Below are positions 1-48,938 of a stretch of 48,938 nucleotides of DNA, one piece after another; position 1 is the stretch's first letter; every line of letters begins with the position of its first letter. The position numbers were made by a program, and so were the translations under genes. The notes beneath the pieces are model-generated. The model did not search any database. It saw nothing but the letters and a program-made list of their open reading frames with translations, and had not been told where the DNA came from. This DNA comes from a candidate division WWE3 bacterium. GTDB taxonomy: Bacteria > Bdellovibrionota > UBA1018 > UBA923. Where the stretch lies: positions 1 to 48,938 of the forward strand of contig JBBRLF010000002.1 of assembly GCA_038231515.1 (NCBI GenBank), in the 5' to 3' direction.

Positions 1-315
1 ACCCGCATAAAGACTCGAGGTAAAACGCAGATAATTTTTCAGCTTTTCCTTATCGATCTGCACATCAGTCCCATCGCCATTGGCGCGATAGTTTGAAACA
101 AACGCTCCAGCATCGTCCAACGCCTCTTCATCAAAAACTTTCTTCTGCGCCGGCCCCAAACCCAGCTCGCTAAAAGCTTGCACCACAGCGTCGTGCACGA
201 AGCTCTGCAGATTCTTTTTAGCCGCGGCGGCGGCGATGGGCGTAGGCGGCGCAGCGCGCAGCGTTGCGGATAGGAAACAGAGGCCTAGGGCTAGAGAAAG
301 AATGGGTATTCTCAT
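1..315 (-). CDS. hypothetical secreted protein, N-terminal part only (gene runs off the left window edge)
   Basis: Minus-strand ATG at 315 opens a frame that stays open to position 1 (105 codons, my own translation). It begins MRIPILSLALGLCFLSATLRAAPPTP, a typical signal peptide. It is absent from the ORF track because it has no stop in the window. Confidence 0.4.
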   Translation of the reverse strand, partial: MRIPILSLALGLCFLSATLRAAPPTPIAAAAAKKNLQSFVHDAVVQAFSELGLGPAQKKVFDEEALDDAGAFVSNYRANGDGTDVQIDKEKLKNYLRFTSSLYAG

Positions 316-377
316 TACCCCTATTTCACCATGAGATGACGCACGGGTAAAGGCTAGGCAAAAATTTCGCAGGGGCG

Positions 378-3300
378 CTAGTTCTGGAGAAATTGCACAA
401 CATCGCGGCCAAAAAGCGCATTCACATCCGCCGCCATCTCAGCCGTGGGATTAACCGCCAGCTCCTTGGGCAACGCATGCCGGCTGTTGAAGCTTGTGCC
501 GCTGACCGCGCCGGCATATTCCAGATAGGCCGTGCAGGTTCCGCGGTGCCGCACCAAAGCCGCCCGCAGCTGTGCCAGCAGATGCGCGTTGACCGCACCC
601 GGGTCCAGGCGAAACACCACCGAGCTGACCTTCTTCTTCTGAAACTCCGAGATCAAATCCATCGTGCGAATGAAAAGCTTGGGCGCCTCTTCTTCCAGGC
701 CCACGTTGCCCGTGATGATAAACGGCAGGCACTGCTCCATCGACTGCTTCAGGGCGGCAGCACACGCCTCATAGGGCTCTGGAAAGCAGATGCACTCAAG
801 CTTCGTCTTGGCATCTTCGATATCCACGAAGGCCATGCGCGTGCCCTTCTTGGTCATGATCTCGCGAAAGCCACTGACGAGCGCCACCGTAGCCACGTCC
901 CAGCGGGGCCCCTCGTTGCGCCAGCCCCCCGGGCCTTGCCCGCGCGGCGCCGTTACGCCGCGATCTTTGAGCGGCAGCAGCTTGCGGCGTTCAAAGTCCG
1001 CCTTAAGCCAGGAGAGGTCGCCATTGACGAACCCCTTGGCCAGAGGCCACCACTTGTCCATGGGATGACCTGAGATGTAAAAACCCACGAGCGCTTTTTC
1101 CATCTGCAGCTTCTTGCTCTCCGACCAGTCTTCCATGCGCTTGTACAGATGATCGCTGCTCGACTCCAGCTTCAGGCCCTCGGCCTGATACTGATCAAAC
1201 ATGCTCACCTGCCCCAGGTCCGACTGTTCTTGCAGGGCTGCCGCGTACTCCATCACGGGCTCAATGCTCTCGGAAAGTGTTGCGCGGTTCTGCTCTTCAA
1301 TCGCGTCAAAGGCGCCGGCCGAGATCAGGCACTCGATAACCTTCTTGTTGACCTTACGCGTGGCCACGCGTTTGCAAAAATCAATAAAGTCCTTATAGGC
1401 GCCCTTTTCACTGCGCTCAATCAAGAGCGCATCGACGGCCACGCCCCCGACACCCTTGATGGCCTCGAGCCCGAAACGAATGGCGGACTTGGCCACCGTG
1501 GCCGCCTCGCCTGGCAAGGGCAACGTCTTGTGCTCCACGACGGAGAAAGTCTTTTTACTGAAATTCACGTCGGGCGGCAGAATCTCAATGCCGCGCTTGC
1601 GGGCATCGGCAATGTACTGCGACATCTTGTCGGTGTCGTCCATTTCAGTGGCCATCAGTGCGGCCATGAACTGGGCGGGATAATAGCATTTGAGATACGC
1701 CGTCTGATAAGAAAGCACGCCGTAAGCCGCAGAATGCGACTTGTTAAAACCATACTCGGCGAACTTGGCCAGCAGATCGAAGATCTTGGCCGCCTTTTCG
1801 CCATCAATCTTGTTGTCTTCGCAGCCCTTCAAAAACTTATCGCGCTGCTTGGCCATCTCTTCGGCCTTCTTCTTACCCATCGCCCGACGTAGAATATCGG
1901 CTTCGCCCAAGCTGAAGTTGGCCAGCACGCGCGCCACGCGCATGACCTGCTCCTGATACACGATCACGCCGTAGGTCTCTTGCAGAATTTCGCCCAGCTG
2001 CGGCAGATCATACACTGTGGGCGTGCGCCCGTGCTTGCGCTCGATATAGTCGTCGACCATGCCGGAGTTGAGCGGACCGGGTCGGTAAAGGGCGTTGATT
2101 GCCGTAATGTCTTCGAGATTCGACGGCTGCACGCGCTGACACAGGTCTTTCATGCCGCTGGATTCGAGCTGAAAGATTCCGTCCGTGTCGCCGGCCGAAA
2201 TCAGCTTGAACACCTCGGGGTCTTCGTAGTTCATCTCTTCAAGCACAAAGCGTTGCTCGAGTGCCACGCCCTTGTCGCTTTGGGTTTCGCGCACGAACTT
2301 CACGGCGTTGTCGATCACGGTCAGGGTCTTGAGCCCCAGGAAGTCAAACTTCACCAGTCCGATTTTTTCAGCAAAGTCCTTGTCGTATTGCACGACGGCT
2401 TCACCCTCTTTGCCGGTGAAGAGCGGACAATATTCGACGATTGGTCTATTCGTGATCACCACGCCCGCGGCATGCACGCCGGCGTTGCGGCTCAGGCCTT
2501 CGAGCTCGCGGGCGATATCAAACAGGCGCGCCGCGCGGGGGTCGCGATCGGTCAGCTCTTTTAAGCGAACTTCTTTTTTGAAAGCATCGCCAAGCGTGAT
2601 GCCCAGCTCTTCGGGGATGAGCTTGGCGATCTGATCCACCTCGGCATACGACAAGTTGAGCACGCGGCCCACGTCGCGAATCACGCTGCGCGCGAGCAGC
2701 TTGCCAAACGTGATGATCTGCGAAACGTTGGAGCGCCCGTACTTCTTGATGACGTACTCGATCACCTCGCCGCGGCGGTCCTGACAAAAATCGATATCGA
2801 AATCGGGCATGCTCACGCGCTCGGGATTGATGAAGCGCTCGAACAGCAGATTGAACTTGAGCGGGTCAATGTCGGTGATCTTAAGCGAATATGCGACGAG
2901 CGAGCCCGCGCCCGAGCCACGGCCCGGTCCCACGGGAATGCCCTCGGCCTTCGCGTAGCCGATAAAGTCGGCGACGACCAGAAAGTAGCCGGAAAAGCCC
3001 GTGCGCACGATCATCGTCAGCTCTTCTTCGAGACGTTCACTATAAGCGGTGCGGGCGGTAGTATCGGTGATCTTGGCTTTTGCCAAACGCTCCTCGAGCC
3101 CCCGGCGCGCGGAGACTTTAAGAAACCCTTCGGCCGAAAACTTGCCGTCAACATACGAAAGCTCATCACCCGGCCGCTCTGATTTCGCCAGCTTCGCCTG
3201 CTCAAGCACGAACGCCGGAGCCGCCATGCTCTGGTCATCCCACTGATCGGGCTGATAGTTGGGCAGATGATAGATCTGACGGCCCTTGTCGTCTTTGAGC

Positions 3301-4163
3301 TTGAAAGAAAAACCGCACTTCGCGGCCACCTCCAGGGTGCGCGTGACGGAGTCGGGCGTCCACTCGAACTGCCGTTTCATCGTCTCGGCGTCTTTAAACC
3401 AGAACTCGTCGGTGGAAAGACGGTTGCCCTTGGCCTCGTCAATATTGCGTCCGGCCGCGATGCACATGAGCGCTTCGTGGGCCGCGCCCTGCTCGGGTGT
3501 AAGATAGTGCGCATCGGCCGTGGCCACCGTGGCAATCGAATGGTGCTGAGCGATCTCGGAGATCAGGCTGTTGGCCTGGCTTTGCGCCGGAATGCCGTTT
3601 TCCTGATATTCCAAATAAAAATCATCTTTAAAGGTCTCGCGCAGCCACAGCGCCGAGCTCTCGCCGCGGTCACGCCGGCCATGCGCGCAGTGATAGCCCA
3701 CCTCGCCTTTGAGCCCTGAGCTGAGTGCGACGAGTCCCTGCGCATTGGCCGCGATAAGCTCGCGATCGGCGCGAGGCTTGAAGTGAAAGCCCTCGGAATA
3801 GGCCCGCGTGACGATCTCGCACAGATTGCGATAACCCACGGCGTCCTTGCACAAAAGCACGAGCCGGTAATTGCGAGCCTGTTCTTCGTCCTCGGCCGTC
3901 AGCGTGACGCGCTTGCCGCGACCAGGCGCCCCTTTGGTCAAGCGGCTGCCCGTCGTGTAATAAATCTCGCAGCCGATAATCGGCTTGATCTCGGCTGCTT
4001 TGGCCGCAAAGTAAAAATCAACCGCACCAAACATATTGCCATGATCGGTCATCGCCACCGCAGGCATGCCCAGCTCTTTGGCTTTCGCCATCAGCTCAGG
4101 AATTCGAATTGCTCCTTCGAGCAGGCTGTACTGCGTATGCAGATGGAGATGTACGAAAGACAA
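378..4163 (-). CDS. dnaE: DNA polymerase III alpha subunit
   Basis: 1261-aa ORF with an N-terminal PHP motif (HLHLHTQYSLLEGA), polymerase core motifs (GRGSGAGSLVAYSLKITDIDP, PDFDIDF) and a C-terminal OB-fold-type region. Confidence 0.97.
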   Translation of the reverse strand: MSFVHLHLHTQYSLLEGAIRIPELMAKAKELGMPAVAMTDHGNMFGAVDFYFAAKAAEIKPIIGCEIYYTTGSRLTKGAPGRGKRVTLTAEDEEQARNYRLVLLCKDAVGYRNLCEIVTRAYSEGFHFKPRADRELIAANAQGLVALSSGLKGEVGYHCAHGRRDRGESSALWLRETFKDDFYLEYQENGIPAQSQANSLISEIAQHHSIATVATADAHYLTPEQGAAHEALMCIAAGRNIDEAKGNRLSTDEFWFKDAETMKRQFEWTPDSVTRTLEVAAKCGFSFKLKDDKGRQIYHLPNYQPDQWDDQSMAAPAFVLEQAKLAKSERPGDELSYVDGKFSAEGFLKVSARRGLEERLAKAKITDTTARTAYSERLEEELTMIVRTGFSGYFLVVADFIGYAKAEGIPVGPGRGSGAGSLVAYSLKITDIDPLKFNLLFERFINPERVSMPDFDIDFCQDRRGEVIEYVIKKYGRSNVSQIITFGKLLARSVIRDVGRVLNLSYAEVDQIAKLIPEELGITLGDAFKKEVRLKELTDRDPRAARLFDIARELEGLSRNAGVHAAGVVITNRPIVEYCPLFTGKEGEAVVQYDKDFAEKIGLVKFDFLGLKTLTVIDNAVKFVRETQSDKGVALEQRFVLEEMNYEDPEVFKLISAGDTDGIFQLESSGMKDLCQRVQPSNLEDITAINALYRPGPLNSGMVDDYIERKHGRTPTVYDLPQLGEILQETYGVIVYQEQVMRVARVLANFSLGEADILRRAMGKKKAEEMAKQRDKFLKGCEDNKIDGEKAAKIFDLLAKFAEYGFNKSHSAAYGVLSYQTAYLKCYYPAQFMAALMATEMDDTDKMSQYIADARKRGIEILPPDVNFSKKTFSVVEHKTLPLPGEAATVAKSAIRFGLEAIKGVGGVAVDALLIERSEKGAYKDFIDFCKRVATRKVNKKVIECLISAGAFDAIEEQNRATLSESIEPVMEYAAALQEQSDLGQVSMFDQYQAEGLKLESSSDHLYKRMEDWSESKKLQMEKALVGFYISGHPMDKWWPLAKGFVNGDLSWLKADFERRKLLPLKDRGVTAPRGQGPGGWRNEGPRWDVATVALVSGFREIMTKKGTRMAFVDIEDAKTKLECICFPEPYEACAAALKQSMEQCLPFIITGNVGLEEEAPKLFIRTMDLISEFQKKKVSSVVFRLDPGAVNAHLLAQLRAALVRHRGTCTAYLEYAGAVSGTSFNSRHALPKELAVNPTAEMAADVNALFGRDVVQFLQN

Positions 4164-4206
4164 AACTAGTTTCCCTTCAGAATCCGGCGATGCTTAAATG
4201 CTACCG

Positions 4207-5796
<1,590 letters not shown>

Positions 5797-6015
5797 CGGG
5801 AGTTTTCCTCTTCAAGGGTTGAGCGGTTTTCTTCGATTGCAGATTATTTACTCAAACTGCGACGCGATGACTAGGAATCTTTCTTTAACAGGGGGTGTGC
5901 TGGCCCCGAGTGTTAACGCAATGCGCTTTCAGTAAACTCCCGAGTGCACCTTGACGCTATGTGAAAACACTTTTAGTACTGCCATGAATCAATTTTTTAA
6001 CCGGGGAGTACTAAT

Positions 6016-6651
6016 ATGAAGAAACTAATCTTGGCGATTCTGCCAGCCGCCATGCTTTTCACAGGCTGCGAAAACGCCTGCGACACTGGCCTTGTGCTCA
6101 AGGGCAAGCTGCAGTCACTTGAAACGACCGTCATGGGCACGATCACCAGCCCAGGCGCCATGGACACGAGCTGTGCCGGCTTTCGCGCCACCTCGATTCG
6201 CGAGCTGCACGAAGGTTCGAAGTTCGCTGCTCGCGTGGCCGATGACTACTTCTACTCCGAAGAACGCTTCTGCCGCGCTGGCCACTACGTTCAGCAGTGC
6301 AGCTACGGCAGCTACTATCCCGGTCATCCTGGCCATCACCCCGGCTATCCGGGCTATCCCGGCTACCCAGGTCAATATCCCCCGTACTACGACTGCCAAA
6401 ACGTTTTCGTTTGTGACGATCTTCAGATCATTCCACACAAAAAAGACGGCTTCGAAGACGCCATGGAACTCTCAAGCTTGCTCGCGAGCTCGGAAGGCAA
6501 TCTGTCTGGCGGCTGCGCCGCTCACGACCGTGGTGCGGACGTCGATGCGCTGGCTCACCTGGCTCAGGCCAAAGGCGAGCTGCACAATGCTGTTGATTCG
6601 GCCGAAGTCGTGCTGACCAAGGCTGGCTGTTACGAACGAAAAGGAGACTGA
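6016..6651 (+). CDS. lipoprotein with a Pro-Gly-Tyr/His low-complexity core, function unknown
   Basis: Lipobox signal peptide MKKLILAILPAAMLFTGC. Central YYPGHPGHHPGYPGYPGYPGQYPPYY. Shares Cys spacing and flanking motifs with the next gene (FAARVADDYFY vs FLRGVADSRYT; CQNVFVC vs CELVPVC). Confidence 0.8.
   Translation: MKKLILAILPAAMLFTGCENACDTGLVLKGKLQSLETTVMGTITSPGAMDTSCAGFRATSIRELHEGSKFAARVADDYFYSEERFCRAGHYVQQCSYGSYYPGHPGHHPGYPGYPGYPGQYPPYYDCQNVFVCDDLQIIPHKKDGFEDAMELSSLLASSEGNLSGGCAAHDRGADVDALAHLAQAKGELHNAVDSAEVVLTKAGCYERKGD
6319..6390 (+). repeat. in-frame degenerate 9-nt (P-G-Y/H) coding repeat
   Basis: ccc ggt cat / cct ggc cat / ccc ggc tat / ccg ggc tat / ccc ggc tac / cca ggt caa tat, read directly from the sequence. 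Confidence 0.8.
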
Positions 6652-6655
6652 GCTG

Positions 6656-7522
6656 ATGAAAAGTTCATTTGCTGTTTTGACCGTAGCTCTGGCTGCGCTG
6701 TTCATAGGCGGCTGTGATGAGTGCGAAAAGGCAACTCAGACGATCAACGATCTGACTGGCGCCAAAGCTTTGCTTGAGCAAGGCCTGGCCAATCCAACGT
6801 CCTGGGCGGTCACTTGTGACAACCTGGTGCAGAGCTCGGAAATCTTCCGCTCCGACGCGGACTTTCTTCGCGGCGTTGCGGACAGTCGTTACACGGGCAT
6901 CTCACCGGGCTGCTTGGAGCGCGGCTGGGTTGAATATTGCCACGGCGGCTGGGGTCGCTTTCCAGACGGCCAGTGGCTTGCCGATGCCTCAGACGTGAGT
7001 GCCACCCAAAACGATGGCACGTTTGAGATTGAAACACTCAGTCCCGGGCACGGTGGCGGACATGGTGGCGGCGGTCACGGTGGCGGCGGTCACGGCGGCG
7101 GCGGTCACGGCGGCGGCGGTCACGGCGGCGGCGGTCACGGCGGCGGCGGACACCACGGCGGCCCAGGCCACGGCGGCGGACACGGCGGCTGGCATGGCCA
7201 CTATCCCCCGCACTACCCGTATCATCCCGGCTGGCGCTGGGGCTGGGCTCCACGCACCTGTGAGCTTGTACCGGTTTGCCGCGTCTGGCAGCCCGGTGTG
7301 CCCGTGCACCCAGGCTACGACCACGTGATGGCGATTGCCTACGAACTCGACCAGGCCGCTGGCGGCATCGAAACGGCTTGCAAGAAGACGCGCGACGGCG
7401 CACCAGTTGACGAAGTCAACACGGTCGCCACTGAAACGCTTACGCGTATCGAGAAGAACGCCTTGCCCGGAGCCACGTCGGTTTACGACAGCCTCGGCTG
7501 CAACGCACGCGCCGGACACTAA
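6656..7522 (+). CDS. lipoprotein with a (GGGGH)n His/Gly-rich core, paralog of 6016..6651
   Basis: Lipobox MKSSFAVLTVALAALFIGGC. Core PGHGGGHGGGGH(x6)HHGGPGHGGGHGGWHGHYPPHYPYHPGW. Starts 4 nt after the upstream stop, so it is probably co-transcribed. Confidence 0.8.
   Translation: MKSSFAVLTVALAALFIGGCDECEKATQTINDLTGAKALLEQGLANPTSWAVTCDNLVQSSEIFRSDADFLRGVADSRYTGISPGCLERGWVEYCHGGWGRFPDGQWLADASDVSATQNDGTFEIETLSPGHGGGHGGGGHGGGGHGGGGHGGGGHGGGGHGGGGHHGGPGHGGGHGGWHGHYPPHYPYHPGWRWGWAPRTCELVPVCRVWQPGVPVHPGYDHVMAIAYELDQAAGGIETACKKTRDGAPVDEVNTVATETLTRIEKNALPGATSVYDSLGCNARAGH
7049..7201 (+). repeat. 15-bp tandem coding repeat (GGY GGC GGC GGT CAC) with degenerate flanks
   Basis: About six near-identical 15-nt units are visible at 7061-7150, flanked by diverged units. 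They encode GGGGH. Confidence 0.9.
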
Positions 7523-7546
7523 CTCCAAGCGTCTGAACTGTAATAA

Positions 7547-7582
7547 GGCCCGGTCGCATGGTTTGCGGCTGGGCCTTTTTTT
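7547..7582 (+). terminator. rho-independent terminator after the lipoprotein pair
   Basis: ggcccggtcgca-tggtt-tgcggctgggcc forms a 12-bp stem (two G-U pairs) followed by TTTTTTT. Confidence 0.6.
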
Positions 7583-7659
7583 ATTTGTGGCGCCGGGGAC
7601 GAGAGTGGAGCCAGCCCAGTTTTCTCCATTCACTTCACCCCAATAAACGCCGCCCCAAC

Positions 7660-9688
<2,029 letters not shown>

Positions 9689-9760
9689 CTATCGACTTCT
9701 GGGTGGGTACCCGGCATTTCCTGCTCTCCAAAAATGCCCTTTCAGAGCCGAAACGTAAGT

Positions 9761-10918
9761 ATGAAGAAGCTCAGGGAAATCGAGCGGCTGCGCGGTGTAG
9801 CCATCGTACTCGCGGTTTTCAACCACCCCCCGCTCCATGACTTCACGCCCGGCTTCAGCGGCGTGGTTGGGGTGCATCTTTTTTTCGTCATTTCCGGCTT
9901 CGTCATCGCGCGTTCGCTGCTCAAGCTTTTGCCCGCGCGCGGCCCAAGTCCCCAAAGTCCCCAAAGTTCTCCAATGACGGCGTTGAAAACTTTCTTTGTC
10001 CGACGTTTCTTTCGCATCGTGCCGCTGGCCCTGTTCTCGACCGCCCTCGTGCTGGCCGCCTCGGCATTTTTTAACTCCTCAAAGGTCTGGTCGCCCCCGG
10101 CCATGGTGCTCCAAGAGATTGGCCTGATCTTCACTTTGCTTTACAATTATCAGATGCTCAACTTTGGTCCCGATCTGCTCTTCTTCTGGAGCCTGAACGT
10201 CGAAGAACATTTCTATCTGGCGCTGCCCCTGCTTTTTCTGGCCGTGCGTACGCCGCGCGCGCGCAGATGGGCAGCGGCGGCCGTGGTGGGCTTGACTGCA
10301 CTGGTACTGCGGCCCTGGACTGCGCCCAAGGCCAGCGATGCTTTGCTGGTTTGGAAATATCATTTCTCAACACTCCCGCGCATCGACACACTTATGGCTG
10401 GCGTGCTGGTTGCGCTTATTGTGGACGCGCGACTGGTGGCGCGCCCGCGTGCCACCTTCGCGCTAAAATTTGGCGGAAAGGGTGCGGCGCTGGCCGCTCT
10501 GGCCACTTTACTTTTGGTCCATCGCTTCTTCACGGTAGACGAGCAAACGGGCTGGACCCTGGTACTGGCTGCCTCGGTGGTTTTAGTCGCACTGGCCAGC
10601 CTGCGACGTGGCCTGGTACTGGGCACGCCCGTGGTGGCGCAGGTCTTCGAATATCTGGGCTCGCGCTCGTATGCGATCTATCTACTGCATCTGCCTGTGT
10701 GGAAGCTCTACCTTGAACTTCAGAGTCGTCACCCCAATCTTGCCACCTACAGCTCGCCCTTCGAACTTGCGGCCTACTTCATTCTTGCCAGCCTTGGCGC
10801 GGCCGAACTTGGCCACCGCTGGATTGAACTTCCCATGATTCGTGTCGGAAAAAAACTCGCCACTGGTTTGCAGCCCGCCCCCGCCCTGCAGGCCAGCCCA
10901 CTACGAGAGGCCGCCTGA
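9761..10918 (+). CDS. acyltransferase family 3 membrane protein
   Basis: I chose the internal ATG at 9761 (MKKLREIERLRGVAIVLAVFNH, the AT3 N-terminal motif). It is followed by about ten hydrophobic segments. The longer ORF from 9332 is antisense to the gamma-CA-like gene. Confidence 0.8.
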   Translation: MKKLREIERLRGVAIVLAVFNHPPLHDFTPGFSGVVGVHLFFVISGFVIARSLLKLLPARGPSPQSPQSSPMTALKTFFVRRFFRIVPLALFSTALVLAASAFFNSSKVWSPPAMVLQEIGLIFTLLYNYQMLNFGPDLLFFWSLNVEEHFYLALPLLFLAVRTPRARRWAAAAVVGLTALVLRPWTAPKASDALLVWKYHFSTLPRIDTLMAGVLVALIVDARLVARPRATFALKFGGKGAALAALATLLLVHRFFTVDEQTGWTLVLAASVVLVALASLRRGLVLGTPVVAQVFEYLGSRSYAIYLLHLPVWKLYLELQSRHPNLATYSSPFELAAYFILASLGAAELGHRWIELPMIRVGKKLATGLQPAPALQASPLREAA

Positions 10919-11341
10919 ATGAAAAATTTCGTCGCACTCCTCATGACCGGAACACTCTTCTGCTTCACCACGGTCCAGGCCGCGACTGAGGCACCCCCGA
11001 TTCTTGAAGTAAGCTTCAACGGTCACGGCTATCACGTGGAACAGAAGGGCCGGAAGTTCATTTTCCACGGCCACGGTTATGCCAAGACGCTTGCCGTGGA
11101 GTCGTGCAACGCCGAACTCGTCGAGGAATTCTTTAGCCGCTTCGAGCGCTATAGCCGCGAGTACAGCCGCCACCCCGCCTCAGTGGTCGAGGTTGACGAC
11201 GCGCCCGCGGTCAGCCTCAACGTCAATGGCAAGCCGACCAAGGTTGCCTCGGCCAGCCGGCTTGGCCGCTGGCTGCGCGACCTGACCGGCGAGGTTCATC
11301 GCCTGTCGGCCAGATCAACCTACCGCTGCAAAGAGGACTGA
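10919..11341 (+). CDS. small secreted hypothetical protein
   Basis: Signal peptide MKNFVALLMTGTLFCFTTVQA. The ATG directly abuts the acyltransferase stop (TGAATG). Contains a duplicated GHGY motif. I recognise no family. Confidence 0.55.
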   Translation: MKNFVALLMTGTLFCFTTVQAATEAPPILEVSFNGHGYHVEQKGRKFIFHGHGYAKTLAVESCNAELVEEFFSRFERYSREYSRHPASVVEVDDAPAVSLNVNGKPTKVASASRLGRWLRDLTGEVHRLSARSTYRCKED

Positions 11342-11350
11342 GCACCGGTC

Positions 11351-12739
11351 TTATTGCAAATCCGTGGGAAGAACGGCGGTCAGCGCCAGACTCGAAGCCC
11401 GCTCAATACGCACGGCCACGAACTGGCCCGTAAGCTCGCGAGGCCCGTCATAGTGAAAGTTCACGACGCGTCCGCAGGCGGTGCGACCATAAACATTGCG
11501 GTCGGAGCTCGCGTTTTTCATCACCTTGCTACGGCCTTCGACAAGCACTTCCATAATGCGGCCGATGTGGCGCTGATTGTTCTCGGCGGCAATTTCAAGG
11601 GCGCGCTTCTGAAAGCGCAGCAGCCGCTCATGCTTGACGTCGTCTGGAACATCATCGACGAGCTTGAACGCCTTGGTGCCCGGCCGCGGACTATAGGCAA
11701 ACGAGTAAACCTGATCAAAGCGCAGATCTTCGAGCAGCTTCATCGTCTCCAGAAAATCCTCTTCGGTTTCGCCCGGGAATCCCACGATAATATCGGTCGA
11801 AAGTCCGCCCAGCGGGCTCTTCACGCGCCATTTGCGAATCTGCTCGTAATACGTCTCGATCTTGTAATGCCGGTACATGGCCTGCAAAACTTTGTTTGAG
11901 CCACTCTGCACGGGCAGATGCAGCTGATCGGCCAGCGACTTCACCGTGCCGTAGCACTCAATGAGCTCATCCGAAAAATCGACCGGATGCGAGCTGGTGT
12001 ATCGCAAGCGTCTAAGCTCGGGCACGCCGGCATCGAGTGCGCGCAGCAGCTCGGGAAAGTTCTGTGAGTTGCCTTTGCCATAAGAGTTTACGTTCTGGCC
12101 AAGCAAGGTCAGCTCGCGTACGCCCAGCAGCACAAGGCGCTGCACATCCGAGACGACCTCGGCAATGGGCCGGCTCTTTTCGCGCCCGCGCGTGAAGGGC
12201 ACAATGCAGTACGAGCAAAACTTGTCGCAGCCCTTCATGATGTTGACGAAAGCGGATACGGACTTGTTGAAAATCTTGGTCTCTGTCGTGTAGTCGCGGC
12301 CTTTGTCGAACTCATTATAGATCACGCGCCGTGCACCGCCGGCCACCTCGCCCACGATCTCGGGCAGATGGTCGATCATATCGGTACCGAAGACGAAATC
12401 CAGATGCGGATTGCGCGAAAAAAGTTTGGGCCCCGAAAGCTGGCCTACGCAGCCGCCTACACCGATCATCTTCGCTTTGGTTTTGCCCTTTTTCAAACCA
12501 CCCAAGGACGAGAGCATCTTTTGCACAGCCTTGTCGCGCACTTCGCAGCCGTTCAAAATGACGATGTCAGCATCTTCTATAGACCGAGCCGGGCTGGCGC
12601 CCGTCTCGGCGAGCAGCACGCTCATGCGCTCGGTATCGTTGACGTTCATCTGACAGCCAAACGTCTTGATAAAGAACGACTTGGCTGGCTGGTGGTGGTG
12701 AATTTCCGGTGGGACCGGGGTTTCAGAGCTGTGCGGCAT
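11351..12739 (-). CDS. miaB: tRNA-i6A37 methylthiotransferase
   Basis: FFIKTFGCQMNVNDTE (UPF0004 domain), radical-SAM CDKFCSYCIVP, and a C-terminal TRAM region. The start is taken at Met57 of the ORF (MPHSSETP). Confidence 0.9.
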   Translation of the reverse strand: MPHSSETPVPPEIHHHQPAKSFFIKTFGCQMNVNDTERMSVLLAETGASPARSIEDADIVILNGCEVRDKAVQKMLSSLGGLKKGKTKAKMIGVGGCVGQLSGPKLFSRNPHLDFVFGTDMIDHLPEIVGEVAGGARRVIYNEFDKGRDYTTETKIFNKSVSAFVNIMKGCDKFCSYCIVPFTRGREKSRPIAEVVSDVQRLVLLGVRELTLLGQNVNSYGKGNSQNFPELLRALDAGVPELRRLRYTSSHPVDFSDELIECYGTVKSLADQLHLPVQSGSNKVLQAMYRHYKIETYYEQIRKWRVKSPLGGLSTDIIVGFPGETEEDFLETMKLLEDLRFDQVYSFAYSPRPGTKAFKLVDDVPDDVKHERLLRFQKRALEIAAENNQRHIGRIMEVLVEGRSKVMKNASSDRNVYGRTACGRVVNFHYDGPRELTGQFVAVRIERASSLALTAVLPTDLQ

Positions 12740-12922
12740 TGGGTCGTCTATACCTCGGAGCCAGGACCAGAACAAGCGGCACATGGAACGGCACGCCCTG
12801 GAGCAGGATTCACCCCCGCGTGCTGCTAAAGGCTGCCGCCCAGCCCACCGCAAGTCCGTGAAAGATAAGAAAAAGTATAAAAATAGCGGCAGGATTGCCG
12901 CATACAACAGGCGTCCCGCGGA

Positions 12923-14143
12923 CTAAAATTCCGAAAGCGGTAAAAAAGCTCCGCGCGCGTGATCCAGAATCTTATCGGGCTCGGTGCCGTCTTCAGGGCT
13001 GCTGGCCAGCCCCACCCGGGCCGTGGCTAGAAACTTGGCACTCTCGGCGCCCAGACTTTGGAGCAGACGCCTGACAATTTTTGAAGAATCCGGCTTCTTG
13101 CAGTCGTCCATCAGCACGGCTACCTGATTGCGCTCGGCCAAGCTATAAACCGTGTCACTTGCCCGAAACAGGGCGCTCTTCAATGCCTCATGCACGGGTT
13201 TCACACTGCGGGGCTCGACCTCGAGAATCATGACCGAAATCGCGCCCACTTCGGTGCGCAAGCCAAACAGGCGCGACTCCAGAACCTTCATCAGCGCTTC
13301 TTCAGATTTTAAAACCGGCAGCGCCATCCAGACCCGAAACTTCTCAACACCGTCTCCGGTCACCTCGGCGAATAAGCCGCCACCATGCTGCTTGACCACC
13401 TCGGCGCCAATGGCGAGCGACCCGCCCACGCCTTCGTGTACGCGGTCGAGAATGGCTTCCTGCTGCCCAAAAATTTTAAAAATCGCATCGCGCGGTCCGG
13501 GGTCAGAGCCCGTGACCCTGGCAATGGTGTTGGTCAGCTCGAGTAAAATAAACTCATGGCGCCCCAGCTTTCCTTGAGCCAGGGCCGAGGGCAAGCCACT
13601 GGACTTTACTTCGGTCTTCACTGAAAAGCTGATCTTCGACGTTTGGGGCGAAAAGCGAATCGCATTTTCGAAAAGCGAGCTTACGACCTTCTCCAACCTG
13701 GGGGCATCGCCCAGTATGACTGGCAACCGATCGAGGTCACCCGTGATTGAAAGGCTACGACCGCTTTTGGTCACCTCTTCTTGAAAATGCTCCGTCTGCG
13801 CAATCAGCAGCTGCTTGAGTGAGGTTTCATGGAATCTACAGACGAGCCTTCCCGAAACGAGCCGCGAAAGATCAAGCAGCTGACTCAGCGTGGAGTTGAG
13901 GCGCTCGGCATTGCGGCTGGCCATATCGAGAAACTTTGCCCGGTCGGCAAGACCCAGGTCCTCTTCTTTGAGCATACGCAGCGCATTTATAATGGAGCTC
14001 AAGGGAGTGCGCAGCTCATGCGAGACGAGCGACAATAGATCAAGCTTCACGCGCTCAATCTCTGCATCACGCAAAGCCTTTGGTGAAGCCTTGGGCGCGA
14101 GTTTAGAGGTATTCTTTGAGGTCTGTGTCGTCTTGGATTTCAA
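12923..14143 (-). CDS. soluble histidine kinase with a degenerate GGDEF-like C-terminal domain
   Basis: H-box SHELRTPLSSI about 40 aa from the N-terminus, N-box FENAIRFS, and a G-box-like GVGGSLAIG. No TM or sensor domain is visible. The C-terminal ~120 aa resemble the distal half of a GGDEF domain with the signature replaced. Confidence 0.75.
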   Translation of the reverse strand: MKSKTTQTSKNTSKLAPKASPKALRDAEIERVKLDLLSLVSHELRTPLSSIINALRMLKEEDLGLADRAKFLDMASRNAERLNSTLSQLLDLSRLVSGRLVCRFHETSLKQLLIAQTEHFQEEVTKSGRSLSITGDLDRLPVILGDAPRLEKVVSSLFENAIRFSPQTSKISFSVKTEVKSSGLPSALAQGKLGRHEFILLELTNTIARVTGSDPGPRDAIFKIFGQQEAILDRVHEGVGGSLAIGAEVVKQHGGGLFAEVTGDGVEKFRVWMALPVLKSEEALMKVLESRLFGLRTEVGAISVMILEVEPRSVKPVHEALKSALFRASDTVYSLAERNQVAVLMDDCKKPDSSKIVRRLLQSLGAESAKFLATARVGLASSPEDGTEPDKILDHARGAFLPLSEF

Positions 14144-14465
14144 GTTTAACGAGCCAACCCTCGTCTATCGGATCTTCATTGAGGATCTGAACGTCTTCCG
14201 AAATCGGATCATTTACTTCCAGCACGAATCCGGCTGCAGGAGCAACCACCTTCATAGAACCATCAGCGCCATCGATCTCACAAACGATGTCATCTTTGTC
14301 AAAATCGTCGCCTTCCGACGGAAGGCTGATGCCTTCGATGTCGCCGGTGTCGTCGAGCGCGCTTAAAGTGATGCCGATGGTCACAACGTTGAGCTTTTTG
14401 TGGAACCAAAGCTTGCCGTCGTTGTACTCTATGAGACTTCCAGACCGTGATTCTTTAGCTGCCAT
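14103..14465 (-). CDS. glycine-cleavage H-protein-like (lipoyl-domain fold) protein
   Basis: VTIGITLSALDDTGDIEGISLP ... VAPAAGFVLEVND ... DEGWLVKLE aligns by eye with GcvH. The start is taken at ATG 14465 (MAAKESR). Confidence 0.75.
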   Translation of the reverse strand: MAAKESRSGSLIEYNDGKLWFHKKLNVVTIGITLSALDDTGDIEGISLPSEGDDFDKDDIVCEIDGADGSMKVVAPAAGFVLEVNDPISEDVQILNEDPIDEGWLVKLEIQDDTDLKEYL

Positions 14466-14480
14466 AGGGGATATACTTAC

Positions 14481-15473
14481 ATGGTGAAAACTCAGAAGCA
14501 AAAGAAAGTTTTAATCCTGCACACGGGCGGCACAATTGCCATGGGCATACCGATGACGCCCGACCGTGACTTTATTCGCACGATGGCCAAAAGCGTTCCC
14601 GAGCTGGCGGGCCTGGCCAAGATCGAGATACAGGCGCTTTCTCATAAAGACTCCAGCCAGATCACTCCAAAAGACTGGCAGGCGCTGGGGCAGGTCATTA
14701 CCAGACAGAATGACGACTATGACGCGTTTGTGGTCACGCATGGCACCGACACGATGGCCTATACGGGCACCGCCCTATCTTATCTTTTGCCGTACCCCTG
14801 CAAGCCGGTCATCTTCACCGGCTCGCAGCGGCCGCTTCGGGAACTGCGCTCAGATGCCCGACGCAACCTCATAAACTCAGTGGCCTTGGCCGTGGGGCAA
14901 CGGATATGCGAAGTTTCGATATTTTTCGACACCTTGCTTCTGCGCGCCAACCGCGCCAAAAAAATTCACATCGAAGAATATCATACGTTTGACTCGCCCA
15001 ACTTCCCGCCGCTGGCCGAAGAGCGTTTTAAAACCGTCTTCGCCAAAACCACGCGCGAGTCGCTCAACCGCCCCACTCTGGAACCACTCTTTGATACGCG
15101 AATTCAGATCGTGAAGGTTTTTCCCGGCGCCGACGTCGCCCTCCAGCCCAAAGCCCGGGCAGTGGTGATCGAGGCTTTTGGCTGCGGCAACCTGCCCATG
15201 ACCGACTCCTCGGTGCTGGCTCTGCTCAAGACCTGTGTGCGAAAAAAAGTGCCGGTGGTACTGACCAGTCAAGTTCAGTCTGGCAGCCTTTCTCCGGACA
15301 TCTACGATATGGGGCGGCGCGCCCTTGAGCTGCGGGCAATCTCGTCGCGCGACATGACGTTTGAAGCCGCGCTGGTCAAGTGCATGCTGCTCACGGGCAA
15401 CGACGTCGGCTTCGACGACTGGCCCGTGGCCATTGCCGCAAACTGGGCGGGTGAGATCACGCCGTCGGTTTGA
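14481..15473 (+). CDS. ansA: L-asparaginase, type I
   Basis: ILHTGGTIAM (catalytic Thr motif) and HGTDTMAYT, 330 aa. AGGGGA Shine-Dalgarno lies 9 nt upstream. Confidence 0.9.
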   Translation: MVKTQKQKKVLILHTGGTIAMGIPMTPDRDFIRTMAKSVPELAGLAKIEIQALSHKDSSQITPKDWQALGQVITRQNDDYDAFVVTHGTDTMAYTGTALSYLLPYPCKPVIFTGSQRPLRELRSDARRNLINSVALAVGQRICEVSIFFDTLLLRANRAKKIHIEEYHTFDSPNFPPLAEERFKTVFAKTTRESLNRPTLEPLFDTRIQIVKVFPGADVALQPKARAVVIEAFGCGNLPMTDSSVLALLKTCVRKKVPVVLTSQVQSGSLSPDIYDMGRRALELRAISSRDMTFEAALVKCMLLTGNDVGFDDWPVAIAANWAGEITPSV

Positions 15474-15601
15474 ATGTTTTTCACGGCGCGTGTGTCAAAG
15501 GTTCACCGGTTTTTTTGACTTCGGCACTTTTTTGGCACCAGTTTTCTGGCGCATCAGCCGAAGAGTTCTCACGTCTGAGCTTGAAACAAAAGTAAACCGC
15601 C

Positions 15602-15617
15602 TGGAATAGCGTTTGCA
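15602..15617 (+). promoter_or_regulatory. possible sigma-54 (-24/-12) promoter
   Basis: TGGAAT-agcgt-TTGCA matches TGGCAC-N5-TTGCW at the invariant GG and GC with correct spacing. It lies about 37 nt upstream of the small ORF at 15654. Confidence 0.2.
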
Positions 15618-15653
15618 TTGTGCCTAAGTCAGCCGAGGGGGACTTTTTCCGTA

Positions 15654-15812
15654 ATGAGAACAAAACGCGAGCTCAGCCAGATCTTCTTTTTATTCGTGAT
15701 TCTAATGGCGCTCATGACGCTAAAGCTCGTCAGCGACAGCAACGCCGCCTCGCTCTCAGATGACCTCACCCGCCCGACCCAGCCTGCTGCTACTTCTTCG
15801 GTCCACCCTTAA
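15654..15812 (+). CDS. possible 52-aa small membrane/secreted peptide
   Basis: MRTKRELSQIFFLFVILMALMTLKLVSDSNA... is signal-peptide-like, with GAGGGGG upstream. It converges on and overlaps the last 23 nt of the giant gene. The only support is ORF, RBS and promoter-like signals. Confidence 0.2.
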   Translation: MRTKRELSQIFFLFVILMALMTLKLVSDSNAASLSDDLTRPTQPAATSSVHP

Positions 15813-18800
15813 TATTCGCAATACTCGCCAGGTCACAAAGCGACTGCGACTCCCCGGCATTGCAGAAACACGAGTAATTACAAGAGATCCCCTTTTTAGG
15901 TGCCACGCTCATGCTGTATTTTTCATTGGGCTTCTTGCAGTCCGAACTCGCACCATACATCACTTTTTGACAGGCGCCGGCGTAAGGAAAGCTGACATCC
16001 GTGTCGTACGTGCGCGAGGCCGGCGGGTCGATGACCGCCTTCTTGTTTTTACACGTGGCAGATGGGGCGCACGTGTAGCGATAGTTGCCGTTGGGTGACT
16101 TGGTTTCCAAGGCGTTGGCCGAACGAGGATCGAGGACCTTCGTCGGCTTTCCATCTTCAAGGTTCTCGCACGCCCGGGTAAAATAAACCGGGTCGATGTT
16201 CTTCTCAGGATTGGCCAGCTGCGGATTGGTAGCCGTACAGTCTGCAGCCCCCGATACGCCAAGCAGCATATCCGTGTCGTCCCGATAAAAGTGGATTTTA
16301 TCTTCCACCTCAGTGAAGGACTTTGACGGCTTCGCATTGGGCCAAACAGGTTTGAGCACCACAGCACCATCAGCAGTGGGCTTCGCCGGCGGCGGGGTCG
16401 CTGGGTCCGTCGCAGTGGGCACCCCCTTGCCCGTACCATCGCTGCTGACCACGACGTCCTTGTCATCGACTTTCACAAGCGACACCGCGGCTCGAGCCTT
16501 GTCCGCAGGCATGGACAGACAGACCTTCTTGCCGCCAGCACCGCCTGCTTTGAATTCCTTAAGCAGATTACAAGTACAGAGGTACCGGCACTGAAACTCA
16601 TATTTACTCTTCGACGCGGGGTCGGTCGCCGTCACCGTCTGATCCGTCAGCAGCGGCTGGGGCGGCGAGGCCGTACCCGTGCAGCCATTGGCCGCGGCCA
16701 CCATTCGCGTCGAGGCAAAAAGTGTTTCCGAGGGATTGGGCAGGTCACGACACTTGCCTGCCGCCTCCGACCAGACGGCCGGGGCAATCTTTTCAGGGTC
16801 AACCGTAGCGGGACTGTCGGTACCGCCCTCAGTCGCTACCGCCACCGGCGGCACCTCGGTCGTTGCCACCACGGAACCGCTGGCAACCGGCCCAACCTTT
16901 TCAGGCGAGGCCGCAGTACCCACGGCTACCGTCACCGGCCCACTACCGACTGCCGGCAGGCGGGCGGCAACCGTTGGAGTGCTGGGCGCAGCTACCACGG
17001 CACTCGCAGCCTCAGGCCCGCCATTGGCAAAGACCTTCGAGGCGTCAATCGAGCAGGTCTTGCCCGTGCAGCTGCACGGATACATGCACGAAAATTTCAA
17101 GATATTGCCTGCGCCCGCAAGAAACACCTCGGGCCCTTTGCCGGGTACGCCATTTGATTTACAAGAAACTTCGTTGGCGGCGATCGACTTGCCCTGCTCC
17201 AGGCATTTCGAGGTGGCCACCCGCTCATAATCCTGCGCTTCTTTCTCGGTAGGCTTGACGACCTCCAGGGCTCCTGGTGGATTTCTGTTGAGGCCGGTGA
17301 CCCCGTTCAAATCTTCGCCATTCTTAGGCGAAACCAGCACGGCTTTAGCTCCCGAACAGGCGTTAGTCTGACAATTACACTGGTAAGTGCAGCTGTAGGG
17401 CAGCGGCGCGTGACTGACGTCGCCAGTAAAGTTCGAGGCATAGGTCGTGGTTTCCTCGATAGAGATGGGGCCCGCCGTCTTTTTCGGGTTAGAATCGGCG
17501 CAGGAAGAGAGCACCTTGCTTGTGACCGCGCCCTGAGCGATCTCAAGTGATTTGGGGTTCGGAAAAATGGCGGCGCTGGGCGTGACTCCATCCTTACAAG
17601 CCTTGTCGAGAATGGTGCGATACAGGGCGAAATCAGCCAGGCGGGCCTGCTCGCGGCTTTCTGGAGTATCCAGCGGCGTAACCTTGTCAGACGAAGGCGT
17701 CTGGCCCGAGTAGCTGACTCTTGCCCGGTCGGCATACGCCAAACCGTCAGCGCAGCTGTAGAGACACTTATATTGAAAAACGATCTTGTGGCTCGTTTTG
17801 GTTTCGACGCCACCCGCAATCGGCTCAATCAGAAACTCACTCGGCGGCGTGGCCGCCTTTTGTGGACAGAAAACCTCATACTGCGTTTGAGGAACCGTGG
17901 TTTTCTTTTTAGGATCGGCGTCGGGCTTCTGCTTCTTTCTGGCGTCGTACTCCTTGGTCAGCGCTCCAGTGGGTCCACTGCAGGCGGCTACGGCCAGGGT
18001 ATCAGTCTGCATCCTCGCCTGATTGCGGCTGGCCAGCACCGCGGTGGGCTTGGGTGGCTCGGTAGCCTTGCCGTTCTTCTCGTATCTCGTCCAGTCCGTA
18101 ATCACTGCCGAGCTGGTGGAGTCGCTCGTGGAACCGCTCGTGGAGCCGCCGCTGGGGCCACTCCCAGAGCCCACCGCCACGGTCACACGCGGTACCGTAA
18201 ATCCGACGGGAGTCAGATAAGAAAACTTCGAACTCTTGTCGAGCTTGCCCGCTCGCGCTTTGGCAATTTCGTCAGCCGACGCAGTGGGAATTGCAGCCAG
18301 CCCCGCGGCCGTAACGACGGGTGGAATCAGCACCACGCCGCAGCCCTTGGGGCTCGCGCAGTTGCAGTGAAACTCGCAGCCAAAATCAAGCAACGCACTT
18401 GAAGCTTCGCCAAGCAGCGTGACCTTCGAGCGCGGCTCCACGACCAGCCGGCCTTTGTCGTCTTTCGCCGCACTGGTATTGGCGCAGCCCGTGGTAACCA
18501 CACTGCTCGTCTCGACGGGTGCCGATTTCAAACAGGCTTTGGCTGCGATGCCAAAGCGTCCTTTGCTTTCGTCGTCGCGCAGATAATGCGCGACATCGGC
18601 GGCAACCGTGACCGCGTTTTTATTGGGAGCGGGATTGGGTTCGTCGGCCATGCCCAGATAAACGGGTTCCGGAAAATAGCAGCGAGCCGGATTGCACAGG
18701 CAGCGCGACTGACAGCCCACTCTGACCTTATACTTGGAGTTCGTAGCCCCAGGCGCCACGCCCTCGACTTCGTGAGCCGGGTTAAACAGATTCAGGTCGA

Positions 18801-20952
18801 TGCGGTTTGAGGTGGTGCCATTGCAGGTCTGGTCGTTGGCCACGAGCTGGCTTTCCGAGCTAAACGGAAACTGCCCATTGGTGACGATGTTGCGGCAGTT
18901 CGCCTTTTCCGACTCCAGCGCGGCATCAATCGCCCGCTCACGCGTTTCGAGCTGGCTGGCCAGCGTGGACGTTGCCGCATAGTCGGTCACTGCAGGCAGG
19001 GAGTTGCCCGCGCCGTCGTTTTTGTTTCCAGGCGTGTTCCCGGCAGCGTCACCGGTTCCAGCCGTGGACTTGTCGCCACTCGCGGCGTCGCTGCCCGTGC
19101 CGACCCCGGCACTGGCACCGGCACTGGCCCCGGCGCTAATCTGGGCGCCTGTCGCGCCGCCCGCACCGCTACTCAGCGCTACTTGGGAAGGGTCAAAGGC
19201 TAGCGCCGAGCCGCCGCCCCACTTGGACATATTGGGAAACATTCCGACGTAGGCGGCAGCACCCATGGCCAACTTCGAGTTCAAGTCACACGACTTGTCC
19301 TGCGCTTTGGCCGGCGGATTCTTACCGCTGAAATAAGACTGCGCCAGCTTGTCAGAGCTGGTGCGTGATTTTGCGACCGAGCCTTTGGCCGAGCCACAGA
19401 CCAGCACTGAGATATCAGGATCGCTGGAAACCAGATTATTAAGAACTTCCAGGGCCGGCGCGCTGCTGCCGCGTGCATTATAGAAAGCGTCGCAGTACGG
19501 CGCCAAAGTTTCGGCCAGCATGGCTTTTTTATCGGTCTGCGGCTCACTGGCGACGTAGCCGGCGATTGCCTTGTCGGCGAAAAACTGGGCCACACCGTCG
19601 TTGCTCTGATCGCGCTGCAAGACGTTCAGGTTTTCTGACGCGTCGGTAATCACCTGCTCCTTACCTTTGAACTGAGTCATCTTCTTGAGCTCAACGTCGG
19701 TAAAGGGCGCTGGGCAATGCGGAGCACCTTTCTGCACCTGAAAGTCGGCCGTGTTCTGCACGGCCTTGTCGTAGTCGGCCCGGCGCGACTCCGGCACCGG
19801 AATCACGGCAAAGCCGTCGGGCATGGTCATCTCAGGAATGGCATTTTTAGCTGGACCCGACTTGGAGCGTGCGATTTTGGCAGCCACGCAGCCGCGCAGG
19901 GGTTCCAGAAAACCGGCCAGCGAAATGCCGGGCGCAGGACTGCCCGCACTCAGCTGATCCATCGCGCAGGGGTCAATCGCATGACTCATCGCCGTGGCAA
20001 TCGAACCGGCAAGCTCACTGGGATTGTCCGACAGCAGCGTGGCCGGACAGATCACAACCTTGTTGCGGCCACCGTTGGTGCCGCGCACAAAGAACGTGTT
20101 GTGCTGGCCCGGAAAACAGTACTCGGCGGCAAGACTGTTGTCGATATCCACCTCACGAATCGCCTTCTTCATGCGTGCGAATGTTTCGCGCACAAAGTTG
20201 CTGTTCTGGTCGGTGGACTGGTCTTTCATTGCCGTCAAGACTGCCTCGCGCTGGCGATCGAGCACGCCACCTGGCAGCGACTCGCGGGGCGCCATGATGT
20301 CTTGGAGCTTGCGCAGGGCTGCGGCCGCACGGGGCCCGTACTCCGACTGCACGCCGGCCTGAAGTTTGGTGTCGACGTCTTTTTGCAAAGCCTCATCGTC
20401 CGCATTCTTGGGATTTTTGGCGCGGTCTTGCAGGTCGCGAAACTGGCTGCGCTCTTTGCTGTCCTGCTCAAGATAATACAAAAAGCTCTTTGGCGTCTGG
20501 CCCGCCTTGGCGGCTTTGCGGCCCTCTTCCCGGAACTTTCCAAGTTTCTGGGCAGCGATGGTTTTTTCAGGATCAGTCATCGACTGCTGCAGAATTTCCA
20601 CGCGACGCGCATAGTCCTCGAACCACGTCTTGTTTCTGCGCACTTTGGTACTTGTTGCGCCGCACGCGTAGCCAAAAAAAGTTTTAGCGCTGCAGCTATC
20701 GCCACCCGCGTAGCTCTTGTCGATGATGCTTTCGTGCTTGTAGCAAACCGAGGGCGGCAGGCCCCAATCGCGGGCCGAACGCAGGATACCCGGCACGTCT
20801 TCGAAAGGCAGCGACTCGTCGGCACTGGGATCAACGGTGGGCTCGACCACTTTGGCTGGCCCCTTGGCCAGCGTTACCGAGGCCGTCAGTGCAAAGCTTA
20901 GTGCCACGGTGGCAGTCAGAAATCTGGCCGAGAACGAATTGGGTGTTCTCAT
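15790..20952 (-). CDS. giant (~1720 aa) secreted protein: M13-peptidase-like domain with substituted active site, plus eight Cys-rich modules
   Basis: Start taken at ATG 20952 (MRTPNSFSARFLTATVALSFALTASVTLA signal peptide, GGAG 8 nt upstream). Contains neprilysin/PepO-type motifs FFGYACG and SIATAMSHAID, then a repeated C-x3-C-x-C-xn-C knot. Confidence 0.9.
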   Translation of the reverse strand: MRTPNSFSARFLTATVALSFALTASVTLAKGPAKVVEPTVDPSADESLPFEDVPGILRSARDWGLPPSVCYKHESIIDKSYAGGDSCSAKTFFGYACGATSTKVRRNKTWFEDYARRVEILQQSMTDPEKTIAAQKLGKFREEGRKAAKAGQTPKSFLYYLEQDSKERSQFRDLQDRAKNPKNADDEALQKDVDTKLQAGVQSEYGPRAAAALRKLQDIMAPRESLPGGVLDRQREAVLTAMKDQSTDQNSNFVRETFARMKKAIREVDIDNSLAAEYCFPGQHNTFFVRGTNGGRNKVVICPATLLSDNPSELAGSIATAMSHAIDPCAMDQLSAGSPAPGISLAGFLEPLRGCVAAKIARSKSGPAKNAIPEMTMPDGFAVIPVPESRRADYDKAVQNTADFQVQKGAPHCPAPFTDVELKKMTQFKGKEQVITDASENLNVLQRDQSNDGVAQFFADKAIAGYVASEPQTDKKAMLAETLAPYCDAFYNARGSSAPALEVLNNLVSSDPDISVLVCGSAKGSVAKSRTSSDKLAQSYFSGKNPPAKAQDKSCDLNSKLAMGAAAYVGMFPNMSKWGGGSALAFDPSQVALSSGAGGATGAQISAGASAGASAGVGTGSDAASGDKSTAGTGDAAGNTPGNKNDGAGNSLPAVTDYAATSTLASQLETRERAIDAALESEKANCRNIVTNGQFPFSSESQLVANDQTCNGTTSNRIDLNLFNPAHEVEGVAPGATNSKYKVRVGCQSRCLCNPARCYFPEPVYLGMADEPNPAPNKNAVTVAADVAHYLRDDESKGRFGIAAKACLKSAPVETSSVVTTGCANTSAAKDDKGRLVVEPRSKVTLLGEASSALLDFGCEFHCNCASPKGCGVVLIPPVVTAAGLAAIPTASADEIAKARAGKLDKSSKFSYLTPVGFTVPRVTVAVGSGSGPSGGSTSGSTSDSTSSAVITDWTRYEKNGKATEPPKPTAVLASRNQARMQTDTLAVAACSGPTGALTKEYDARKKQKPDADPKKKTTVPQTQYEVFCPQKAATPPSEFLIEPIAGGVETKTSHKIVFQYKCLYSCADGLAYADRARVSYSGQTPSSDKVTPLDTPESREQARLADFALYRTILDKACKDGVTPSAAIFPNPKSLEIAQGAVTSKVLSSCADSNPKKTAGPISIEETTTYASNFTGDVSHAPLPYSCTYQCNCQTNACSGAKAVLVSPKNGEDLNGVTGLNRNPPGALEVVKPTEKEAQDYERVATSKCLEQGKSIAANEVSCKSNGVPGKGPEVFLAGAGNILKFSCMYPCSCTGKTCSIDASKVFANGGPEAASAVVAAPSTPTVAARLPAVGSGPVTVAVGTAASPEKVGPVASGSVVATTEVPPVAVATEGGTDSPATVDPEKIAPAVWSEAAGKCRDLPNPSETLFASTRMVAAANGCTGTASPPQPLLTDQTVTATDPASKSKYEFQCRYLCTCNLLKEFKAGGAGGKKVCLSMPADKARAAVSLVKVDDKDVVVSSDGTGKGVPTATDPATPPPAKPTADGAVVLKPVWPNAKPSKSFTEVEDKIHFYRDDTDMLLGVSGAADCTATNPQLANPEKNIDPVYFTRACENLEDGKPTKVLDPRSANALETKSPNGNYRYTCAPSATCKNKKAVIDPPASRTYDTDVSFPYAGACQKVMYGASSDCKKPNEKYSMSVAPKKGISCNYSCFCNAGESQSLCDLASIANIKGGPKK

Positions 20953-20956
20953 AATT

Positions 20957-21487
20957 TCACTCCACCATTCCGTCGCTGGCTTCAAAAAAATTCTTGAAGG
21001 CATAAGCGACTGCGTCGTCTTTGATTGAGCCCAGGCAAACCTGGGATTTTTCGGATTTTTTTCCTAGTCGATAGGAGATCGCAGCGATATTGCGGCAAAC
21101 CACCTTGGCGCGGTCTACCCGTTTGTTCTCGAACAGGATGCGATCGAGCAGCACCCAGTTGCGGGCCTGCCAGCGCTGGCAGGCGGCTTCGTTAAATTCC
21201 GACTTGGCCTCGGTTACCAGCCGCGAGGCGATTCCCCGCCCGCTTTTTTGTTTGAACGCCATCGTAAAACCGATGGGCCAGTGGTCAGTGCCCTCGGTGG
21301 GCGTGACCGACACGTGGAGTTCGAAATCCTGTTTGCAAGGATTAGGAATCGTGACCACTTTGGCTTTGCTTGCGGCAGCCAGCGGCGCTTTTGCATGAGA
21401 CACCGCGGCCGTCAACGCAACCAAGGCTGTTAAAACAGCTGGAAATAAATATCGCACAAGAGTCCCCCAGTAGCTCAATTGTCTCAA
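20957..21487 (-). CDS. 176-aa secreted hypothetical protein, translationally coupled to the giant gene
   Basis: Signal peptide (...VLTALVALTAAVSHAKAP) and 4 Cys. Its TGA (20957-20959) lies 4 nt before the giant gene's ATG. Confidence 0.65.
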   Translation of the reverse strand: MRQLSYWGTLVRYLFPAVLTALVALTAAVSHAKAPLAAASKAKVVTIPNPCKQDFELHVSVTPTEGTDHWPIGFTMAFKQKSGRGIASRLVTEAKSEFNEAACQRWQARNWVLLDRILFENKRVDRAKVVCRNIAAISYRLGKKSEKSQVCLGSIKDDAVAYAFKNFFEASDGMVE

Positions 21488-21777
21488 TCTGTAGTATTTT
21501 AGTCAAGTTTTGTGCTCGAAATGATGCGGGTAGGAATTTTTTGCCCTCGAGGCGTTCGCGAATGCCACGGCCGTCAACTCCACTCCCTTATATATGATAC
21601 GGCCACACGGCAACAAAGTAGCCCCTTTGCGGGGCAAAGCGCATAAGTTTGCAACCGCGTGATCTGCTGGGCTGCTAAGCCCTTACAACTTATTGCCAAT
21701 TTATACTCGGGTGGGTGGCCTTGATTACCCGACAAAAAGAGTTGTACAATAATAGACGGCAAGTCCGTGGGGGTTTT

Positions 21778-24090
21778 TATATGGTTATAGGGCGTAACGT
21801 GAATCAATCTGCTCAGTCTCATTGCGACAGAAATGGGCGCGCGCTTGTCGCGACCAAAGATCAATCGAATTTATTGATGCAGCGAATCTGGGTGACCCTT
21901 GCGGTTGCCACCGCGGCAATCACGCTATATTCGAACAATGCATCTGCCTCAATGGATACTCTTCCCGCGCCGGTGACTCCGCCCGTGACGGCTCCCGCCA
22001 AGGTGAAGGAAGATGGCACCGAAGTGGCTCCCTTGCCCACGAAGACGCCGACCGCACCCGCAAGCGAAACAGCCGATCTGGATGCGAAAGTTGCGAGCGC
22101 ATGTGCAGGCGTACCCGAAGACGGCTCGTCCGGCTCTGCCTCCAAGGCGATGATAGCCAGAAACAGCTCTTATGAGTCCTGCATGGATTCTGCTGGCAGC
22201 CAGTTTAAGCCAAAACCCATGGCAGCCAATGCCACCCAACTTCAGGTCGACGCAAATGCACAGCTCGCGGAGCAAAAGGCTGCAGCTGAAAAAGCCTGCG
22301 CCAGATCCAAGTCCTCAGCAGAGGGATCCGATGCGTTAGCCGCTGATGAAGCCGGCGCAAAGAAAAAGGACTGCGACAAAGCTAAATATGACAGAGACCA
22401 AGCCATCCTCGCCGGCCTGCCGGCAAAAGCCAAAAAGTGGGTTCTTGAAACGAATGATGTTACGGGCACAACTGCCGAGATCACCGCTACGAACTGCGCA
22501 CAGGCTCTGTTTGAAAGCGAACACGATACTATCGAAAAGAAAAAAAATCCCGCACCCTCGATTCGCGATACCAAAGGCGCCTGCGATAAAGCCGTGGCGG
22601 TCCTTGGCGCTGGCAAGTCCAAGGAAAGCGCCAAAGCAACCTCGGCCGATGACGCAAAGTTCAAGGCTGATGAGTGCGCTGACGCAGTCCGAGCAGCAAT
22701 GCGCGAAGGTCAGTCCGGTTGTGATACCCCCGATAACTGCGCAAAATTGCACGGCTGCACTGCCGACATCAGCACGATCAAAACCACCGAGGTGGTAAGC
22801 CAGGTCACAACCCAAGGAGTACAGCTGGTTGCTCAGACCACGGGCGCCATCGCTCAAATGAACGTGCAGGCCAGTGCCCAGGCTGCGGCCACCGGTGCCA
22901 ATGGAAAAACCAACGATGATGTCCATAGGGATGCCCTTACGGCAATGGCCACCGCCCAGACCGAAGCTGCGGGCGCTCAATTGGCCGGTGCCACAACACT
23001 CACCGTCACAGCCGCTGTCGAGGCCTACACCGCCAGTGTTCAGTCAGATTCGGTCAAAAAAATATCCGCAAAAATGGACGTTCTTCTCAAACACAATGAT
23101 CTGGTCAAAGATTATATCGCGGACCCGAGCCGTGAAAATTATGAGCTTGTTCACAACGACTATAAAGACAATATGGGGACCCTGGGTACGAATCCAAACA
23201 TGATAAACCAGGAGTCGTCCGCCAAATCGGCAGACCCCGCGCTGATGCAGTTCGACGAAGGCAGGATCAGAGCCGCCCTTGGCACGAAGAAGGCTCTTGC
23301 CGATAAAGCCTCGGGTCTGGCTCTGCAGCACGGCGTACAGGCCGGTGTACTCGCGGCGGGCGGGGCCTTGAATCTGGCTCAGGCCTCGATGCTGCGTGAT
23401 CAACGAGACGCGATGGGCTCGGGTGACATCACCACGTCGGGCGCCCCCGAGTTTCACGCCATCGTGGCCGGTGGGCCCAATGGCGCGCTTGTCGACACCA
23501 GCGCACCTCCGGGCGGCATCACTCAAACTCTGGGCGACGGCGCGGCGGCAACCGCGGCTGAAGCCGCACAAGACACGACGAAGGCGCCCGTGGGCGCAAT
23601 ACCTCCCCCGCTCTTTGGCGGCGCGGCCAATCCTGGCGGACTTAAAGACGCCAGTCCCGGAGTCTCGGGTGGCCTTGCCGGCACGGGCAGCTCCAGCGGC
23701 GGCGGCGGCTCAGCCGGCGGCGGTAGCGGCAGCGGCGGTGGCAGCGATAGCGGCGGCGGAGCCGACAAAGCCGGCGACGAGGCTGTGGGCTCGAAGACCA
23801 AATTCGAAGGTGCCGCAAGCGGCGCAGGCGGATTTGCTTCAAACTCCTCAGGCACCCGCGATAAGAACACGGGCATGTCGGCCGATGGAATTCTCGCGGG
23901 CCTGCTCGGAGCCAAAGGCGACGACCGCAAACCGGCCAGCGACATCGTGAACTTCGGCAAAAACGGCGCTGCGGCGAAAGCTCAGGCGAAGTCAGACGAA
24001 GAAGAAGGAATCCTGGGCAAGAACACGAATCTGTTCACCCGGGTCTCAAAAACCACGGTCAGCTATTACAAAACCGGCAAGCTGAAATAA
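21778..24090 (+). CDS. secreted Ala/Gln/Gly-rich protein, family member 3 (shares the C-terminal module with 26629..28005 and 28273..30741)
   Basis: Hydrophobic signal segment MQRIWVTLAVATAAITLYSNNASA. The start is ambiguous: ATG 21778 has GGGGG upstream, ATG 21877 sits directly at the signal peptide, and the track uses GTG 21715. The C-terminus has a GGGGSAGGGSGSGGGSDSGGG tract and the shared terminal module. Confidence 0.7.
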   Translation, partial: YMVIGRNVNQSAQSHCDRNGRALVATKDQSNLLMQRIWVTLAVATAAITLYSNNASASMDTLPAPVTPPVTAPAKVKEDGTEVAPLPTKTPTAPASETADLDAKVASACAGVPEDGSSGSASKAMIARNSSYESCMDSAGSQFKPKPMAANATQLQVDANAQLAEQKAAAEKACARSKSSAEGSDALAADEAGAKKKDCDKAKYDRDQAILAGLPAKAKKWVLETNDVTGTTAEITATNCAQALFESEHDTIEKKKNPAPSIRDTKGACDKAVAVLGAGKSKESAKATSADDAKFKADECADAVRAAMREGQSGCDTPDNCAKLHGCTADISTIKTTEVVSQVTTQGVQLVAQTTGAIAQMNVQASAQAAATGANGKTNDDVHRDALTAMATAQTEAAGAQLAGATTLTVTAAVEAYTASVQSDSVKKISAKMDVLLKHNDLVKDYIADPSRENYELVHNDYKDNMGTLGTNPNMINQESSAKSADPALMQFDEGRIRAALGTKKALADKASGLALQHGVQAGVLAAGGALNLAQASMLRDQRDAMGSGDITTSGAPEFHAIVAGGPNGALVDTSAPPGGITQTLGDGAAATAAEAAQDTTKAPVGAIPPPLFGGAANPGGLKDASPGVSGGLAGTGSSSGGGGSAGGGSGSGGGSDSGGGADKAGDEAVGSKTKFEGAASGAGGFASNSSGTRDKNTGMSADGILAGLLGAKGDDRKPASDIVNFGKNGAAAKAQAKSDEEEGILGKNTNLFTRVSKTTVSYYKTGKLK

Positions 24091-24093
24091 CTT

Positions 24094-26451
24094 TCAGCGC
24101 GCCTGAAGCTTGTGCTCAACCGTCACGCTTCTTTGAATAAGCACCTGGGGCTTTGAGCCCTCGCGATCGACTACGGCTAAAGTCCACAGCCCTGCCTCAA
24201 GCGGTGCCGGCGCATCCAGCTTGGTGTACGTGCGCGAGTTTTTCATATTGAAAAGAAAAGGCTGAGAAAACACCACGCCCCCAGGCGAGGTCCAGTCCAG
24301 GCTTAGCCGATGCAGCTCGACATAAGACTGCCAGGTAATCCAGGCCATCAGCCGGTCGTTGGGCTTGACGTGGGTGGCCGCCACAAACGAGCCGTCGCCA
24401 TTGGTGTGGCCAAGGGCCAGCGACTTGGGCCCGGGGCGCCCGGCATCCTCGGCCGCGTCGTCGCCGTCGCTGAGCACGCTGCAGCCCTCAAGTCGCCGTA
24501 CATACTCGTTGGTCATGCCGGCAAACCACTGCGTCAGCCGCTGGTCGTAGGCGGCAACCTGCGCGCGCCGGGCGTCATCTGCCTGCGCCAGATTCACCTG
24601 CTCGCGGGAATCGGCATCCAGGTCATAGAGCTCTGCTAAATGCTTATCATTTATACCGCCAATGAACTTCCAGCGCCCGTCGCGCAAGCCCCACTGGTCG
24701 GGTGGAGCATTTTTATAGAAAAAGGCCGTTCGCGGCTCAAACACCGGCGAAAGCAGATTCTGACCCAGCACCGGGCCGCCATGAGTGCCCGCCAGCGCCG
24801 TTAACGTGGGCATGATATCGCCACTCGCCGCCACACGTTTGGCGGTGAGCGGCCCGCGCTCGAAACGCGAGTCGAGAATCACCAGGAAGTTCCGAATATT
24901 TTCTTCGTACAAATGATTGGCATGTAGAAAGTTACCCGCATGCACGTCGCCAAACGCCTCGCCGTGATCACCGGTAAGCACCACCAGCGTGTCGTCGAGC
25001 AGCCCGCGATAGGCCAGGTTTTCGAGCAGTTTTTTTAGGACAAAGTCGGTGTAACTCAAAGAGTTGCGATAGCGATCCTGGGCAGTCGTGCCTTTGAACG
25101 GCGGCAGGTAGCCGCGCGCGGTGCCATAGGGGTGGTGGGTGGAGATCGTCAGAAACTCAAAAAAAAATGGCCGGTCGCGCCCCGGATGCTCCGCGCCGTC
25201 GAGCCAGTCCAGAATCTCAACGCCCACCGAGTCTTCACTACCACCCCACGAATGAACACGATGATCGAGCTGATAATAGAGCGGCGTCGCCCCAAAGTCA
25301 TAAAGCTTATCAAAGCGGCCAACGCTGGCCAGCAGCTGCGCTAGCCTTTCTGCCTCAAGCACGGGCGCCGAAAACAGCGCCGTGTGATAACCCGCCCGAT
25401 GCAGCTCGCCCGACAGGGTTGGCGCCACATATCGGCATTCGATGGCATCATCAAAACCACCCCAGGTCATCGCAAAGCCCCCCGTATTGATGGGCTGGTG
25501 CGCGCGCGTAGTCGCAGGATAAATTCCATACAGCGAGTCGAAGATCACCGCATGCTTTTCAAACGAATGCAAAAACGGCGTAACTGCCGGCGAAAATCCG
25601 CCGTTGGGCGCAAGCAGCTGGGTTGCCCCCACCGACTCCAGTACGACCAACACGATATTGGGTCGGCGCACCTCGCGCCTGCGCTGGTGAGCATAGGCGG
25701 CTAGCGCGCGGGCCTCGCTGCCGCTTGCGTCGCGTGGCCCGTACACGGGTTCAAACAACGACGAGTTCACCCGCGCCTGGGCCAGCTTCAAAGCCGCAGG
25801 CGCAGGCACGTCGCCCGCCCTCGTGCCCCGGTGCTGAACATAGTCCCGCCCCAACGCCAGCAGCGGGTGCTCAGCCAAGCCATAGGTTTCGGTGCCCGAC
25901 ATGACAAGCACGCTCACGAGCAGATAATGCACGAGCCAGTAACCCCAGCTGCGCTGGCGACGTACAGCGACGCCAATGAGCGGCGCGCTCTTCGCACTAC
26001 GCTCGCGACGCAACACCAGCCACGTCAAGCCCAAACCAAGCGCTACAACCAGCAAAACATTAAACACACTCACGCCATCGACTTCGGCCAGCGCCGAATC
26101 GACGAACAGCCGCCAGTGCGTTGCACCCCGGTTCATGGAAGGCACGAAGTGAGTTGAAAAAATCCGAACCACCATCTGGTCAAGAGCCACATAGCCGTTG
26201 AGCACGGTTACCACCGCCACGCCGACAAGCCGCCCAAGCTTTTTTTTCGAAATGAGATAGACCAGTCCGCCCAAGCCCACTGCGATCACCAGATTCTCAA
26301 GCTGCAAAAACGGCAGGCGCGCCAGAAATAGCGCGGCCCCTCGAAAATCAGAACGAAACGCACCGAAAAAGCCTTCGAGCTGGGTGACGACGACAAACAA
26401 AATATGGGTCGCGGCAATCCAAAACGCCACGCGTAGCCGGTCTGAGCTCAA
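24094..26451 (-). CDS. LtaS/phosphoglycerol- or phosphoethanolamine-transferase-type (sulfatase-fold) membrane enzyme
   Basis: About 5 N-terminal TM segments, then an alkaline-phosphatase-superfamily core (NIVLVVLESVGATQL, VVLTGDHGEAFG). An extra ~130-aa C-terminal domain follows. Confidence 0.85.
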   Translation of the reverse strand: MSSDRLRVAFWIAATHILFVVVTQLEGFFGAFRSDFRGAALFLARLPFLQLENLVIAVGLGGLVYLISKKKLGRLVGVAVVTVLNGYVALDQMVVRIFSTHFVPSMNRGATHWRLFVDSALAEVDGVSVFNVLLVVALGLGLTWLVLRRERSAKSAPLIGVAVRRQRSWGYWLVHYLLVSVLVMSGTETYGLAEHPLLALGRDYVQHRGTRAGDVPAPAALKLAQARVNSSLFEPVYGPRDASGSEARALAAYAHQRRREVRRPNIVLVVLESVGATQLLAPNGGFSPAVTPFLHSFEKHAVIFDSLYGIYPATTRAHQPINTGGFAMTWGGFDDAIECRYVAPTLSGELHRAGYHTALFSAPVLEAERLAQLLASVGRFDKLYDFGATPLYYQLDHRVHSWGGSEDSVGVEILDWLDGAEHPGRDRPFFFEFLTISTHHPYGTARGYLPPFKGTTAQDRYRNSLSYTDFVLKKLLENLAYRGLLDDTLVVLTGDHGEAFGDVHAGNFLHANHLYEENIRNFLVILDSRFERGPLTAKRVAASGDIMPTLTALAGTHGGPVLGQNLLSPVFEPRTAFFYKNAPPDQWGLRDGRWKFIGGINDKHLAELYDLDADSREQVNLAQADDARRAQVAAYDQRLTQWFAGMTNEYVRRLEGCSVLSDGDDAAEDAGRPGPKSLALGHTNGDGSFVAATHVKPNDRLMAWITWQSYVELHRLSLDWTSPGGVVFSQPFLFNMKNSRTYTKLDAPAPLEAGLWTLAVVDREGSKPQVLIQRSVTVEHKLQAR

Positions 26452-26628
26452 GTGTTTCTCCTCGCTTCAGTGTCCTTCAAAGCTGCCCAATTTTCAGCAC
26501 CCATTCCAGACGCCCCCCACCCGCTCGGATTCGCTGGGCTTTCGCAACCCCTTGGCAGCACTTGATTACCTGACTAATAAAGACGTACAATGATAACGTT
26601 GGGGAAAGCGTCATTTACCGGGGGACGT

Positions 26629-28005
26629 ATGCTTAAATTTTTACGAAATAACGGTCTTGTGGCCATGATGGCAATGCTCGTCATGGTCAGTGGCATCAGT
26701 CACACGACAAGCGCGCACGCCGACGCCGCGCCACCCGCGGCTAAACCGGACACCGCCGGCGGACAAGACCCCTGCTCCGTAACCGACGACTCCGCGGCCC
26801 ACGAGCAGTGTAACGAAAAAGATCTCGCCATCGGCACCGCGGCTGCGCAGTCGGCCGAGGCCACCGCGTTTCTCGTCGCTGCGATTATCTGTACGGTTGC
26901 CTGCGTGGAATATGCCGACGCCTCTGGTATCGACGGTCAACATGCAGCCGGCGAAGCTTTGCTCAATGGCGCCTGTCGAATCGCGGGCTTTGTCGCACTG
27001 GGCGTTGATGTCGCGGGCGGCGTTGCCGTCACTGCCGCCAGCGCCGCCATTCAAAAGAAAGTCGATGGCGGATCCCTGGCCATGAGCCTGGGAATGACCG
27101 CTGTAGGCGCCATCGTATCTGTTGCGGCTGGTGTCTCGTGCCCGTTAACGCCAATTATGGATTTTCTGCAAGCCGGCATCCGTGGCGTCAATATGGGGAT
27201 GAGTATTGACCAGGCTAACAAAGCCAGAACCGCTGCCAAAGAAACCCGGCAATACAAGGCGTCCAATGCGCAAATTTCCAAAGTTGCCACCGCCGGCGGT
27301 GCTGCGGGCAGCGCGGCCGACTCCACGCAGGCCTCTGCAACGGCAAGCGATCCTAAATTGCTGCGCGACATGCCCGCTGCGGACAAGAAAAAATTCAGCG
27401 ACAAAAACTTCGCCCAGTCCAGCGCAACGGCCGCCGATGGGCCGGCAAGAGCGGTGCTTGCCGAGGAGTTTAAAAAGATGACGGGCCATAGTCCCGACGA
27501 TCTCACCAAGCATCTGCTCGATGGGGAGTCGGCTACCGCAGCCGCGCTGGCCGTGGCTGGCGACAAGATGGGCCCTTACACCAAACTTGTCGAGCGTATG
27601 GACGCAAACCGCGACAAGCTCTACACAGAGTTTGCCGGCGCCGGTGATGCCCCGGTTGGCAAGTCCACCGACTTTGAGGTGGCCTCAGCCGCGAGCAAAC
27701 ACTCAAAATCCAAAAGCGATGGCATGCCCGACGTAAGCGCCATGCTGGCCGCCATGCACGCCAAAAAAGGCGCAGCCGACGCACCCAAGACGGCAGCGCT
27801 CGACTTCGGCACGAAGAAACACGAGCCGGCAAATGCCGAAGGCCTACATCCGCCGAGCCGCTCGCTCTTCGACATCATCGATTCGCGTTACGAGCTGGTG
27901 CAGACCCGTTTTCTGGCCGGCCAGGACATCGGCATGCGCGCGCCGGCCTCGGTGGTCACGCCGCCCGTGGGCAGCGCGCCCACGAATATCTATCTCAAAC
28001 AGTGA
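26629..28005 (+). CDS. secreted Ala/Gly-rich protein, family member 1
   Basis: Start at ATG 26629 (MLKFLRNNGLVAMMAMLVMVSGISHTTSAHA). It is preceded by cgggggacgt, the same leader found before the paralog's GTG at 28273. Long collinear motif blocks are shared with 28273..30741. Confidence 0.8.
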   Translation: MLKFLRNNGLVAMMAMLVMVSGISHTTSAHADAAPPAAKPDTAGGQDPCSVTDDSAAHEQCNEKDLAIGTAAAQSAEATAFLVAAIICTVACVEYADASGIDGQHAAGEALLNGACRIAGFVALGVDVAGGVAVTAASAAIQKKVDGGSLAMSLGMTAVGAIVSVAAGVSCPLTPIMDFLQAGIRGVNMGMSIDQANKARTAAKETRQYKASNAQISKVATAGGAAGSAADSTQASATASDPKLLRDMPAADKKKFSDKNFAQSSATAADGPARAVLAEEFKKMTGHSPDDLTKHLLDGESATAAALAVAGDKMGPYTKLVERMDANRDKLYTEFAGAGDAPVGKSTDFEVASAASKHSKSKSDGMPDVSAMLAAMHAKKGAADAPKTAALDFGTKKHEPANAEGLHPPSRSLFDIIDSRYELVQTRFLAGQDIGMRAPASVVTPPVGSAPTNIYLKQ

Positions 28006-28073
28006 AACTCTTGACGTCAGGAATAGGCCCGGTTAAAAGAGTGCTAACCCGCATACTTCGTCGTGAATTGTGT

Positions 28074-28146
28074 GGGCGTGTAGCTCAGCTGGGAGAGCAC
28101 CTCCATGGCATGGAGGGGGTCGCAGGTTCAATCCCTGTCACGTCCA
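28074..28146 (+). tRNA. tRNA-Ala (anticodon GGC)
   Basis: Hand-folded cloverleaf: acceptor GGGCGTG/CACGTCC with the G3:U70 Ala identity pair, anticodon arm CCTCC-ATGGCAT-GGAGG, T-arm GCAGG-TTCAATC-CCTGT. CCA is not encoded. Confidence 0.93.
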
Positions 28147-28272
28147 CAGAGTTCATGACCGAAATTATGAATGAACACCCAAAAGCTGGAAAATCCATTT
28201 CCCAACACTTGGGAACCATTAAATAAACCTATTCTGAGTCACTCGGCGTTATAATTAACGTACGGGGGACGT

Positions 28273-30741
28273 GTGGGCAAATTACAGAAGACGGGTCTAA
28301 TCAGGTCTACGACCATCGTTGTACTTGGAGCATTCGCTCTGCAGCTTGTAGCACCAGGCTTTAGCACGGTCTCGAGCGCGCGCGCCGACAGCACGGCCCT
28401 ACCCCCTAAAGGCGGAGCGGTTGGAGATACCGAAAAAGGAGCACCAGGCTCGGGCGGCGTAGGCGACCCGTGCGATGTGGTTGACGAGTCTGCCGCCAGC
28501 GAACAATGCAACGTCAAGAAACTTGCCATCACGACCGCCGTGATTCAGGGCGGTGAAGCTTTGGCCTTCACGACTGCCGCCACTCTGTGCACCGTCGCGT
28601 GCGTGGCGCAAGCTGCCGACAAAGCCGCAGGCAAGGCCGCAAAAGAAGCCGCCGAAGCCGCCGATAAATTCGCACAGACAACGGGCCCGGACATTAAAAA
28701 GCATACCGAGCCAATCCAGGGCCTGGTTGCCAAGGCAAAAGACGGCCTGGAGGCCTCCAAGGATTGTGGCCTGCCGGGCACCGGTAAGCTACCAAAGGCA
28801 GTCCCACCCGGCCCGCCGGCCGTAACCGCATGCACGAATGATGCGTCCGAACGCACAGCCAATAAAGACTTTGCTGGTGCCGCTAAAGCGACAGAAGGAT
28901 CTACCGCCGCAGTCGCGTATAACGAGGGCATTGTGAGCTGCGTGGAATCTGCCGCCCATGGTCAGGTGACCATGGTTAAGGCCGCCGCAGAAATTGGCCT
29001 GGCGCAAGAAGCCGCCGCAGAGCTGGTCGCGGAAGAAGCACCGACTGTTGGCATGGGCCAGACGGTCATCAAGACGGGAGAGGCCGCGTTCGTAGGCCCC
29101 TCGCCCTCGGAGGCAAGCGAGGTGATCGCTGAAGCAGCCGCGGATGCGCTCGATAAAAAAGCAGACTTGATGCTCACCGCTTCAAACAGACTCAGAGACC
29201 AGGCAAACAATTATCTTCAAGATCAGACCACCGGCGCAATTCAGTTCGAACATGTGGTGCTTGGCTCGGCATCGAAGCTCGCCGAAGATGAGATCCCCAA
29301 AGGGGCCTGCTCTGTAATTTCAAAGCTCACCGATGCGGGCAAAGAAGGCTCTAAAGAGGCCACCGACAAGGCCGGTAATGCGGCCTGCGCTCAAGGCGTC
29401 ACAGTTATCGTGGGCACCGTCCTGGCGCCAGACTGTTTGAAAGATCTGACCAGTCCTGCAAAGGAAGCAGATTCGGCGTGTGCCGCCGCCTCGGGCAAAC
29501 TGCAGCCCCTGAAAGCCGAAGCGATGAAGATGGCCTCAGGTCTCACACCAATCGTAGGCTGCCCCGGGCTACCGGGTGCCCCCAGTGTGCCACCCGGCGA
29601 AGTCGAAGTTTACAAAGACATGACCACTCTCGTGGTCACAACGGCCAAGGCAGCCCACAAGGCCCGCACATTCCGTGAATCCACCCGCACCGCCTGCAAG
29701 ATCGGCAACTATGCCGCACTCGGTGTGGACGTCGCCGGCGGTATCGCAACCACGGTAGCTGGCGCCGCGATTACCAAGAAAATCGACGCAGGCTCGATCA
29801 CCGGTCTGACCACCACCGTGGCCATGGATGTCGCGCAGCAAACCCTAAATAAAACGGACAACGATAAAGGCAGCCAGCAAGAAGAGATCAACTGCCCGCT
29901 CGAGCCCATCACTCACTTTCTGCAGGCCGGCATTCGCGGCGTAAATATGGGAATGAGTATCGCCAAGGCCAACGAGGCCTCGCACTATGCGCTGGAGCTC
30001 AGAGTTTATAAGGGCGGCTCAAGCCCTACCCAAGTCGCCAAGGGCGGTGGAGCAGCTAGCGGTGGTGGTGACAACAGCGGCAGCGCAGGCCCCGAGCAGG
30101 CTCAGGATCCCAAGATGCTCCGAGATCTGCCGGCCGCGGACAAAAAGAAATTTACCGCCGCAAACTTCGCGGCCTCGAGCGCCACGGCAGGCGAAGCCAA
30201 GACCATGGCTCCGGCCCTGCTTGAAGCCACCACGGGCCACTCCGCCGAGGAGCTCAACAACAGACTCCTCAATGGCGAGTCACCCATGGAAGCGGCGATG
30301 GCCATCTCAGGCGCGCAGATGGGCAGCATGCTGCCCATTGTAGCCGCGCTTCACCAGAATAAAGATCAGCTCTACAAAGAACTGGCCCCCGAGATGGAGC
30401 AGGTTCACGTGTCCAAGAATGACTTTGATTCTGGCAAAGGCGGCTCAGCCAAACACCACAGTAGCAGCAGTGACGGCATGCCAGACATGAGCGCGCTGCT
30501 GGCTGGACTGCAGGGTAAACAGAAGGAAGCAGGTCCACCGGGCTCCAAAACGGTGGCCTTTGGCCAAGGCGCCAAGACCTCGGGCGTGAGCGCTGATGGT
30601 CTGCACCCCGCAAGCAAATCGCTCTTCGACATCATTGGCACGCGTTATCAGCTCGTTCAAAAGCGCTTTCTGGCGGGCGAAGCCACTGGCATGGATCAGG
30701 CGCCGTCGAGCGTGCCAAAAAACATCTATCTGCGGAAGTAA
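28273..30741 (+). CDS. secreted Ala/Gly-rich protein, family member 2 (expanded paralog)
   Basis: GTG start and signal peptide (IVVLGAFALQLVAPGFSTVSSARA). It has the same N-terminal Cys block, hydrophobic core and C-terminal module as 26629..28005, plus an insertion of roughly 350 aa. Confidence 0.85.
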   Translation: MGKLQKTGLIRSTTIVVLGAFALQLVAPGFSTVSSARADSTALPPKGGAVGDTEKGAPGSGGVGDPCDVVDESAASEQCNVKKLAITTAVIQGGEALAFTTAATLCTVACVAQAADKAAGKAAKEAAEAADKFAQTTGPDIKKHTEPIQGLVAKAKDGLEASKDCGLPGTGKLPKAVPPGPPAVTACTNDASERTANKDFAGAAKATEGSTAAVAYNEGIVSCVESAAHGQVTMVKAAAEIGLAQEAAAELVAEEAPTVGMGQTVIKTGEAAFVGPSPSEASEVIAEAAADALDKKADLMLTASNRLRDQANNYLQDQTTGAIQFEHVVLGSASKLAEDEIPKGACSVISKLTDAGKEGSKEATDKAGNAACAQGVTVIVGTVLAPDCLKDLTSPAKEADSACAAASGKLQPLKAEAMKMASGLTPIVGCPGLPGAPSVPPGEVEVYKDMTTLVVTTAKAAHKARTFRESTRTACKIGNYAALGVDVAGGIATTVAGAAITKKIDAGSITGLTTTVAMDVAQQTLNKTDNDKGSQQEEINCPLEPITHFLQAGIRGVNMGMSIAKANEASHYALELRVYKGGSSPTQVAKGGGAASGGGDNSGSAGPEQAQDPKMLRDLPAADKKKFTAANFAASSATAGEAKTMAPALLEATTGHSAEELNNRLLNGESPMEAAMAISGAQMGSMLPIVAALHQNKDQLYKELAPEMEQVHVSKNDFDSGKGGSAKHHSSSSDGMPDMSALLAGLQGKQKEAGPPGSKTVAFGQGAKTSGVSADGLHPASKSLFDIIGTRYQLVQKRFLAGEATGMDQAPSSVPKNIYLRK

Positions 30742-30799
30742 AACAGGGCTGTCAGTAGGATCTTTACATCCTGCGATAATTCTGCAAAAGTTGCTGATA

Positions 30800-31393
30800 A
30801 TGCGTGTTGGCAAAAACATCCGAGTTTTCAAGAACTCCATTCTTGAACAGTTCACCTATGTGCACCCCGCGATGCCCTTGGCTATCTGGGGTCCATTGGT
30901 TGTGTATTGGTTTGGCATCGGCCTGTATGGCCATGACGTCACGCTGATTCATGCTGTCGCCCTGGCCATCGAAGGCCTGCTCATGTGGACGATCTCGGAA
31001 TACTTCCTGCATCGCTTTATCTTTCACTTTGAACCCCACGGGCCATTTCAGGAACGCATCGCCTTTCTGATTCACGGCATCCACCACGACGACCCTCTTG
31101 ATGAGCGCCGGCTGCTGATGCCGCCCGTCGCCGGTGCCGCCATTGCCATCGTGTTTTACGCTTTGTTCTGGGCTCTGCTGGGGGGCAACCATGTGCGCCC
31201 CTTTTTCGCGGGCTTCATCACCGGCTATCTTTGCTACGACTACACCCACTTCGCCGTGCACTTCTGGAATCCGAAATCAAAACTCTTTCGGCGGCTGAAA
31301 CAAAACCACATGCTCCATCACTACGTCAGCCCCAACAAACGCTTTGGCGTCAGCGGGTCGCTGTGGGATCATGTTTTTGGAACGTTTGGATAA
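30800..31393 (+). CDS. fatty-acid hydroxylase / sterol-desaturase superfamily membrane protein
   Basis: Internal ATG 30800 (MRVGKNIRVF). His boxes HRFIFH, HGIHHDD, HFAVH and HMLHHY are interleaved with hydrophobic segments. Confidence 0.85.
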   Translation: MRVGKNIRVFKNSILEQFTYVHPAMPLAIWGPLVVYWFGIGLYGHDVTLIHAVALAIEGLLMWTISEYFLHRFIFHFEPHGPFQERIAFLIHGIHHDDPLDERRLLMPPVAGAAIAIVFYALFWALLGGNHVRPFFAGFITGYLCYDYTHFAVHFWNPKSKLFRRLKQNHMLHHYVSPNKRFGVSGSLWDHVFGTFG

Positions 31394-31399
31394 GCTCAT

Positions 31400-32647
31400 T
31401 TGCTGATTGATTGGCTCTGGGCCTCTCTGATGACCGTCTGCCTTTGGCTCGAAGTCGGGGGCTGGGCGCGGCTCGTTACCCGCACCATCTTTCAAAAACC
31501 GACGCGCAGCTCCCTGGGTGGCCGCCTGGCCCTGGCGCTGGCTTTCGGCCTGACCGCCCAGGCGTATTTCATCTTGAGCCTGCTTGGTCGCGGCAGCCCC
31601 GGCCTGCACGTGGCTTTGATGATCATCGGAATCATACTGTTCGCGCTGCCCAAGTCACACGCCACGAGCCCACCACCAAATGAGCCCCGCCTGCATCTGC
31701 GCCTGGCGCGCTATTTTTCGTTACTCAGCTGGAAGCGCTCGGCCCTTTGGCTGATTTTACCTGTCATCTGGACCGCACTGCGCGTGCTCGATGCCCTGGT
31801 GCCGCGTAACGCAAACGGGCCGCTGGCCCACACCCTTTATGCCCCCAAGCATTGGCTTCAGGACGGGGCACTTACGGGCTCGCAGCTTGACCCTCTACAC
31901 CCCTTTGGTGCATTGGCCTCGGTGTGGCAAGGCCTGACCTATCATCTGCTGATCGTCATCAAGGCCTTTGGCCCCGTTGCGCGTACGGCCCTGGTTCGCA
32001 CGCAAATCACAGCCCAGCTCGTGCATCTGACCGCGGGACAGCTTCTCACGCTTTTTCTGCTCGCGCGGCTCATCCTGCCCTTCATTCGAGCTGGCTGGGA
32101 CCGGCTGGTCCACCTCGAGGCCAGCGCCGAGCGACGCCCCCAGCTGGGAATGGCGTCGAGCGTGGCGCTGCCCGCCTCATTTTTTTTCGCGTGGATTGCC
32201 TGCGGGCCCACCTCGACTTCGGGCACCCTGGCTGCCACCGACTGGGGTGGCGCGATGCTGGTGCTTGCCGCAGTCTCGCTGGCCTTGCGTCCGGCCGAGC
32301 CCAGCTCAATCGGGCTGGCTGGCCTGCTCTGGGGCACTGGCGTTGCCGCGCAGGTCACCGAAGTGCTCACGTTGCCCGCATTTCTGGCCGTAGTCGCGAG
32401 CTCGCAGCTGAGCTCAGCCCCAATAGCACGGGCAAAATGGCCTAAACTTGCGGGTTCGCTTTTACTGGGCGTGGGCTGTGGACTGGCCCCGTGGTTGTGG
32501 CGCAACTACACTCAAGCCGGAAGTCTTTTCTATCCGTCTTCTGATCTCATGCGTCTGCCCGTTGCGCAGTTTTTGAACTGGGAGGTCGACTGGGGCTGGG
32601 CCGTTAAAACCATGCTCACGCTTGGACTGCCAGCCATTGCTTATTAA
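31400..32647 (+). CDS. polytopic membrane protein (N-terminal part of a possibly split gene)
   Basis: About 10 hydrophobic segments. The track uses a TTG start at 31400; the first ATG is at 31430. It ends at TAA 32645-32647, in frame with the next ORF. Confidence 0.6.
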   Translation: MLIDWLWASLMTVCLWLEVGGWARLVTRTIFQKPTRSSLGGRLALALAFGLTAQAYFILSLLGRGSPGLHVALMIIGIILFALPKSHATSPPPNEPRLHLRLARYFSLLSWKRSALWLILPVIWTALRVLDALVPRNANGPLAHTLYAPKHWLQDGALTGSQLDPLHPFGALASVWQGLTYHLLIVIKAFGPVARTALVRTQITAQLVHLTAGQLLTLFLLARLILPFIRAGWDRLVHLEASAERRPQLGMASSVALPASFFFAWIACGPTSTSGTLAATDWGGAMLVLAAVSLALRPAEPSSIGLAGLLWGTGVAAQVTEVLTLPAFLAVVASSQLSSAPIARAKWPKLAGSLLLGVGCGLAPWLWRNYTQAGSLFYPSSDLMRLPVAQFLNWEVDWGWAVKTMLTLGLPAIAY

Positions 32648-32689
32648 CTGTGGCGCGCCCGCGGGCGGCCGCGGCCAACCGAGCTGGCG

Positions 32690-33298
32690 GTGCCGGCGCT
32701 TACCCTCTTTGCGGTGGTGGGGCTGCTGACCGAGCTTTGCTGGGGCTCGCTTACGCCGTCAGTAGGCACCGCACTTTTATGTGTGGCGACTTTGGGCATC
32801 GAGTTTCTGCTCACCTTCCTGATTCGCACGCGCCTGCCCGGCATGAGCCGCAGTCTGCCACTGGCTTGGCTTGGCGTGGGCCTGATTACGGTACCTCTGC
32901 CCGTGCACCTGTTATGGCAGCACCTGCCCTTGGCGTTTCGCACTGCCGACAGCTATCTGTCGGCCTACCACCGCCATTTTGACGTCAAGCTTTGGGCCAA
33001 TCTGCATTTGCCGCCGACTAGCCGACTGGTGTGGACGTCTGACAACGAATTTTATTATCTCGAGCAGCCCAGCGCGAGTATTCGCGAATCCAATATCATC
33101 TACTCGGCTCTCTCGCGGGCCCCCAATCCCAGCGAACGCGCCCGGGTGCTTTGTGACCTGGGCTTTGACGTGCTGGCCTGGGAAGAGCGCGACCATGGGC
33201 CGGAGTCGGCAGGCCTGGCTTCGTGGCTGCTGATGACCAAGAATACGGTTTTGCATACGGGCGATGGGGTTACCTTCTTTGATTTGAAGTGCCATTAG
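32690..33298 (+). CDS. membrane protein (C-terminal part of a possibly split gene): 3-4 TM segments plus a soluble domain
   Basis: GTG start, same reading frame as 31400..32647, separated from it by one TAA and 14 sense codons. Confidence 0.5.
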   Translation: MPALTLFAVVGLLTELCWGSLTPSVGTALLCVATLGIEFLLTFLIRTRLPGMSRSLPLAWLGVGLITVPLPVHLLWQHLPLAFRTADSYLSAYHRHFDVKLWANLHLPPTSRLVWTSDNEFYYLEQPSASIRESNIIYSALSRAPNPSERARVLCDLGFDVLAWEERDHGPESAGLASWLLMTKNTVLHTGDGVTFFDLKCH

Positions 33299-33663
33299 AC
33301 GAAGCTCCGATCCAAGTTCCAAACTGGGTCCGTGGCACCGGCTTATCCCCGATTTGAAACTGGCCAAGGCCGGGCTACCCCGCCCCAAACAAGGCTAAAT
33401 CACTGATTTTTCTGTTGGCACAAGGGTTGCTAATGCATCGCGTCAGTGCAGATGAAAATTTGAAGCGACCATTCCTACCGAGCACGTACCACCACTCACT
33501 CCCGGCAACGGGAGCACTCGTGGCAAAGCCGTTCGGCAACGGAGCGTAGGATTTAACGGCGCTACACACCCCCAACCAGCGGAGCTCGGTCCACTGGTAC
33601 TCCTCCCCACCCCCGGCAAATATCGCCCGGCATCATGAATCCTTCACGCTTCGAATTATTCTT

Positions 33664-33693
33664 TTCAGAGTCCCCCGCGAATACCGATATAAT
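33664..33693 (+). promoter_or_regulatory. possible sigma-70 promoter of the PilZ gene
   Basis: TTCAGA (33664-33669), an 18-nt spacer, then TATAAT (33688-33693). The predicted transcription start falls within about 3 nt of ATG 33702. Confidence 0.25.
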
Positions 33694-33701
33694 CCTTGAA
33701 C

Positions 33702-34100
33702 ATGATGCGTGGATTCGGGCCTCGTAAGCCCAAAACTCAGCGCGCTAAAGAGCGCAAAGCCATTCCGTTTCACCGCGTAAGCGCTGAGATCCTGATCGAC
33801 TCCACCAAGGAAGTCGCCGACAGCCGCGTGTTCCTCAACGATCTTAGCCCGACGGGCGTGGGCTGCTTCGTTAATGTGGCCCTTGAAAAAGGCGAAGTCG
33901 TCTCGATCGTCATCGAGCAACCCAAGCACCTGTACGTCAAAGGCCAGGTCATGTGGTGCGCGCCCTACACAATGAGCACCAAAGTTTTGAGCGCCGAGCA
34001 GTTTAAATATCGCGTGGGCATTCGGTTTAGCTTTGACTCGGAAGACGAAAAGTCGGCTTTGAAGAAGTACTGCGAAGAGCTTTACTCCGACGCTAGTTGA
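33702..34100 (+). CDS. stand-alone PilZ-domain protein
   Basis: The RAKER (RxxxR) and DLSPTG (DxSxxG) c-di-GMP-binding motifs have appropriate spacing. ATG 33702/33705 is preferred over the TTG at 33696. Confidence 0.75.
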   Translation: MMRGFGPRKPKTQRAKERKAIPFHRVSAEILIDSTKEVADSRVFLNDLSPTGVGCFVNVALEKGEVVSIVIEQPKHLYVKGQVMWCAPYTMSTKVLSAEQFKYRVGIRFSFDSEDEKSALKKYCEELYSDAS

Positions 34101-34201
34101 GAAGAGCGCGGGCATTCGGACATCAGACGTCTGGCGTCCGACACGCGGGCAGTCCGTGCGGGCGTCTGACGTCGGGTATGGCTACTGCGCCCCGACTTCC
34201 G

Positions 34202-34293
34202 AGCTTTCGCAGCCGACCGTTGAAGTGCTACGCAGATGTGCTATTCCTCATCGTGTGGTCCCATAGTTAAATGGATATAACGGAGCTTTCCTA
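34202..34293 (+). pseudogene. orphan copy of the tRNA-Arg upstream region plus the tRNA 5' half (nt 1-37)
   Basis: 92 nt match 34389..34480 with 4 mismatches by eye. The tRNA part (34257-34293) stops right after the anticodon (CCT A) and has no 3' half. Confidence 0.8.
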
Positions 34294-34388
34294 CAAGCCT
34301 TTTGCGCCCCACGCGCAAAACCTACAATCCGGCTCGCAGGATGCGAGCCTTCTGCTCGAAGCTGCGAGCGCAGGAGCACGCGAGCGAA

Positions 34389-34480
34389 AGCTTTCGCAGC
34401 CGACCGTTGAAGTGCCGCGCAGATGTGCTATTCCTCGTAGTGTGGTCCCATAGTTAAATGGATATAACGGAGCTTTCCTA
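34389..34480 (+). repeat. second copy of the 92-nt repeat (promoter-like region plus 5' half of the intact tRNA-Arg)
   Basis: Direct repeat of 34202..34293 at a 187-nt period. Contains TTGAAG (34407-34412), a 16-nt spacer, then TATTCC (34429-34434). Confidence 0.8.
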
Positions 34481-34518
34481 AAGCTTTGTTGCAAGTTCGA
34501 TTCTTGCTGGGACCACCA
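34444..34518 (+). tRNA. tRNA-Arg (anticodon CCU), CCA encoded
   Basis: Hand fold: GGTCCCA TA GTTA AATGGATA TAAC G GAGCT TTCCTAA AGCTT TGTT GCAAG TTCGATT CTTGC TGGGACC A CCA. All four stems pair. Confidence 0.9.
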
Positions 34519-34594
34519 TTTCAACACCGTTGAAATGGTGGTTTTCTAATGCTGAAGCGCGCAGCGCTTCGTACCCTACAGCAAGAATCGAATG
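34501..34594 (+). repeat. 94-nt repeat copy 1 (last 18 nt of tRNA-Arg plus 76 nt downstream)
   Basis: Repeated at 34681..34774 (about 14 mismatches in 94, counted by eye). It ends in CAGCAAGAATCGAA, the reverse complement of the tRNA T-arm segment 34496-34509. Confidence 0.8.
34512..34547 (+). terminator. rho-independent terminator whose 5' arm is the tRNA ACCACCA end
   Basis: accaccatttcaac-acc-gttgaaatggtggt forms a 14-bp perfect stem followed by TTTTCT. Confidence 0.6.
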
Positions 34595-34680
34595 CCGGAA
34601 GGCGCCGGGTGCCCGCTTGCGGGCGGCGACTGAGGCCGGCCTGCAGGCCGAGCGCGAACAGCGCGAGGACCGGAAGGCGC

Positions 34681-34774
34681 TTCTTGCTGGGACCACCATT
34701 TCAACGCAGTTGAAATCGTGGTGTAACAATAATGAGGCGCAAAGCGCTTCGTGCCCCACAGCAAGAATCGAATG
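34681..34774 (+). repeat. 94-nt repeat copy 2 (tRNA-Arg 3'-end fragment plus a degenerate terminator)
   Basis: Same length as copy 1. The hairpin carries a mismatch and has lost its T-run. It is preceded by the 11-nt direct repeat CCGGAAGGCGC, which is also found at 34595-34605. Confidence 0.8.
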
Positions 34775-34838
34775 GGTTCTCGATCTCGACACATTGAGGG
34801 ATGTGGGCTGGCTCACGACCTACGGGTCTACTACAAAA

Positions 34839-35060
34839 ATGTCATTACAAATCAGCTTTATGTCAGAAGGAGGATCGGGAACAGAAGTGCCTGACCTCTC
34901 TATCGAAAGAAAGGAGCTCGCTTTAAGATCGAGTATCCGCTTACTGAAGAGCCCTGGGGAGTTCGCAGATTTTTTGTGCGTGATTCCATTGGAAAACCTG
35001 GCACATACTCTGCACATAGAAATTGATAGAGTTAGCGCGACCAAAACAAGACACACTTGA
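34839..35060 (+). CDS. possible small ORF, or the 5' part of a frameshifted gene
   Basis: ATG 34839 or 34860 (AAGGAGG nearby). It encodes ...MSEGGSGTEVPDLSIERKELALRSSIRLLKSPGEFADFLCVIPLENLAHTLHIEI... in AT-richer sequence. It overlaps the next ORF by 38 nt in another frame. Confidence 0.25.
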   Translation: MSLQISFMSEGGSGTEVPDLSIERKELALRSSIRLLKSPGEFADFLCVIPLENLAHTLHIEIDRVSATKTRHT

Positions 35061-35463
35061 TAGTTGGATCGAACGCGAGTCCACGGGACTGCCGGCAAGC
35101 CAGCTTGGGTTGCTGTACACCTATGCGTTAAACATGGTCTGGCAGCGCGCCAAAATAACGCTCAGCGAGGTTTCCCTATCCGTCATTTTTGACCGTGTAT
35201 TGTATCTGAGCCGCGACAAATTTCCGATATTGTCCGATCTCAAACTACAAACCAACGGCGTTCTTCTAGACGACCATTCAAACCGCATCTGTAACTCCCC
35301 GCCAGCTGAAGTTACCCAGGCGTTTCGCCACCTGCTCAATAACCTGATCTCCATACTGGGAACATTCTCGGCCGATACTCTGACTGGACCTTTAAACGAG
35401 GAACTAAACAAAATCACCGCCGCGCAAATATCAGAACCGGTGCCAGAACGAGAGGCCAAATGA
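35023..35463 (+). CDS. hypothetical protein upstream of the KaiC-like gene (start uncertain)
   Basis: Its stop overlaps the KaiC-like ATG (ATGA). The track's start is TTG 35023; the first ATG is at 35134. I recognise no motif. Confidence 0.5.
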   Translation: MIELARPKQDTLDSWIERESTGLPASQLGLLYTYALNMVWQRAKITLSEVSLSVIFDRVLYLSRDKFPILSDLKLQTNGVLLDDHSNRICNSPPAEVTQAFRHLLNNLISILGTFSADTLTGPLNEELNKITAAQISEPVPEREAK

Positions 35464-36902
35464 AAAAGGAAATGAACACTGATCGTCGAATCAAAACCGC
35501 GGTAATTAATCTGGACGCTGTCCTGAATGGCGGTATTCCCGAGGACTCCATGGTTATGGTTATCGGGGTACCCGGTACCGGAAAAACAATCCTCTCTCAC
35601 CAAATTGCGTTCAGTAATGCCAATGCCGACAGCCGCTGTCTTATTTTTCAGACTCTCTCAGAGCCGGCATCTAAAGCCCTAAGACACCTTTCTCAATTTG
35701 ATTTCTACAACCCAAAGCTCATTGACGAGGGAATCATTCAGCTGATCGATCTAGGCGCCCTTATTCGAGCCTCCAGACTCGATGAAGTCATTCCGATGAT
35801 CATGGAACACGTAAAAAGGGTTAGGCCCAAATTCGTAATCGTGGACAGTTTCAAGGTTTTCGAAGATCTGGCCACGAACTCCCAGGATCTGCGAAACTTC
35901 TCATATGAAGTGGCGATTCACCTGATGGCCTGGGAATGTACTTCATTTCTACTCGGCGAATATACCCCCCAGGACGTCGAGACTAACCCGCTATTCTCGA
36001 TCGCCGACGGCATTCTGCGGCTCAGCCTTCGACAAGAAGAGGGCGAGCAGCAGCGTTTTTTACAAGCCACCAAAATGCGGGGAACGTCCCACAGCGTTGA
36101 TGAGCACGCACTTTTCATTAGTAACTCAGGAATAAGCGTTTATGCTCCGCGCGTTACCATTCGTCGCGAAAGCGTTGCCGACCCTTACACCAAGGCCCGG
36201 GCCCCATTGCGCGCCAAGCTGGGTATTTCGAAAATCGACGAACTTTTGGGCGAGGGCGTGCCGTATGGATCCAGTATGCTCATTTCTGGTGTTGCCGGTA
36301 CCGGCAAATCCCTTCTGCTGCTTGAGTTCATCTATCGCGGTGCCAAGGAGTTTAACGAAAAAGGAATAATTTTCTCCTTCGAGGAAACCGAAGAAAGAAT
36401 TCTGGCAGTTGCTCAGGGAATGGGTTGGGACCTATTGACCGAAATAAAGAGGGGCATGATCGAAATCGTTTTTGTGTCGCAGCCTGAAATTGTCGTGGAA
36501 CGAGACCTGCTGATGATGCATGAGCGAATAACAAAGATGAAGGCGAAACGCGTAGCCGTCGACTCGGCCTCCATTTTTGTGCACAAGATCACCGATTCGC
36601 GAATTGTGCGCGAAAAAATCTACCAGCTCACCACCCTTGTCCAAATGTCGCAGGCCATAGGCTTTTTAGCCTCAGACATCACCTACGGCACAAACAGAAT
36701 CAGCCGCTTTGGAGTGGAAGAGACGGTTGTTGACGGGTTGATTTTGCTGACTTCCAATGCCATTGGCGACGAGCGCGAACGATTTCTGGAAGTGTATAAG
36801 CTCAGAAACACGGCTCACGTCGACGGCAGGCATAGGATGACCATTGCGCACGGTGGAATCGTAATATATCCCCGCATCCAGCTGGAAAAGAAGATCGCAT
36901 AA
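35460..36902 (+). CDS. KaiC-family double RecA-like-domain ATPase
   Basis: Two tandem domains each carry GG(I/V)P...G(V)xGTGK(T/S) Walker A (GVPGTGKT at aa 36-43, GVAGTGKS at aa 277-284) and hhhhD Walker B (FVIVDS, RVAVDS). Domain 2 keeps FSFEETEE. Confidence 0.9.
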   Translation: MKKEMNTDRRIKTAVINLDAVLNGGIPEDSMVMVIGVPGTGKTILSHQIAFSNANADSRCLIFQTLSEPASKALRHLSQFDFYNPKLIDEGIIQLIDLGALIRASRLDEVIPMIMEHVKRVRPKFVIVDSFKVFEDLATNSQDLRNFSYEVAIHLMAWECTSFLLGEYTPQDVETNPLFSIADGILRLSLRQEEGEQQRFLQATKMRGTSHSVDEHALFISNSGISVYAPRVTIRRESVADPYTKARAPLRAKLGISKIDELLGEGVPYGSSMLISGVAGTGKSLLLLEFIYRGAKEFNEKGIIFSFEETEERILAVAQGMGWDLLTEIKRGMIEIVFVSQPEIVVERDLLMMHERITKMKAKRVAVDSASIFVHKITDSRIVREKIYQLTTLVQMSQAIGFLASDITYGTNRISRFGVEETVVDGLILLTSNAIGDERERFLEVYKLRNTAHVDGRHRMTIAHGGIVIYPRIQLEKKIA

Positions 36903-36907
36903 ACCCC

Positions 36908-38152
36908 ATGGCGAATAGCAATGAATCAGACCCCCTCCTGCGCACCCTGTACGAGATCAGCCTGCTGCTTGCCAGCTTCACCAATATTGAACAAGCATTT
37001 CCGGCAATCATAACCAAAATTGCCGGCACCGTGCCCTTTCACAGTGCAATTCTGATTGAAAAAAGACGCCTGGTGCCGCAGGCGGCGATTTGGCACACTT
37101 CCGATGCAGGCAAAGGTAAAATCGATTCGGCCCTCAAACTCGCCAAGGACTCCTACGCCTACCTGACGGGTGCCTCTACGATCGAGACCGATCGTCTTGA
37201 GGTGTTTTACCGGGCTACGCTAAACTTACAGACCGGTTCACACCCAAAACGTTCGCCGCCCAGTCGCACCAATTTTATAGTCTGTCCCCTCGTCGTAAGG
37301 GGGCCGCCGGCCTTCGGTATCTTTCAGTGGGAAAGCTCAAAGCCCCTGAAAGTGGTGGACGTCGCCTTCTTAAACACCATAGCCAATCTCATTGCGGTGG
37401 CCCTGGATCGTTATTATACGGCGCAAGACGAACTGAGCTCGCGCGAACAGGTGAGGGTTCTGCGCGAACGATTTATTTCTGGCCTGGGCCATGACCTGCG
37501 CACCCCTTTAACCGCGGCCAAAATGAGCGCTGAACTTATTCTTCGACAGCCAGACAAAACCGACAAAATCGGCGCCCTGGCCCATCGAATTGTCAGCTAC
37601 CTTGGCCGTGTCGACCAGATGATTCAGGAGTTCCTCAACGCAAACCGCAGCAGCACCTCGGGCCCGCCTGCGTTAGAAGTCGAAAACAGTGACCTGTGTG
37701 CAATAACCCGGGAGGCTATTGCAGATATGGTGACGCTGCATGGAGATCGCTTTGTACTGCAGGCTCAGGACTCGGAGATGCGAGGATTCTGGAATCACGC
37801 CATGATTCGCCGGGTAATTGAGAATCTGCTCCTCAACGCGGTCAAATATGGCGCACAGGATATTCCGATCACGGTGGCACTCACGCAAACCCGGCAGGAA
37901 GTCCGATTTTCGATTCAAAATGGCGGAAACCCAATATCGGCCCAAAACCAGGCGCGATTGTTTCAACCTTCATTTCGTACGGATGATGCGCAGGACAGTA
38001 CGGTGGCGGGCTGGGGACTTGGGCTTATGTTCGTAAACAATGCAGTGATTCAGCACCGTGGAAGCATCCAGCTTAAAAGTGGCCCGGGCATAGGCACAAC
38101 CTTCACTATTACGCTTCCCAAAAACGCGCAGTTTACCTCCAAAGCAGCATGA
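36908..38152 (+). CDS. GAF-like sensor histidine kinase
   Basis: The N-terminal ~190 aa are GAF-like. H-box GLGHDLRTPLTAA, N-box LLLNAVKYG, G2 GWGLGLMFV. It starts 5 nt after the KaiC-like stop. Confidence 0.85.
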   Translation: MANSNESDPLLRTLYEISLLLASFTNIEQAFPAIITKIAGTVPFHSAILIEKRRLVPQAAIWHTSDAGKGKIDSALKLAKDSYAYLTGASTIETDRLEVFYRATLNLQTGSHPKRSPPSRTNFIVCPLVVRGPPAFGIFQWESSKPLKVVDVAFLNTIANLIAVALDRYYTAQDELSSREQVRVLRERFISGLGHDLRTPLTAAKMSAELILRQPDKTDKIGALAHRIVSYLGRVDQMIQEFLNANRSSTSGPPALEVENSDLCAITREAIADMVTLHGDRFVLQAQDSEMRGFWNHAMIRRVIENLLLNAVKYGAQDIPITVALTQTRQEVRFSIQNGGNPISAQNQARLFQPSFRTDDAQDSTVAGWGLGLMFVNNAVIQHRGSIQLKSGPGIGTTFTITLPKNAQFTSKAA

Positions 38153-38198
38153 CCCTCAGCCCTTTGGAGGCTGATACCGCTTCGACAGCTTGTCTTTT

Positions 38199-38612
38199 TT
38201 AGCTCTGCGACTCATCCGCTCCTTTCGCCGGCGCGGGCGTGGGCGCAATTCGTTCTTTGAGCGCCAGCTTCACTAACGCCAGAAGCCGATCCACGTCGAA
38301 GGGCTTTGCCAGAACATAGGGCGTACCAATAGCGCCTGCGACCTGCTTAAGATTCGCGGCGCCGGACAACAATAGAATGGGAATACGTTCCTTGCCGCTG
38401 TCCAAAAGCACGAGATCGTATGCCATTTGCGGCCCAGTCAAGCGCGGCATTTCGATATCCAAAATGATGAGATCGGGCGGGCGCACTGCTATCGAGGACA
38501 GACCCTCGTAGCCATTGCCAGCCACCTCTACACCGTGGCCTTCGGCAGTTAGAATCTGCTCAAGCGGCGCAGAAATGTCTTCATCATCATCAACAACAAG
38601 CAACTTTGCCAT
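38199..38612 (-). CDS. single-domain response regulator (CheY-like receiver)
   Basis: LLVVDDDEDI, phospho-acceptor context DLIILDIEMP, and conserved LAKPF. Confidence 0.9.
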   Translation of the reverse strand: MAKLLVVDDDEDISAPLEQILTAEGHGVEVAGNGYEGLSSIAVRPPDLIILDIEMPRLTGPQMAYDLVLLDSGKERIPILLLSGAANLKQVAGAIGTPYVLAKPFDVDRLLALVKLALKERIAPTPAPAKGADESQS

Positions 38613-38654
38613 CAGCCTGCCACCTGTCTGGATGGGTGCAAATGTCGTGCTTCC

Positions 38655-39251
38655 GTGTTTGAATGCAATGCAATGCCAAGCGCTCAGGACTCAAGTCGGT
38701 GGACCGCCAACCTTTCGCGCAGAAGATTTCTGCGCTGGACGGCCTTGCTTGGAGTGGCCTCAGTGACAAGCTGGCGACTTCTGGCTCGTGCCCAGGGCGA
38801 TGAGCTGGGCGCGTTTGAAAATCTGAGCGCCAATCAGGCCAAAGTACTCGCGGCCGCCTACCAGACCATTACGCTGGAATCAAAACCCGAGGCCGTGCGG
38901 GAGGCAATCCGGTTCATGGACGGGTTTGTCGGACGTCTCGACGGACGCACGCGGTTTGAGTTCAAAGCCCTGCTTGCGCTCGTTGAGCAGTCCCCCTTGC
39001 TGTTTCATGGCTATCTCGGGCGCTTCACCTCACTCTCACCCCAGGCGCGAGCCCACTGCCTGACGGGCTGGCGCAATGGTGCCACGTGGCGGCGGCCGGT
39101 TTACAGCGCACTTAAAGATTTGTCTTACCTCTACTACTACACCCGCCCCGAACACTGGACACGCATCGGCTATCCGGGGCCCCTGGTGGCCCCCGGCAGC
39201 GCATTCCCCCAGCTTGAGCAACGCTACCAGGGCCTTGAGGCACGCTCATGA
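38655..39251 (+). CDS. Tat-signal small subunit (gluconate 2-dehydrogenase subunit-3-like)
   Basis: Twin-arginine signal LSRRRFLRWTALLGVASV. It overlaps the downstream GMC oxidoreductase by 4 nt, the usual pairing for this family. Confidence 0.7.
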   Translation: MFECNAMPSAQDSSRWTANLSRRRFLRWTALLGVASVTSWRLLARAQGDELGAFENLSANQAKVLAAAYQTITLESKPEAVREAIRFMDGFVGRLDGRTRFEFKALLALVEQSPLLFHGYLGRFTSLSPQARAHCLTGWRNGATWRRPVYSALKDLSYLYYYTRPEHWTRIGYPGPLVAPGSAFPQLEQRYQGLEARS

Positions 39252-40765
39252 TTTTTACCCACCGGCAACTCACGGCGAATCGCGAGCTTCAAGCCGACGT
39301 CTGCATCGTCGGCTCGGGGGCGGGCGGCAGCGCCGCGGCCTATGCGCTGGCGCGGGCCGGCCGCAGCGTCATCGTGCTTGAGCGCGGTTCGTTTATGACG
39401 CCCAAAGATTTTGATCAGCGGGAAGAAAACATGTTCCCCAAACTTTTTTACGATGCGGGCGGTCGCACCACGCGCAACCGCGCCATTCGCGTGCTGCACG
39501 GTCATGGCGTAGGCGGCTCGACTTTGCATAACATCAACTTGTGCAAACGCATTCCCGATCCAGTGTTCAACTCCTGGCAGCTCCCAAGATTCAACGCCGA
39601 TGCACTACGTCCGCACTATGCCCAGGTGGAAAAGCTTTTGGGCGTGTCGCGCATCGGGCCCGAACGCTTAAACGAGAACAATCGCCGGTTTAAAGCTGGC
39701 GTGGAAAAGCTGGGCTACCGCGGCGGCTTTCTCGACCACAATCGCAAGGACTGCGTGGGCAGCGGCTTCTGCGAGCTGGGCTGTGCATTCGACGCCAAGC
39801 TAAACGCGCTGCGCGTGCTGATTCCCGAAGCCGTACGCAATGGCGCAACCGTGCTGGCCGACACCCGGGCGCTTCATTTTGAAACGACGGGACGCCGCAT
39901 TTCCCGCCTCGTCACTCAGACGCTCAATCCAGAGACGGGCGCTCAGCTAAGCACCCACGGCATCACGGCAAAAACTTTCATCTGCGCGGGCGGTGCGGTC
40001 GAGACCCCACTGCTGCTGCAACGCTCGGGCGTCGCTAATCCCTACAACCTGATTGGCTCACGCCTGCATCTGCATCCCGGGGTTGCGGCGCTGGGCGAGT
40101 TCGAGCAGCCGGTGCGTTCCTGGCAAGGCATTCCGCAAAGCTACGAGTGCACCGAATTTCTTTCGTTTGCACCGGCCGCCAGAGCTGAAGACGAAAAACG
40201 CATCTGGATGATCGCGGGTTCCGCGCATCCTGCCGGCGCAGCCTCGATGCTACCCGGCTTTGGCGACGAGCATGCGACCTGGATGGAGAAGCTTCCGCAC
40301 CTGGGCTGCATCTCGGCCATGGTGCACGACTCCACGCGAGGCACGGTGGCACGCAAGGGGGAATTTGGCGCTGACCTCAATTATGTTTTAAACTCAGCCG
40401 ACCGCGCCCAGCTTGCCACGGGCCTGCGCGAGGCCGCACGCATTTTGCTTGCCGCTGGCGCGCGCGAAGCGGTTATTCCCTTTGTCACTCCGCTGCGCGT
40501 GCGCAACATGGGCGAGCTTGACCGGGCCAAGATTGAGGTGAACGATCTCGATATCGATCTGGTTGCGGTTCATCCCATGAGCACGGTGTGGATCGGACGC
40601 AGCCCTAAAGATTCGTGTCTGGATGAGACGGGGCGCTACTGGCAGCTCGACAATCTGCTGGTGGGCGATATGTCGGCCTACCCGTCTTCGATTGGCGTGC
40701 CGCCGCAACTCTCGGCGTATGCGATGGGGCTGTATGCGGCCGAGACGGCCAAGGCGATTCTATAG
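39248..40765 (+). CDS. GMC-family FAD-dependent oxidoreductase
   Basis: Rossmann motif DVCIVGSGAGGSAAAYALARAG and a GMC-type C-terminal region (HPMSTVWIG). Confidence 0.9.
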   Translation: MIFTHRQLTANRELQADVCIVGSGAGGSAAAYALARAGRSVIVLERGSFMTPKDFDQREENMFPKLFYDAGGRTTRNRAIRVLHGHGVGGSTLHNINLCKRIPDPVFNSWQLPRFNADALRPHYAQVEKLLGVSRIGPERLNENNRRFKAGVEKLGYRGGFLDHNRKDCVGSGFCELGCAFDAKLNALRVLIPEAVRNGATVLADTRALHFETTGRRISRLVTQTLNPETGAQLSTHGITAKTFICAGGAVETPLLLQRSGVANPYNLIGSRLHLHPGVAALGEFEQPVRSWQGIPQSYECTEFLSFAPAARAEDEKRIWMIAGSAHPAGAASMLPGFGDEHATWMEKLPHLGCISAMVHDSTRGTVARKGEFGADLNYVLNSADRAQLATGLREAARILLAAGAREAVIPFVTPLRVRNMGELDRAKIEVNDLDIDLVAVHPMSTVWIGRSPKDSCLDETGRYWQLDNLLVGDMSAYPSSIGVPPQLSAYAMGLYAAETAKAIL

Positions 40766-40804
40766 AAGATGAGTGGAGTTAGGAGCCAGAGCCTCACCCG
40801 ATCC

Positions 40805-41335
40805 CTAAACAGACCAGAGTGAGTGAATCTCAGTGGGCGCAAGCACCGCGCGGCCCTTTAAAAAACCAATCTCAAGAAAACAAGCCGCACCGACGATGTT
40901 CCCGCCCAGCCGCTCGGCCAAAATCTTCGAAGCCTTAAGCGTGCCGCCCGTGGCCAGCACGTCATCGACGAGCAACACTCGTTCACCAGCTTTAACGGCA
41001 TCCCGGTGAATCTCCAGCGTCGCCTGGCCGTACTCCAGCGCATAACTCTCGCTTTCACACTCCCAGGGCAGCTTTCCGGCTTTTCGTACCGGCACCAGGC
41101 CCGCGCCCAGCCGCTCGGCAATGCCGGTTCCGAAAAAAAATCCCCGACTTTCGATCGCCAGTATTTTTTGAATGCCTTTGTCGCGAAACGGCTTGGTCAG
41201 CTCGTCGCAGATAAAGGCCAGCGCATGGGGATGGGCCAGGGCTGGCGTAATGTCCTTGAATAAAATTCCCGGCTTGGGAAAATCAGGAATATCGCGGACA
41301 AGGTTTTTCACCGCCTCGAGGGTGAGCTTTGCCAT
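40805..41335 (-). CDS. apt: adenine phosphoribosyltransferase
   Basis: 176 aa. FKDITP motif and PRPP loop VLLVDDVLATGGTL. Confidence 0.93.
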   Translation of the reverse strand: MAKLTLEAVKNLVRDIPDFPKPGILFKDITPALAHPHALAFICDELTKPFRDKGIQKILAIESRGFFFGTGIAERLGAGLVPVRKAGKLPWECESESYALEYGQATLEIHRDAVKAGERVLLVDDVLATGGTLKASKILAERLGGNIVGAACFLEIGFLKGRAVLAPTEIHSLWSV

Positions 41336-41937
41336 TACTTGTGAGCCATCGCCGGTGTGCGCACCTGCGGCAGGTAAAGTAGCGGATCCTGCGGCAGCTC
41401 ACCCTTACGAATCTCGAAATGCAGGTGCGGGCCCGTGGCTTTTCCGGTCGCGCCCACATAACCCAGCATCTGTCCCTGGGTAACCAGGTCGCCGATTTTA
41501 ACCAGATTCTTTTTGTTGTGCGCGTAAACGGTGGCCAGTCCGTCGGCATGTTTGATGACGATCATATTGCCATAGCCGTGAATCTTGCGGCCGCTGTAGA
41601 TAATCTCGCCGCCTTTGGCCGCGAAAATTGGATTGCCCCGGTTTGCCTTGATATCGATGCCTTCGTGATAGTCGCGTCTACGCGAGCCGAAAAAGGAGCT
41701 AACCTTACCCTCTTTCACCGGCCACACGAAGCCTGAGCCCGAGCTTTGCGTAATCGACGGTGGAATGGAAATCGGCAAAGGGGTGCGACCGCTGGAATCT
41801 CCTGCCACCGCGCCGCTTGAAGTTTGCAGCACCCCACGTTCGGCCGACTGCGTGCGAGGTACGCTTGCGCAGCCCCCAAGCAACATCAAAGCCAAGCTAA
41901 GCAAACTTAGAAAACAGATAAAGCTTCGGGACGTCAT
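41335..41937 (-). CDS. M23 (LytM-type) peptidase lipoprotein
   Basis: Lipobox LLGGC. Zinc motifs HEGIDI and GPHLHFEI. Confidence 0.85.
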   Translation of the reverse strand: MTSRSFICFLSLLSLALMLLGGCASVPRTQSAERGVLQTSSGAVAGDSSGRTPLPISIPPSITQSSGSGFVWPVKEGKVSSFFGSRRRDYHEGIDIKANRGNPIFAAKGGEIIYSGRKIHGYGNMIVIKHADGLATVYAHNKKNLVKIGDLVTQGQMLGYVGATGKATGPHLHFEIRKGELPQDPLLYLPQVRTPAMAHK

Positions 41938-42698
41938 AGCGTTGCCTCCAGCGTTTTCAAAAAACTTTGATCAGTGCAATCCAACTGCACTGGCGTAACC
42001 GACACGTAGTTATCGGCAACGGCATGGCAATCGGTACCCGCCTGTTTGTGATAACCCTTGTACTGCCCACCAATCCAAAAATACGGCCGGCCCCGATGGT
42101 CCACCCGTCGTAAAACCGTGCCGCTATAATAGCGAAAGCCCTGCCGCACGGCCCGAAACCCCTTGATGCGGCTCATGGGCACATCCGGCACGTTGACGTT
42201 GAGCAGCGTGTGCTTGGGAATATCCTTGATTGAAATTTCCTTGAGCAGCTTCACGATCGATTTGGCGGCGGTCTCGAAATAAACTTCACGCTCTTCCTTG
42301 CGTTTCCTGGGATCGATATTGCACGAGACAGCAATGGCCGGAATACCCAAAATGCAGGCCTCGCGCGCAGCCGAGACGGTGCCGCTATAGTAGATGTCCT
42401 GGCCCAGATTGCCCCCGCGGTTGATGCCGCTGATGACCACGTCGGGCATCGCCTTGATGACTTCGCGAATGCCGATGTAAACGCAGTCGGCCGGACTGCC
42501 GCTGACGCCATAAAAACCGTTTTCCAGGTGGTGAACCCGCAACGGCTTGTGAATCGTAAGACTGTGTCCGGTCGTGCTCTTCTCTTCGAGGGGCGCAACC
42601 ACCCAAACCTGACCGAGCTTCTTCAGCTGCTTGTAAAGAACTTCCAGGCCCCAGGCGTATACACCGTCGTCATTGCTGATGAGAATCTTCAAGGCCAT
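41934..42698 (-). CDS. surE: 5'/3'-nucleotidase SurE
   Basis: N-terminal ILISNDDGVYAWGL, GSPADCV and GINRGGNLG. Confidence 0.93.
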   Translation of the reverse strand: MALKILISNDDGVYAWGLEVLYKQLKKLGQVWVVAPLEEKSTTGHSLTIHKPLRVHHLENGFYGVSGSPADCVYIGIREVIKAMPDVVISGINRGGNLGQDIYYSGTVSAAREACILGIPAIAVSCNIDPRKRKEEREVYFETAAKSIVKLLKEISIKDIPKHTLLNVNVPDVPMSRIKGFRAVRQGFRYYSGTVLRRVDHRGRPYFWIGGQYKGYHKQAGTDCHAVADNYVSVTPVQLDCTDQSFLKTLEATL

Positions 42699-42724
42699 GT
42701 ATTTATTGTAGTCTGCCTCTCGAA

Positions 42725-43453
42725 TTAGAGCAAAGAAATCCGCGCACGATAGGGCGCTTCGAGCTGTTCGTTGTGCGAGTCGCCACCGGGCATATTTGCG
42801 CTGCGATAAATGGGCAAAGTCTTCCCTTCGCCGTGCCAGAGCGCGCAGGCCTCACTAAGCGCCCAGTTGTAGAGGAAACTATTGGCCAGCGTCGACCCAG
42901 CCGCTACCCGCACACCCGCAAAATCAACCAGGGCGTCGCCCGGCGGGCAATGATTATCAAGCACATGATCGCAAAGCTCAAAAAGTTTCTTGCCACTCGA
43001 ATGCCGCGTGGGTGTTGCCGTCGAGTGGGTGCGGCTAGTGACCGCCACGGTCGTTACGCCGGCCTTTTTGCATTCCAGCGCCATTTCGATGGCCGCCGCA
43101 TTGATACCTGAATTGCTGGCAATCCACATCATGTCGCCTTGGCGGGCGCCGGTGCGGGCAAACAGCACGGCAGCCACGCCTTCGAGCCGCTCAAGCTTGC
43201 CGCTGATCTTGGGCGTCGTGTGAGGCGTAAGAAACGTATGCAGCACGGGATAAACCGGAATCAGACCGCCTGCGCGGTGAAAGGCCTCTTCGACGAGAAT
43301 GCTGGAATGCCCGCTACCAAAAACGTAAACGAGCCCGCCTGAGTCGACCACCCGTTTTGTAAGTGCGGCCACGGCCTTGACGGCTTCCTCTTCACGCTGG
43401 CGCAGGACTCCGATTAGCTTCGTGACCTCATCTGGATAGTTCATCGCTTTCAC
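42725..43453 (-). CDS. SIS (sugar isomerase) domain protein
   Basis: VYVFGSGHSSILVEE ... WIASNSGINAAAIE is the typical SIS nucleotide/sugar-phosphate binding pattern. Confidence 0.8.
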   Translation of the reverse strand: MKAMNYPDEVTKLIGVLRQREEEAVKAVAALTKRVVDSGGLVYVFGSGHSSILVEEAFHRAGGLIPVYPVLHTFLTPHTTPKISGKLERLEGVAAVLFARTGARQGDMMWIASNSGINAAAIEMALECKKAGVTTVAVTSRTHSTATPTRHSSGKKLFELCDHVLDNHCPPGDALVDFAGVRVAAGSTLANSFLYNWALSEACALWHGEGKTLPIYRSANMPGGDSHNEQLEAPYRARISLL

Positions 43454-43456
43454 CTT

Positions 43457-45835
43457 TCAATGTCCCGCTCCGGGCACGAGCCCGCCGCCCTCTTGCAGAT
43501 TAGTGAAGCCATCACCTGACAGATTCACCGGAATGTTAAAAGTAATAGCCACTTTCGGATTATCAATCGTACGGCTGGCCAGCAGCACGAGTCGATAGCA
43601 CTGCGAGGGGCTTTGATAGGTCAGGCCGCCACTGAGCCCCTGAATCACGCCCGGACTTTCGGTATTGTCGTGAAACGTGGGAAAACGGTAAGTAATGCCC
43701 GCGGTAAAACCGAAAAAATCGTTAATCGACCAGTTTAGCACCGTCGAGATCGCGTCGACGTTGGAGGTGATCTGGTTGTAGCTGTAGTTCAAACCCAGGC
43801 TGCGCTCGAAGGCCAGCAGCCTGCGCGTGTAGCGCACAAAGACGTAGTTGAGGCTCAAGGAGTAGGTCGAGGCCCGGATATAGGGGTAGTAGTAATATTC
43901 ACCGTGCGCGTTAACCCGATTGGTCTCGACGTTGAACAGGGTGAAAAAACGCGAAAGGGGTTGTCGATTCGCCTCTTTCTTGTACTCGTGAAAGTTGATG
44001 CTCTGGCCGCTGACAACATCGACCGCCTTGCGATATGCGGTGCCCTCTTTGAAGATAAATTTATTGCCGAACTCGTAAGACAGCGAGTTTCCGAGCGGCA
44101 CGAAATAGAGCTGCGTATCGTTGGAGATGGGCACGATATCCGACTCATCGAACTCGTTACCAGCCGTGGAGAGCTGCCGGATAAACGGATGTTTGGCATT
44201 TTGCTGAATGATCGGAATATTCGAATAGGTCAGCGCGGGGCGAAACTTGTGTTTGACCTGACCGTCGTAGACCTTTTCGACCGTGGTTGCCACCTCGGTC
44301 TGGGCCAGCAAGTAACCGCGCGCCGTGGGCGCCGCGATTTCCTGGTCAAACAGATAGCCCATGGTGCGGTACTGCACACTGGGCAGCAGCTCGATTACGT
44401 CGGCCACGCGCGCCGGGAAATAAAGTTCAGGCACCACATTGAAGCGCTGGGCACGCCGAATCGGCGACACGCCCTGAAAGAAAAAGCTCTTCGAGCTGGG
44501 CACAAAGTCGACGGGATAAATAGGATCAAAGTTCGAAGCGTCGCGGTAAAACCGCGAGTAGTTCATTGAGAGGCTCCAGTTGAGCGGCAGCCCCTCAAAG
44601 ATGCGATGATCGGTCGTGGCCATCGAAACGCTCGGCAGCAGCTGCACGGTATTGGAGTCAAAGCCTGTCAGATTCGGCGTCAGCAGATTATGAATTCGCT
44701 TGGTGTTCGCCCAGACGCTGACGTCGCGGCCGCTGCGCGAAAGCCCGGCTTCGGAAACCAGCGCTGGCTCGCCGCGGCCCGGAATATCGCCGATGATGCG
44801 TGCGTAGTCGCGGTCAGAGGCGTCAAGATAGTTGAGCTTGAACTCCATGCGCCAGGGCAGCTCGATATTGTGCCCGGAGTTGATGGCCCAGCGGTTGTAG
44901 TACGGGTCGCGGATAAACTGCTTGTCGCGCAGATAGAAGGCATTGATCTCGCCGTGGCTCCGGGGCGTCAGCATATACCGGTATTGGCCTTCGGTTTTAA
45001 GCCCCTTGCGCGAGTAAAATCCGGCAGCCAGCGTCGCATCCATGCTGCGCGAAATGGCCCAGAAATAGGGCTGAATATAGGTAAAACCGTTTTCGCCCGT
45101 AAGCTGAAAGCGCGGAAACAGCAGACCGCTCTGCCTTTTGGTCTTCACCGGGATGATGATATACGGCAGATACATGGCCGGTGCGTCGTTGATCTTGATG
45201 AACACCTGGCTCATCTTGGCGTAACCCTCGACCTTCATGTCGATCGTGCGCCCCACCAGCTTCCAGCTCGCTGGGCAGTCGCGGCAAGTCGTGTACTCGC
45301 CGTCTTCGGCAAAGAAATGCCCAACCTCGAGACGCTGAATGCGCTCGCCCAGCAGCTGGTACTTGTCGCTTTCGATGCGACCATCGAAAATCACGCCCGT
45401 CTCGCTGGCGAAGTTGAAATCCATTTTCAGCCCGTAGATCACCGTGTCGGCTGTGAAATAGACCACGTTGCCTTCGGCGTGCAGCTGCTCGGTATTGAGA
45501 TCCATCAGCGCATAGTCGGCGGTAAGCAGCTCGTTGGGCCGACGAATGTAAACGTTGCCAAAACACTCGAGCGTATTTTTTTTCAAATCACGCAGCTGGC
45601 GCGTGCAGCTCAGGTGCAGGGACTTGCCCGAGATCGCAAGTCGGGTAGCGCCCGGCTTGGGCTGGGCCGGCTCGGTGGGTTTTGCACGCGACGCCGTACG
45701 CTTTACCTCTTTAGGACGTGGGCCGTCCGGCACACTCTCCTGCCCGCGTGCGGCGGGGGTAAGGTAAATCAAAGTCAATATCAGGAGCCCAGCTATAGAA
45801 TTCAGCGGTGCGTTTTTCGAGCCGTTTTCGGCCAT
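43457..45835 (-). CDS. lptD: LPS-assembly outer-membrane protein LptD
   Basis: Signal peptide, an OstA-like N-terminal domain (LTADYALMDLNTEQLHAEGNVVYF), and a large aromatic-rich beta-barrel C-terminus. Confidence 0.8.
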   Translation of the reverse strand: MAENGSKNAPLNSIAGLLILTLIYLTPAARGQESVPDGPRPKEVKRTASRAKPTEPAQPKPGATRLAISGKSLHLSCTRQLRDLKKNTLECFGNVYIRRPNELLTADYALMDLNTEQLHAEGNVVYFTADTVIYGLKMDFNFASETGVIFDGRIESDKYQLLGERIQRLEVGHFFAEDGEYTTCRDCPASWKLVGRTIDMKVEGYAKMSQVFIKINDAPAMYLPYIIIPVKTKRQSGLLFPRFQLTGENGFTYIQPYFWAISRSMDATLAAGFYSRKGLKTEGQYRYMLTPRSHGEINAFYLRDKQFIRDPYYNRWAINSGHNIELPWRMEFKLNYLDASDRDYARIIGDIPGRGEPALVSEAGLSRSGRDVSVWANTKRIHNLLTPNLTGFDSNTVQLLPSVSMATTDHRIFEGLPLNWSLSMNYSRFYRDASNFDPIYPVDFVPSSKSFFFQGVSPIRRAQRFNVVPELYFPARVADVIELLPSVQYRTMGYLFDQEIAAPTARGYLLAQTEVATTVEKVYDGQVKHKFRPALTYSNIPIIQQNAKHPFIRQLSTAGNEFDESDIVPISNDTQLYFVPLGNSLSYEFGNKFIFKEGTAYRKAVDVVSGQSINFHEYKKEANRQPLSRFFTLFNVETNRVNAHGEYYYYPYIRASTYSLSLNYVFVRYTRRLLAFERSLGLNYSYNQITSNVDAISTVLNWSINDFFGFTAGITYRFPTFHDNTESPGVIQGLSGGLTYQSPSQCYRLVLLASRTIDNPKVAITFNIPVNLSGDGFTNLQEGGGLVPGAGH

Positions 45836-46689
45836 GACCCCTGCTTCAACATGGAGAAAATCTTGGAGAGTGTCTGTGGAAGATCTTTGCGATGAACAAT
45901 CATGTCGACGAAACCGTGCTTCAGCAAATACTCCGAACGTTGAAAACCCTTCGGCAAGGCTTGACGCATCGTCTGCTCGATCACACGAGGTCCAGCAAAA
46001 CCAATGAGGGCATTAGGCTCGGCGATAATGATATCGCCCAGCATCGCAAAACTGGCGGCCACGCCGCCCGTCGTGGGATCGGCCAACACCGAGATATAAG
46101 GCAAACCCCGGCGCTTCATCTCACCGACGAGTGCTGAGGTTTTAGCCATCTGCATCAGCGACAGAATGCCCTCCTGCATGCGAGCCCCGCCGCTCGACGA
46201 GATAATCACGGCCGGCAGCTCGGAATCGATCGCCGCCTCGAGCATACGCGCAATTTTCTCGCCCACTACCGAGCCCATGCTGCCACCCATGAAGCGAAAC
46301 TCAAACGCACCCAACATGACTTCGACGCCGGCAATGGCCCCGCGTCCCGTCACAATGGCATCAAACTGCTGAGTCGATTCGGCGGCCTTTTGTAGCCGTG
46401 CGGCATAGGGCTTGGTGTCGTGAAACTCCAGCGGATCATTGGATCGGAGCTGGGCGTCCATCTCTTCAAACTTCTGATCCAGCGTCAGCAGCGCAATGCG
46501 CTCCCAGGCGCTGACCCTAAAGTGAAAGTCGCATTCGGGGCAGACTTGCAGATTGTCTTTGAGAACCTTGCTCTGCAAAATCTCGCCGCAAGAAGAACAC
46601 TTTACCCAAAAACCCTCGGGCACCTTGACGACCTTGTCGGAGGGCTTTTCTTTGATTTTTGGGGTCTTGATACTATCAAACCAGCTCAT
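45802..46689 (-). CDS. accD: acetyl-CoA carboxylase carboxyltransferase beta subunit
   Basis: Zn-ribbon CSSCGEILQSKVLKDNLQVCPECDFHFR and the carboxyltransferase core GGSMGSVVGEK ... SGGARMQEG. Confidence 0.95.
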   Translation of the reverse strand: MSWFDSIKTPKIKEKPSDKVVKVPEGFWVKCSSCGEILQSKVLKDNLQVCPECDFHFRVSAWERIALLTLDQKFEEMDAQLRSNDPLEFHDTKPYAARLQKAAESTQQFDAIVTGRGAIAGVEVMLGAFEFRFMGGSMGSVVGEKIARMLEAAIDSELPAVIISSSGGARMQEGILSLMQMAKTSALVGEMKRRGLPYISVLADPTTGGVAASFAMLGDIIIAEPNALIGFAGPRVIEQTMRQALPKGFQRSEYLLKHGFVDMIVHRKDLPQTLSKIFSMLKQGSWPKTARKTHR

Positions 46690-46713
46690 GAAGAACTCCT
46701 CGAATAGGGGCTC

Positions 46714-47469
46714 TTAGAAGATAAACTCGTCCTCTTGCTCGACAACGGTAAGATTGTCGATCTTAAGATCGTAGATCTCATTGAGCAGCGTCTGGTTAAA
46801 GCGCGGCTTGAGATGGTAGATATAAAGCGGGACGTTTGCATGAATCTTTCTTAACTCCTCGCGGAACGTTTTCGGGGTGAAATGCCCACTCAAGTTGGCG
46901 ACCACTTCCTGCTCGACCGGAAAGGAGATCTCGGTAAAGATCGCTTTCATCCTTTTGGTCGTATTGGTCTTCGCCCAAATCAACTCTGTGGGACCCGTAT
47001 CACCCGTAATCGTCACCGCGCCATTGGCATCTTCCAAGATAAACCCGACTGCATTACACGGATGATTGACACTGTACATACGTATGGTCAGGTCGTCAAT
47101 TTTGATCCGTTCTTTCACCGACTTATAAACTATAGTTGGGTTCTTGCGACTGGGAATCTTTGCGAAGTCTGGCCAAATAATATCATTGAACAAATGTTTT
47201 TTAATATGCCCGATAACCGGCGGCACGCTGACGATGCACATGGGCTTTTCGCGGGCGCCAAAGACGTTATCCACCATAAAGGGCAGATCCTTTACGTGGT
47301 CAATATGAGGGTGGCTGATCACGACGTAATCGATGCTCTCTTGTCTGGAAATCGAAAGCGCGCTTGCGCTGGAACCGGCATCGATGAGGATGCGGTCATT
47401 GACGAGAAAGCTGGTCGTCCTCAGGCCGGGAGCGATGCCACCATCGCCACCAAGTACCCTAATTTTCAT
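46714..47469 (-). CDS. MBL-fold hydrolase resembling class-II 3',5'-cyclic-nucleotide phosphodiesterase
   Basis: VISHPHIDHVKDLP (HxHxDH) and overall CpdP-like size. It overlaps the upstream HD-GYP gene by 4 nt. Confidence 0.65.
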   Translation of the reverse strand: MKIRVLGGDGGIAPGLRTTSFLVNDRILIDAGSSASALSISRQESIDYVVISHPHIDHVKDLPFMVDNVFGAREKPMCIVSVPPVIGHIKKHLFNDIIWPDFAKIPSRKNPTIVYKSVKERIKIDDLTIRMYSVNHPCNAVGFILEDANGAVTITGDTGPTELIWAKTNTTKRMKAIFTEISFPVEQEVVANLSGHFTPKTFREELRKIHANVPLYIYHLKPRFNQTLLNEIYDLKIDNLTVVEQEDEFIF

Positions 47470-48761
47470 TTGTTGAAAGCGGCTCCGGTAGCTTCTGGGG
47501 TTTCCATAGGGGTGGATTCTTTGGTTCTCTTTCGGATTGTACCGGTTTCGAAAGCCTTTACAAACGCATCGACGATTTCCGCGTCAAACTGCGTGCCCCG
47601 ATATTTCACGATCTCGTTGAAAGCGATCTGGGGATCCAACCCTTTGCGGTACGGCCGGGTGCTGACCATGGCATCATAGGTGTCGGCTACGCTGATGATG
47701 CTGGCAATCTTGGGAATCTGATCGCCGGACAGGCCATAGGGATAGCCCTTTCCGTCCGGACGTTCGTGATGATAGCGCATGGCGTCGACGATATCTTTCA
47801 ACCCATCAACCTGCGACAGGATCTCGTGGCCGATCGCGGGATGCTTCTTCATGATCTCGTACTCTTCGTCATTGAGCGCGTATTGTTTTTTCAATACCTT
47901 GTCGTCAATGCCGATCTTTCCGATATCGTGCAGAATGGCGGCCAGTCGCAAGTTCTCGCGCTCATGAGCCGTGAGATTCACGTAATCGGCAATCGCCATC
48001 GAGTAGTGCAGCACGCGCTTGGTGTGGCCACCGGTGTAGCGGTCTTTGGCCTCGATTGCGCCGGCCATGGCCGAAGCCGTCTGTAAAAAAGTGTCTTTAA
48101 GTTTGGTATAGAGCATCGCGTTTTCAATCGCGATTGCAACCTGGTACGATAGGGTTTCGAGCAGTCCCACGTCTTCAGACTCAAAGTCGCCGCTGTCCTT
48201 GTTGATGGCCTGAAGCACGCCGATGACATTGCCCTTGGCGATCACCGGCACGCAGACCATGTTTTTAGTCGTGAAGCTCGTCTTCTCGTCGGCCTTCTTG
48301 AAGTGAAACGGGTTGCGAGCCACGTCATTGATCAGCATCGGCCGCCCGGTCAGTGCAACATGTCCGGCGATGCTCGTCTCGTCTATTGGAAGCCGAAAGG
48401 TCTTCAGCTCAGCACCGCTGGGCCCAAGTGCGGTTTCCCAGTACAGCTCGCGCGTCTTCGGGTCGGCCAGCAGCAGCGAGCCCGTCTCGCAGGTCAGTAG
48501 CTTGCAAGTCGCCTCCATCGCTTTTTCGCGCACGGTGGCGGTATCAAGCGTGGAGTTGAGAATCGCGCTGAAGTTGGCCAGGCACTCAAGCTGATAAACC
48601 TTGGACTGCGTGAGGGCGATGGTGCCGGCGATTTCTTTTTCGAGAACTTTGATCTTTTTGAGGGCGTTTTCGAGCTGGCTGCCGCCGATAGCTTCAAGCG
48701 ACTCGAGGGCTTCGGCCGCCTCGGAGTTAGTGGCATCGATTTCTTTGTTTCGCTTTCCCAT
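47466..48761 (-). CDS. GAF-domain HD-GYP phosphodiesterase
   Basis: Coiled-coil N-terminus, GAF-like middle region, and HD-GYP signatures HDIGKIGI and HHERPDGKGYPYGL. Confidence 0.85.
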   Translation of the reverse strand: MGKRNKEIDATNSEAAEALESLEAIGGSQLENALKKIKVLEKEIAGTIALTQSKVYQLECLANFSAILNSTLDTATVREKAMEATCKLLTCETGSLLLADPKTRELYWETALGPSGAELKTFRLPIDETSIAGHVALTGRPMLINDVARNPFHFKKADEKTSFTTKNMVCVPVIAKGNVIGVLQAINKDSGDFESEDVGLLETLSYQVAIAIENAMLYTKLKDTFLQTASAMAGAIEAKDRYTGGHTKRVLHYSMAIADYVNLTAHERENLRLAAILHDIGKIGIDDKVLKKQYALNDEEYEIMKKHPAIGHEILSQVDGLKDIVDAMRYHHERPDGKGYPYGLSGDQIPKIASIISVADTYDAMVSTRPYRKGLDPQIAFNEIVKYRGTQFDAEIVDAFVKAFETGTIRKRTKESTPMETPEATGAAFNK

Positions 48762-48938
48762 CAGCCTTCAGTCGCCCTTCCTTGGGAGCTTGGGTTATTG
48801 GGGAGTCGTGAACTTAAGAAAGTGGCCGATCTTAGGACTTCCTATCCTGAGACCGGCCTAGCGGAACTTTTATGAAAATCCTTTTCCATAAATCCATCCA
48901 TGGATTTAGCTCCACAACCACTCCCTTAGGTTACGGGA

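Follow-up and report, generated by a model that had tools for sequence, protein, structure and literature searches.

What kind of protein places eight successive cysteine modules at its C-terminal end, and do these modules belong to any known family? The window (the whole stretch of DNA that was analysed, 48,938 nucleotides) encodes such a protein, for which the original prediction proposed eight tandem copies of a cysteine module matching no familiar Cys-repeat family, exported by a signal peptide and held together by three disulfides per module, and suggested that it might be an extracellular stalk, adhesin, or binding array.

The gene, its partner and its neighbourhood

The reading frame covers 15790..21003 on the minus strand, with a translation of 1737 residues, and had been counted from its ATG at 21003. 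This start is mis-assigned. The ATG of Met18 at 20952 is located 5 nt past the stop codon of the upstream gene and is preceded by GGAG 7 nt before it; the true start of the protein (P0001) is almost certainly Met18, as judged from the nucleotide sequence, and the earlier residue numbers are therefore larger by 17 than those of the 1720-residue product used here (Table 1). The signal peptide has no lipobox. An equivalent N-terminal hydrophobic segment or signal peptide is found in all full-length relatives, among which no C-terminal anchor was detected, and no sorting signal follows module 8 at the C-terminus of P0001. The linkers among the later modules are of low complexity and rich in Pro, Val, and Thr. 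The orthologue P0002 is colinear with P0001 (34% identity), with conservation extending module by module. Three features had gone unremarked in the original prediction: the didomain formed by modules 1 and 2, the degenerate zincin-like N-terminal third, and a conserved small partner gene.

Table 1. Features of the P0001 locus (window coordinates; residues numbered from Met18)
Feature	Coordinates	Strand	Description
Upstream partner gene	20957..21487	-	176-aa secreted Cys-containing protein; homologues upstream of the big gene
Big gene (P0001, 1720-aa exported protein)	15790..20952	-	Probable start at Met18 to stop codon; from ORF, colinear orthologue, and synteny
Signal peptide	20866..20952	-	Residues 1-29, MRTPNSFSARFLTATVALSFALTASVTLA/KG, read from sequence
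N-terminal domain	19207..20820	-	Residues 45-582, mostly helical; core ~225-582 degenerate zincin-like (M13-like)
NTFF	20089..20100	-	Residues 285-288; aligned to NAFY strand motif of P0020/P0022
TAMSHAIDPC	19966..19995	-	Residues 320-329; aligned to HEMSHAIDPC of P0020/P0022
Ala/Gly/Ser-rich low-complexity linker	18991..19206	-	Residues 583-654; from composition
Module 1	18628..18963	-	Residues 664-775; Cys 686, 710, 747, 751, 753, 758; didomain first half
Module 2	18298..18612	-	Residues 781-885; Cys 807, 823, 859, 863, 865, 871; didomain second half
Module 3	17704..18039	-	Residues 972-1083; four-Cys variant, C5 and C6 gone
Module 4	17308..17661	-	Residues 1098-1215; six Cys
Module 5	16999..17262	-	Residues 1231-1318; six Cys
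Module 6	16474..16797	-	Residues 1386-1493; six Cys, C6 displaced (C-x3-C-x-C-x16-C)
Module 7	16018..16305	-	Residues 1550-1645; four-Cys variant, C4 and C6 gone
Module 8	15793..16017	-	Residues 1646-1720; short six-Cys module at C-terminus

Translation of the partner gene appears to be coupled to that of the big gene, and in four other loci (L001, L003, L004, and L005) its homologues (26-59% identical) immediately precede the big gene; the 176-residue partner gave no match in Pfam or NCBIfam, and the other neighbours gave none in Pfam. The chromosomal neighbourhood of the big gene is conserved in six genomes, in most of which it is surrounded by a multi-gene cluster of secreted proteins, and a conserved operon of Ala-rich secreted proteins is divergently transcribed nearby. 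No conserved peptidase gene was found in this neighbourhood.

A family of six-cysteine modules

All 55 Cys residues listed earlier are at the positions given for them in the numbering from the ATG at 21003, in which the interval 15835-18897 extends from Cys703 to Cys1723. In the same numbering, exact C-x3-C-x-C motifs are present at 764, 876, 1205, 1306, 1472, and 1708, and modules 3 and 7 indeed contain four Cys each (1008/1046/1080/1084 and 1589/1612/1645/1651, respectively). The longer knot, C-x3-C-x-C-x4-16-C, is present in six of the eight modules. Could this periodicity be no more than the compositional noise of a low-complexity protein that contains Cys? Such a reading could draw on the low-complexity linkers, on the low inter-module identity (mean 18%, or 11.5% without the Cys columns), and on the weak pairwise hhalign comparisons of two-sequence module alignments, but it is already refuted and has next to no probability left. 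The six C-x3-C-x-C motifs compare with 0.07 expected per shuffle of the module region (1070 residues, 44 Cys), and four or more were never reached in 200,000 shuffles. Because the pairwise comparisons were weak, family-level HMMs were needed; a module profile was iterated within the family and compared with decoys that had been locally shuffled (fivefold) with the Cys density kept. Modules 1 to 7 scored 32.1, 57.9, 7.6, 35.6, 29.6, 32.6, and 20.9 bits, with no decoy above 3.3 bits, so that seven of the eight modules exceed every decoy. Module 8 reached only 2.1 bits, under the decoy maximum; what identifies it is its six-Cys pattern alone, kept in the orthologue (locus L001, in a shifted frame). 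HMMs of the module 1 and module 2 families match all eight module positions in register; module 2 has the conserved motif GE-x-SGA-x-L-x-F-x-C, and module 4 is its closest relative (20.9 bits with the module 2 family HMM). The module-by-module conservation in P0002 and the confident fold prediction described below also speak against noise, and the modules proposed at the outset hold as a non-random repeat in the shuffle test, seven of the eight also by the iterated profile. At the DNA level, TRF found no tandem repeat fitting the modules.

An exhaustive search of 1.84 billion representative proteins yielded only 20 relatives of P0001, which fall into about 20 clusters of a single member each, from uncultured bacteria; one of them, P0010, is from a Bdellovibrionota metagenome-assembled genome. 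This one named relative and the synteny place P0001 in a Bdellovibrionota-like lineage that is uncultured. With the iterated HMM, 64 modules at no less than 8 bits were found in 18 relatives and none in the decoys, and the C-x3-C-x-C motif, whose distribution had been proposed as a check, recurs in 18 of the 20 relatives. A homologue search with full-length P0001 returned only P0002, the candidates being swamped by low-complexity words; a scan of genome contigs gave the P0002 contig again, and a scan of metagenome contigs gave no match.

The view that the module matches no recognised family was borne out. Pfam showed no match on each P0001 module (E<=10) or on the whole protein (E<=1), NCBIfam showed none on P0001, PDB sequence searches with alignments A1, A3, A4, and A5 and with P0020 gave only noise, and a Foldseek search of the didomain model against PDB and BFVD found nothing at E<=1e-3. 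Catalogued Cys repeats (EGF, TSP1, VWC, sushi/CCP, Kazal, and knottin-type) were rejected as candidates for lack of any profile or fold match. The α/β module of ~100 residues and six Cys is a new domain family, with about 67 members spread over about 20 proteins, and its signature comprises two Cys in a helical part and C-x3-C-x-C-xn-C on a β-hairpin, in proteins with signal peptides.

Proposed cysteine pairing and predicted fold

The AF2 model of modules 1 and 2 (pLDDT, 86.1; pTM, 0.84) shows helices packed against a β-hairpin sheet, and the structure prediction that had been suggested as a check thus produced a confident fold with no significant Foldseek match. In each module, two or three helices at the N-terminal side would pack against one face of a sheet formed by a long β-hairpin. 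The earlier description of a helix ending in Cys proved approximate: in the model, C1 is inside the second helix of module 1 and near the helix end in module 2. Modules 1 and 2 constitute a distinct didomain conserved much better than the later modules, and this didomain is also found in proteins with unrelated N-termini and on its own; the genomic contexts of the didomain-only proteins offered no functional clue. It is the portable unit of the family and probably binds a ligand, while the later modules with their Pro/Val/Thr-rich linkers may serve as oxidation-stabilised spacers, varying in number among the relatives.

Across 67 family modules in 18 proteins, six Cys are present in 52, four in 14, and seven in one, and none has five or three; the count is even in 66. 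Where Cys are missing they are lost as pairs, C4 with C6 six times, C5 with C6 six times, and C2 with C5 twice. The hairpin predicted at E86-99/E102-104 pairs C4 (97) with C6 (104) across its two strands. C3, C4, and C5 are located on one face of a single predicted strand in the AF2 model, which would make a C3-C5 bond impossible. The pattern of co-loss and the predicted structure together point to disulfides C1-C3, C2-C5, and C4-C6. In such an arrangement, C1-C3 and C2-C5 would tie the layer of helices to the central strand bearing C3-x3-C4-x-C5, and C4-C6 would staple the hairpin; the four-Cys variants would have lost one pair (C4 and C6) or be rewired (C5 and C6 lost). The variant lacking C5 and C6, as in module 3, does not fit the proposed connectivity unless it is rewired. 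The three disulfides per module originally proposed gain indirect support from the paired loss of Cys, the signal peptide, the absence of CxxC and CxxCH, and the scarcity of His.

Should the Cys instead bind metal, as zinc sites, an Fe-S cluster, or a metallothionein-like cluster, the Cys-dense C-x3-C-x-C would be its natural site, and the same spacing appears in metallothionein papers. We regard this as very improbable: the signal peptide directs P0001 through the Sec pathway to an oxidising compartment, the six Cys of a module are distributed over 60-100 residues with C3, C4, and C5 on a straight β-strand, and Cys counts are even with pairwise loss. CxxC and CxxCH are absent from the 1720 residues of P0001, and only 6 His are present in the 1070 residues of the module region. 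A metal-binding protein was rejected on these grounds, and a haem protein on the absence of CxxC/CxxCH.

The N-terminal head, role, and comparison with known systems

The N-terminal head of ~580 residues looks like a degenerate M13-like zincin devoid of zinc ligands, as suggested by motif alignment and a predicted structure. Two distant relatives, P0020 and P0022, retain NAFY, HEMSHAIDPC, and ExxxD. In P0001, TAMSH has Thr where HEMSH has its first zinc-binding His and Ala where it has the catalytic Glu, and Asp occupies the Glu position of ExxxD (RDQSNDGVAQFFAD), which reads EAFxD in P0020/P0022. HExxH is absent in 10 of 12 aligned N-domains, HEMSH being kept only in P0020 and P0022. The AF2 model of the N-domain (pLDDT, 75.4; pTM, 0.81) places helix H267-282 at the TAMSH motif, following two short strands, and this predicted strand-strand-helix fits a zincin core. 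The likeness to M13 resides in the order of NAFY, HExxHxxD about 30 residues on, ExxxD, and a C-terminal H...R...C in P0020/P0022, which is that of the M13 motifs; the difference is that P0001 has neither zinc ligands nor catalytic Glu, and NTFF in place of NAFY. An hhalign comparison with a neprilysin C-terminus brought NAFY and HExxH into register, with a weak score (P=2.7e-4; probability, 42%), and the relatives of the N-domain showed four sub-threshold Pfam matches (M48, M4, SprT, and M50B). The Pfam M13 entries PF01431 and PF05649 matched neither P0001 nor the N-domain relatives, a PDB sequence profile of the N-domain gave no match, Foldseek of its model against PDB found nothing significant (best E, 0.85), and the genomic context of P0020 held no functional clue. 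At best, the head appears to be a pseudo-enzyme that branched off from an undescribed zincin family, that of the HEMSHAIDPC proteins.

If P0001 were an active secreted M13-like metallopeptidase whose C-terminal modules target substrates, the motif order common to P0001, P0020/P0022, and neprilysin would be accounted for. The replacement of HExxH by TAMSH and of the ExxxD Glu by Asp, the loss of HExxH in most aligned N-domains, and the lack of a Pfam Peptidase_M13 match make this most improbable, and P0001 is most likely a non-catalytic extracytoplasmic protein, with a presumed function in binding or as a scaffold. The head (about 540 residues) may have descended from an M13/neprilysin-like zinc peptidase with loss of the metal ligands, and could at most keep a peptide-binding groove.

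Altogether, we lean towards a Sec-exported, non-enzymatic protein arranged as beads on a string, with a dead M13-like head and eight new disulfide-stapled modules, serving in binding or as a scaffold. In this protein, a flexible Ala/Gly/Ser linker would join the head to eight anciently duplicated modules; P0001 would presumably have a periplasmic or extracellular function, probably in concert with the small secreted partner whose gene directly precedes its own. More speculatively, and in our estimate rather unlikely, the fold would be new and P0001, its partner, and the Ala-rich operon would make up a lineage-defining extracellular apparatus of an uncultured Bdellovibrionota-like clade, which might serve, for instance, to attach to prey or surfaces, and in which the didomain would recognise the ligand, being reused in other phyla. 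Less probable still is that the modules act as protease inhibitors or decoys in an array resembling multi-Kazal proteins or other disulfide-rich inhibitor arrays, with the dead head acting as a decoy or dock, that regulates the secreted peptidases of a predatory bacterium. The secretion of P0001, its compact disulfide-rich modules in tandem, the active-looking small relatives (P0020 and P0022) of its pseudo-peptidase head, and a lineage related to Bdellovibrionota would suit such an array; its modules, however, show no similarity to inhibitor families in Pfam or PDB, are bigger (~100 residues, α/β) than classical inhibitor knots, and carry nothing that marks a reactive-site loop, and the neighbourhood contains no conserved peptidase gene.

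With its clear signature and testable disulfide map, the module could usefully be added to domain databases and, being compact and stabilised by oxidation, would suit structural study as a scaffold. P0020 and P0022 point to an uncharacterised zincin family with a pseudo-enzyme offshoot, and the locus flags a conserved cluster of secreted proteins in a poorly known lineage related to predatory bacteria; the biological impact hinges on the ligand. A comparative-genomics paper on Bdellovibrionota makes no mention of Cys-rich proteins, and C-x3-C-x-C was found in the literature only in papers on small leucine-rich proteoglycans (SLRPs), metallothionein, and plant SGR.

As in the decorin structure, the four-Cys cluster of the SLRP cap forms disulfides 1-3 and 2-4. 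The 2-4 bond is the counterpart of the C4-C6 bond proposed for the module, which is backed by co-loss and hairpin geometry. The counterpart of the 1-3 bond, C3-C5, would be excluded by the predicted straight strand that bears these two Cys, 6 residues apart, and by the loss of C5 with C2. The caps carry CX3CXCX6C in class I, CX3CXCX9C in class II, and CX3CXCX6-17C in class IV, with two disulfides (PMC8305803). From C3 to C6, the module (C3-x3-C4-x-C5-x4-16-C6) has the spacing of the class I, II, and IV clusters (CX3CXCX6-17C), and the cap is extracellular with disulfides that staple a β-hairpin (PMC8305803), as those of the module would; this is what would be expected if the knot were a known Cys motif, either an LRRNT-type CX3CXCX6C cap or one of the EGF, TSP1, VWC, sushi, or Kazal type. 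There is very little to be said for such membership, since no module has a Pfam match even at E<=10, no leucine-rich repeats follow, the motif lies inside an α/β module of ~100 residues with two further, upstream Cys in a bacterial host, the predicted strand geometry would rule out the 1-3 bond of the cap, and Foldseek found no match; the likeness to the SLRP cap is a convergent motif. P0001 shares with other disulfide-rich repeat proteins, such as animal SCREPs, EGF/sushi arrays, and bacterial Cys-rich repeat adhesins, a signal peptide, small tandem domains with even Cys counts, and flexible linkers (PMC6262176); it has no sequence or fold relation to them, and its modules are larger, combining helices with a sheet.

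Gene start, export and chromosomal setting

The gene for P0001, an exported protein with eight Cys modules (M1–M8), had been read from the ATG at 21003, the start of the longest open reading frame (ORF). This start almost certainly does not hold, since that ATG lies inside the upstream gene (overlap zone 20950–21003), and the ATG at 20952 (Met18), preceded by a GGAG Shine–Dalgarno sequence and lying 5 nt after the upstream stop codon, is the likely true start. Translation from Met18 yields the 1720-aa product entered in the protein database as P0001, so that residue numbers in the original prediction exceed those of the product by 17. P0001 begins with what reads as a typical signal peptide, in which no lipobox occurs, and every full-length relative carries a signal peptide, in line with the predicted export; no recognisable C-terminal anchor was found in the full-length relatives.

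The window is ordinary chromosome, carrying DnaE, GuaA, GuaB, LptD and AccD among others. Downstream of the gene lies an asparaginase (opposite strand), then GcvH, a histidine kinase, IspA, a MiaB-like enzyme, IMPDH and GMP synthase. The small upstream gene, whose product in the window had no match in Pfam or NCBIfam, encodes 147–179 aa in the window and in four loci with relatives (L001, L003, L004 and L005), is 26–59% identical, and is closely spaced or overlapping. Because it is kept at the same position in these four loci, its product is probably a stoichiometric partner of P0001, and the two genes appear to be translationally coupled. The relative P0014 occupies the same chromosomal position without the partner gene, which is also absent beside the proteins containing only the M1–M2 didomain; the contexts of the latter gave no functional clue. 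An operon for Ala-rich secreted proteins, transcribed divergently, lies upstream of the gene in the window; homologous ORFs form such an operon beside the gene in L003, L004 and L005. The three Ala-rich ORFs of the window had no Pfam match; two of them, of 471 and 822 aa, are paralogous, with 46% identity across 293 aa, and share N-terminal DPCxVxDxSAAxEQCN and C-terminal GLHPxSxSLFDIIxxRYxLVQxRFLAG.

Coordinates of the features in the window and in related loci
Feature	Location	Strand	Remarks
Longest ORF	window 15790–21003	−	1737 aa
P0001 gene	window 15790–20952	−	1720 aa
Small secreted Cys-containing protein gene	window 20957–21487	−	176 aa, immediately upstream of P0001 gene
Ala-rich secreted ORF	window 21715–24090	+	791 aa
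Ala-rich secreted ORF	window 26590–28005	+	471 aa
Ala-rich secreted ORF	window 28273–30741	+	822 aa
KaiC-like double-domain ATPase gene, then directly HisKA/HATPase_c histidine kinase gene	window 35460–38152	+	
P0002 C-terminus, ending as deposited in an Arg-rich nonsense tail	L001 about 7200–7780		
P0020	L009 7001–8338		small secreted protein, 445 aa; TPNAFY, IAHEMSHAIDPC and EAFxD intact
P0022			small secreted protein, 511 aa; TPNAFY, IAHEMSHAIDPC and EAFxD intact

Cysteine module: homology, proposed pairing and predicted fold

All 55 Cys of the 1737-aa ORF coincide exactly with the positions first listed, counted from 21003. An exact C-x3-C-x-C motif occurs six times (at 764, 876, 1205, 1306, 1472 and 1708 in the same numbering), against a mean of 0.07 per shuffle of the 1070-aa module region, and at least four motifs arose in 0 of 200,000 shuffles; the chance that the periodicity is noise is negligible. 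Metal binding by the Cys is very unlikely, given the absence of CxxC and CxxCH from the protein, the 6 His in the 1070-aa module region, and export.

Modules within P0001 share a mean identity of 18% (11.5% with the Cys columns removed), orthologous modules of P0001 and its homologue P0002 are 21–49% identical, and no DNA-level repeat was found in the module region; the duplications are therefore older than the split of the genomes. Hhalign comparisons between pairs of two-sequence module alignments were weak and were outperformed by family-level HMMs, those of M1 and M2 matching all eight positions in register (M2 family against M4, 20.9 bits). An HMM iterated from M2 matched 64 modules at ≥8 bits across 18 proteins, and none at ≥8 bits in 5× locally shuffled decoys with the Cys density kept. 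Since its scores for M1–M7 (32.1, 57.9, 7.6, 35.6, 29.6, 32.6 and 20.9 bits, respectively) exceed that of the best decoy (3.3 bits), these seven are demonstrably homologous. The proposal of eight successive modules is thus upheld for seven; M8 (2.1 bits) falls below the best decoy and is placed in the family by its conserved six-Cys pattern only.

Among 67 family modules, 52 contain six Cys (C1–C6), 14 four and one seven, with none containing five or three; because independent loss would yield mainly five-Cys modules, the Cys appear to be paired. The four-Cys modules lack C4 and C6 (six modules, including M7), C2 and C5 (two) or C5 and C6 (six, including M3). From these losses we infer the pairing C1–C3, C2–C5 and C4–C6, the one perfect matching that agrees with two of the three kinds of loss. 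M3-type modules would then require a C2–C4 rewiring, which is plausible because C4 and C5 are predicted to point to the same side of a single strand. The pairwise loss lends indirect support to the expected three disulfides per module.

In an alignment of 17 M1–M2 didomains, the twelve Cys, R17, D132 and a G-E-x-S motif are conserved. The AlphaFold2 model of the didomain (mean pLDDT, 86.1; pTM, 0.84) places, in each module, two or three helices ahead of a sheet in which a long hairpin predominates (in M1, helices 8–27, 29–37 and 46–52 and strands 63–67, 73–78, 86–99, 102–104 and 108–114, with analogous elements in M2). In the model, C3, C4 and C5 (93, 97 and 99) lie on the same face of a single strand, C4 and C6 (104) are cross-strand neighbours over a tight turn, and C1 and C2 are within or just past helices. 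This predicted topology fits C1–C3 and C2–C5 bonds stapling the helices to the central strand and a C4–C6 bond stapling the hairpin; a C3–C5 bond would be ruled out by the modelled same-face positions. Foldseek searches with the model gave nothing at E ≤ 1e-3 in the PDB (best E, 0.22; TMq ≤ 0.18) or in BFVD, and a PDB sequence profile search with the didomain alignment gave 0 matches. As had been proposed, the module lies outside recognised families, with no existing family or solved fold matching in Pfam, NCBIfam, PDB or BFVD. The Cys spacing is the same as the CX3CXCX6-17C of the SLRP LRRNT cap (PMC8305803). Nevertheless, a known Cys motif of this kind is highly improbable, since no LRRs follow the knot in P0001, no Pfam match exists, and the predicted bond geometry appears incompatible.

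Relatives and the degenerate head

A word-indexed protein search returned one homologue, P0002 (1623 aa, 34% identical), whose source is a 'Deltaproteobacteria' MAG from groundwater. P0002 is colinear with P0001 and keeps modules and Cys one-to-one, apart from a frameshifted C-terminus; its true last module (CVYTCFCNAKEQKMGC) is legible in a different frame, so that either the MAG assembly or the gene itself contains a frameshift. When 1.84e9 representative proteins were searched exhaustively with HMMER and a profile of residues 120–1215, 20 proteins scored at E ≤ 1e-3, all in singleton clusters save one two-member cluster. Besides P0001 and P0002, eight combine the N-domain and modules (P0003, P0004, P0005, P0007, P0008, P0010, P0012 and P0014; P0010 from a Bdellovibrionota MAG), seven have modules 1 and 2 only, behind unrelated N-termini (P0009, P0011, P0013 and P0015–P0018), two have the N-domain only (P0019 and P0020), and P0006 is a 301-aa fragment over modules 3–4. 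C-x3-C-x-C recurs in 18 of the 20 (up to ten copies, in P0008), and full-length relatives contain two to ten or more modules, with recent C-terminal expansions in P0008 and P0003. The didomain-only N-termini gave sub-threshold Pfam matches only (Sel1 and PEGA in P0015; DUF2380 in P0009), and P0011, P0013 and P0016 bear different Cys-rich tails. Both named relatives carry the annotation 'hypothetical protein' at NCBI.

The N-domain, or head (residues 45–582), is modelled by AlphaFold2 as mostly helical (pLDDT, 75.4; pTM, 0.81), with two short strands immediately preceding helix 267–282 of the model, which carries SELAGSIATAMSHAID. In P0020 and its homologue P0022, the remotest of the relatives, the sequence runs TPNAFY...IAHEMSHAIDPC...DQxxEAFxD...H...R...C, the order in which M13 gluzincins carry their motifs (NAFY, HExxHxxD, ExxxD, C-terminal H/R/C). 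No Pfam family exceeded the threshold on either; P0020 matched M48 at E = 0.076, and P0022 had four sub-threshold matches (M48, SprT, M4 and M50B), all centred on the HExxH region. Against a human neprilysin C-terminal sequence, hhalign placed NAFY and HExxH of P0020 and P0022 in register (P = 2.7e-4 and probability 42% over 50 columns); with the alignment of 12 N-domains, only the C-terminal LNxIVxxDPxLxxxLGC aligned, to IIGTLQNSAEFSEAFHC (E = 0.068). P0020 and P0022 look like members of an undescribed M13-like zincin family from which the N-domain would derive. P0001 itself has NTFF, TAMSH and Asp in the Glu position, and HExxH is missing from 10 of the 12 N-domains; on these grounds the head is rather probably a pseudo-enzyme descended from that family, and an active peptidase is as improbable as the SLRP-like motif. 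Membership of the head in M13 was rejected because of the degenerate motifs and the lack of significance in Foldseek, which gave nothing significant with the N-domain model (M32 carboxypeptidase second, E = 0.88).

Proposed role and relation to known proteins

Altogether, we conclude with high confidence that P0001 is an exported multidomain protein in which a degenerate zincin-like head is combined with a new α/β module that occurs eight times and has three putative disulfides. We favour a non-catalytic role outside the cytoplasm, in binding or as a scaffold, because the head lacks catalytic residues, the M1–M2 didomain is better conserved than any other part and portable between architectures, later modules and linkers differ in number among relatives, and the gene is apparently coupled to a small secreted partner. 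The alternatives descend from a module array acting as a protease inhibitor or decoy, itself unlikely, through metal binding to a known Cys motif and an active peptidase (ranked equally), and then to noise. The module constitutes a new domain family of narrow distribution and probably a new fold; a secreted tandem array of disulfide-rich modules is an already familiar sort of protein.

Follow-up and report, generated by a model that had tools for sequence, protein, structure and literature searches.

The locus analysed here, in a window of 48,938 nucleotides (the whole stretch of DNA that was examined), holds two similar genes for exported Ala/Gly-rich proteins with a tRNA gene between them, and raises the question of what these proteins are, how the pair arose and whether the tRNA belongs to the story.

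The gene pair and its family

26629..28005, + strand: gene A (P0001), short form, 458 aa (ORF list, BLASTP, HMMER family search)
28074..28147, + strand: tRNA-Ala(GGC) (ARAGORN; Rfam, 59.3 bits)
28273..30741, + strand: gene B (P0002), long form, 822 aa, GTG start (ORF list, BLASTP, HMMER family search)

The positions of the open reading frames, the tRNA and all sequence blocks quoted in the earlier note were confirmed, and ARAGORN and Rfam agree with it in placing tRNA-Ala(GGC) between the two copies. The proposed paralogy of A and B is likewise upheld by BLASTP with composition-adjusted statistics, which aligns residues 115-458 of A with 474-822 of B at 45% identity over 363 columns (E 4e-83) and the N-terminal ~100 residues of both at 44% identity (E 6e-18). 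Judged by sequence, this similarity is far above what would be expected by chance from the Ala/Gly-rich composition of the products (20.3% Ala and 8.5% Gly in A; 17.4% Ala and 10.5% Gly in B). At identical residues the third codon position agrees with a frequency of 0.46, and the longest exact nucleotide match between the genes is 17 nt; hence no gene-conversion tracts were found in the nucleotide comparison, and the blocks common to A and B must have been kept by selection at the protein level. The duplication is an old one, held under purifying selection. In the relative L001, B has an orthologue, P0003, to which it is 64% identical across its C-terminal 360 aa.

26562..26591, + strand: promoter-like element of A, TTGATTACCTGAC-N11-TACAAT (-35 TTGATT, 18-nt spacer, -10 TACAAT)
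21721..21750, + strand: promoter-like element of U, TTGATTACCCGAC-N11-TACAAT (motif search)

The suggested conservation of the translation-initiation leader proved correct, as the 10-nt leader CGGGGGACGT and the start codon are the same in A and B and unchanged in the B orthologue of a second genome. Gene A starts at 26629, in front of which lies a GGGGGA Shine-Dalgarno sequence, and not at the upstream ATG at 26590, as the -10 box of its predicted promoter extends to 26591. The promoter-like motif recurs upstream of gene U (see below) in the window as well as in L002, L003, L006 and L007, and its two copies in 49 kb compare with none expected by chance. For U, the likely start is ATG 21782 rather than GTG 21715 of the ORF list, because the latter falls within the promoter element.

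Only 32 representatives of the family, short and long forms both among them, were found when 1.84 billion proteins were searched exhaustively with HMMER, and the named members are all "hypothetical" proteins of metagenome-assembled genomes assigned to Bdellovibrionota, Oligoflexia or "Deltaproteobacteria". A third paralogue class was detected as well (E 4e-32 and 2e-25). No significant match to A/B family proteins was obtained in Pfam, NCBIfam or PDB sequences, nor did a Foldseek search of the models against PDB and BFVD return any; the view that none of the blocks can be assigned to a known domain is thus borne out. This is a small, previously undescribed family, confined to uncultured Bdellovibrionota and Oligoflexia-like bacteria. 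Plasmids, phages and viral contigs gave no matches and the tRNA end is not repeated in att-like fashion, so the family is not mobile. Its cluster is chromosomal and vertically inherited.

Architecture of the exported proteins

26629..26721, + strand: predicted signal peptide of A, aa 1-31, cleavage after A-H-A before D32 (read from sequence)
26767..27285, + strand: N-terminal, apparently Cys-stapled helical bundle of A, aa 47-219 (AlphaFold2 model, conservation, paired Cys loss)
27355..27645, + strand: compact helical middle domain of A, aa 243-339 (pLDDT mostly 84-95, conserved across the family)
27715..28002, + strand: C-terminal module of A, aa 363-458 (alignments)
28612..29685, + strand: insert of B, aa ~114-471, between helices 1 and 2 (alignments)
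30457..30738, + strand: C-terminal module of B, aa 729-822, ending in P-K-N-I-Y-L-R-K (BLASTP, alignments)

The signal peptides ascribed to both proteins in the earlier note are of the cleavable type and occur in nearly all family members. That of A has a basic n-region, a hydrophobic core and an A-x-A site, a layout common to nearly all members, while that of B comprises aa 1-38 and ends with A-R-A before D39; both are predicted to be cleavable Sec signal peptides. In 26 of the 32 members the mature part contains an even number of Cys.

The AlphaFold2 model of A is all-alpha (pLDDT 68.7, pTM 0.60), as is that of B; confidence is medium for both (pLDDT 62-69), and the C-terminal module is modelled poorly. 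According to the models, the N-terminal part is a four-helix, up-down, small-residue-rich bundle (helices 57-99, 106-142, 152-166 and 173-219 of A) with a conserved buried Asp in helix 2, Asp127 in A, which is kept in 28 of 30 members; helix 4 carries a Q-x-x-x-R-x-x-N motif. Six conserved Cys (49, 61, 88, 92, 116 and 171 in A) all lie at helix ends, at one pole of the modelled bundle, and all six columns are intact in 21 of the 30 full-length members. The third and fifth are lost jointly in four of the remaining members and the first and second in three. The joint loss of two pairs implies disulfides, so that the bundle is apparently tied at one pole, with C49-C61, C88-C116 and C92-C171 as proposed pairs, a pairing drawn from correlated loss in few clades, where loss of the third and fifth Cys may be a single evolutionary event. 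Meanwhile, the suggestion that the small-residue-rich blocks are membrane-inserting is not supported family-wide, transmembrane-level hydrophobicity being reached by the bundle helices of A and one distant member, P0032, only. Because these helices are hydrophobic enough for a transmembrane location, insertion may still occur; across the family the conserved Cys look like staples that hold an exported soluble bundle together by disulfides.

A disordered Gly/Ser/Ala linker separates the bundle from the compact helical middle domain, which is marked in A by S-x-A-T-A ... F-E-x-x-T-G-x-S ... G-x-x-P-x-x-A-A and for which the sole hint among PDB profiles is a non-significant one to a UBA domain (E 0.21). 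In the C-terminal module, two short amphipathic helices lie in flexible surroundings and are followed by a terminal P-x-N-[PI]-Y-L-[KR]-[KR]; in A the order is G-M-P-D, an amphipathic helix, a G-x-H-x-x-x-x-S-L-F-x-x-V-x-x-R-Y helix and the terminal P-x-N-I-Y-L-K-Q. Protein B corresponds to A in which helices 1 and 2 are separated by an inserted helical stalk of ~360 aa. This insert is rich in Ala, Thr, Lys and Glu and has eight additional Cys; in the B model helix 1 is extended to 75-166 and the return helix spans 443-501, with low confidence mid-insert, and the stalk grows from the stapled pole.

The conserved cluster and its tRNA

15790..21003, - strand: giant secreted Cys-rich protein, 1737 aa (conserved cluster member)
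20957..21487, - strand: small secreted protein with four conserved Cys, ~130 aa mature (cluster member, divergent from U)
21782..24090, + strand: gene U, conserved upstream partner (orthologue synteny, HMM/hhalign)
24094..26451, - strand: membrane enzyme of the sulfatase/alkaline-phosphatase superfamily, LtaS/EptA-like (Pfam Sulfatase E 2e-28, NCBIfam)

The conserved cluster is made up of the giant Cys-rich secreted protein and the small four-Cys protein on one strand and, on the other, of U, a family member, often the third paralogue and then tRNA-Ala(GGC), a synteny that holds across proteins only 25-45% identical. Ahead of the cluster lies the conserved promoter-like motif described above. 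The giant protein has a conserved ~550-aa N-domain followed by about seven repeats with a C-x-[YF]-x-C-x-C motif, while orthologues of the small protein in L002, L003 and L006/L007 are 31-44% identical; neither of the two has matches in Pfam or NCBIfam. The product of U is exported or membrane-anchored and rich in Ala, Lys, Asp and Gly, and within its last ~70 aa it carries the C-terminal module of the family, as seen with hhalign (probability 93.6%, E 2e-7) and with hmmsearch, where an HMM to which no U sequence contributed matches U proteins at 19-31 bits. U orthologues lie directly 5' of a family member in L002, L003, L004, L006 and L008, and at four loci (L003, L004, L006 and L008) the start of the family gene overlaps the U stop codon (ATGA). 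The sulfatase-superfamily gene stands between U and A in the present genome only, is absent from that place in the same five loci and lies outside the conserved cluster. Long forms in L009 and L010 sit apart from the cluster, hence adjacency to it is not needed by every member.

As to whether the arrangement is ancestral, tRNA-Ala(GGC) was found 3' of the cluster in L002, L003, L006/L007/L012 and L008, while in L001 it lies 5' of the B orthologue. The association of this tRNA with the cluster as a whole is ancestral, occurring in five independent lineages, and the duplication is old; what is peculiar to the lineage of the window and its relative L001 is the location of B downstream of the tRNA, not the tRNA itself.

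Possible functions and known systems

Taken together, A and B are ancient paralogues and are tentatively regarded as subunits of a lineage-specific extracytoplasmic envelope assembly, a reading that we favour at somewhat less than even confidence. The family proteins would be stoichiometric subunits of a periplasmic or surface structure, in which U, the A-type protein and the third paralogue would all be docked, through the C-terminal module that they have in common, onto one shared partner or each other, the stapled small-residue bundle would serve as a packing or oligomerisation core, and reach would distinguish short from long forms.

A multi-component alpha-helical membrane-active system, pore-forming or translocon-like, is an unlikely alternative, in which the hairpin of helices 2 and 3, shielded in the exported disulfide-locked bundle, would insert into a target (e.g. 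prey) membrane with paralogous partners. Predators do occur in the phylum Bdellovibrionota, the hairpin of A is hydrophobic and rich in small residues (118-136 and 151-169, Kyte-Doolittle 1.8-1.9), many members have a Gly/Met-rich hydrophobic segment at helix 3, and an operon with two to three paralogous exported all-alpha proteins resembles those of tripartite alpha-pore-forming toxins. ClyA, MakE, AhlB/C, SmhB, XaxB and PaxB also recur among the top Foldseek matches; however, these are all non-significant (E 1.3-6, TM-score up to 0.25), Pfam HlyE or HBL matches none of 31 members, and such toxins have nothing equivalent to the extra middle and C-terminal domains. Two disulfides tying helices 1, 2 and 4 at one pole would oppose refolding on the scale of a toxin, and the cluster is part of a syntenic stretch of the core genome rather than of an island. 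If the four bundle helices were instead transmembrane, with the C-terminal half periplasmic, the proteins would be integral to the inner membrane, in keeping with Kyte-Doolittle values of 1.8-2.0 in three segments of A and 2.0-2.55 in four of P0032, the conserved acidic residue inside helix 2 and V-ATPase c-subunits among the weak Foldseek matches. This seems very unlikely, given that most members fall below such hydrophobicity, with a polar or variable helix 3 region, that the loop joining the first two helices of A is acidic, without any Lys or Arg, and that the conserved Cys lie at helix ends and are lost pairwise. Moreover, in long forms the same loop carries a 350-aa Cys-rich insert, which points to an oxidising compartment, whereas this topology demands the cytoplasm.

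Periplasmic spacers or tethers between outer membrane and peptidoglycan, functionally analogous to Braun's lipoprotein (Lpp), appear quite improbable. Here a rod-like, Ala-rich helical protein would be attached or bound to peptidoglycan by its basic C-terminal tail (Y-L-K/R-K), and short and long forms would set different distances. The last residue, after a conserved aromatic one, is Lys in 18 and Lys or Arg in 24 of the 32 members, recalling the Y-R-K terminus of Lpp; the proteins are Ala-rich and exported, their genes belong to the core genome and have strong promoter and Shine-Dalgarno signals, and the B model contains a 92-residue helix. Against this, the terminal Lys is not strict (A ends in Gln, others in Pro, Asn or His), the cleavage sites follow the A-x-A pattern without a lipobox, the proteins are multi-domain and far larger than Lpp, and the cluster has no L,D-transpeptidase gene. 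A functional link to the tRNA, with B as island cargo at tRNA-Ala or with tRNA-Ala(GGC) as a local supply for genes of 17-20% Ala, is the most improbable of these readings. The tRNA does follow the cluster in five independent lineages, no terminator-like site was seen on the + strand between the A stop codon and the tRNA, Ala makes up 17-20% of A, B and U as opposed to 6-14% in other window genes, and about 60% of A/B/U Ala codons are GCC or GCT. Their Ala codon choice, though, is that of the remaining window genes, and the whole region is syntenic, including histidine kinase and asparaginase genes, so the tRNA may be a mere neighbour. Around B there is no tRNA 3'-end repeat, integrase or GC shift, and B itself is an old paralogue whose L001 orthologue occupies the corresponding position.

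Among known systems, the ClyA superfamily (tripartite AhlABC, SmhABC, MakABE, Hbl and Nhe; bipartite XaxAB and YaxAB) shares with the family exported, all-alpha elongated bundles, a small-residue hydrophobic hairpin and two to three paralogous genes per operon, yet no significant sequence or structure match links them (E at least 1.3, TM-score at most 0.25). Unlike these toxins, the family has six conserved bundle-stapling Cys, an extra helical domain and a C-terminal module, and sits in a syntenic core-genome cluster. Lpp is likewise Ala-rich, helical and exported, with length variants and an aromatic then basic C-terminus, whereas the family lacks a lipobox or N-terminal acylation site, its terminal Lys is not invariant, and its proteins, of several domains, are 8-15 times larger. 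The best Foldseek match of the B model is UmbC, the stalk and ring protein of Streptomyces umbrella toxin particles (PDB 8w20 chain A; E 1.6e-3, probability 0.69), and both have a very long antiparallel helical stalk, but with a TM-score of 0.10 and an rmsd of 79 A, only the long-helix character is common to them. UmbC comes from another phylum and secretion context, and no Pfam domain of any kind, hence no ALF repeat or toxin domain, was detected in the family. Finally, although U gives no TolA/TonB profile matches, has no TolQR/ExbBD genes nearby and carries a C-terminal module unrelated in sequence, it resembles the periplasm-spanning proteins of TolA/TonB type in its N-terminal hydrophobic anchor or signal, long Lys/Ala/Glu/Asp-rich region, Gly-rich linker and small conserved C-terminal module.

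Paralogous gene pair and its family

The window comes from the chromosome of a Gram-negative bacterium (GC ~0.58) and carries genes for DnaE, GuaA, GuaB, a MiaB-like protein, LptD and asparaginase. An earlier note, made from the sequence alone, had described two paralogous exported proteins on either side of a tRNA gene, and this overall description is supported.

Genes of the pair
26629..28005, + strand: A, ORF of 458 aa, the short form
28074..28147: tRNA-Ala(GGC), between A and B
28273..30741, + strand: B, ORF of 822 aa with a GTG start, the long form

BLASTP with compositional adjustment showed 45% identity between A and B over the C-terminal ~350 residues (E 4e-83) and 44% over the N-terminal ~100 residues (E 6e-18), as expected of the proposed paralogues. 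The collinear stretches quoted in the note, blocks (a) to (e), were all found in the sequences, as was the tRNA gene between the two ORFs, and B corresponds to A with an insertion of ~360 residues separating blocks (a) and (b). The conserved translation-initiation leader was likewise recovered: CGGGGGACGT together with the start codon is identical in A, B and the B orthologue of another genome. At identical residues the third codon positions of A and B agree in 46% of cases, and their longest exact DNA match is 17 nt. These values point to an old duplication whose blocks have been maintained by selection at the protein level, and the same data rule out both gene conversion and a recent duplication.

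When 1.84 billion representative proteins were searched exhaustively with HMMER, using a profile of A and the two stretches of B homologous to it, a family of 32 proteins emerged at E up to 1e-3, including 27 at E up to 1e-10, which split into short (~400-510 aa) and long (~700-860 aa) forms. Those that carry a name in their source are called "hypothetical protein" of "Deltaproteobacteria bacterium" (a groundwater MAG), "Oligoflexia bacterium" or "Bdellovibrionota bacterium", and almost every family cluster is a metagenome-derived singleton. A metagenome scan added two loci only, both in species groups already represented, while zero relatives were detected in plasmids and phages (tBLASTn) or in a scan of viral contigs. 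The word-indexed protein search with A, the A/B C-terminal alignment or a 32-sequence alignment of the C-terminal module returned essentially the query only; the index seems to be swamped by low-complexity words or insensitive for queries of this family. The statement that the blocks could not be assigned to a known domain was borne out by sequence and profile searches against Pfam, NCBIfam and PDB: A and B had no match in Pfam and NCBIfam, the 31 aligned family members had no meaningful match in either, and PDB sequences gave nothing under E 0.2 with B and the family profile, the best being a UBA domain. A literature search found no description of the family. In a rough neighbour-joining tree, A and the short member P0004 were placed within the clade of all long forms, and A may tentatively be regarded as a secondarily shortened copy.

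Gene cluster around the pair

For eight family proteins the surrounding loci (L001 to L012) were retrieved. A family member directly follows a homologue of the gene U in six lineages (the window, L002, L003, L004/L005/L011, L006/L007/L012 and L008), and in L003, L004, L006 and L008 its start codon overlaps the U stop codon (ATGA). Upstream of U, on the opposite strand, lie genes for a secreted 4-Cys protein of ~170-220 aa and a giant Cys-rich secreted protein, homologues of which (25-44% identity) occur in the window, L002, L003 and L006/L007, where upstream sequence exists.

Genes preceding A in the window
15790..21003, - strand: giant secreted protein, 1737 aa, with a conserved ~550-aa N-domain and ~7 repeats carrying C-x-[YF]-x-C-x-C
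20957..21487, - strand: small secreted protein with four invariant Cys, conserved in the cluster
21782..24090, + strand: U, the conserved upstream partner
24094..26451, - strand: sulfatase/alkaline-phosphatase superfamily membrane enzyme, 785 aa, LtaS/EptA/YejM-like

The giant protein adjoins U in L002 and L003, and the match in L007 is a homologue of the N-domain alone (695 aa). A candidate metalloprotease motif in this protein was rejected, its His not being conserved. The partner proteins of the cluster had no match in Pfam or NCBIfam, which among the scanned genes and neighbours recognised only the sulfatase, a fatty-acid hydroxylase and housekeeping genes. In both L003 and the window the cluster is flanked by histidine kinase and asparaginase genes, and the region is syntenic core genome. 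A third, more diverged full-length paralogue follows just downstream in L003 and L004 (family HMM E 2e-25 and 4e-32), and lone long forms occupy other chromosomal sites in L009 and L010. The sulfatase-family enzyme, which carries a ~150-aa C-terminal extension, lies between U and A in the window genome only.

The motif TTGAYTACYYGAC-N11-TAHAAT was found upstream of U in four relatives, and the window holds exactly two copies, where none is expected by chance.

Positions of the motif
Window, 21721..21750: before U
Window, 26562..26591: before A
L002, 5881..5910: before U
L003, 7451..7480: before U
L006, 6511..6540: before U
L007, 6301..6330: before U

The genomes sharing this cluster-specific motif have proteins that are merely 25-45% identical. 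By its sequence the motif resembles a sigma-70-like promoter (TTGATT, 18-nt spacer, TACAAT), and the conservation of its spacer points to a special sigma factor or to a site for a regulator. Its position also shows that the ORF list gives U an incorrect start (GTG 21715); translation likely begins at ATG 21782. The operon was split by the sulfatase gene, and A either retained or acquired its own copy of the cluster promoter. The region upstream of B is different, is itself conserved and has a TATAAT box; an ECF-type promoter seen there by eye (GGAAC ... TCTGA) was discarded for its wrong spacing and its lack of conservation in L001. No terminator-like site was found on the + strand between A and the tRNA gene.

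tRNA-Ala(GGC) lies 3' of the cluster in L002, L003, L006/L007/L012 and L008, and the L001 contig begins within it, with the B orthologue following after 126 nt. This marks the tRNA gene as an ancestral neighbour. A long form placed after the tRNA is particular to the window lineage and is seen in L001 as well. The independent metagenomic contigs of L001 (1..73) and L002 (9451..9526) both end exactly at this tRNA gene; either the tRNA or its surroundings may be present in more than one copy in these genomes, or assemblies may be prone to break there.

Several further features were noted in and around the loci. Toxin-antitoxin genes (HipA, HicAB, AbiEii) lie in or beside the cluster in L004 (4634..7275 and 11444..12740), as does a 391-aa ORF, ATPase-like by appearance, in L001 (2534..3709); such mobile or defence-type insertions indicate that the flanks of the cluster are insertion-prone, the core order being kept. 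In the window, a conserved membrane-protein gene at 31400..33298, a single 635-aa ORF in L001, is split by one in-frame TAA at 32645..32647, where L001 has Tyr, and appears in the ORF list as 415 + 202 aa; possible explanations are a nonsense mutation, a pseudogene and a sequencing error. Rfam recognised two tRNAs in the window and nothing else. Just past tRNA-Arg(CCT) at 34444..34518 the GC content falls to 0.51-0.53, and the stretch 34001..38000, with genes for a KaiC-like ATPase and a histidine kinase, may be an island at that tRNA.

Exported helical proteins and their C-terminal module

The signal peptides ascribed to A and B proved to be a family trait, nearly every full-length member having one with an A-x-A-type site; cleavage is predicted at A-H-A|D32 in A and A-R-A|D39 in B. 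Six Cys columns are conserved (C49, C61, C88, C92, C116 and C171 in A), all of them intact in 21 of the 30 full-length members, and the number of Cys in the mature part is even in 26/32 members. Four members have lost both C88 and C116, three have lost both C49 and C61, and C171 is invariant. From these patterns we infer probable disulfides C49-C61 and C88-C116, and by elimination C92-C171.

The AlphaFold2 model of A, built from a 31-sequence alignment (pLDDT 68.7, pTM 0.60), is all-alpha, with long helices at 57-99, 106-142, 152-166 and 173-219, a compact helical domain at about residues 250-339 (pLDDT mostly 84-95) and a tail that is disordered apart from short helices at 369-377 and 413-429. 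The long helices are modelled as an up-down bundle in which the Cys-bearing ends of helices 1, 2 and 4 lie at one pole, in agreement with the proposed disulfide staples. Helix 2 carries an Asp conserved in 28/30 members, and helix 4 a conserved face, Q-x-x-x-R-x-x-N-x-x-x-S. In the model of B (pLDDT 61.8) helix 1 is longer, covering residues 75-166, and there is a return helix at 443-501, so that the insert, helical with low confidence in its middle, would form a stalk projecting from the stapled pole.

The membrane insertion considered in the note for blocks (a) to (c) was not supported as a family trait. On the Kyte-Doolittle scale the bundle helices are transmembrane-like in A (1.8-2.0) and the distant member P0032 (2.0-2.55), the only two members to reach at least 1.8 on three or four segments; most members score lower, and the helix 3 region is in many of them a polar or Gly/Met-rich segment. 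The bundle is inferred to be soluble rather than transmembrane.

Conservation within the family is highest over the last ~95 residues. This module starts with G-M-P-D-L-x-A-L-M-A-x-L-M-P-K-K followed by G ... V-x-F-G, continues with E-G-F-H-x-x-x-R-S-[IL]-F-[DE]-[IV]-V-x-x-R-Y-Q and F-L-x-G, and ends at the C-terminus with P-x-N-[PI]-Y-L-[KR]-[KR]. In the window it is carried by A, B and U only, the C-terminus of U reading T-G-M-D ... L-L-A-x-F-L-P-K-K ... I-x-N-F-G and then G-I-L-G-x-N-x-N-L-F-x-R-V-S ... Y-x-x-G-x-L-K. Comparison of the family profile with a four-sequence U profile (hhalign probability 93.6%, E 2e-7, 61 columns) and the matching of four U proteins at the module (19-31 bits) by a family HMM built without any U sequence indicate that the two modules are clearly related. 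NCBIfam and Pfam gave no match in A and B to C-terminal sorting signals (PEP-CTERM, GlyGly-CTERM, LPXTG, MYXO-CTERM, T9SS CTD). Such signals consist of a motif with a transmembrane helix and a basic tail behind it, or of a beta-sandwich C-terminal domain; the tail of the family lacks a hydrophobic helix, and the model shows two short helices for the module.

Interpretation and comparison with known systems

A and B very probably represent an exported, Cys-conserving, all-alpha and lineage-restricted family with old paralogues, a conserved cluster, a module shared with U and a promoter-like motif. U, an A-type protein and the third paralogue would co-assemble through the C-terminal module, giving a periplasmic or surface structure in which the long forms would reach further. 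This assembly mechanism is put forward tentatively; the best explanation overall, which joins the described family to an assembly in the envelope, seems nearly an even bet. It is rather doubtful that the cluster is a Bdellovibrionota-specific multi-protein envelope machine, possibly a helical membrane-active or trans-envelope complex contacting prey or surfaces, with module-docked subunits and a dedicated promoter, where the permanently linked tRNA-Ala(GGC) might meet an unusually high Ala demand of its genes.

Bdellovibrionota is a phylum known for predatory bacteria. If the preferred reading of an envelope assembly is true, a family and cluster for which Pfam, NCBIfam, PDB and predicted viral structures yield no detectable relative have persisted in the core genome of an uncultured branch within this phylum, and would represent a new building block of its poorly known cell envelope and a test case for a shared C-terminal docking module, disulfide-stapled Ala-rich helical bundles and a cluster-specific promoter. 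Unknown families are common in uncultured organisms; what is novel here is the family and its cluster, and the practical significance is modest pending a cultured carrier.

Among the other explanations, a functional link to the tRNA, as an island or as a local tRNA supply, is the least probable. Ala codon usage in the pair matches the rest of the window, so a special bias fitted to the tRNA was rejected; an att repeat was rejected as well, since a search tolerating up to 3 mismatches did not find the tRNA 3' end a second time. GC is flat (0.58-0.60 over 24-34 kb), and the stretch from the tRNA to 34 kb has no ORF for an integrase. A true 4-TM membrane protein, which would need transmembrane-level helices throughout the family and loops that follow the positive-inside rule, is hardly more plausible: the hydrophobicity that favours it is confined to A and P0032, the helix 3 region is often polar, and the would-be cytoplasmic loop is acidic in A and in B contains a Cys-rich insert.

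An Lpp-like tether through the basic C-terminus appears quite improbable. The last residue is Lys in 18/32 and Arg in 6/32 members, but Gln, Pro, Asn, His or Phe in 8/32 (Gln in A), whereas Lpp has an invariant C-terminal Lys for its cross-link; Lpp also has a lipobox and an acylated N-terminal Cys, while the family has A-x-A cleavage sites and no [LVI][ASTVI][GAS]C lipobox. A disulfide-locked, multi-component alpha-helical membrane-active system is unlikely, if less so. Tripartite and bipartite ClyA-type systems have paralogous components in one operon, and by gene order alone the layout of the cluster is analogous, one operon holding a family member, the third paralogue and U, which has the C-terminal module alone in common with them. 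Against such a system, no HlyE/ClyA or Hbl/Nhe Pfam profile matched A, B or the 31 members at E up to 0.05-1, and for the ClyA fold, a long helical tail bundle and a head bearing a hydrophobic tongue or hairpin, Foldseek placed ClyA, MakE, AhlB/C, SmhB and XaxB at non-significant values (E 1.3-6, probability at most 0.16, TM-score at most 0.27), a weak negative given medium-confidence models.

With the A model Foldseek returned nothing under E 0.6 (PDB) or 0.08 (BFVD). The best match of the B model was UmbC of the umbrella toxin particle (E 1.6e-3, TM-score 0.10), followed by alpha-pore-forming toxins at E 1.6-6; as far as the models go, these matches reflect long helices, not a common fold. 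UmbC has ALF repeats and a C-terminal polymorphic toxin domain, whereas B and the other long forms have no Pfam domain. In the comparisons with ClyA-type toxins, Lpp, UmbC, polytopic membrane proteins, C-terminal sorting signals and tRNA islands, no defining feature could be established for the family, and together with its cluster it stands outside every known kind that could be tested.
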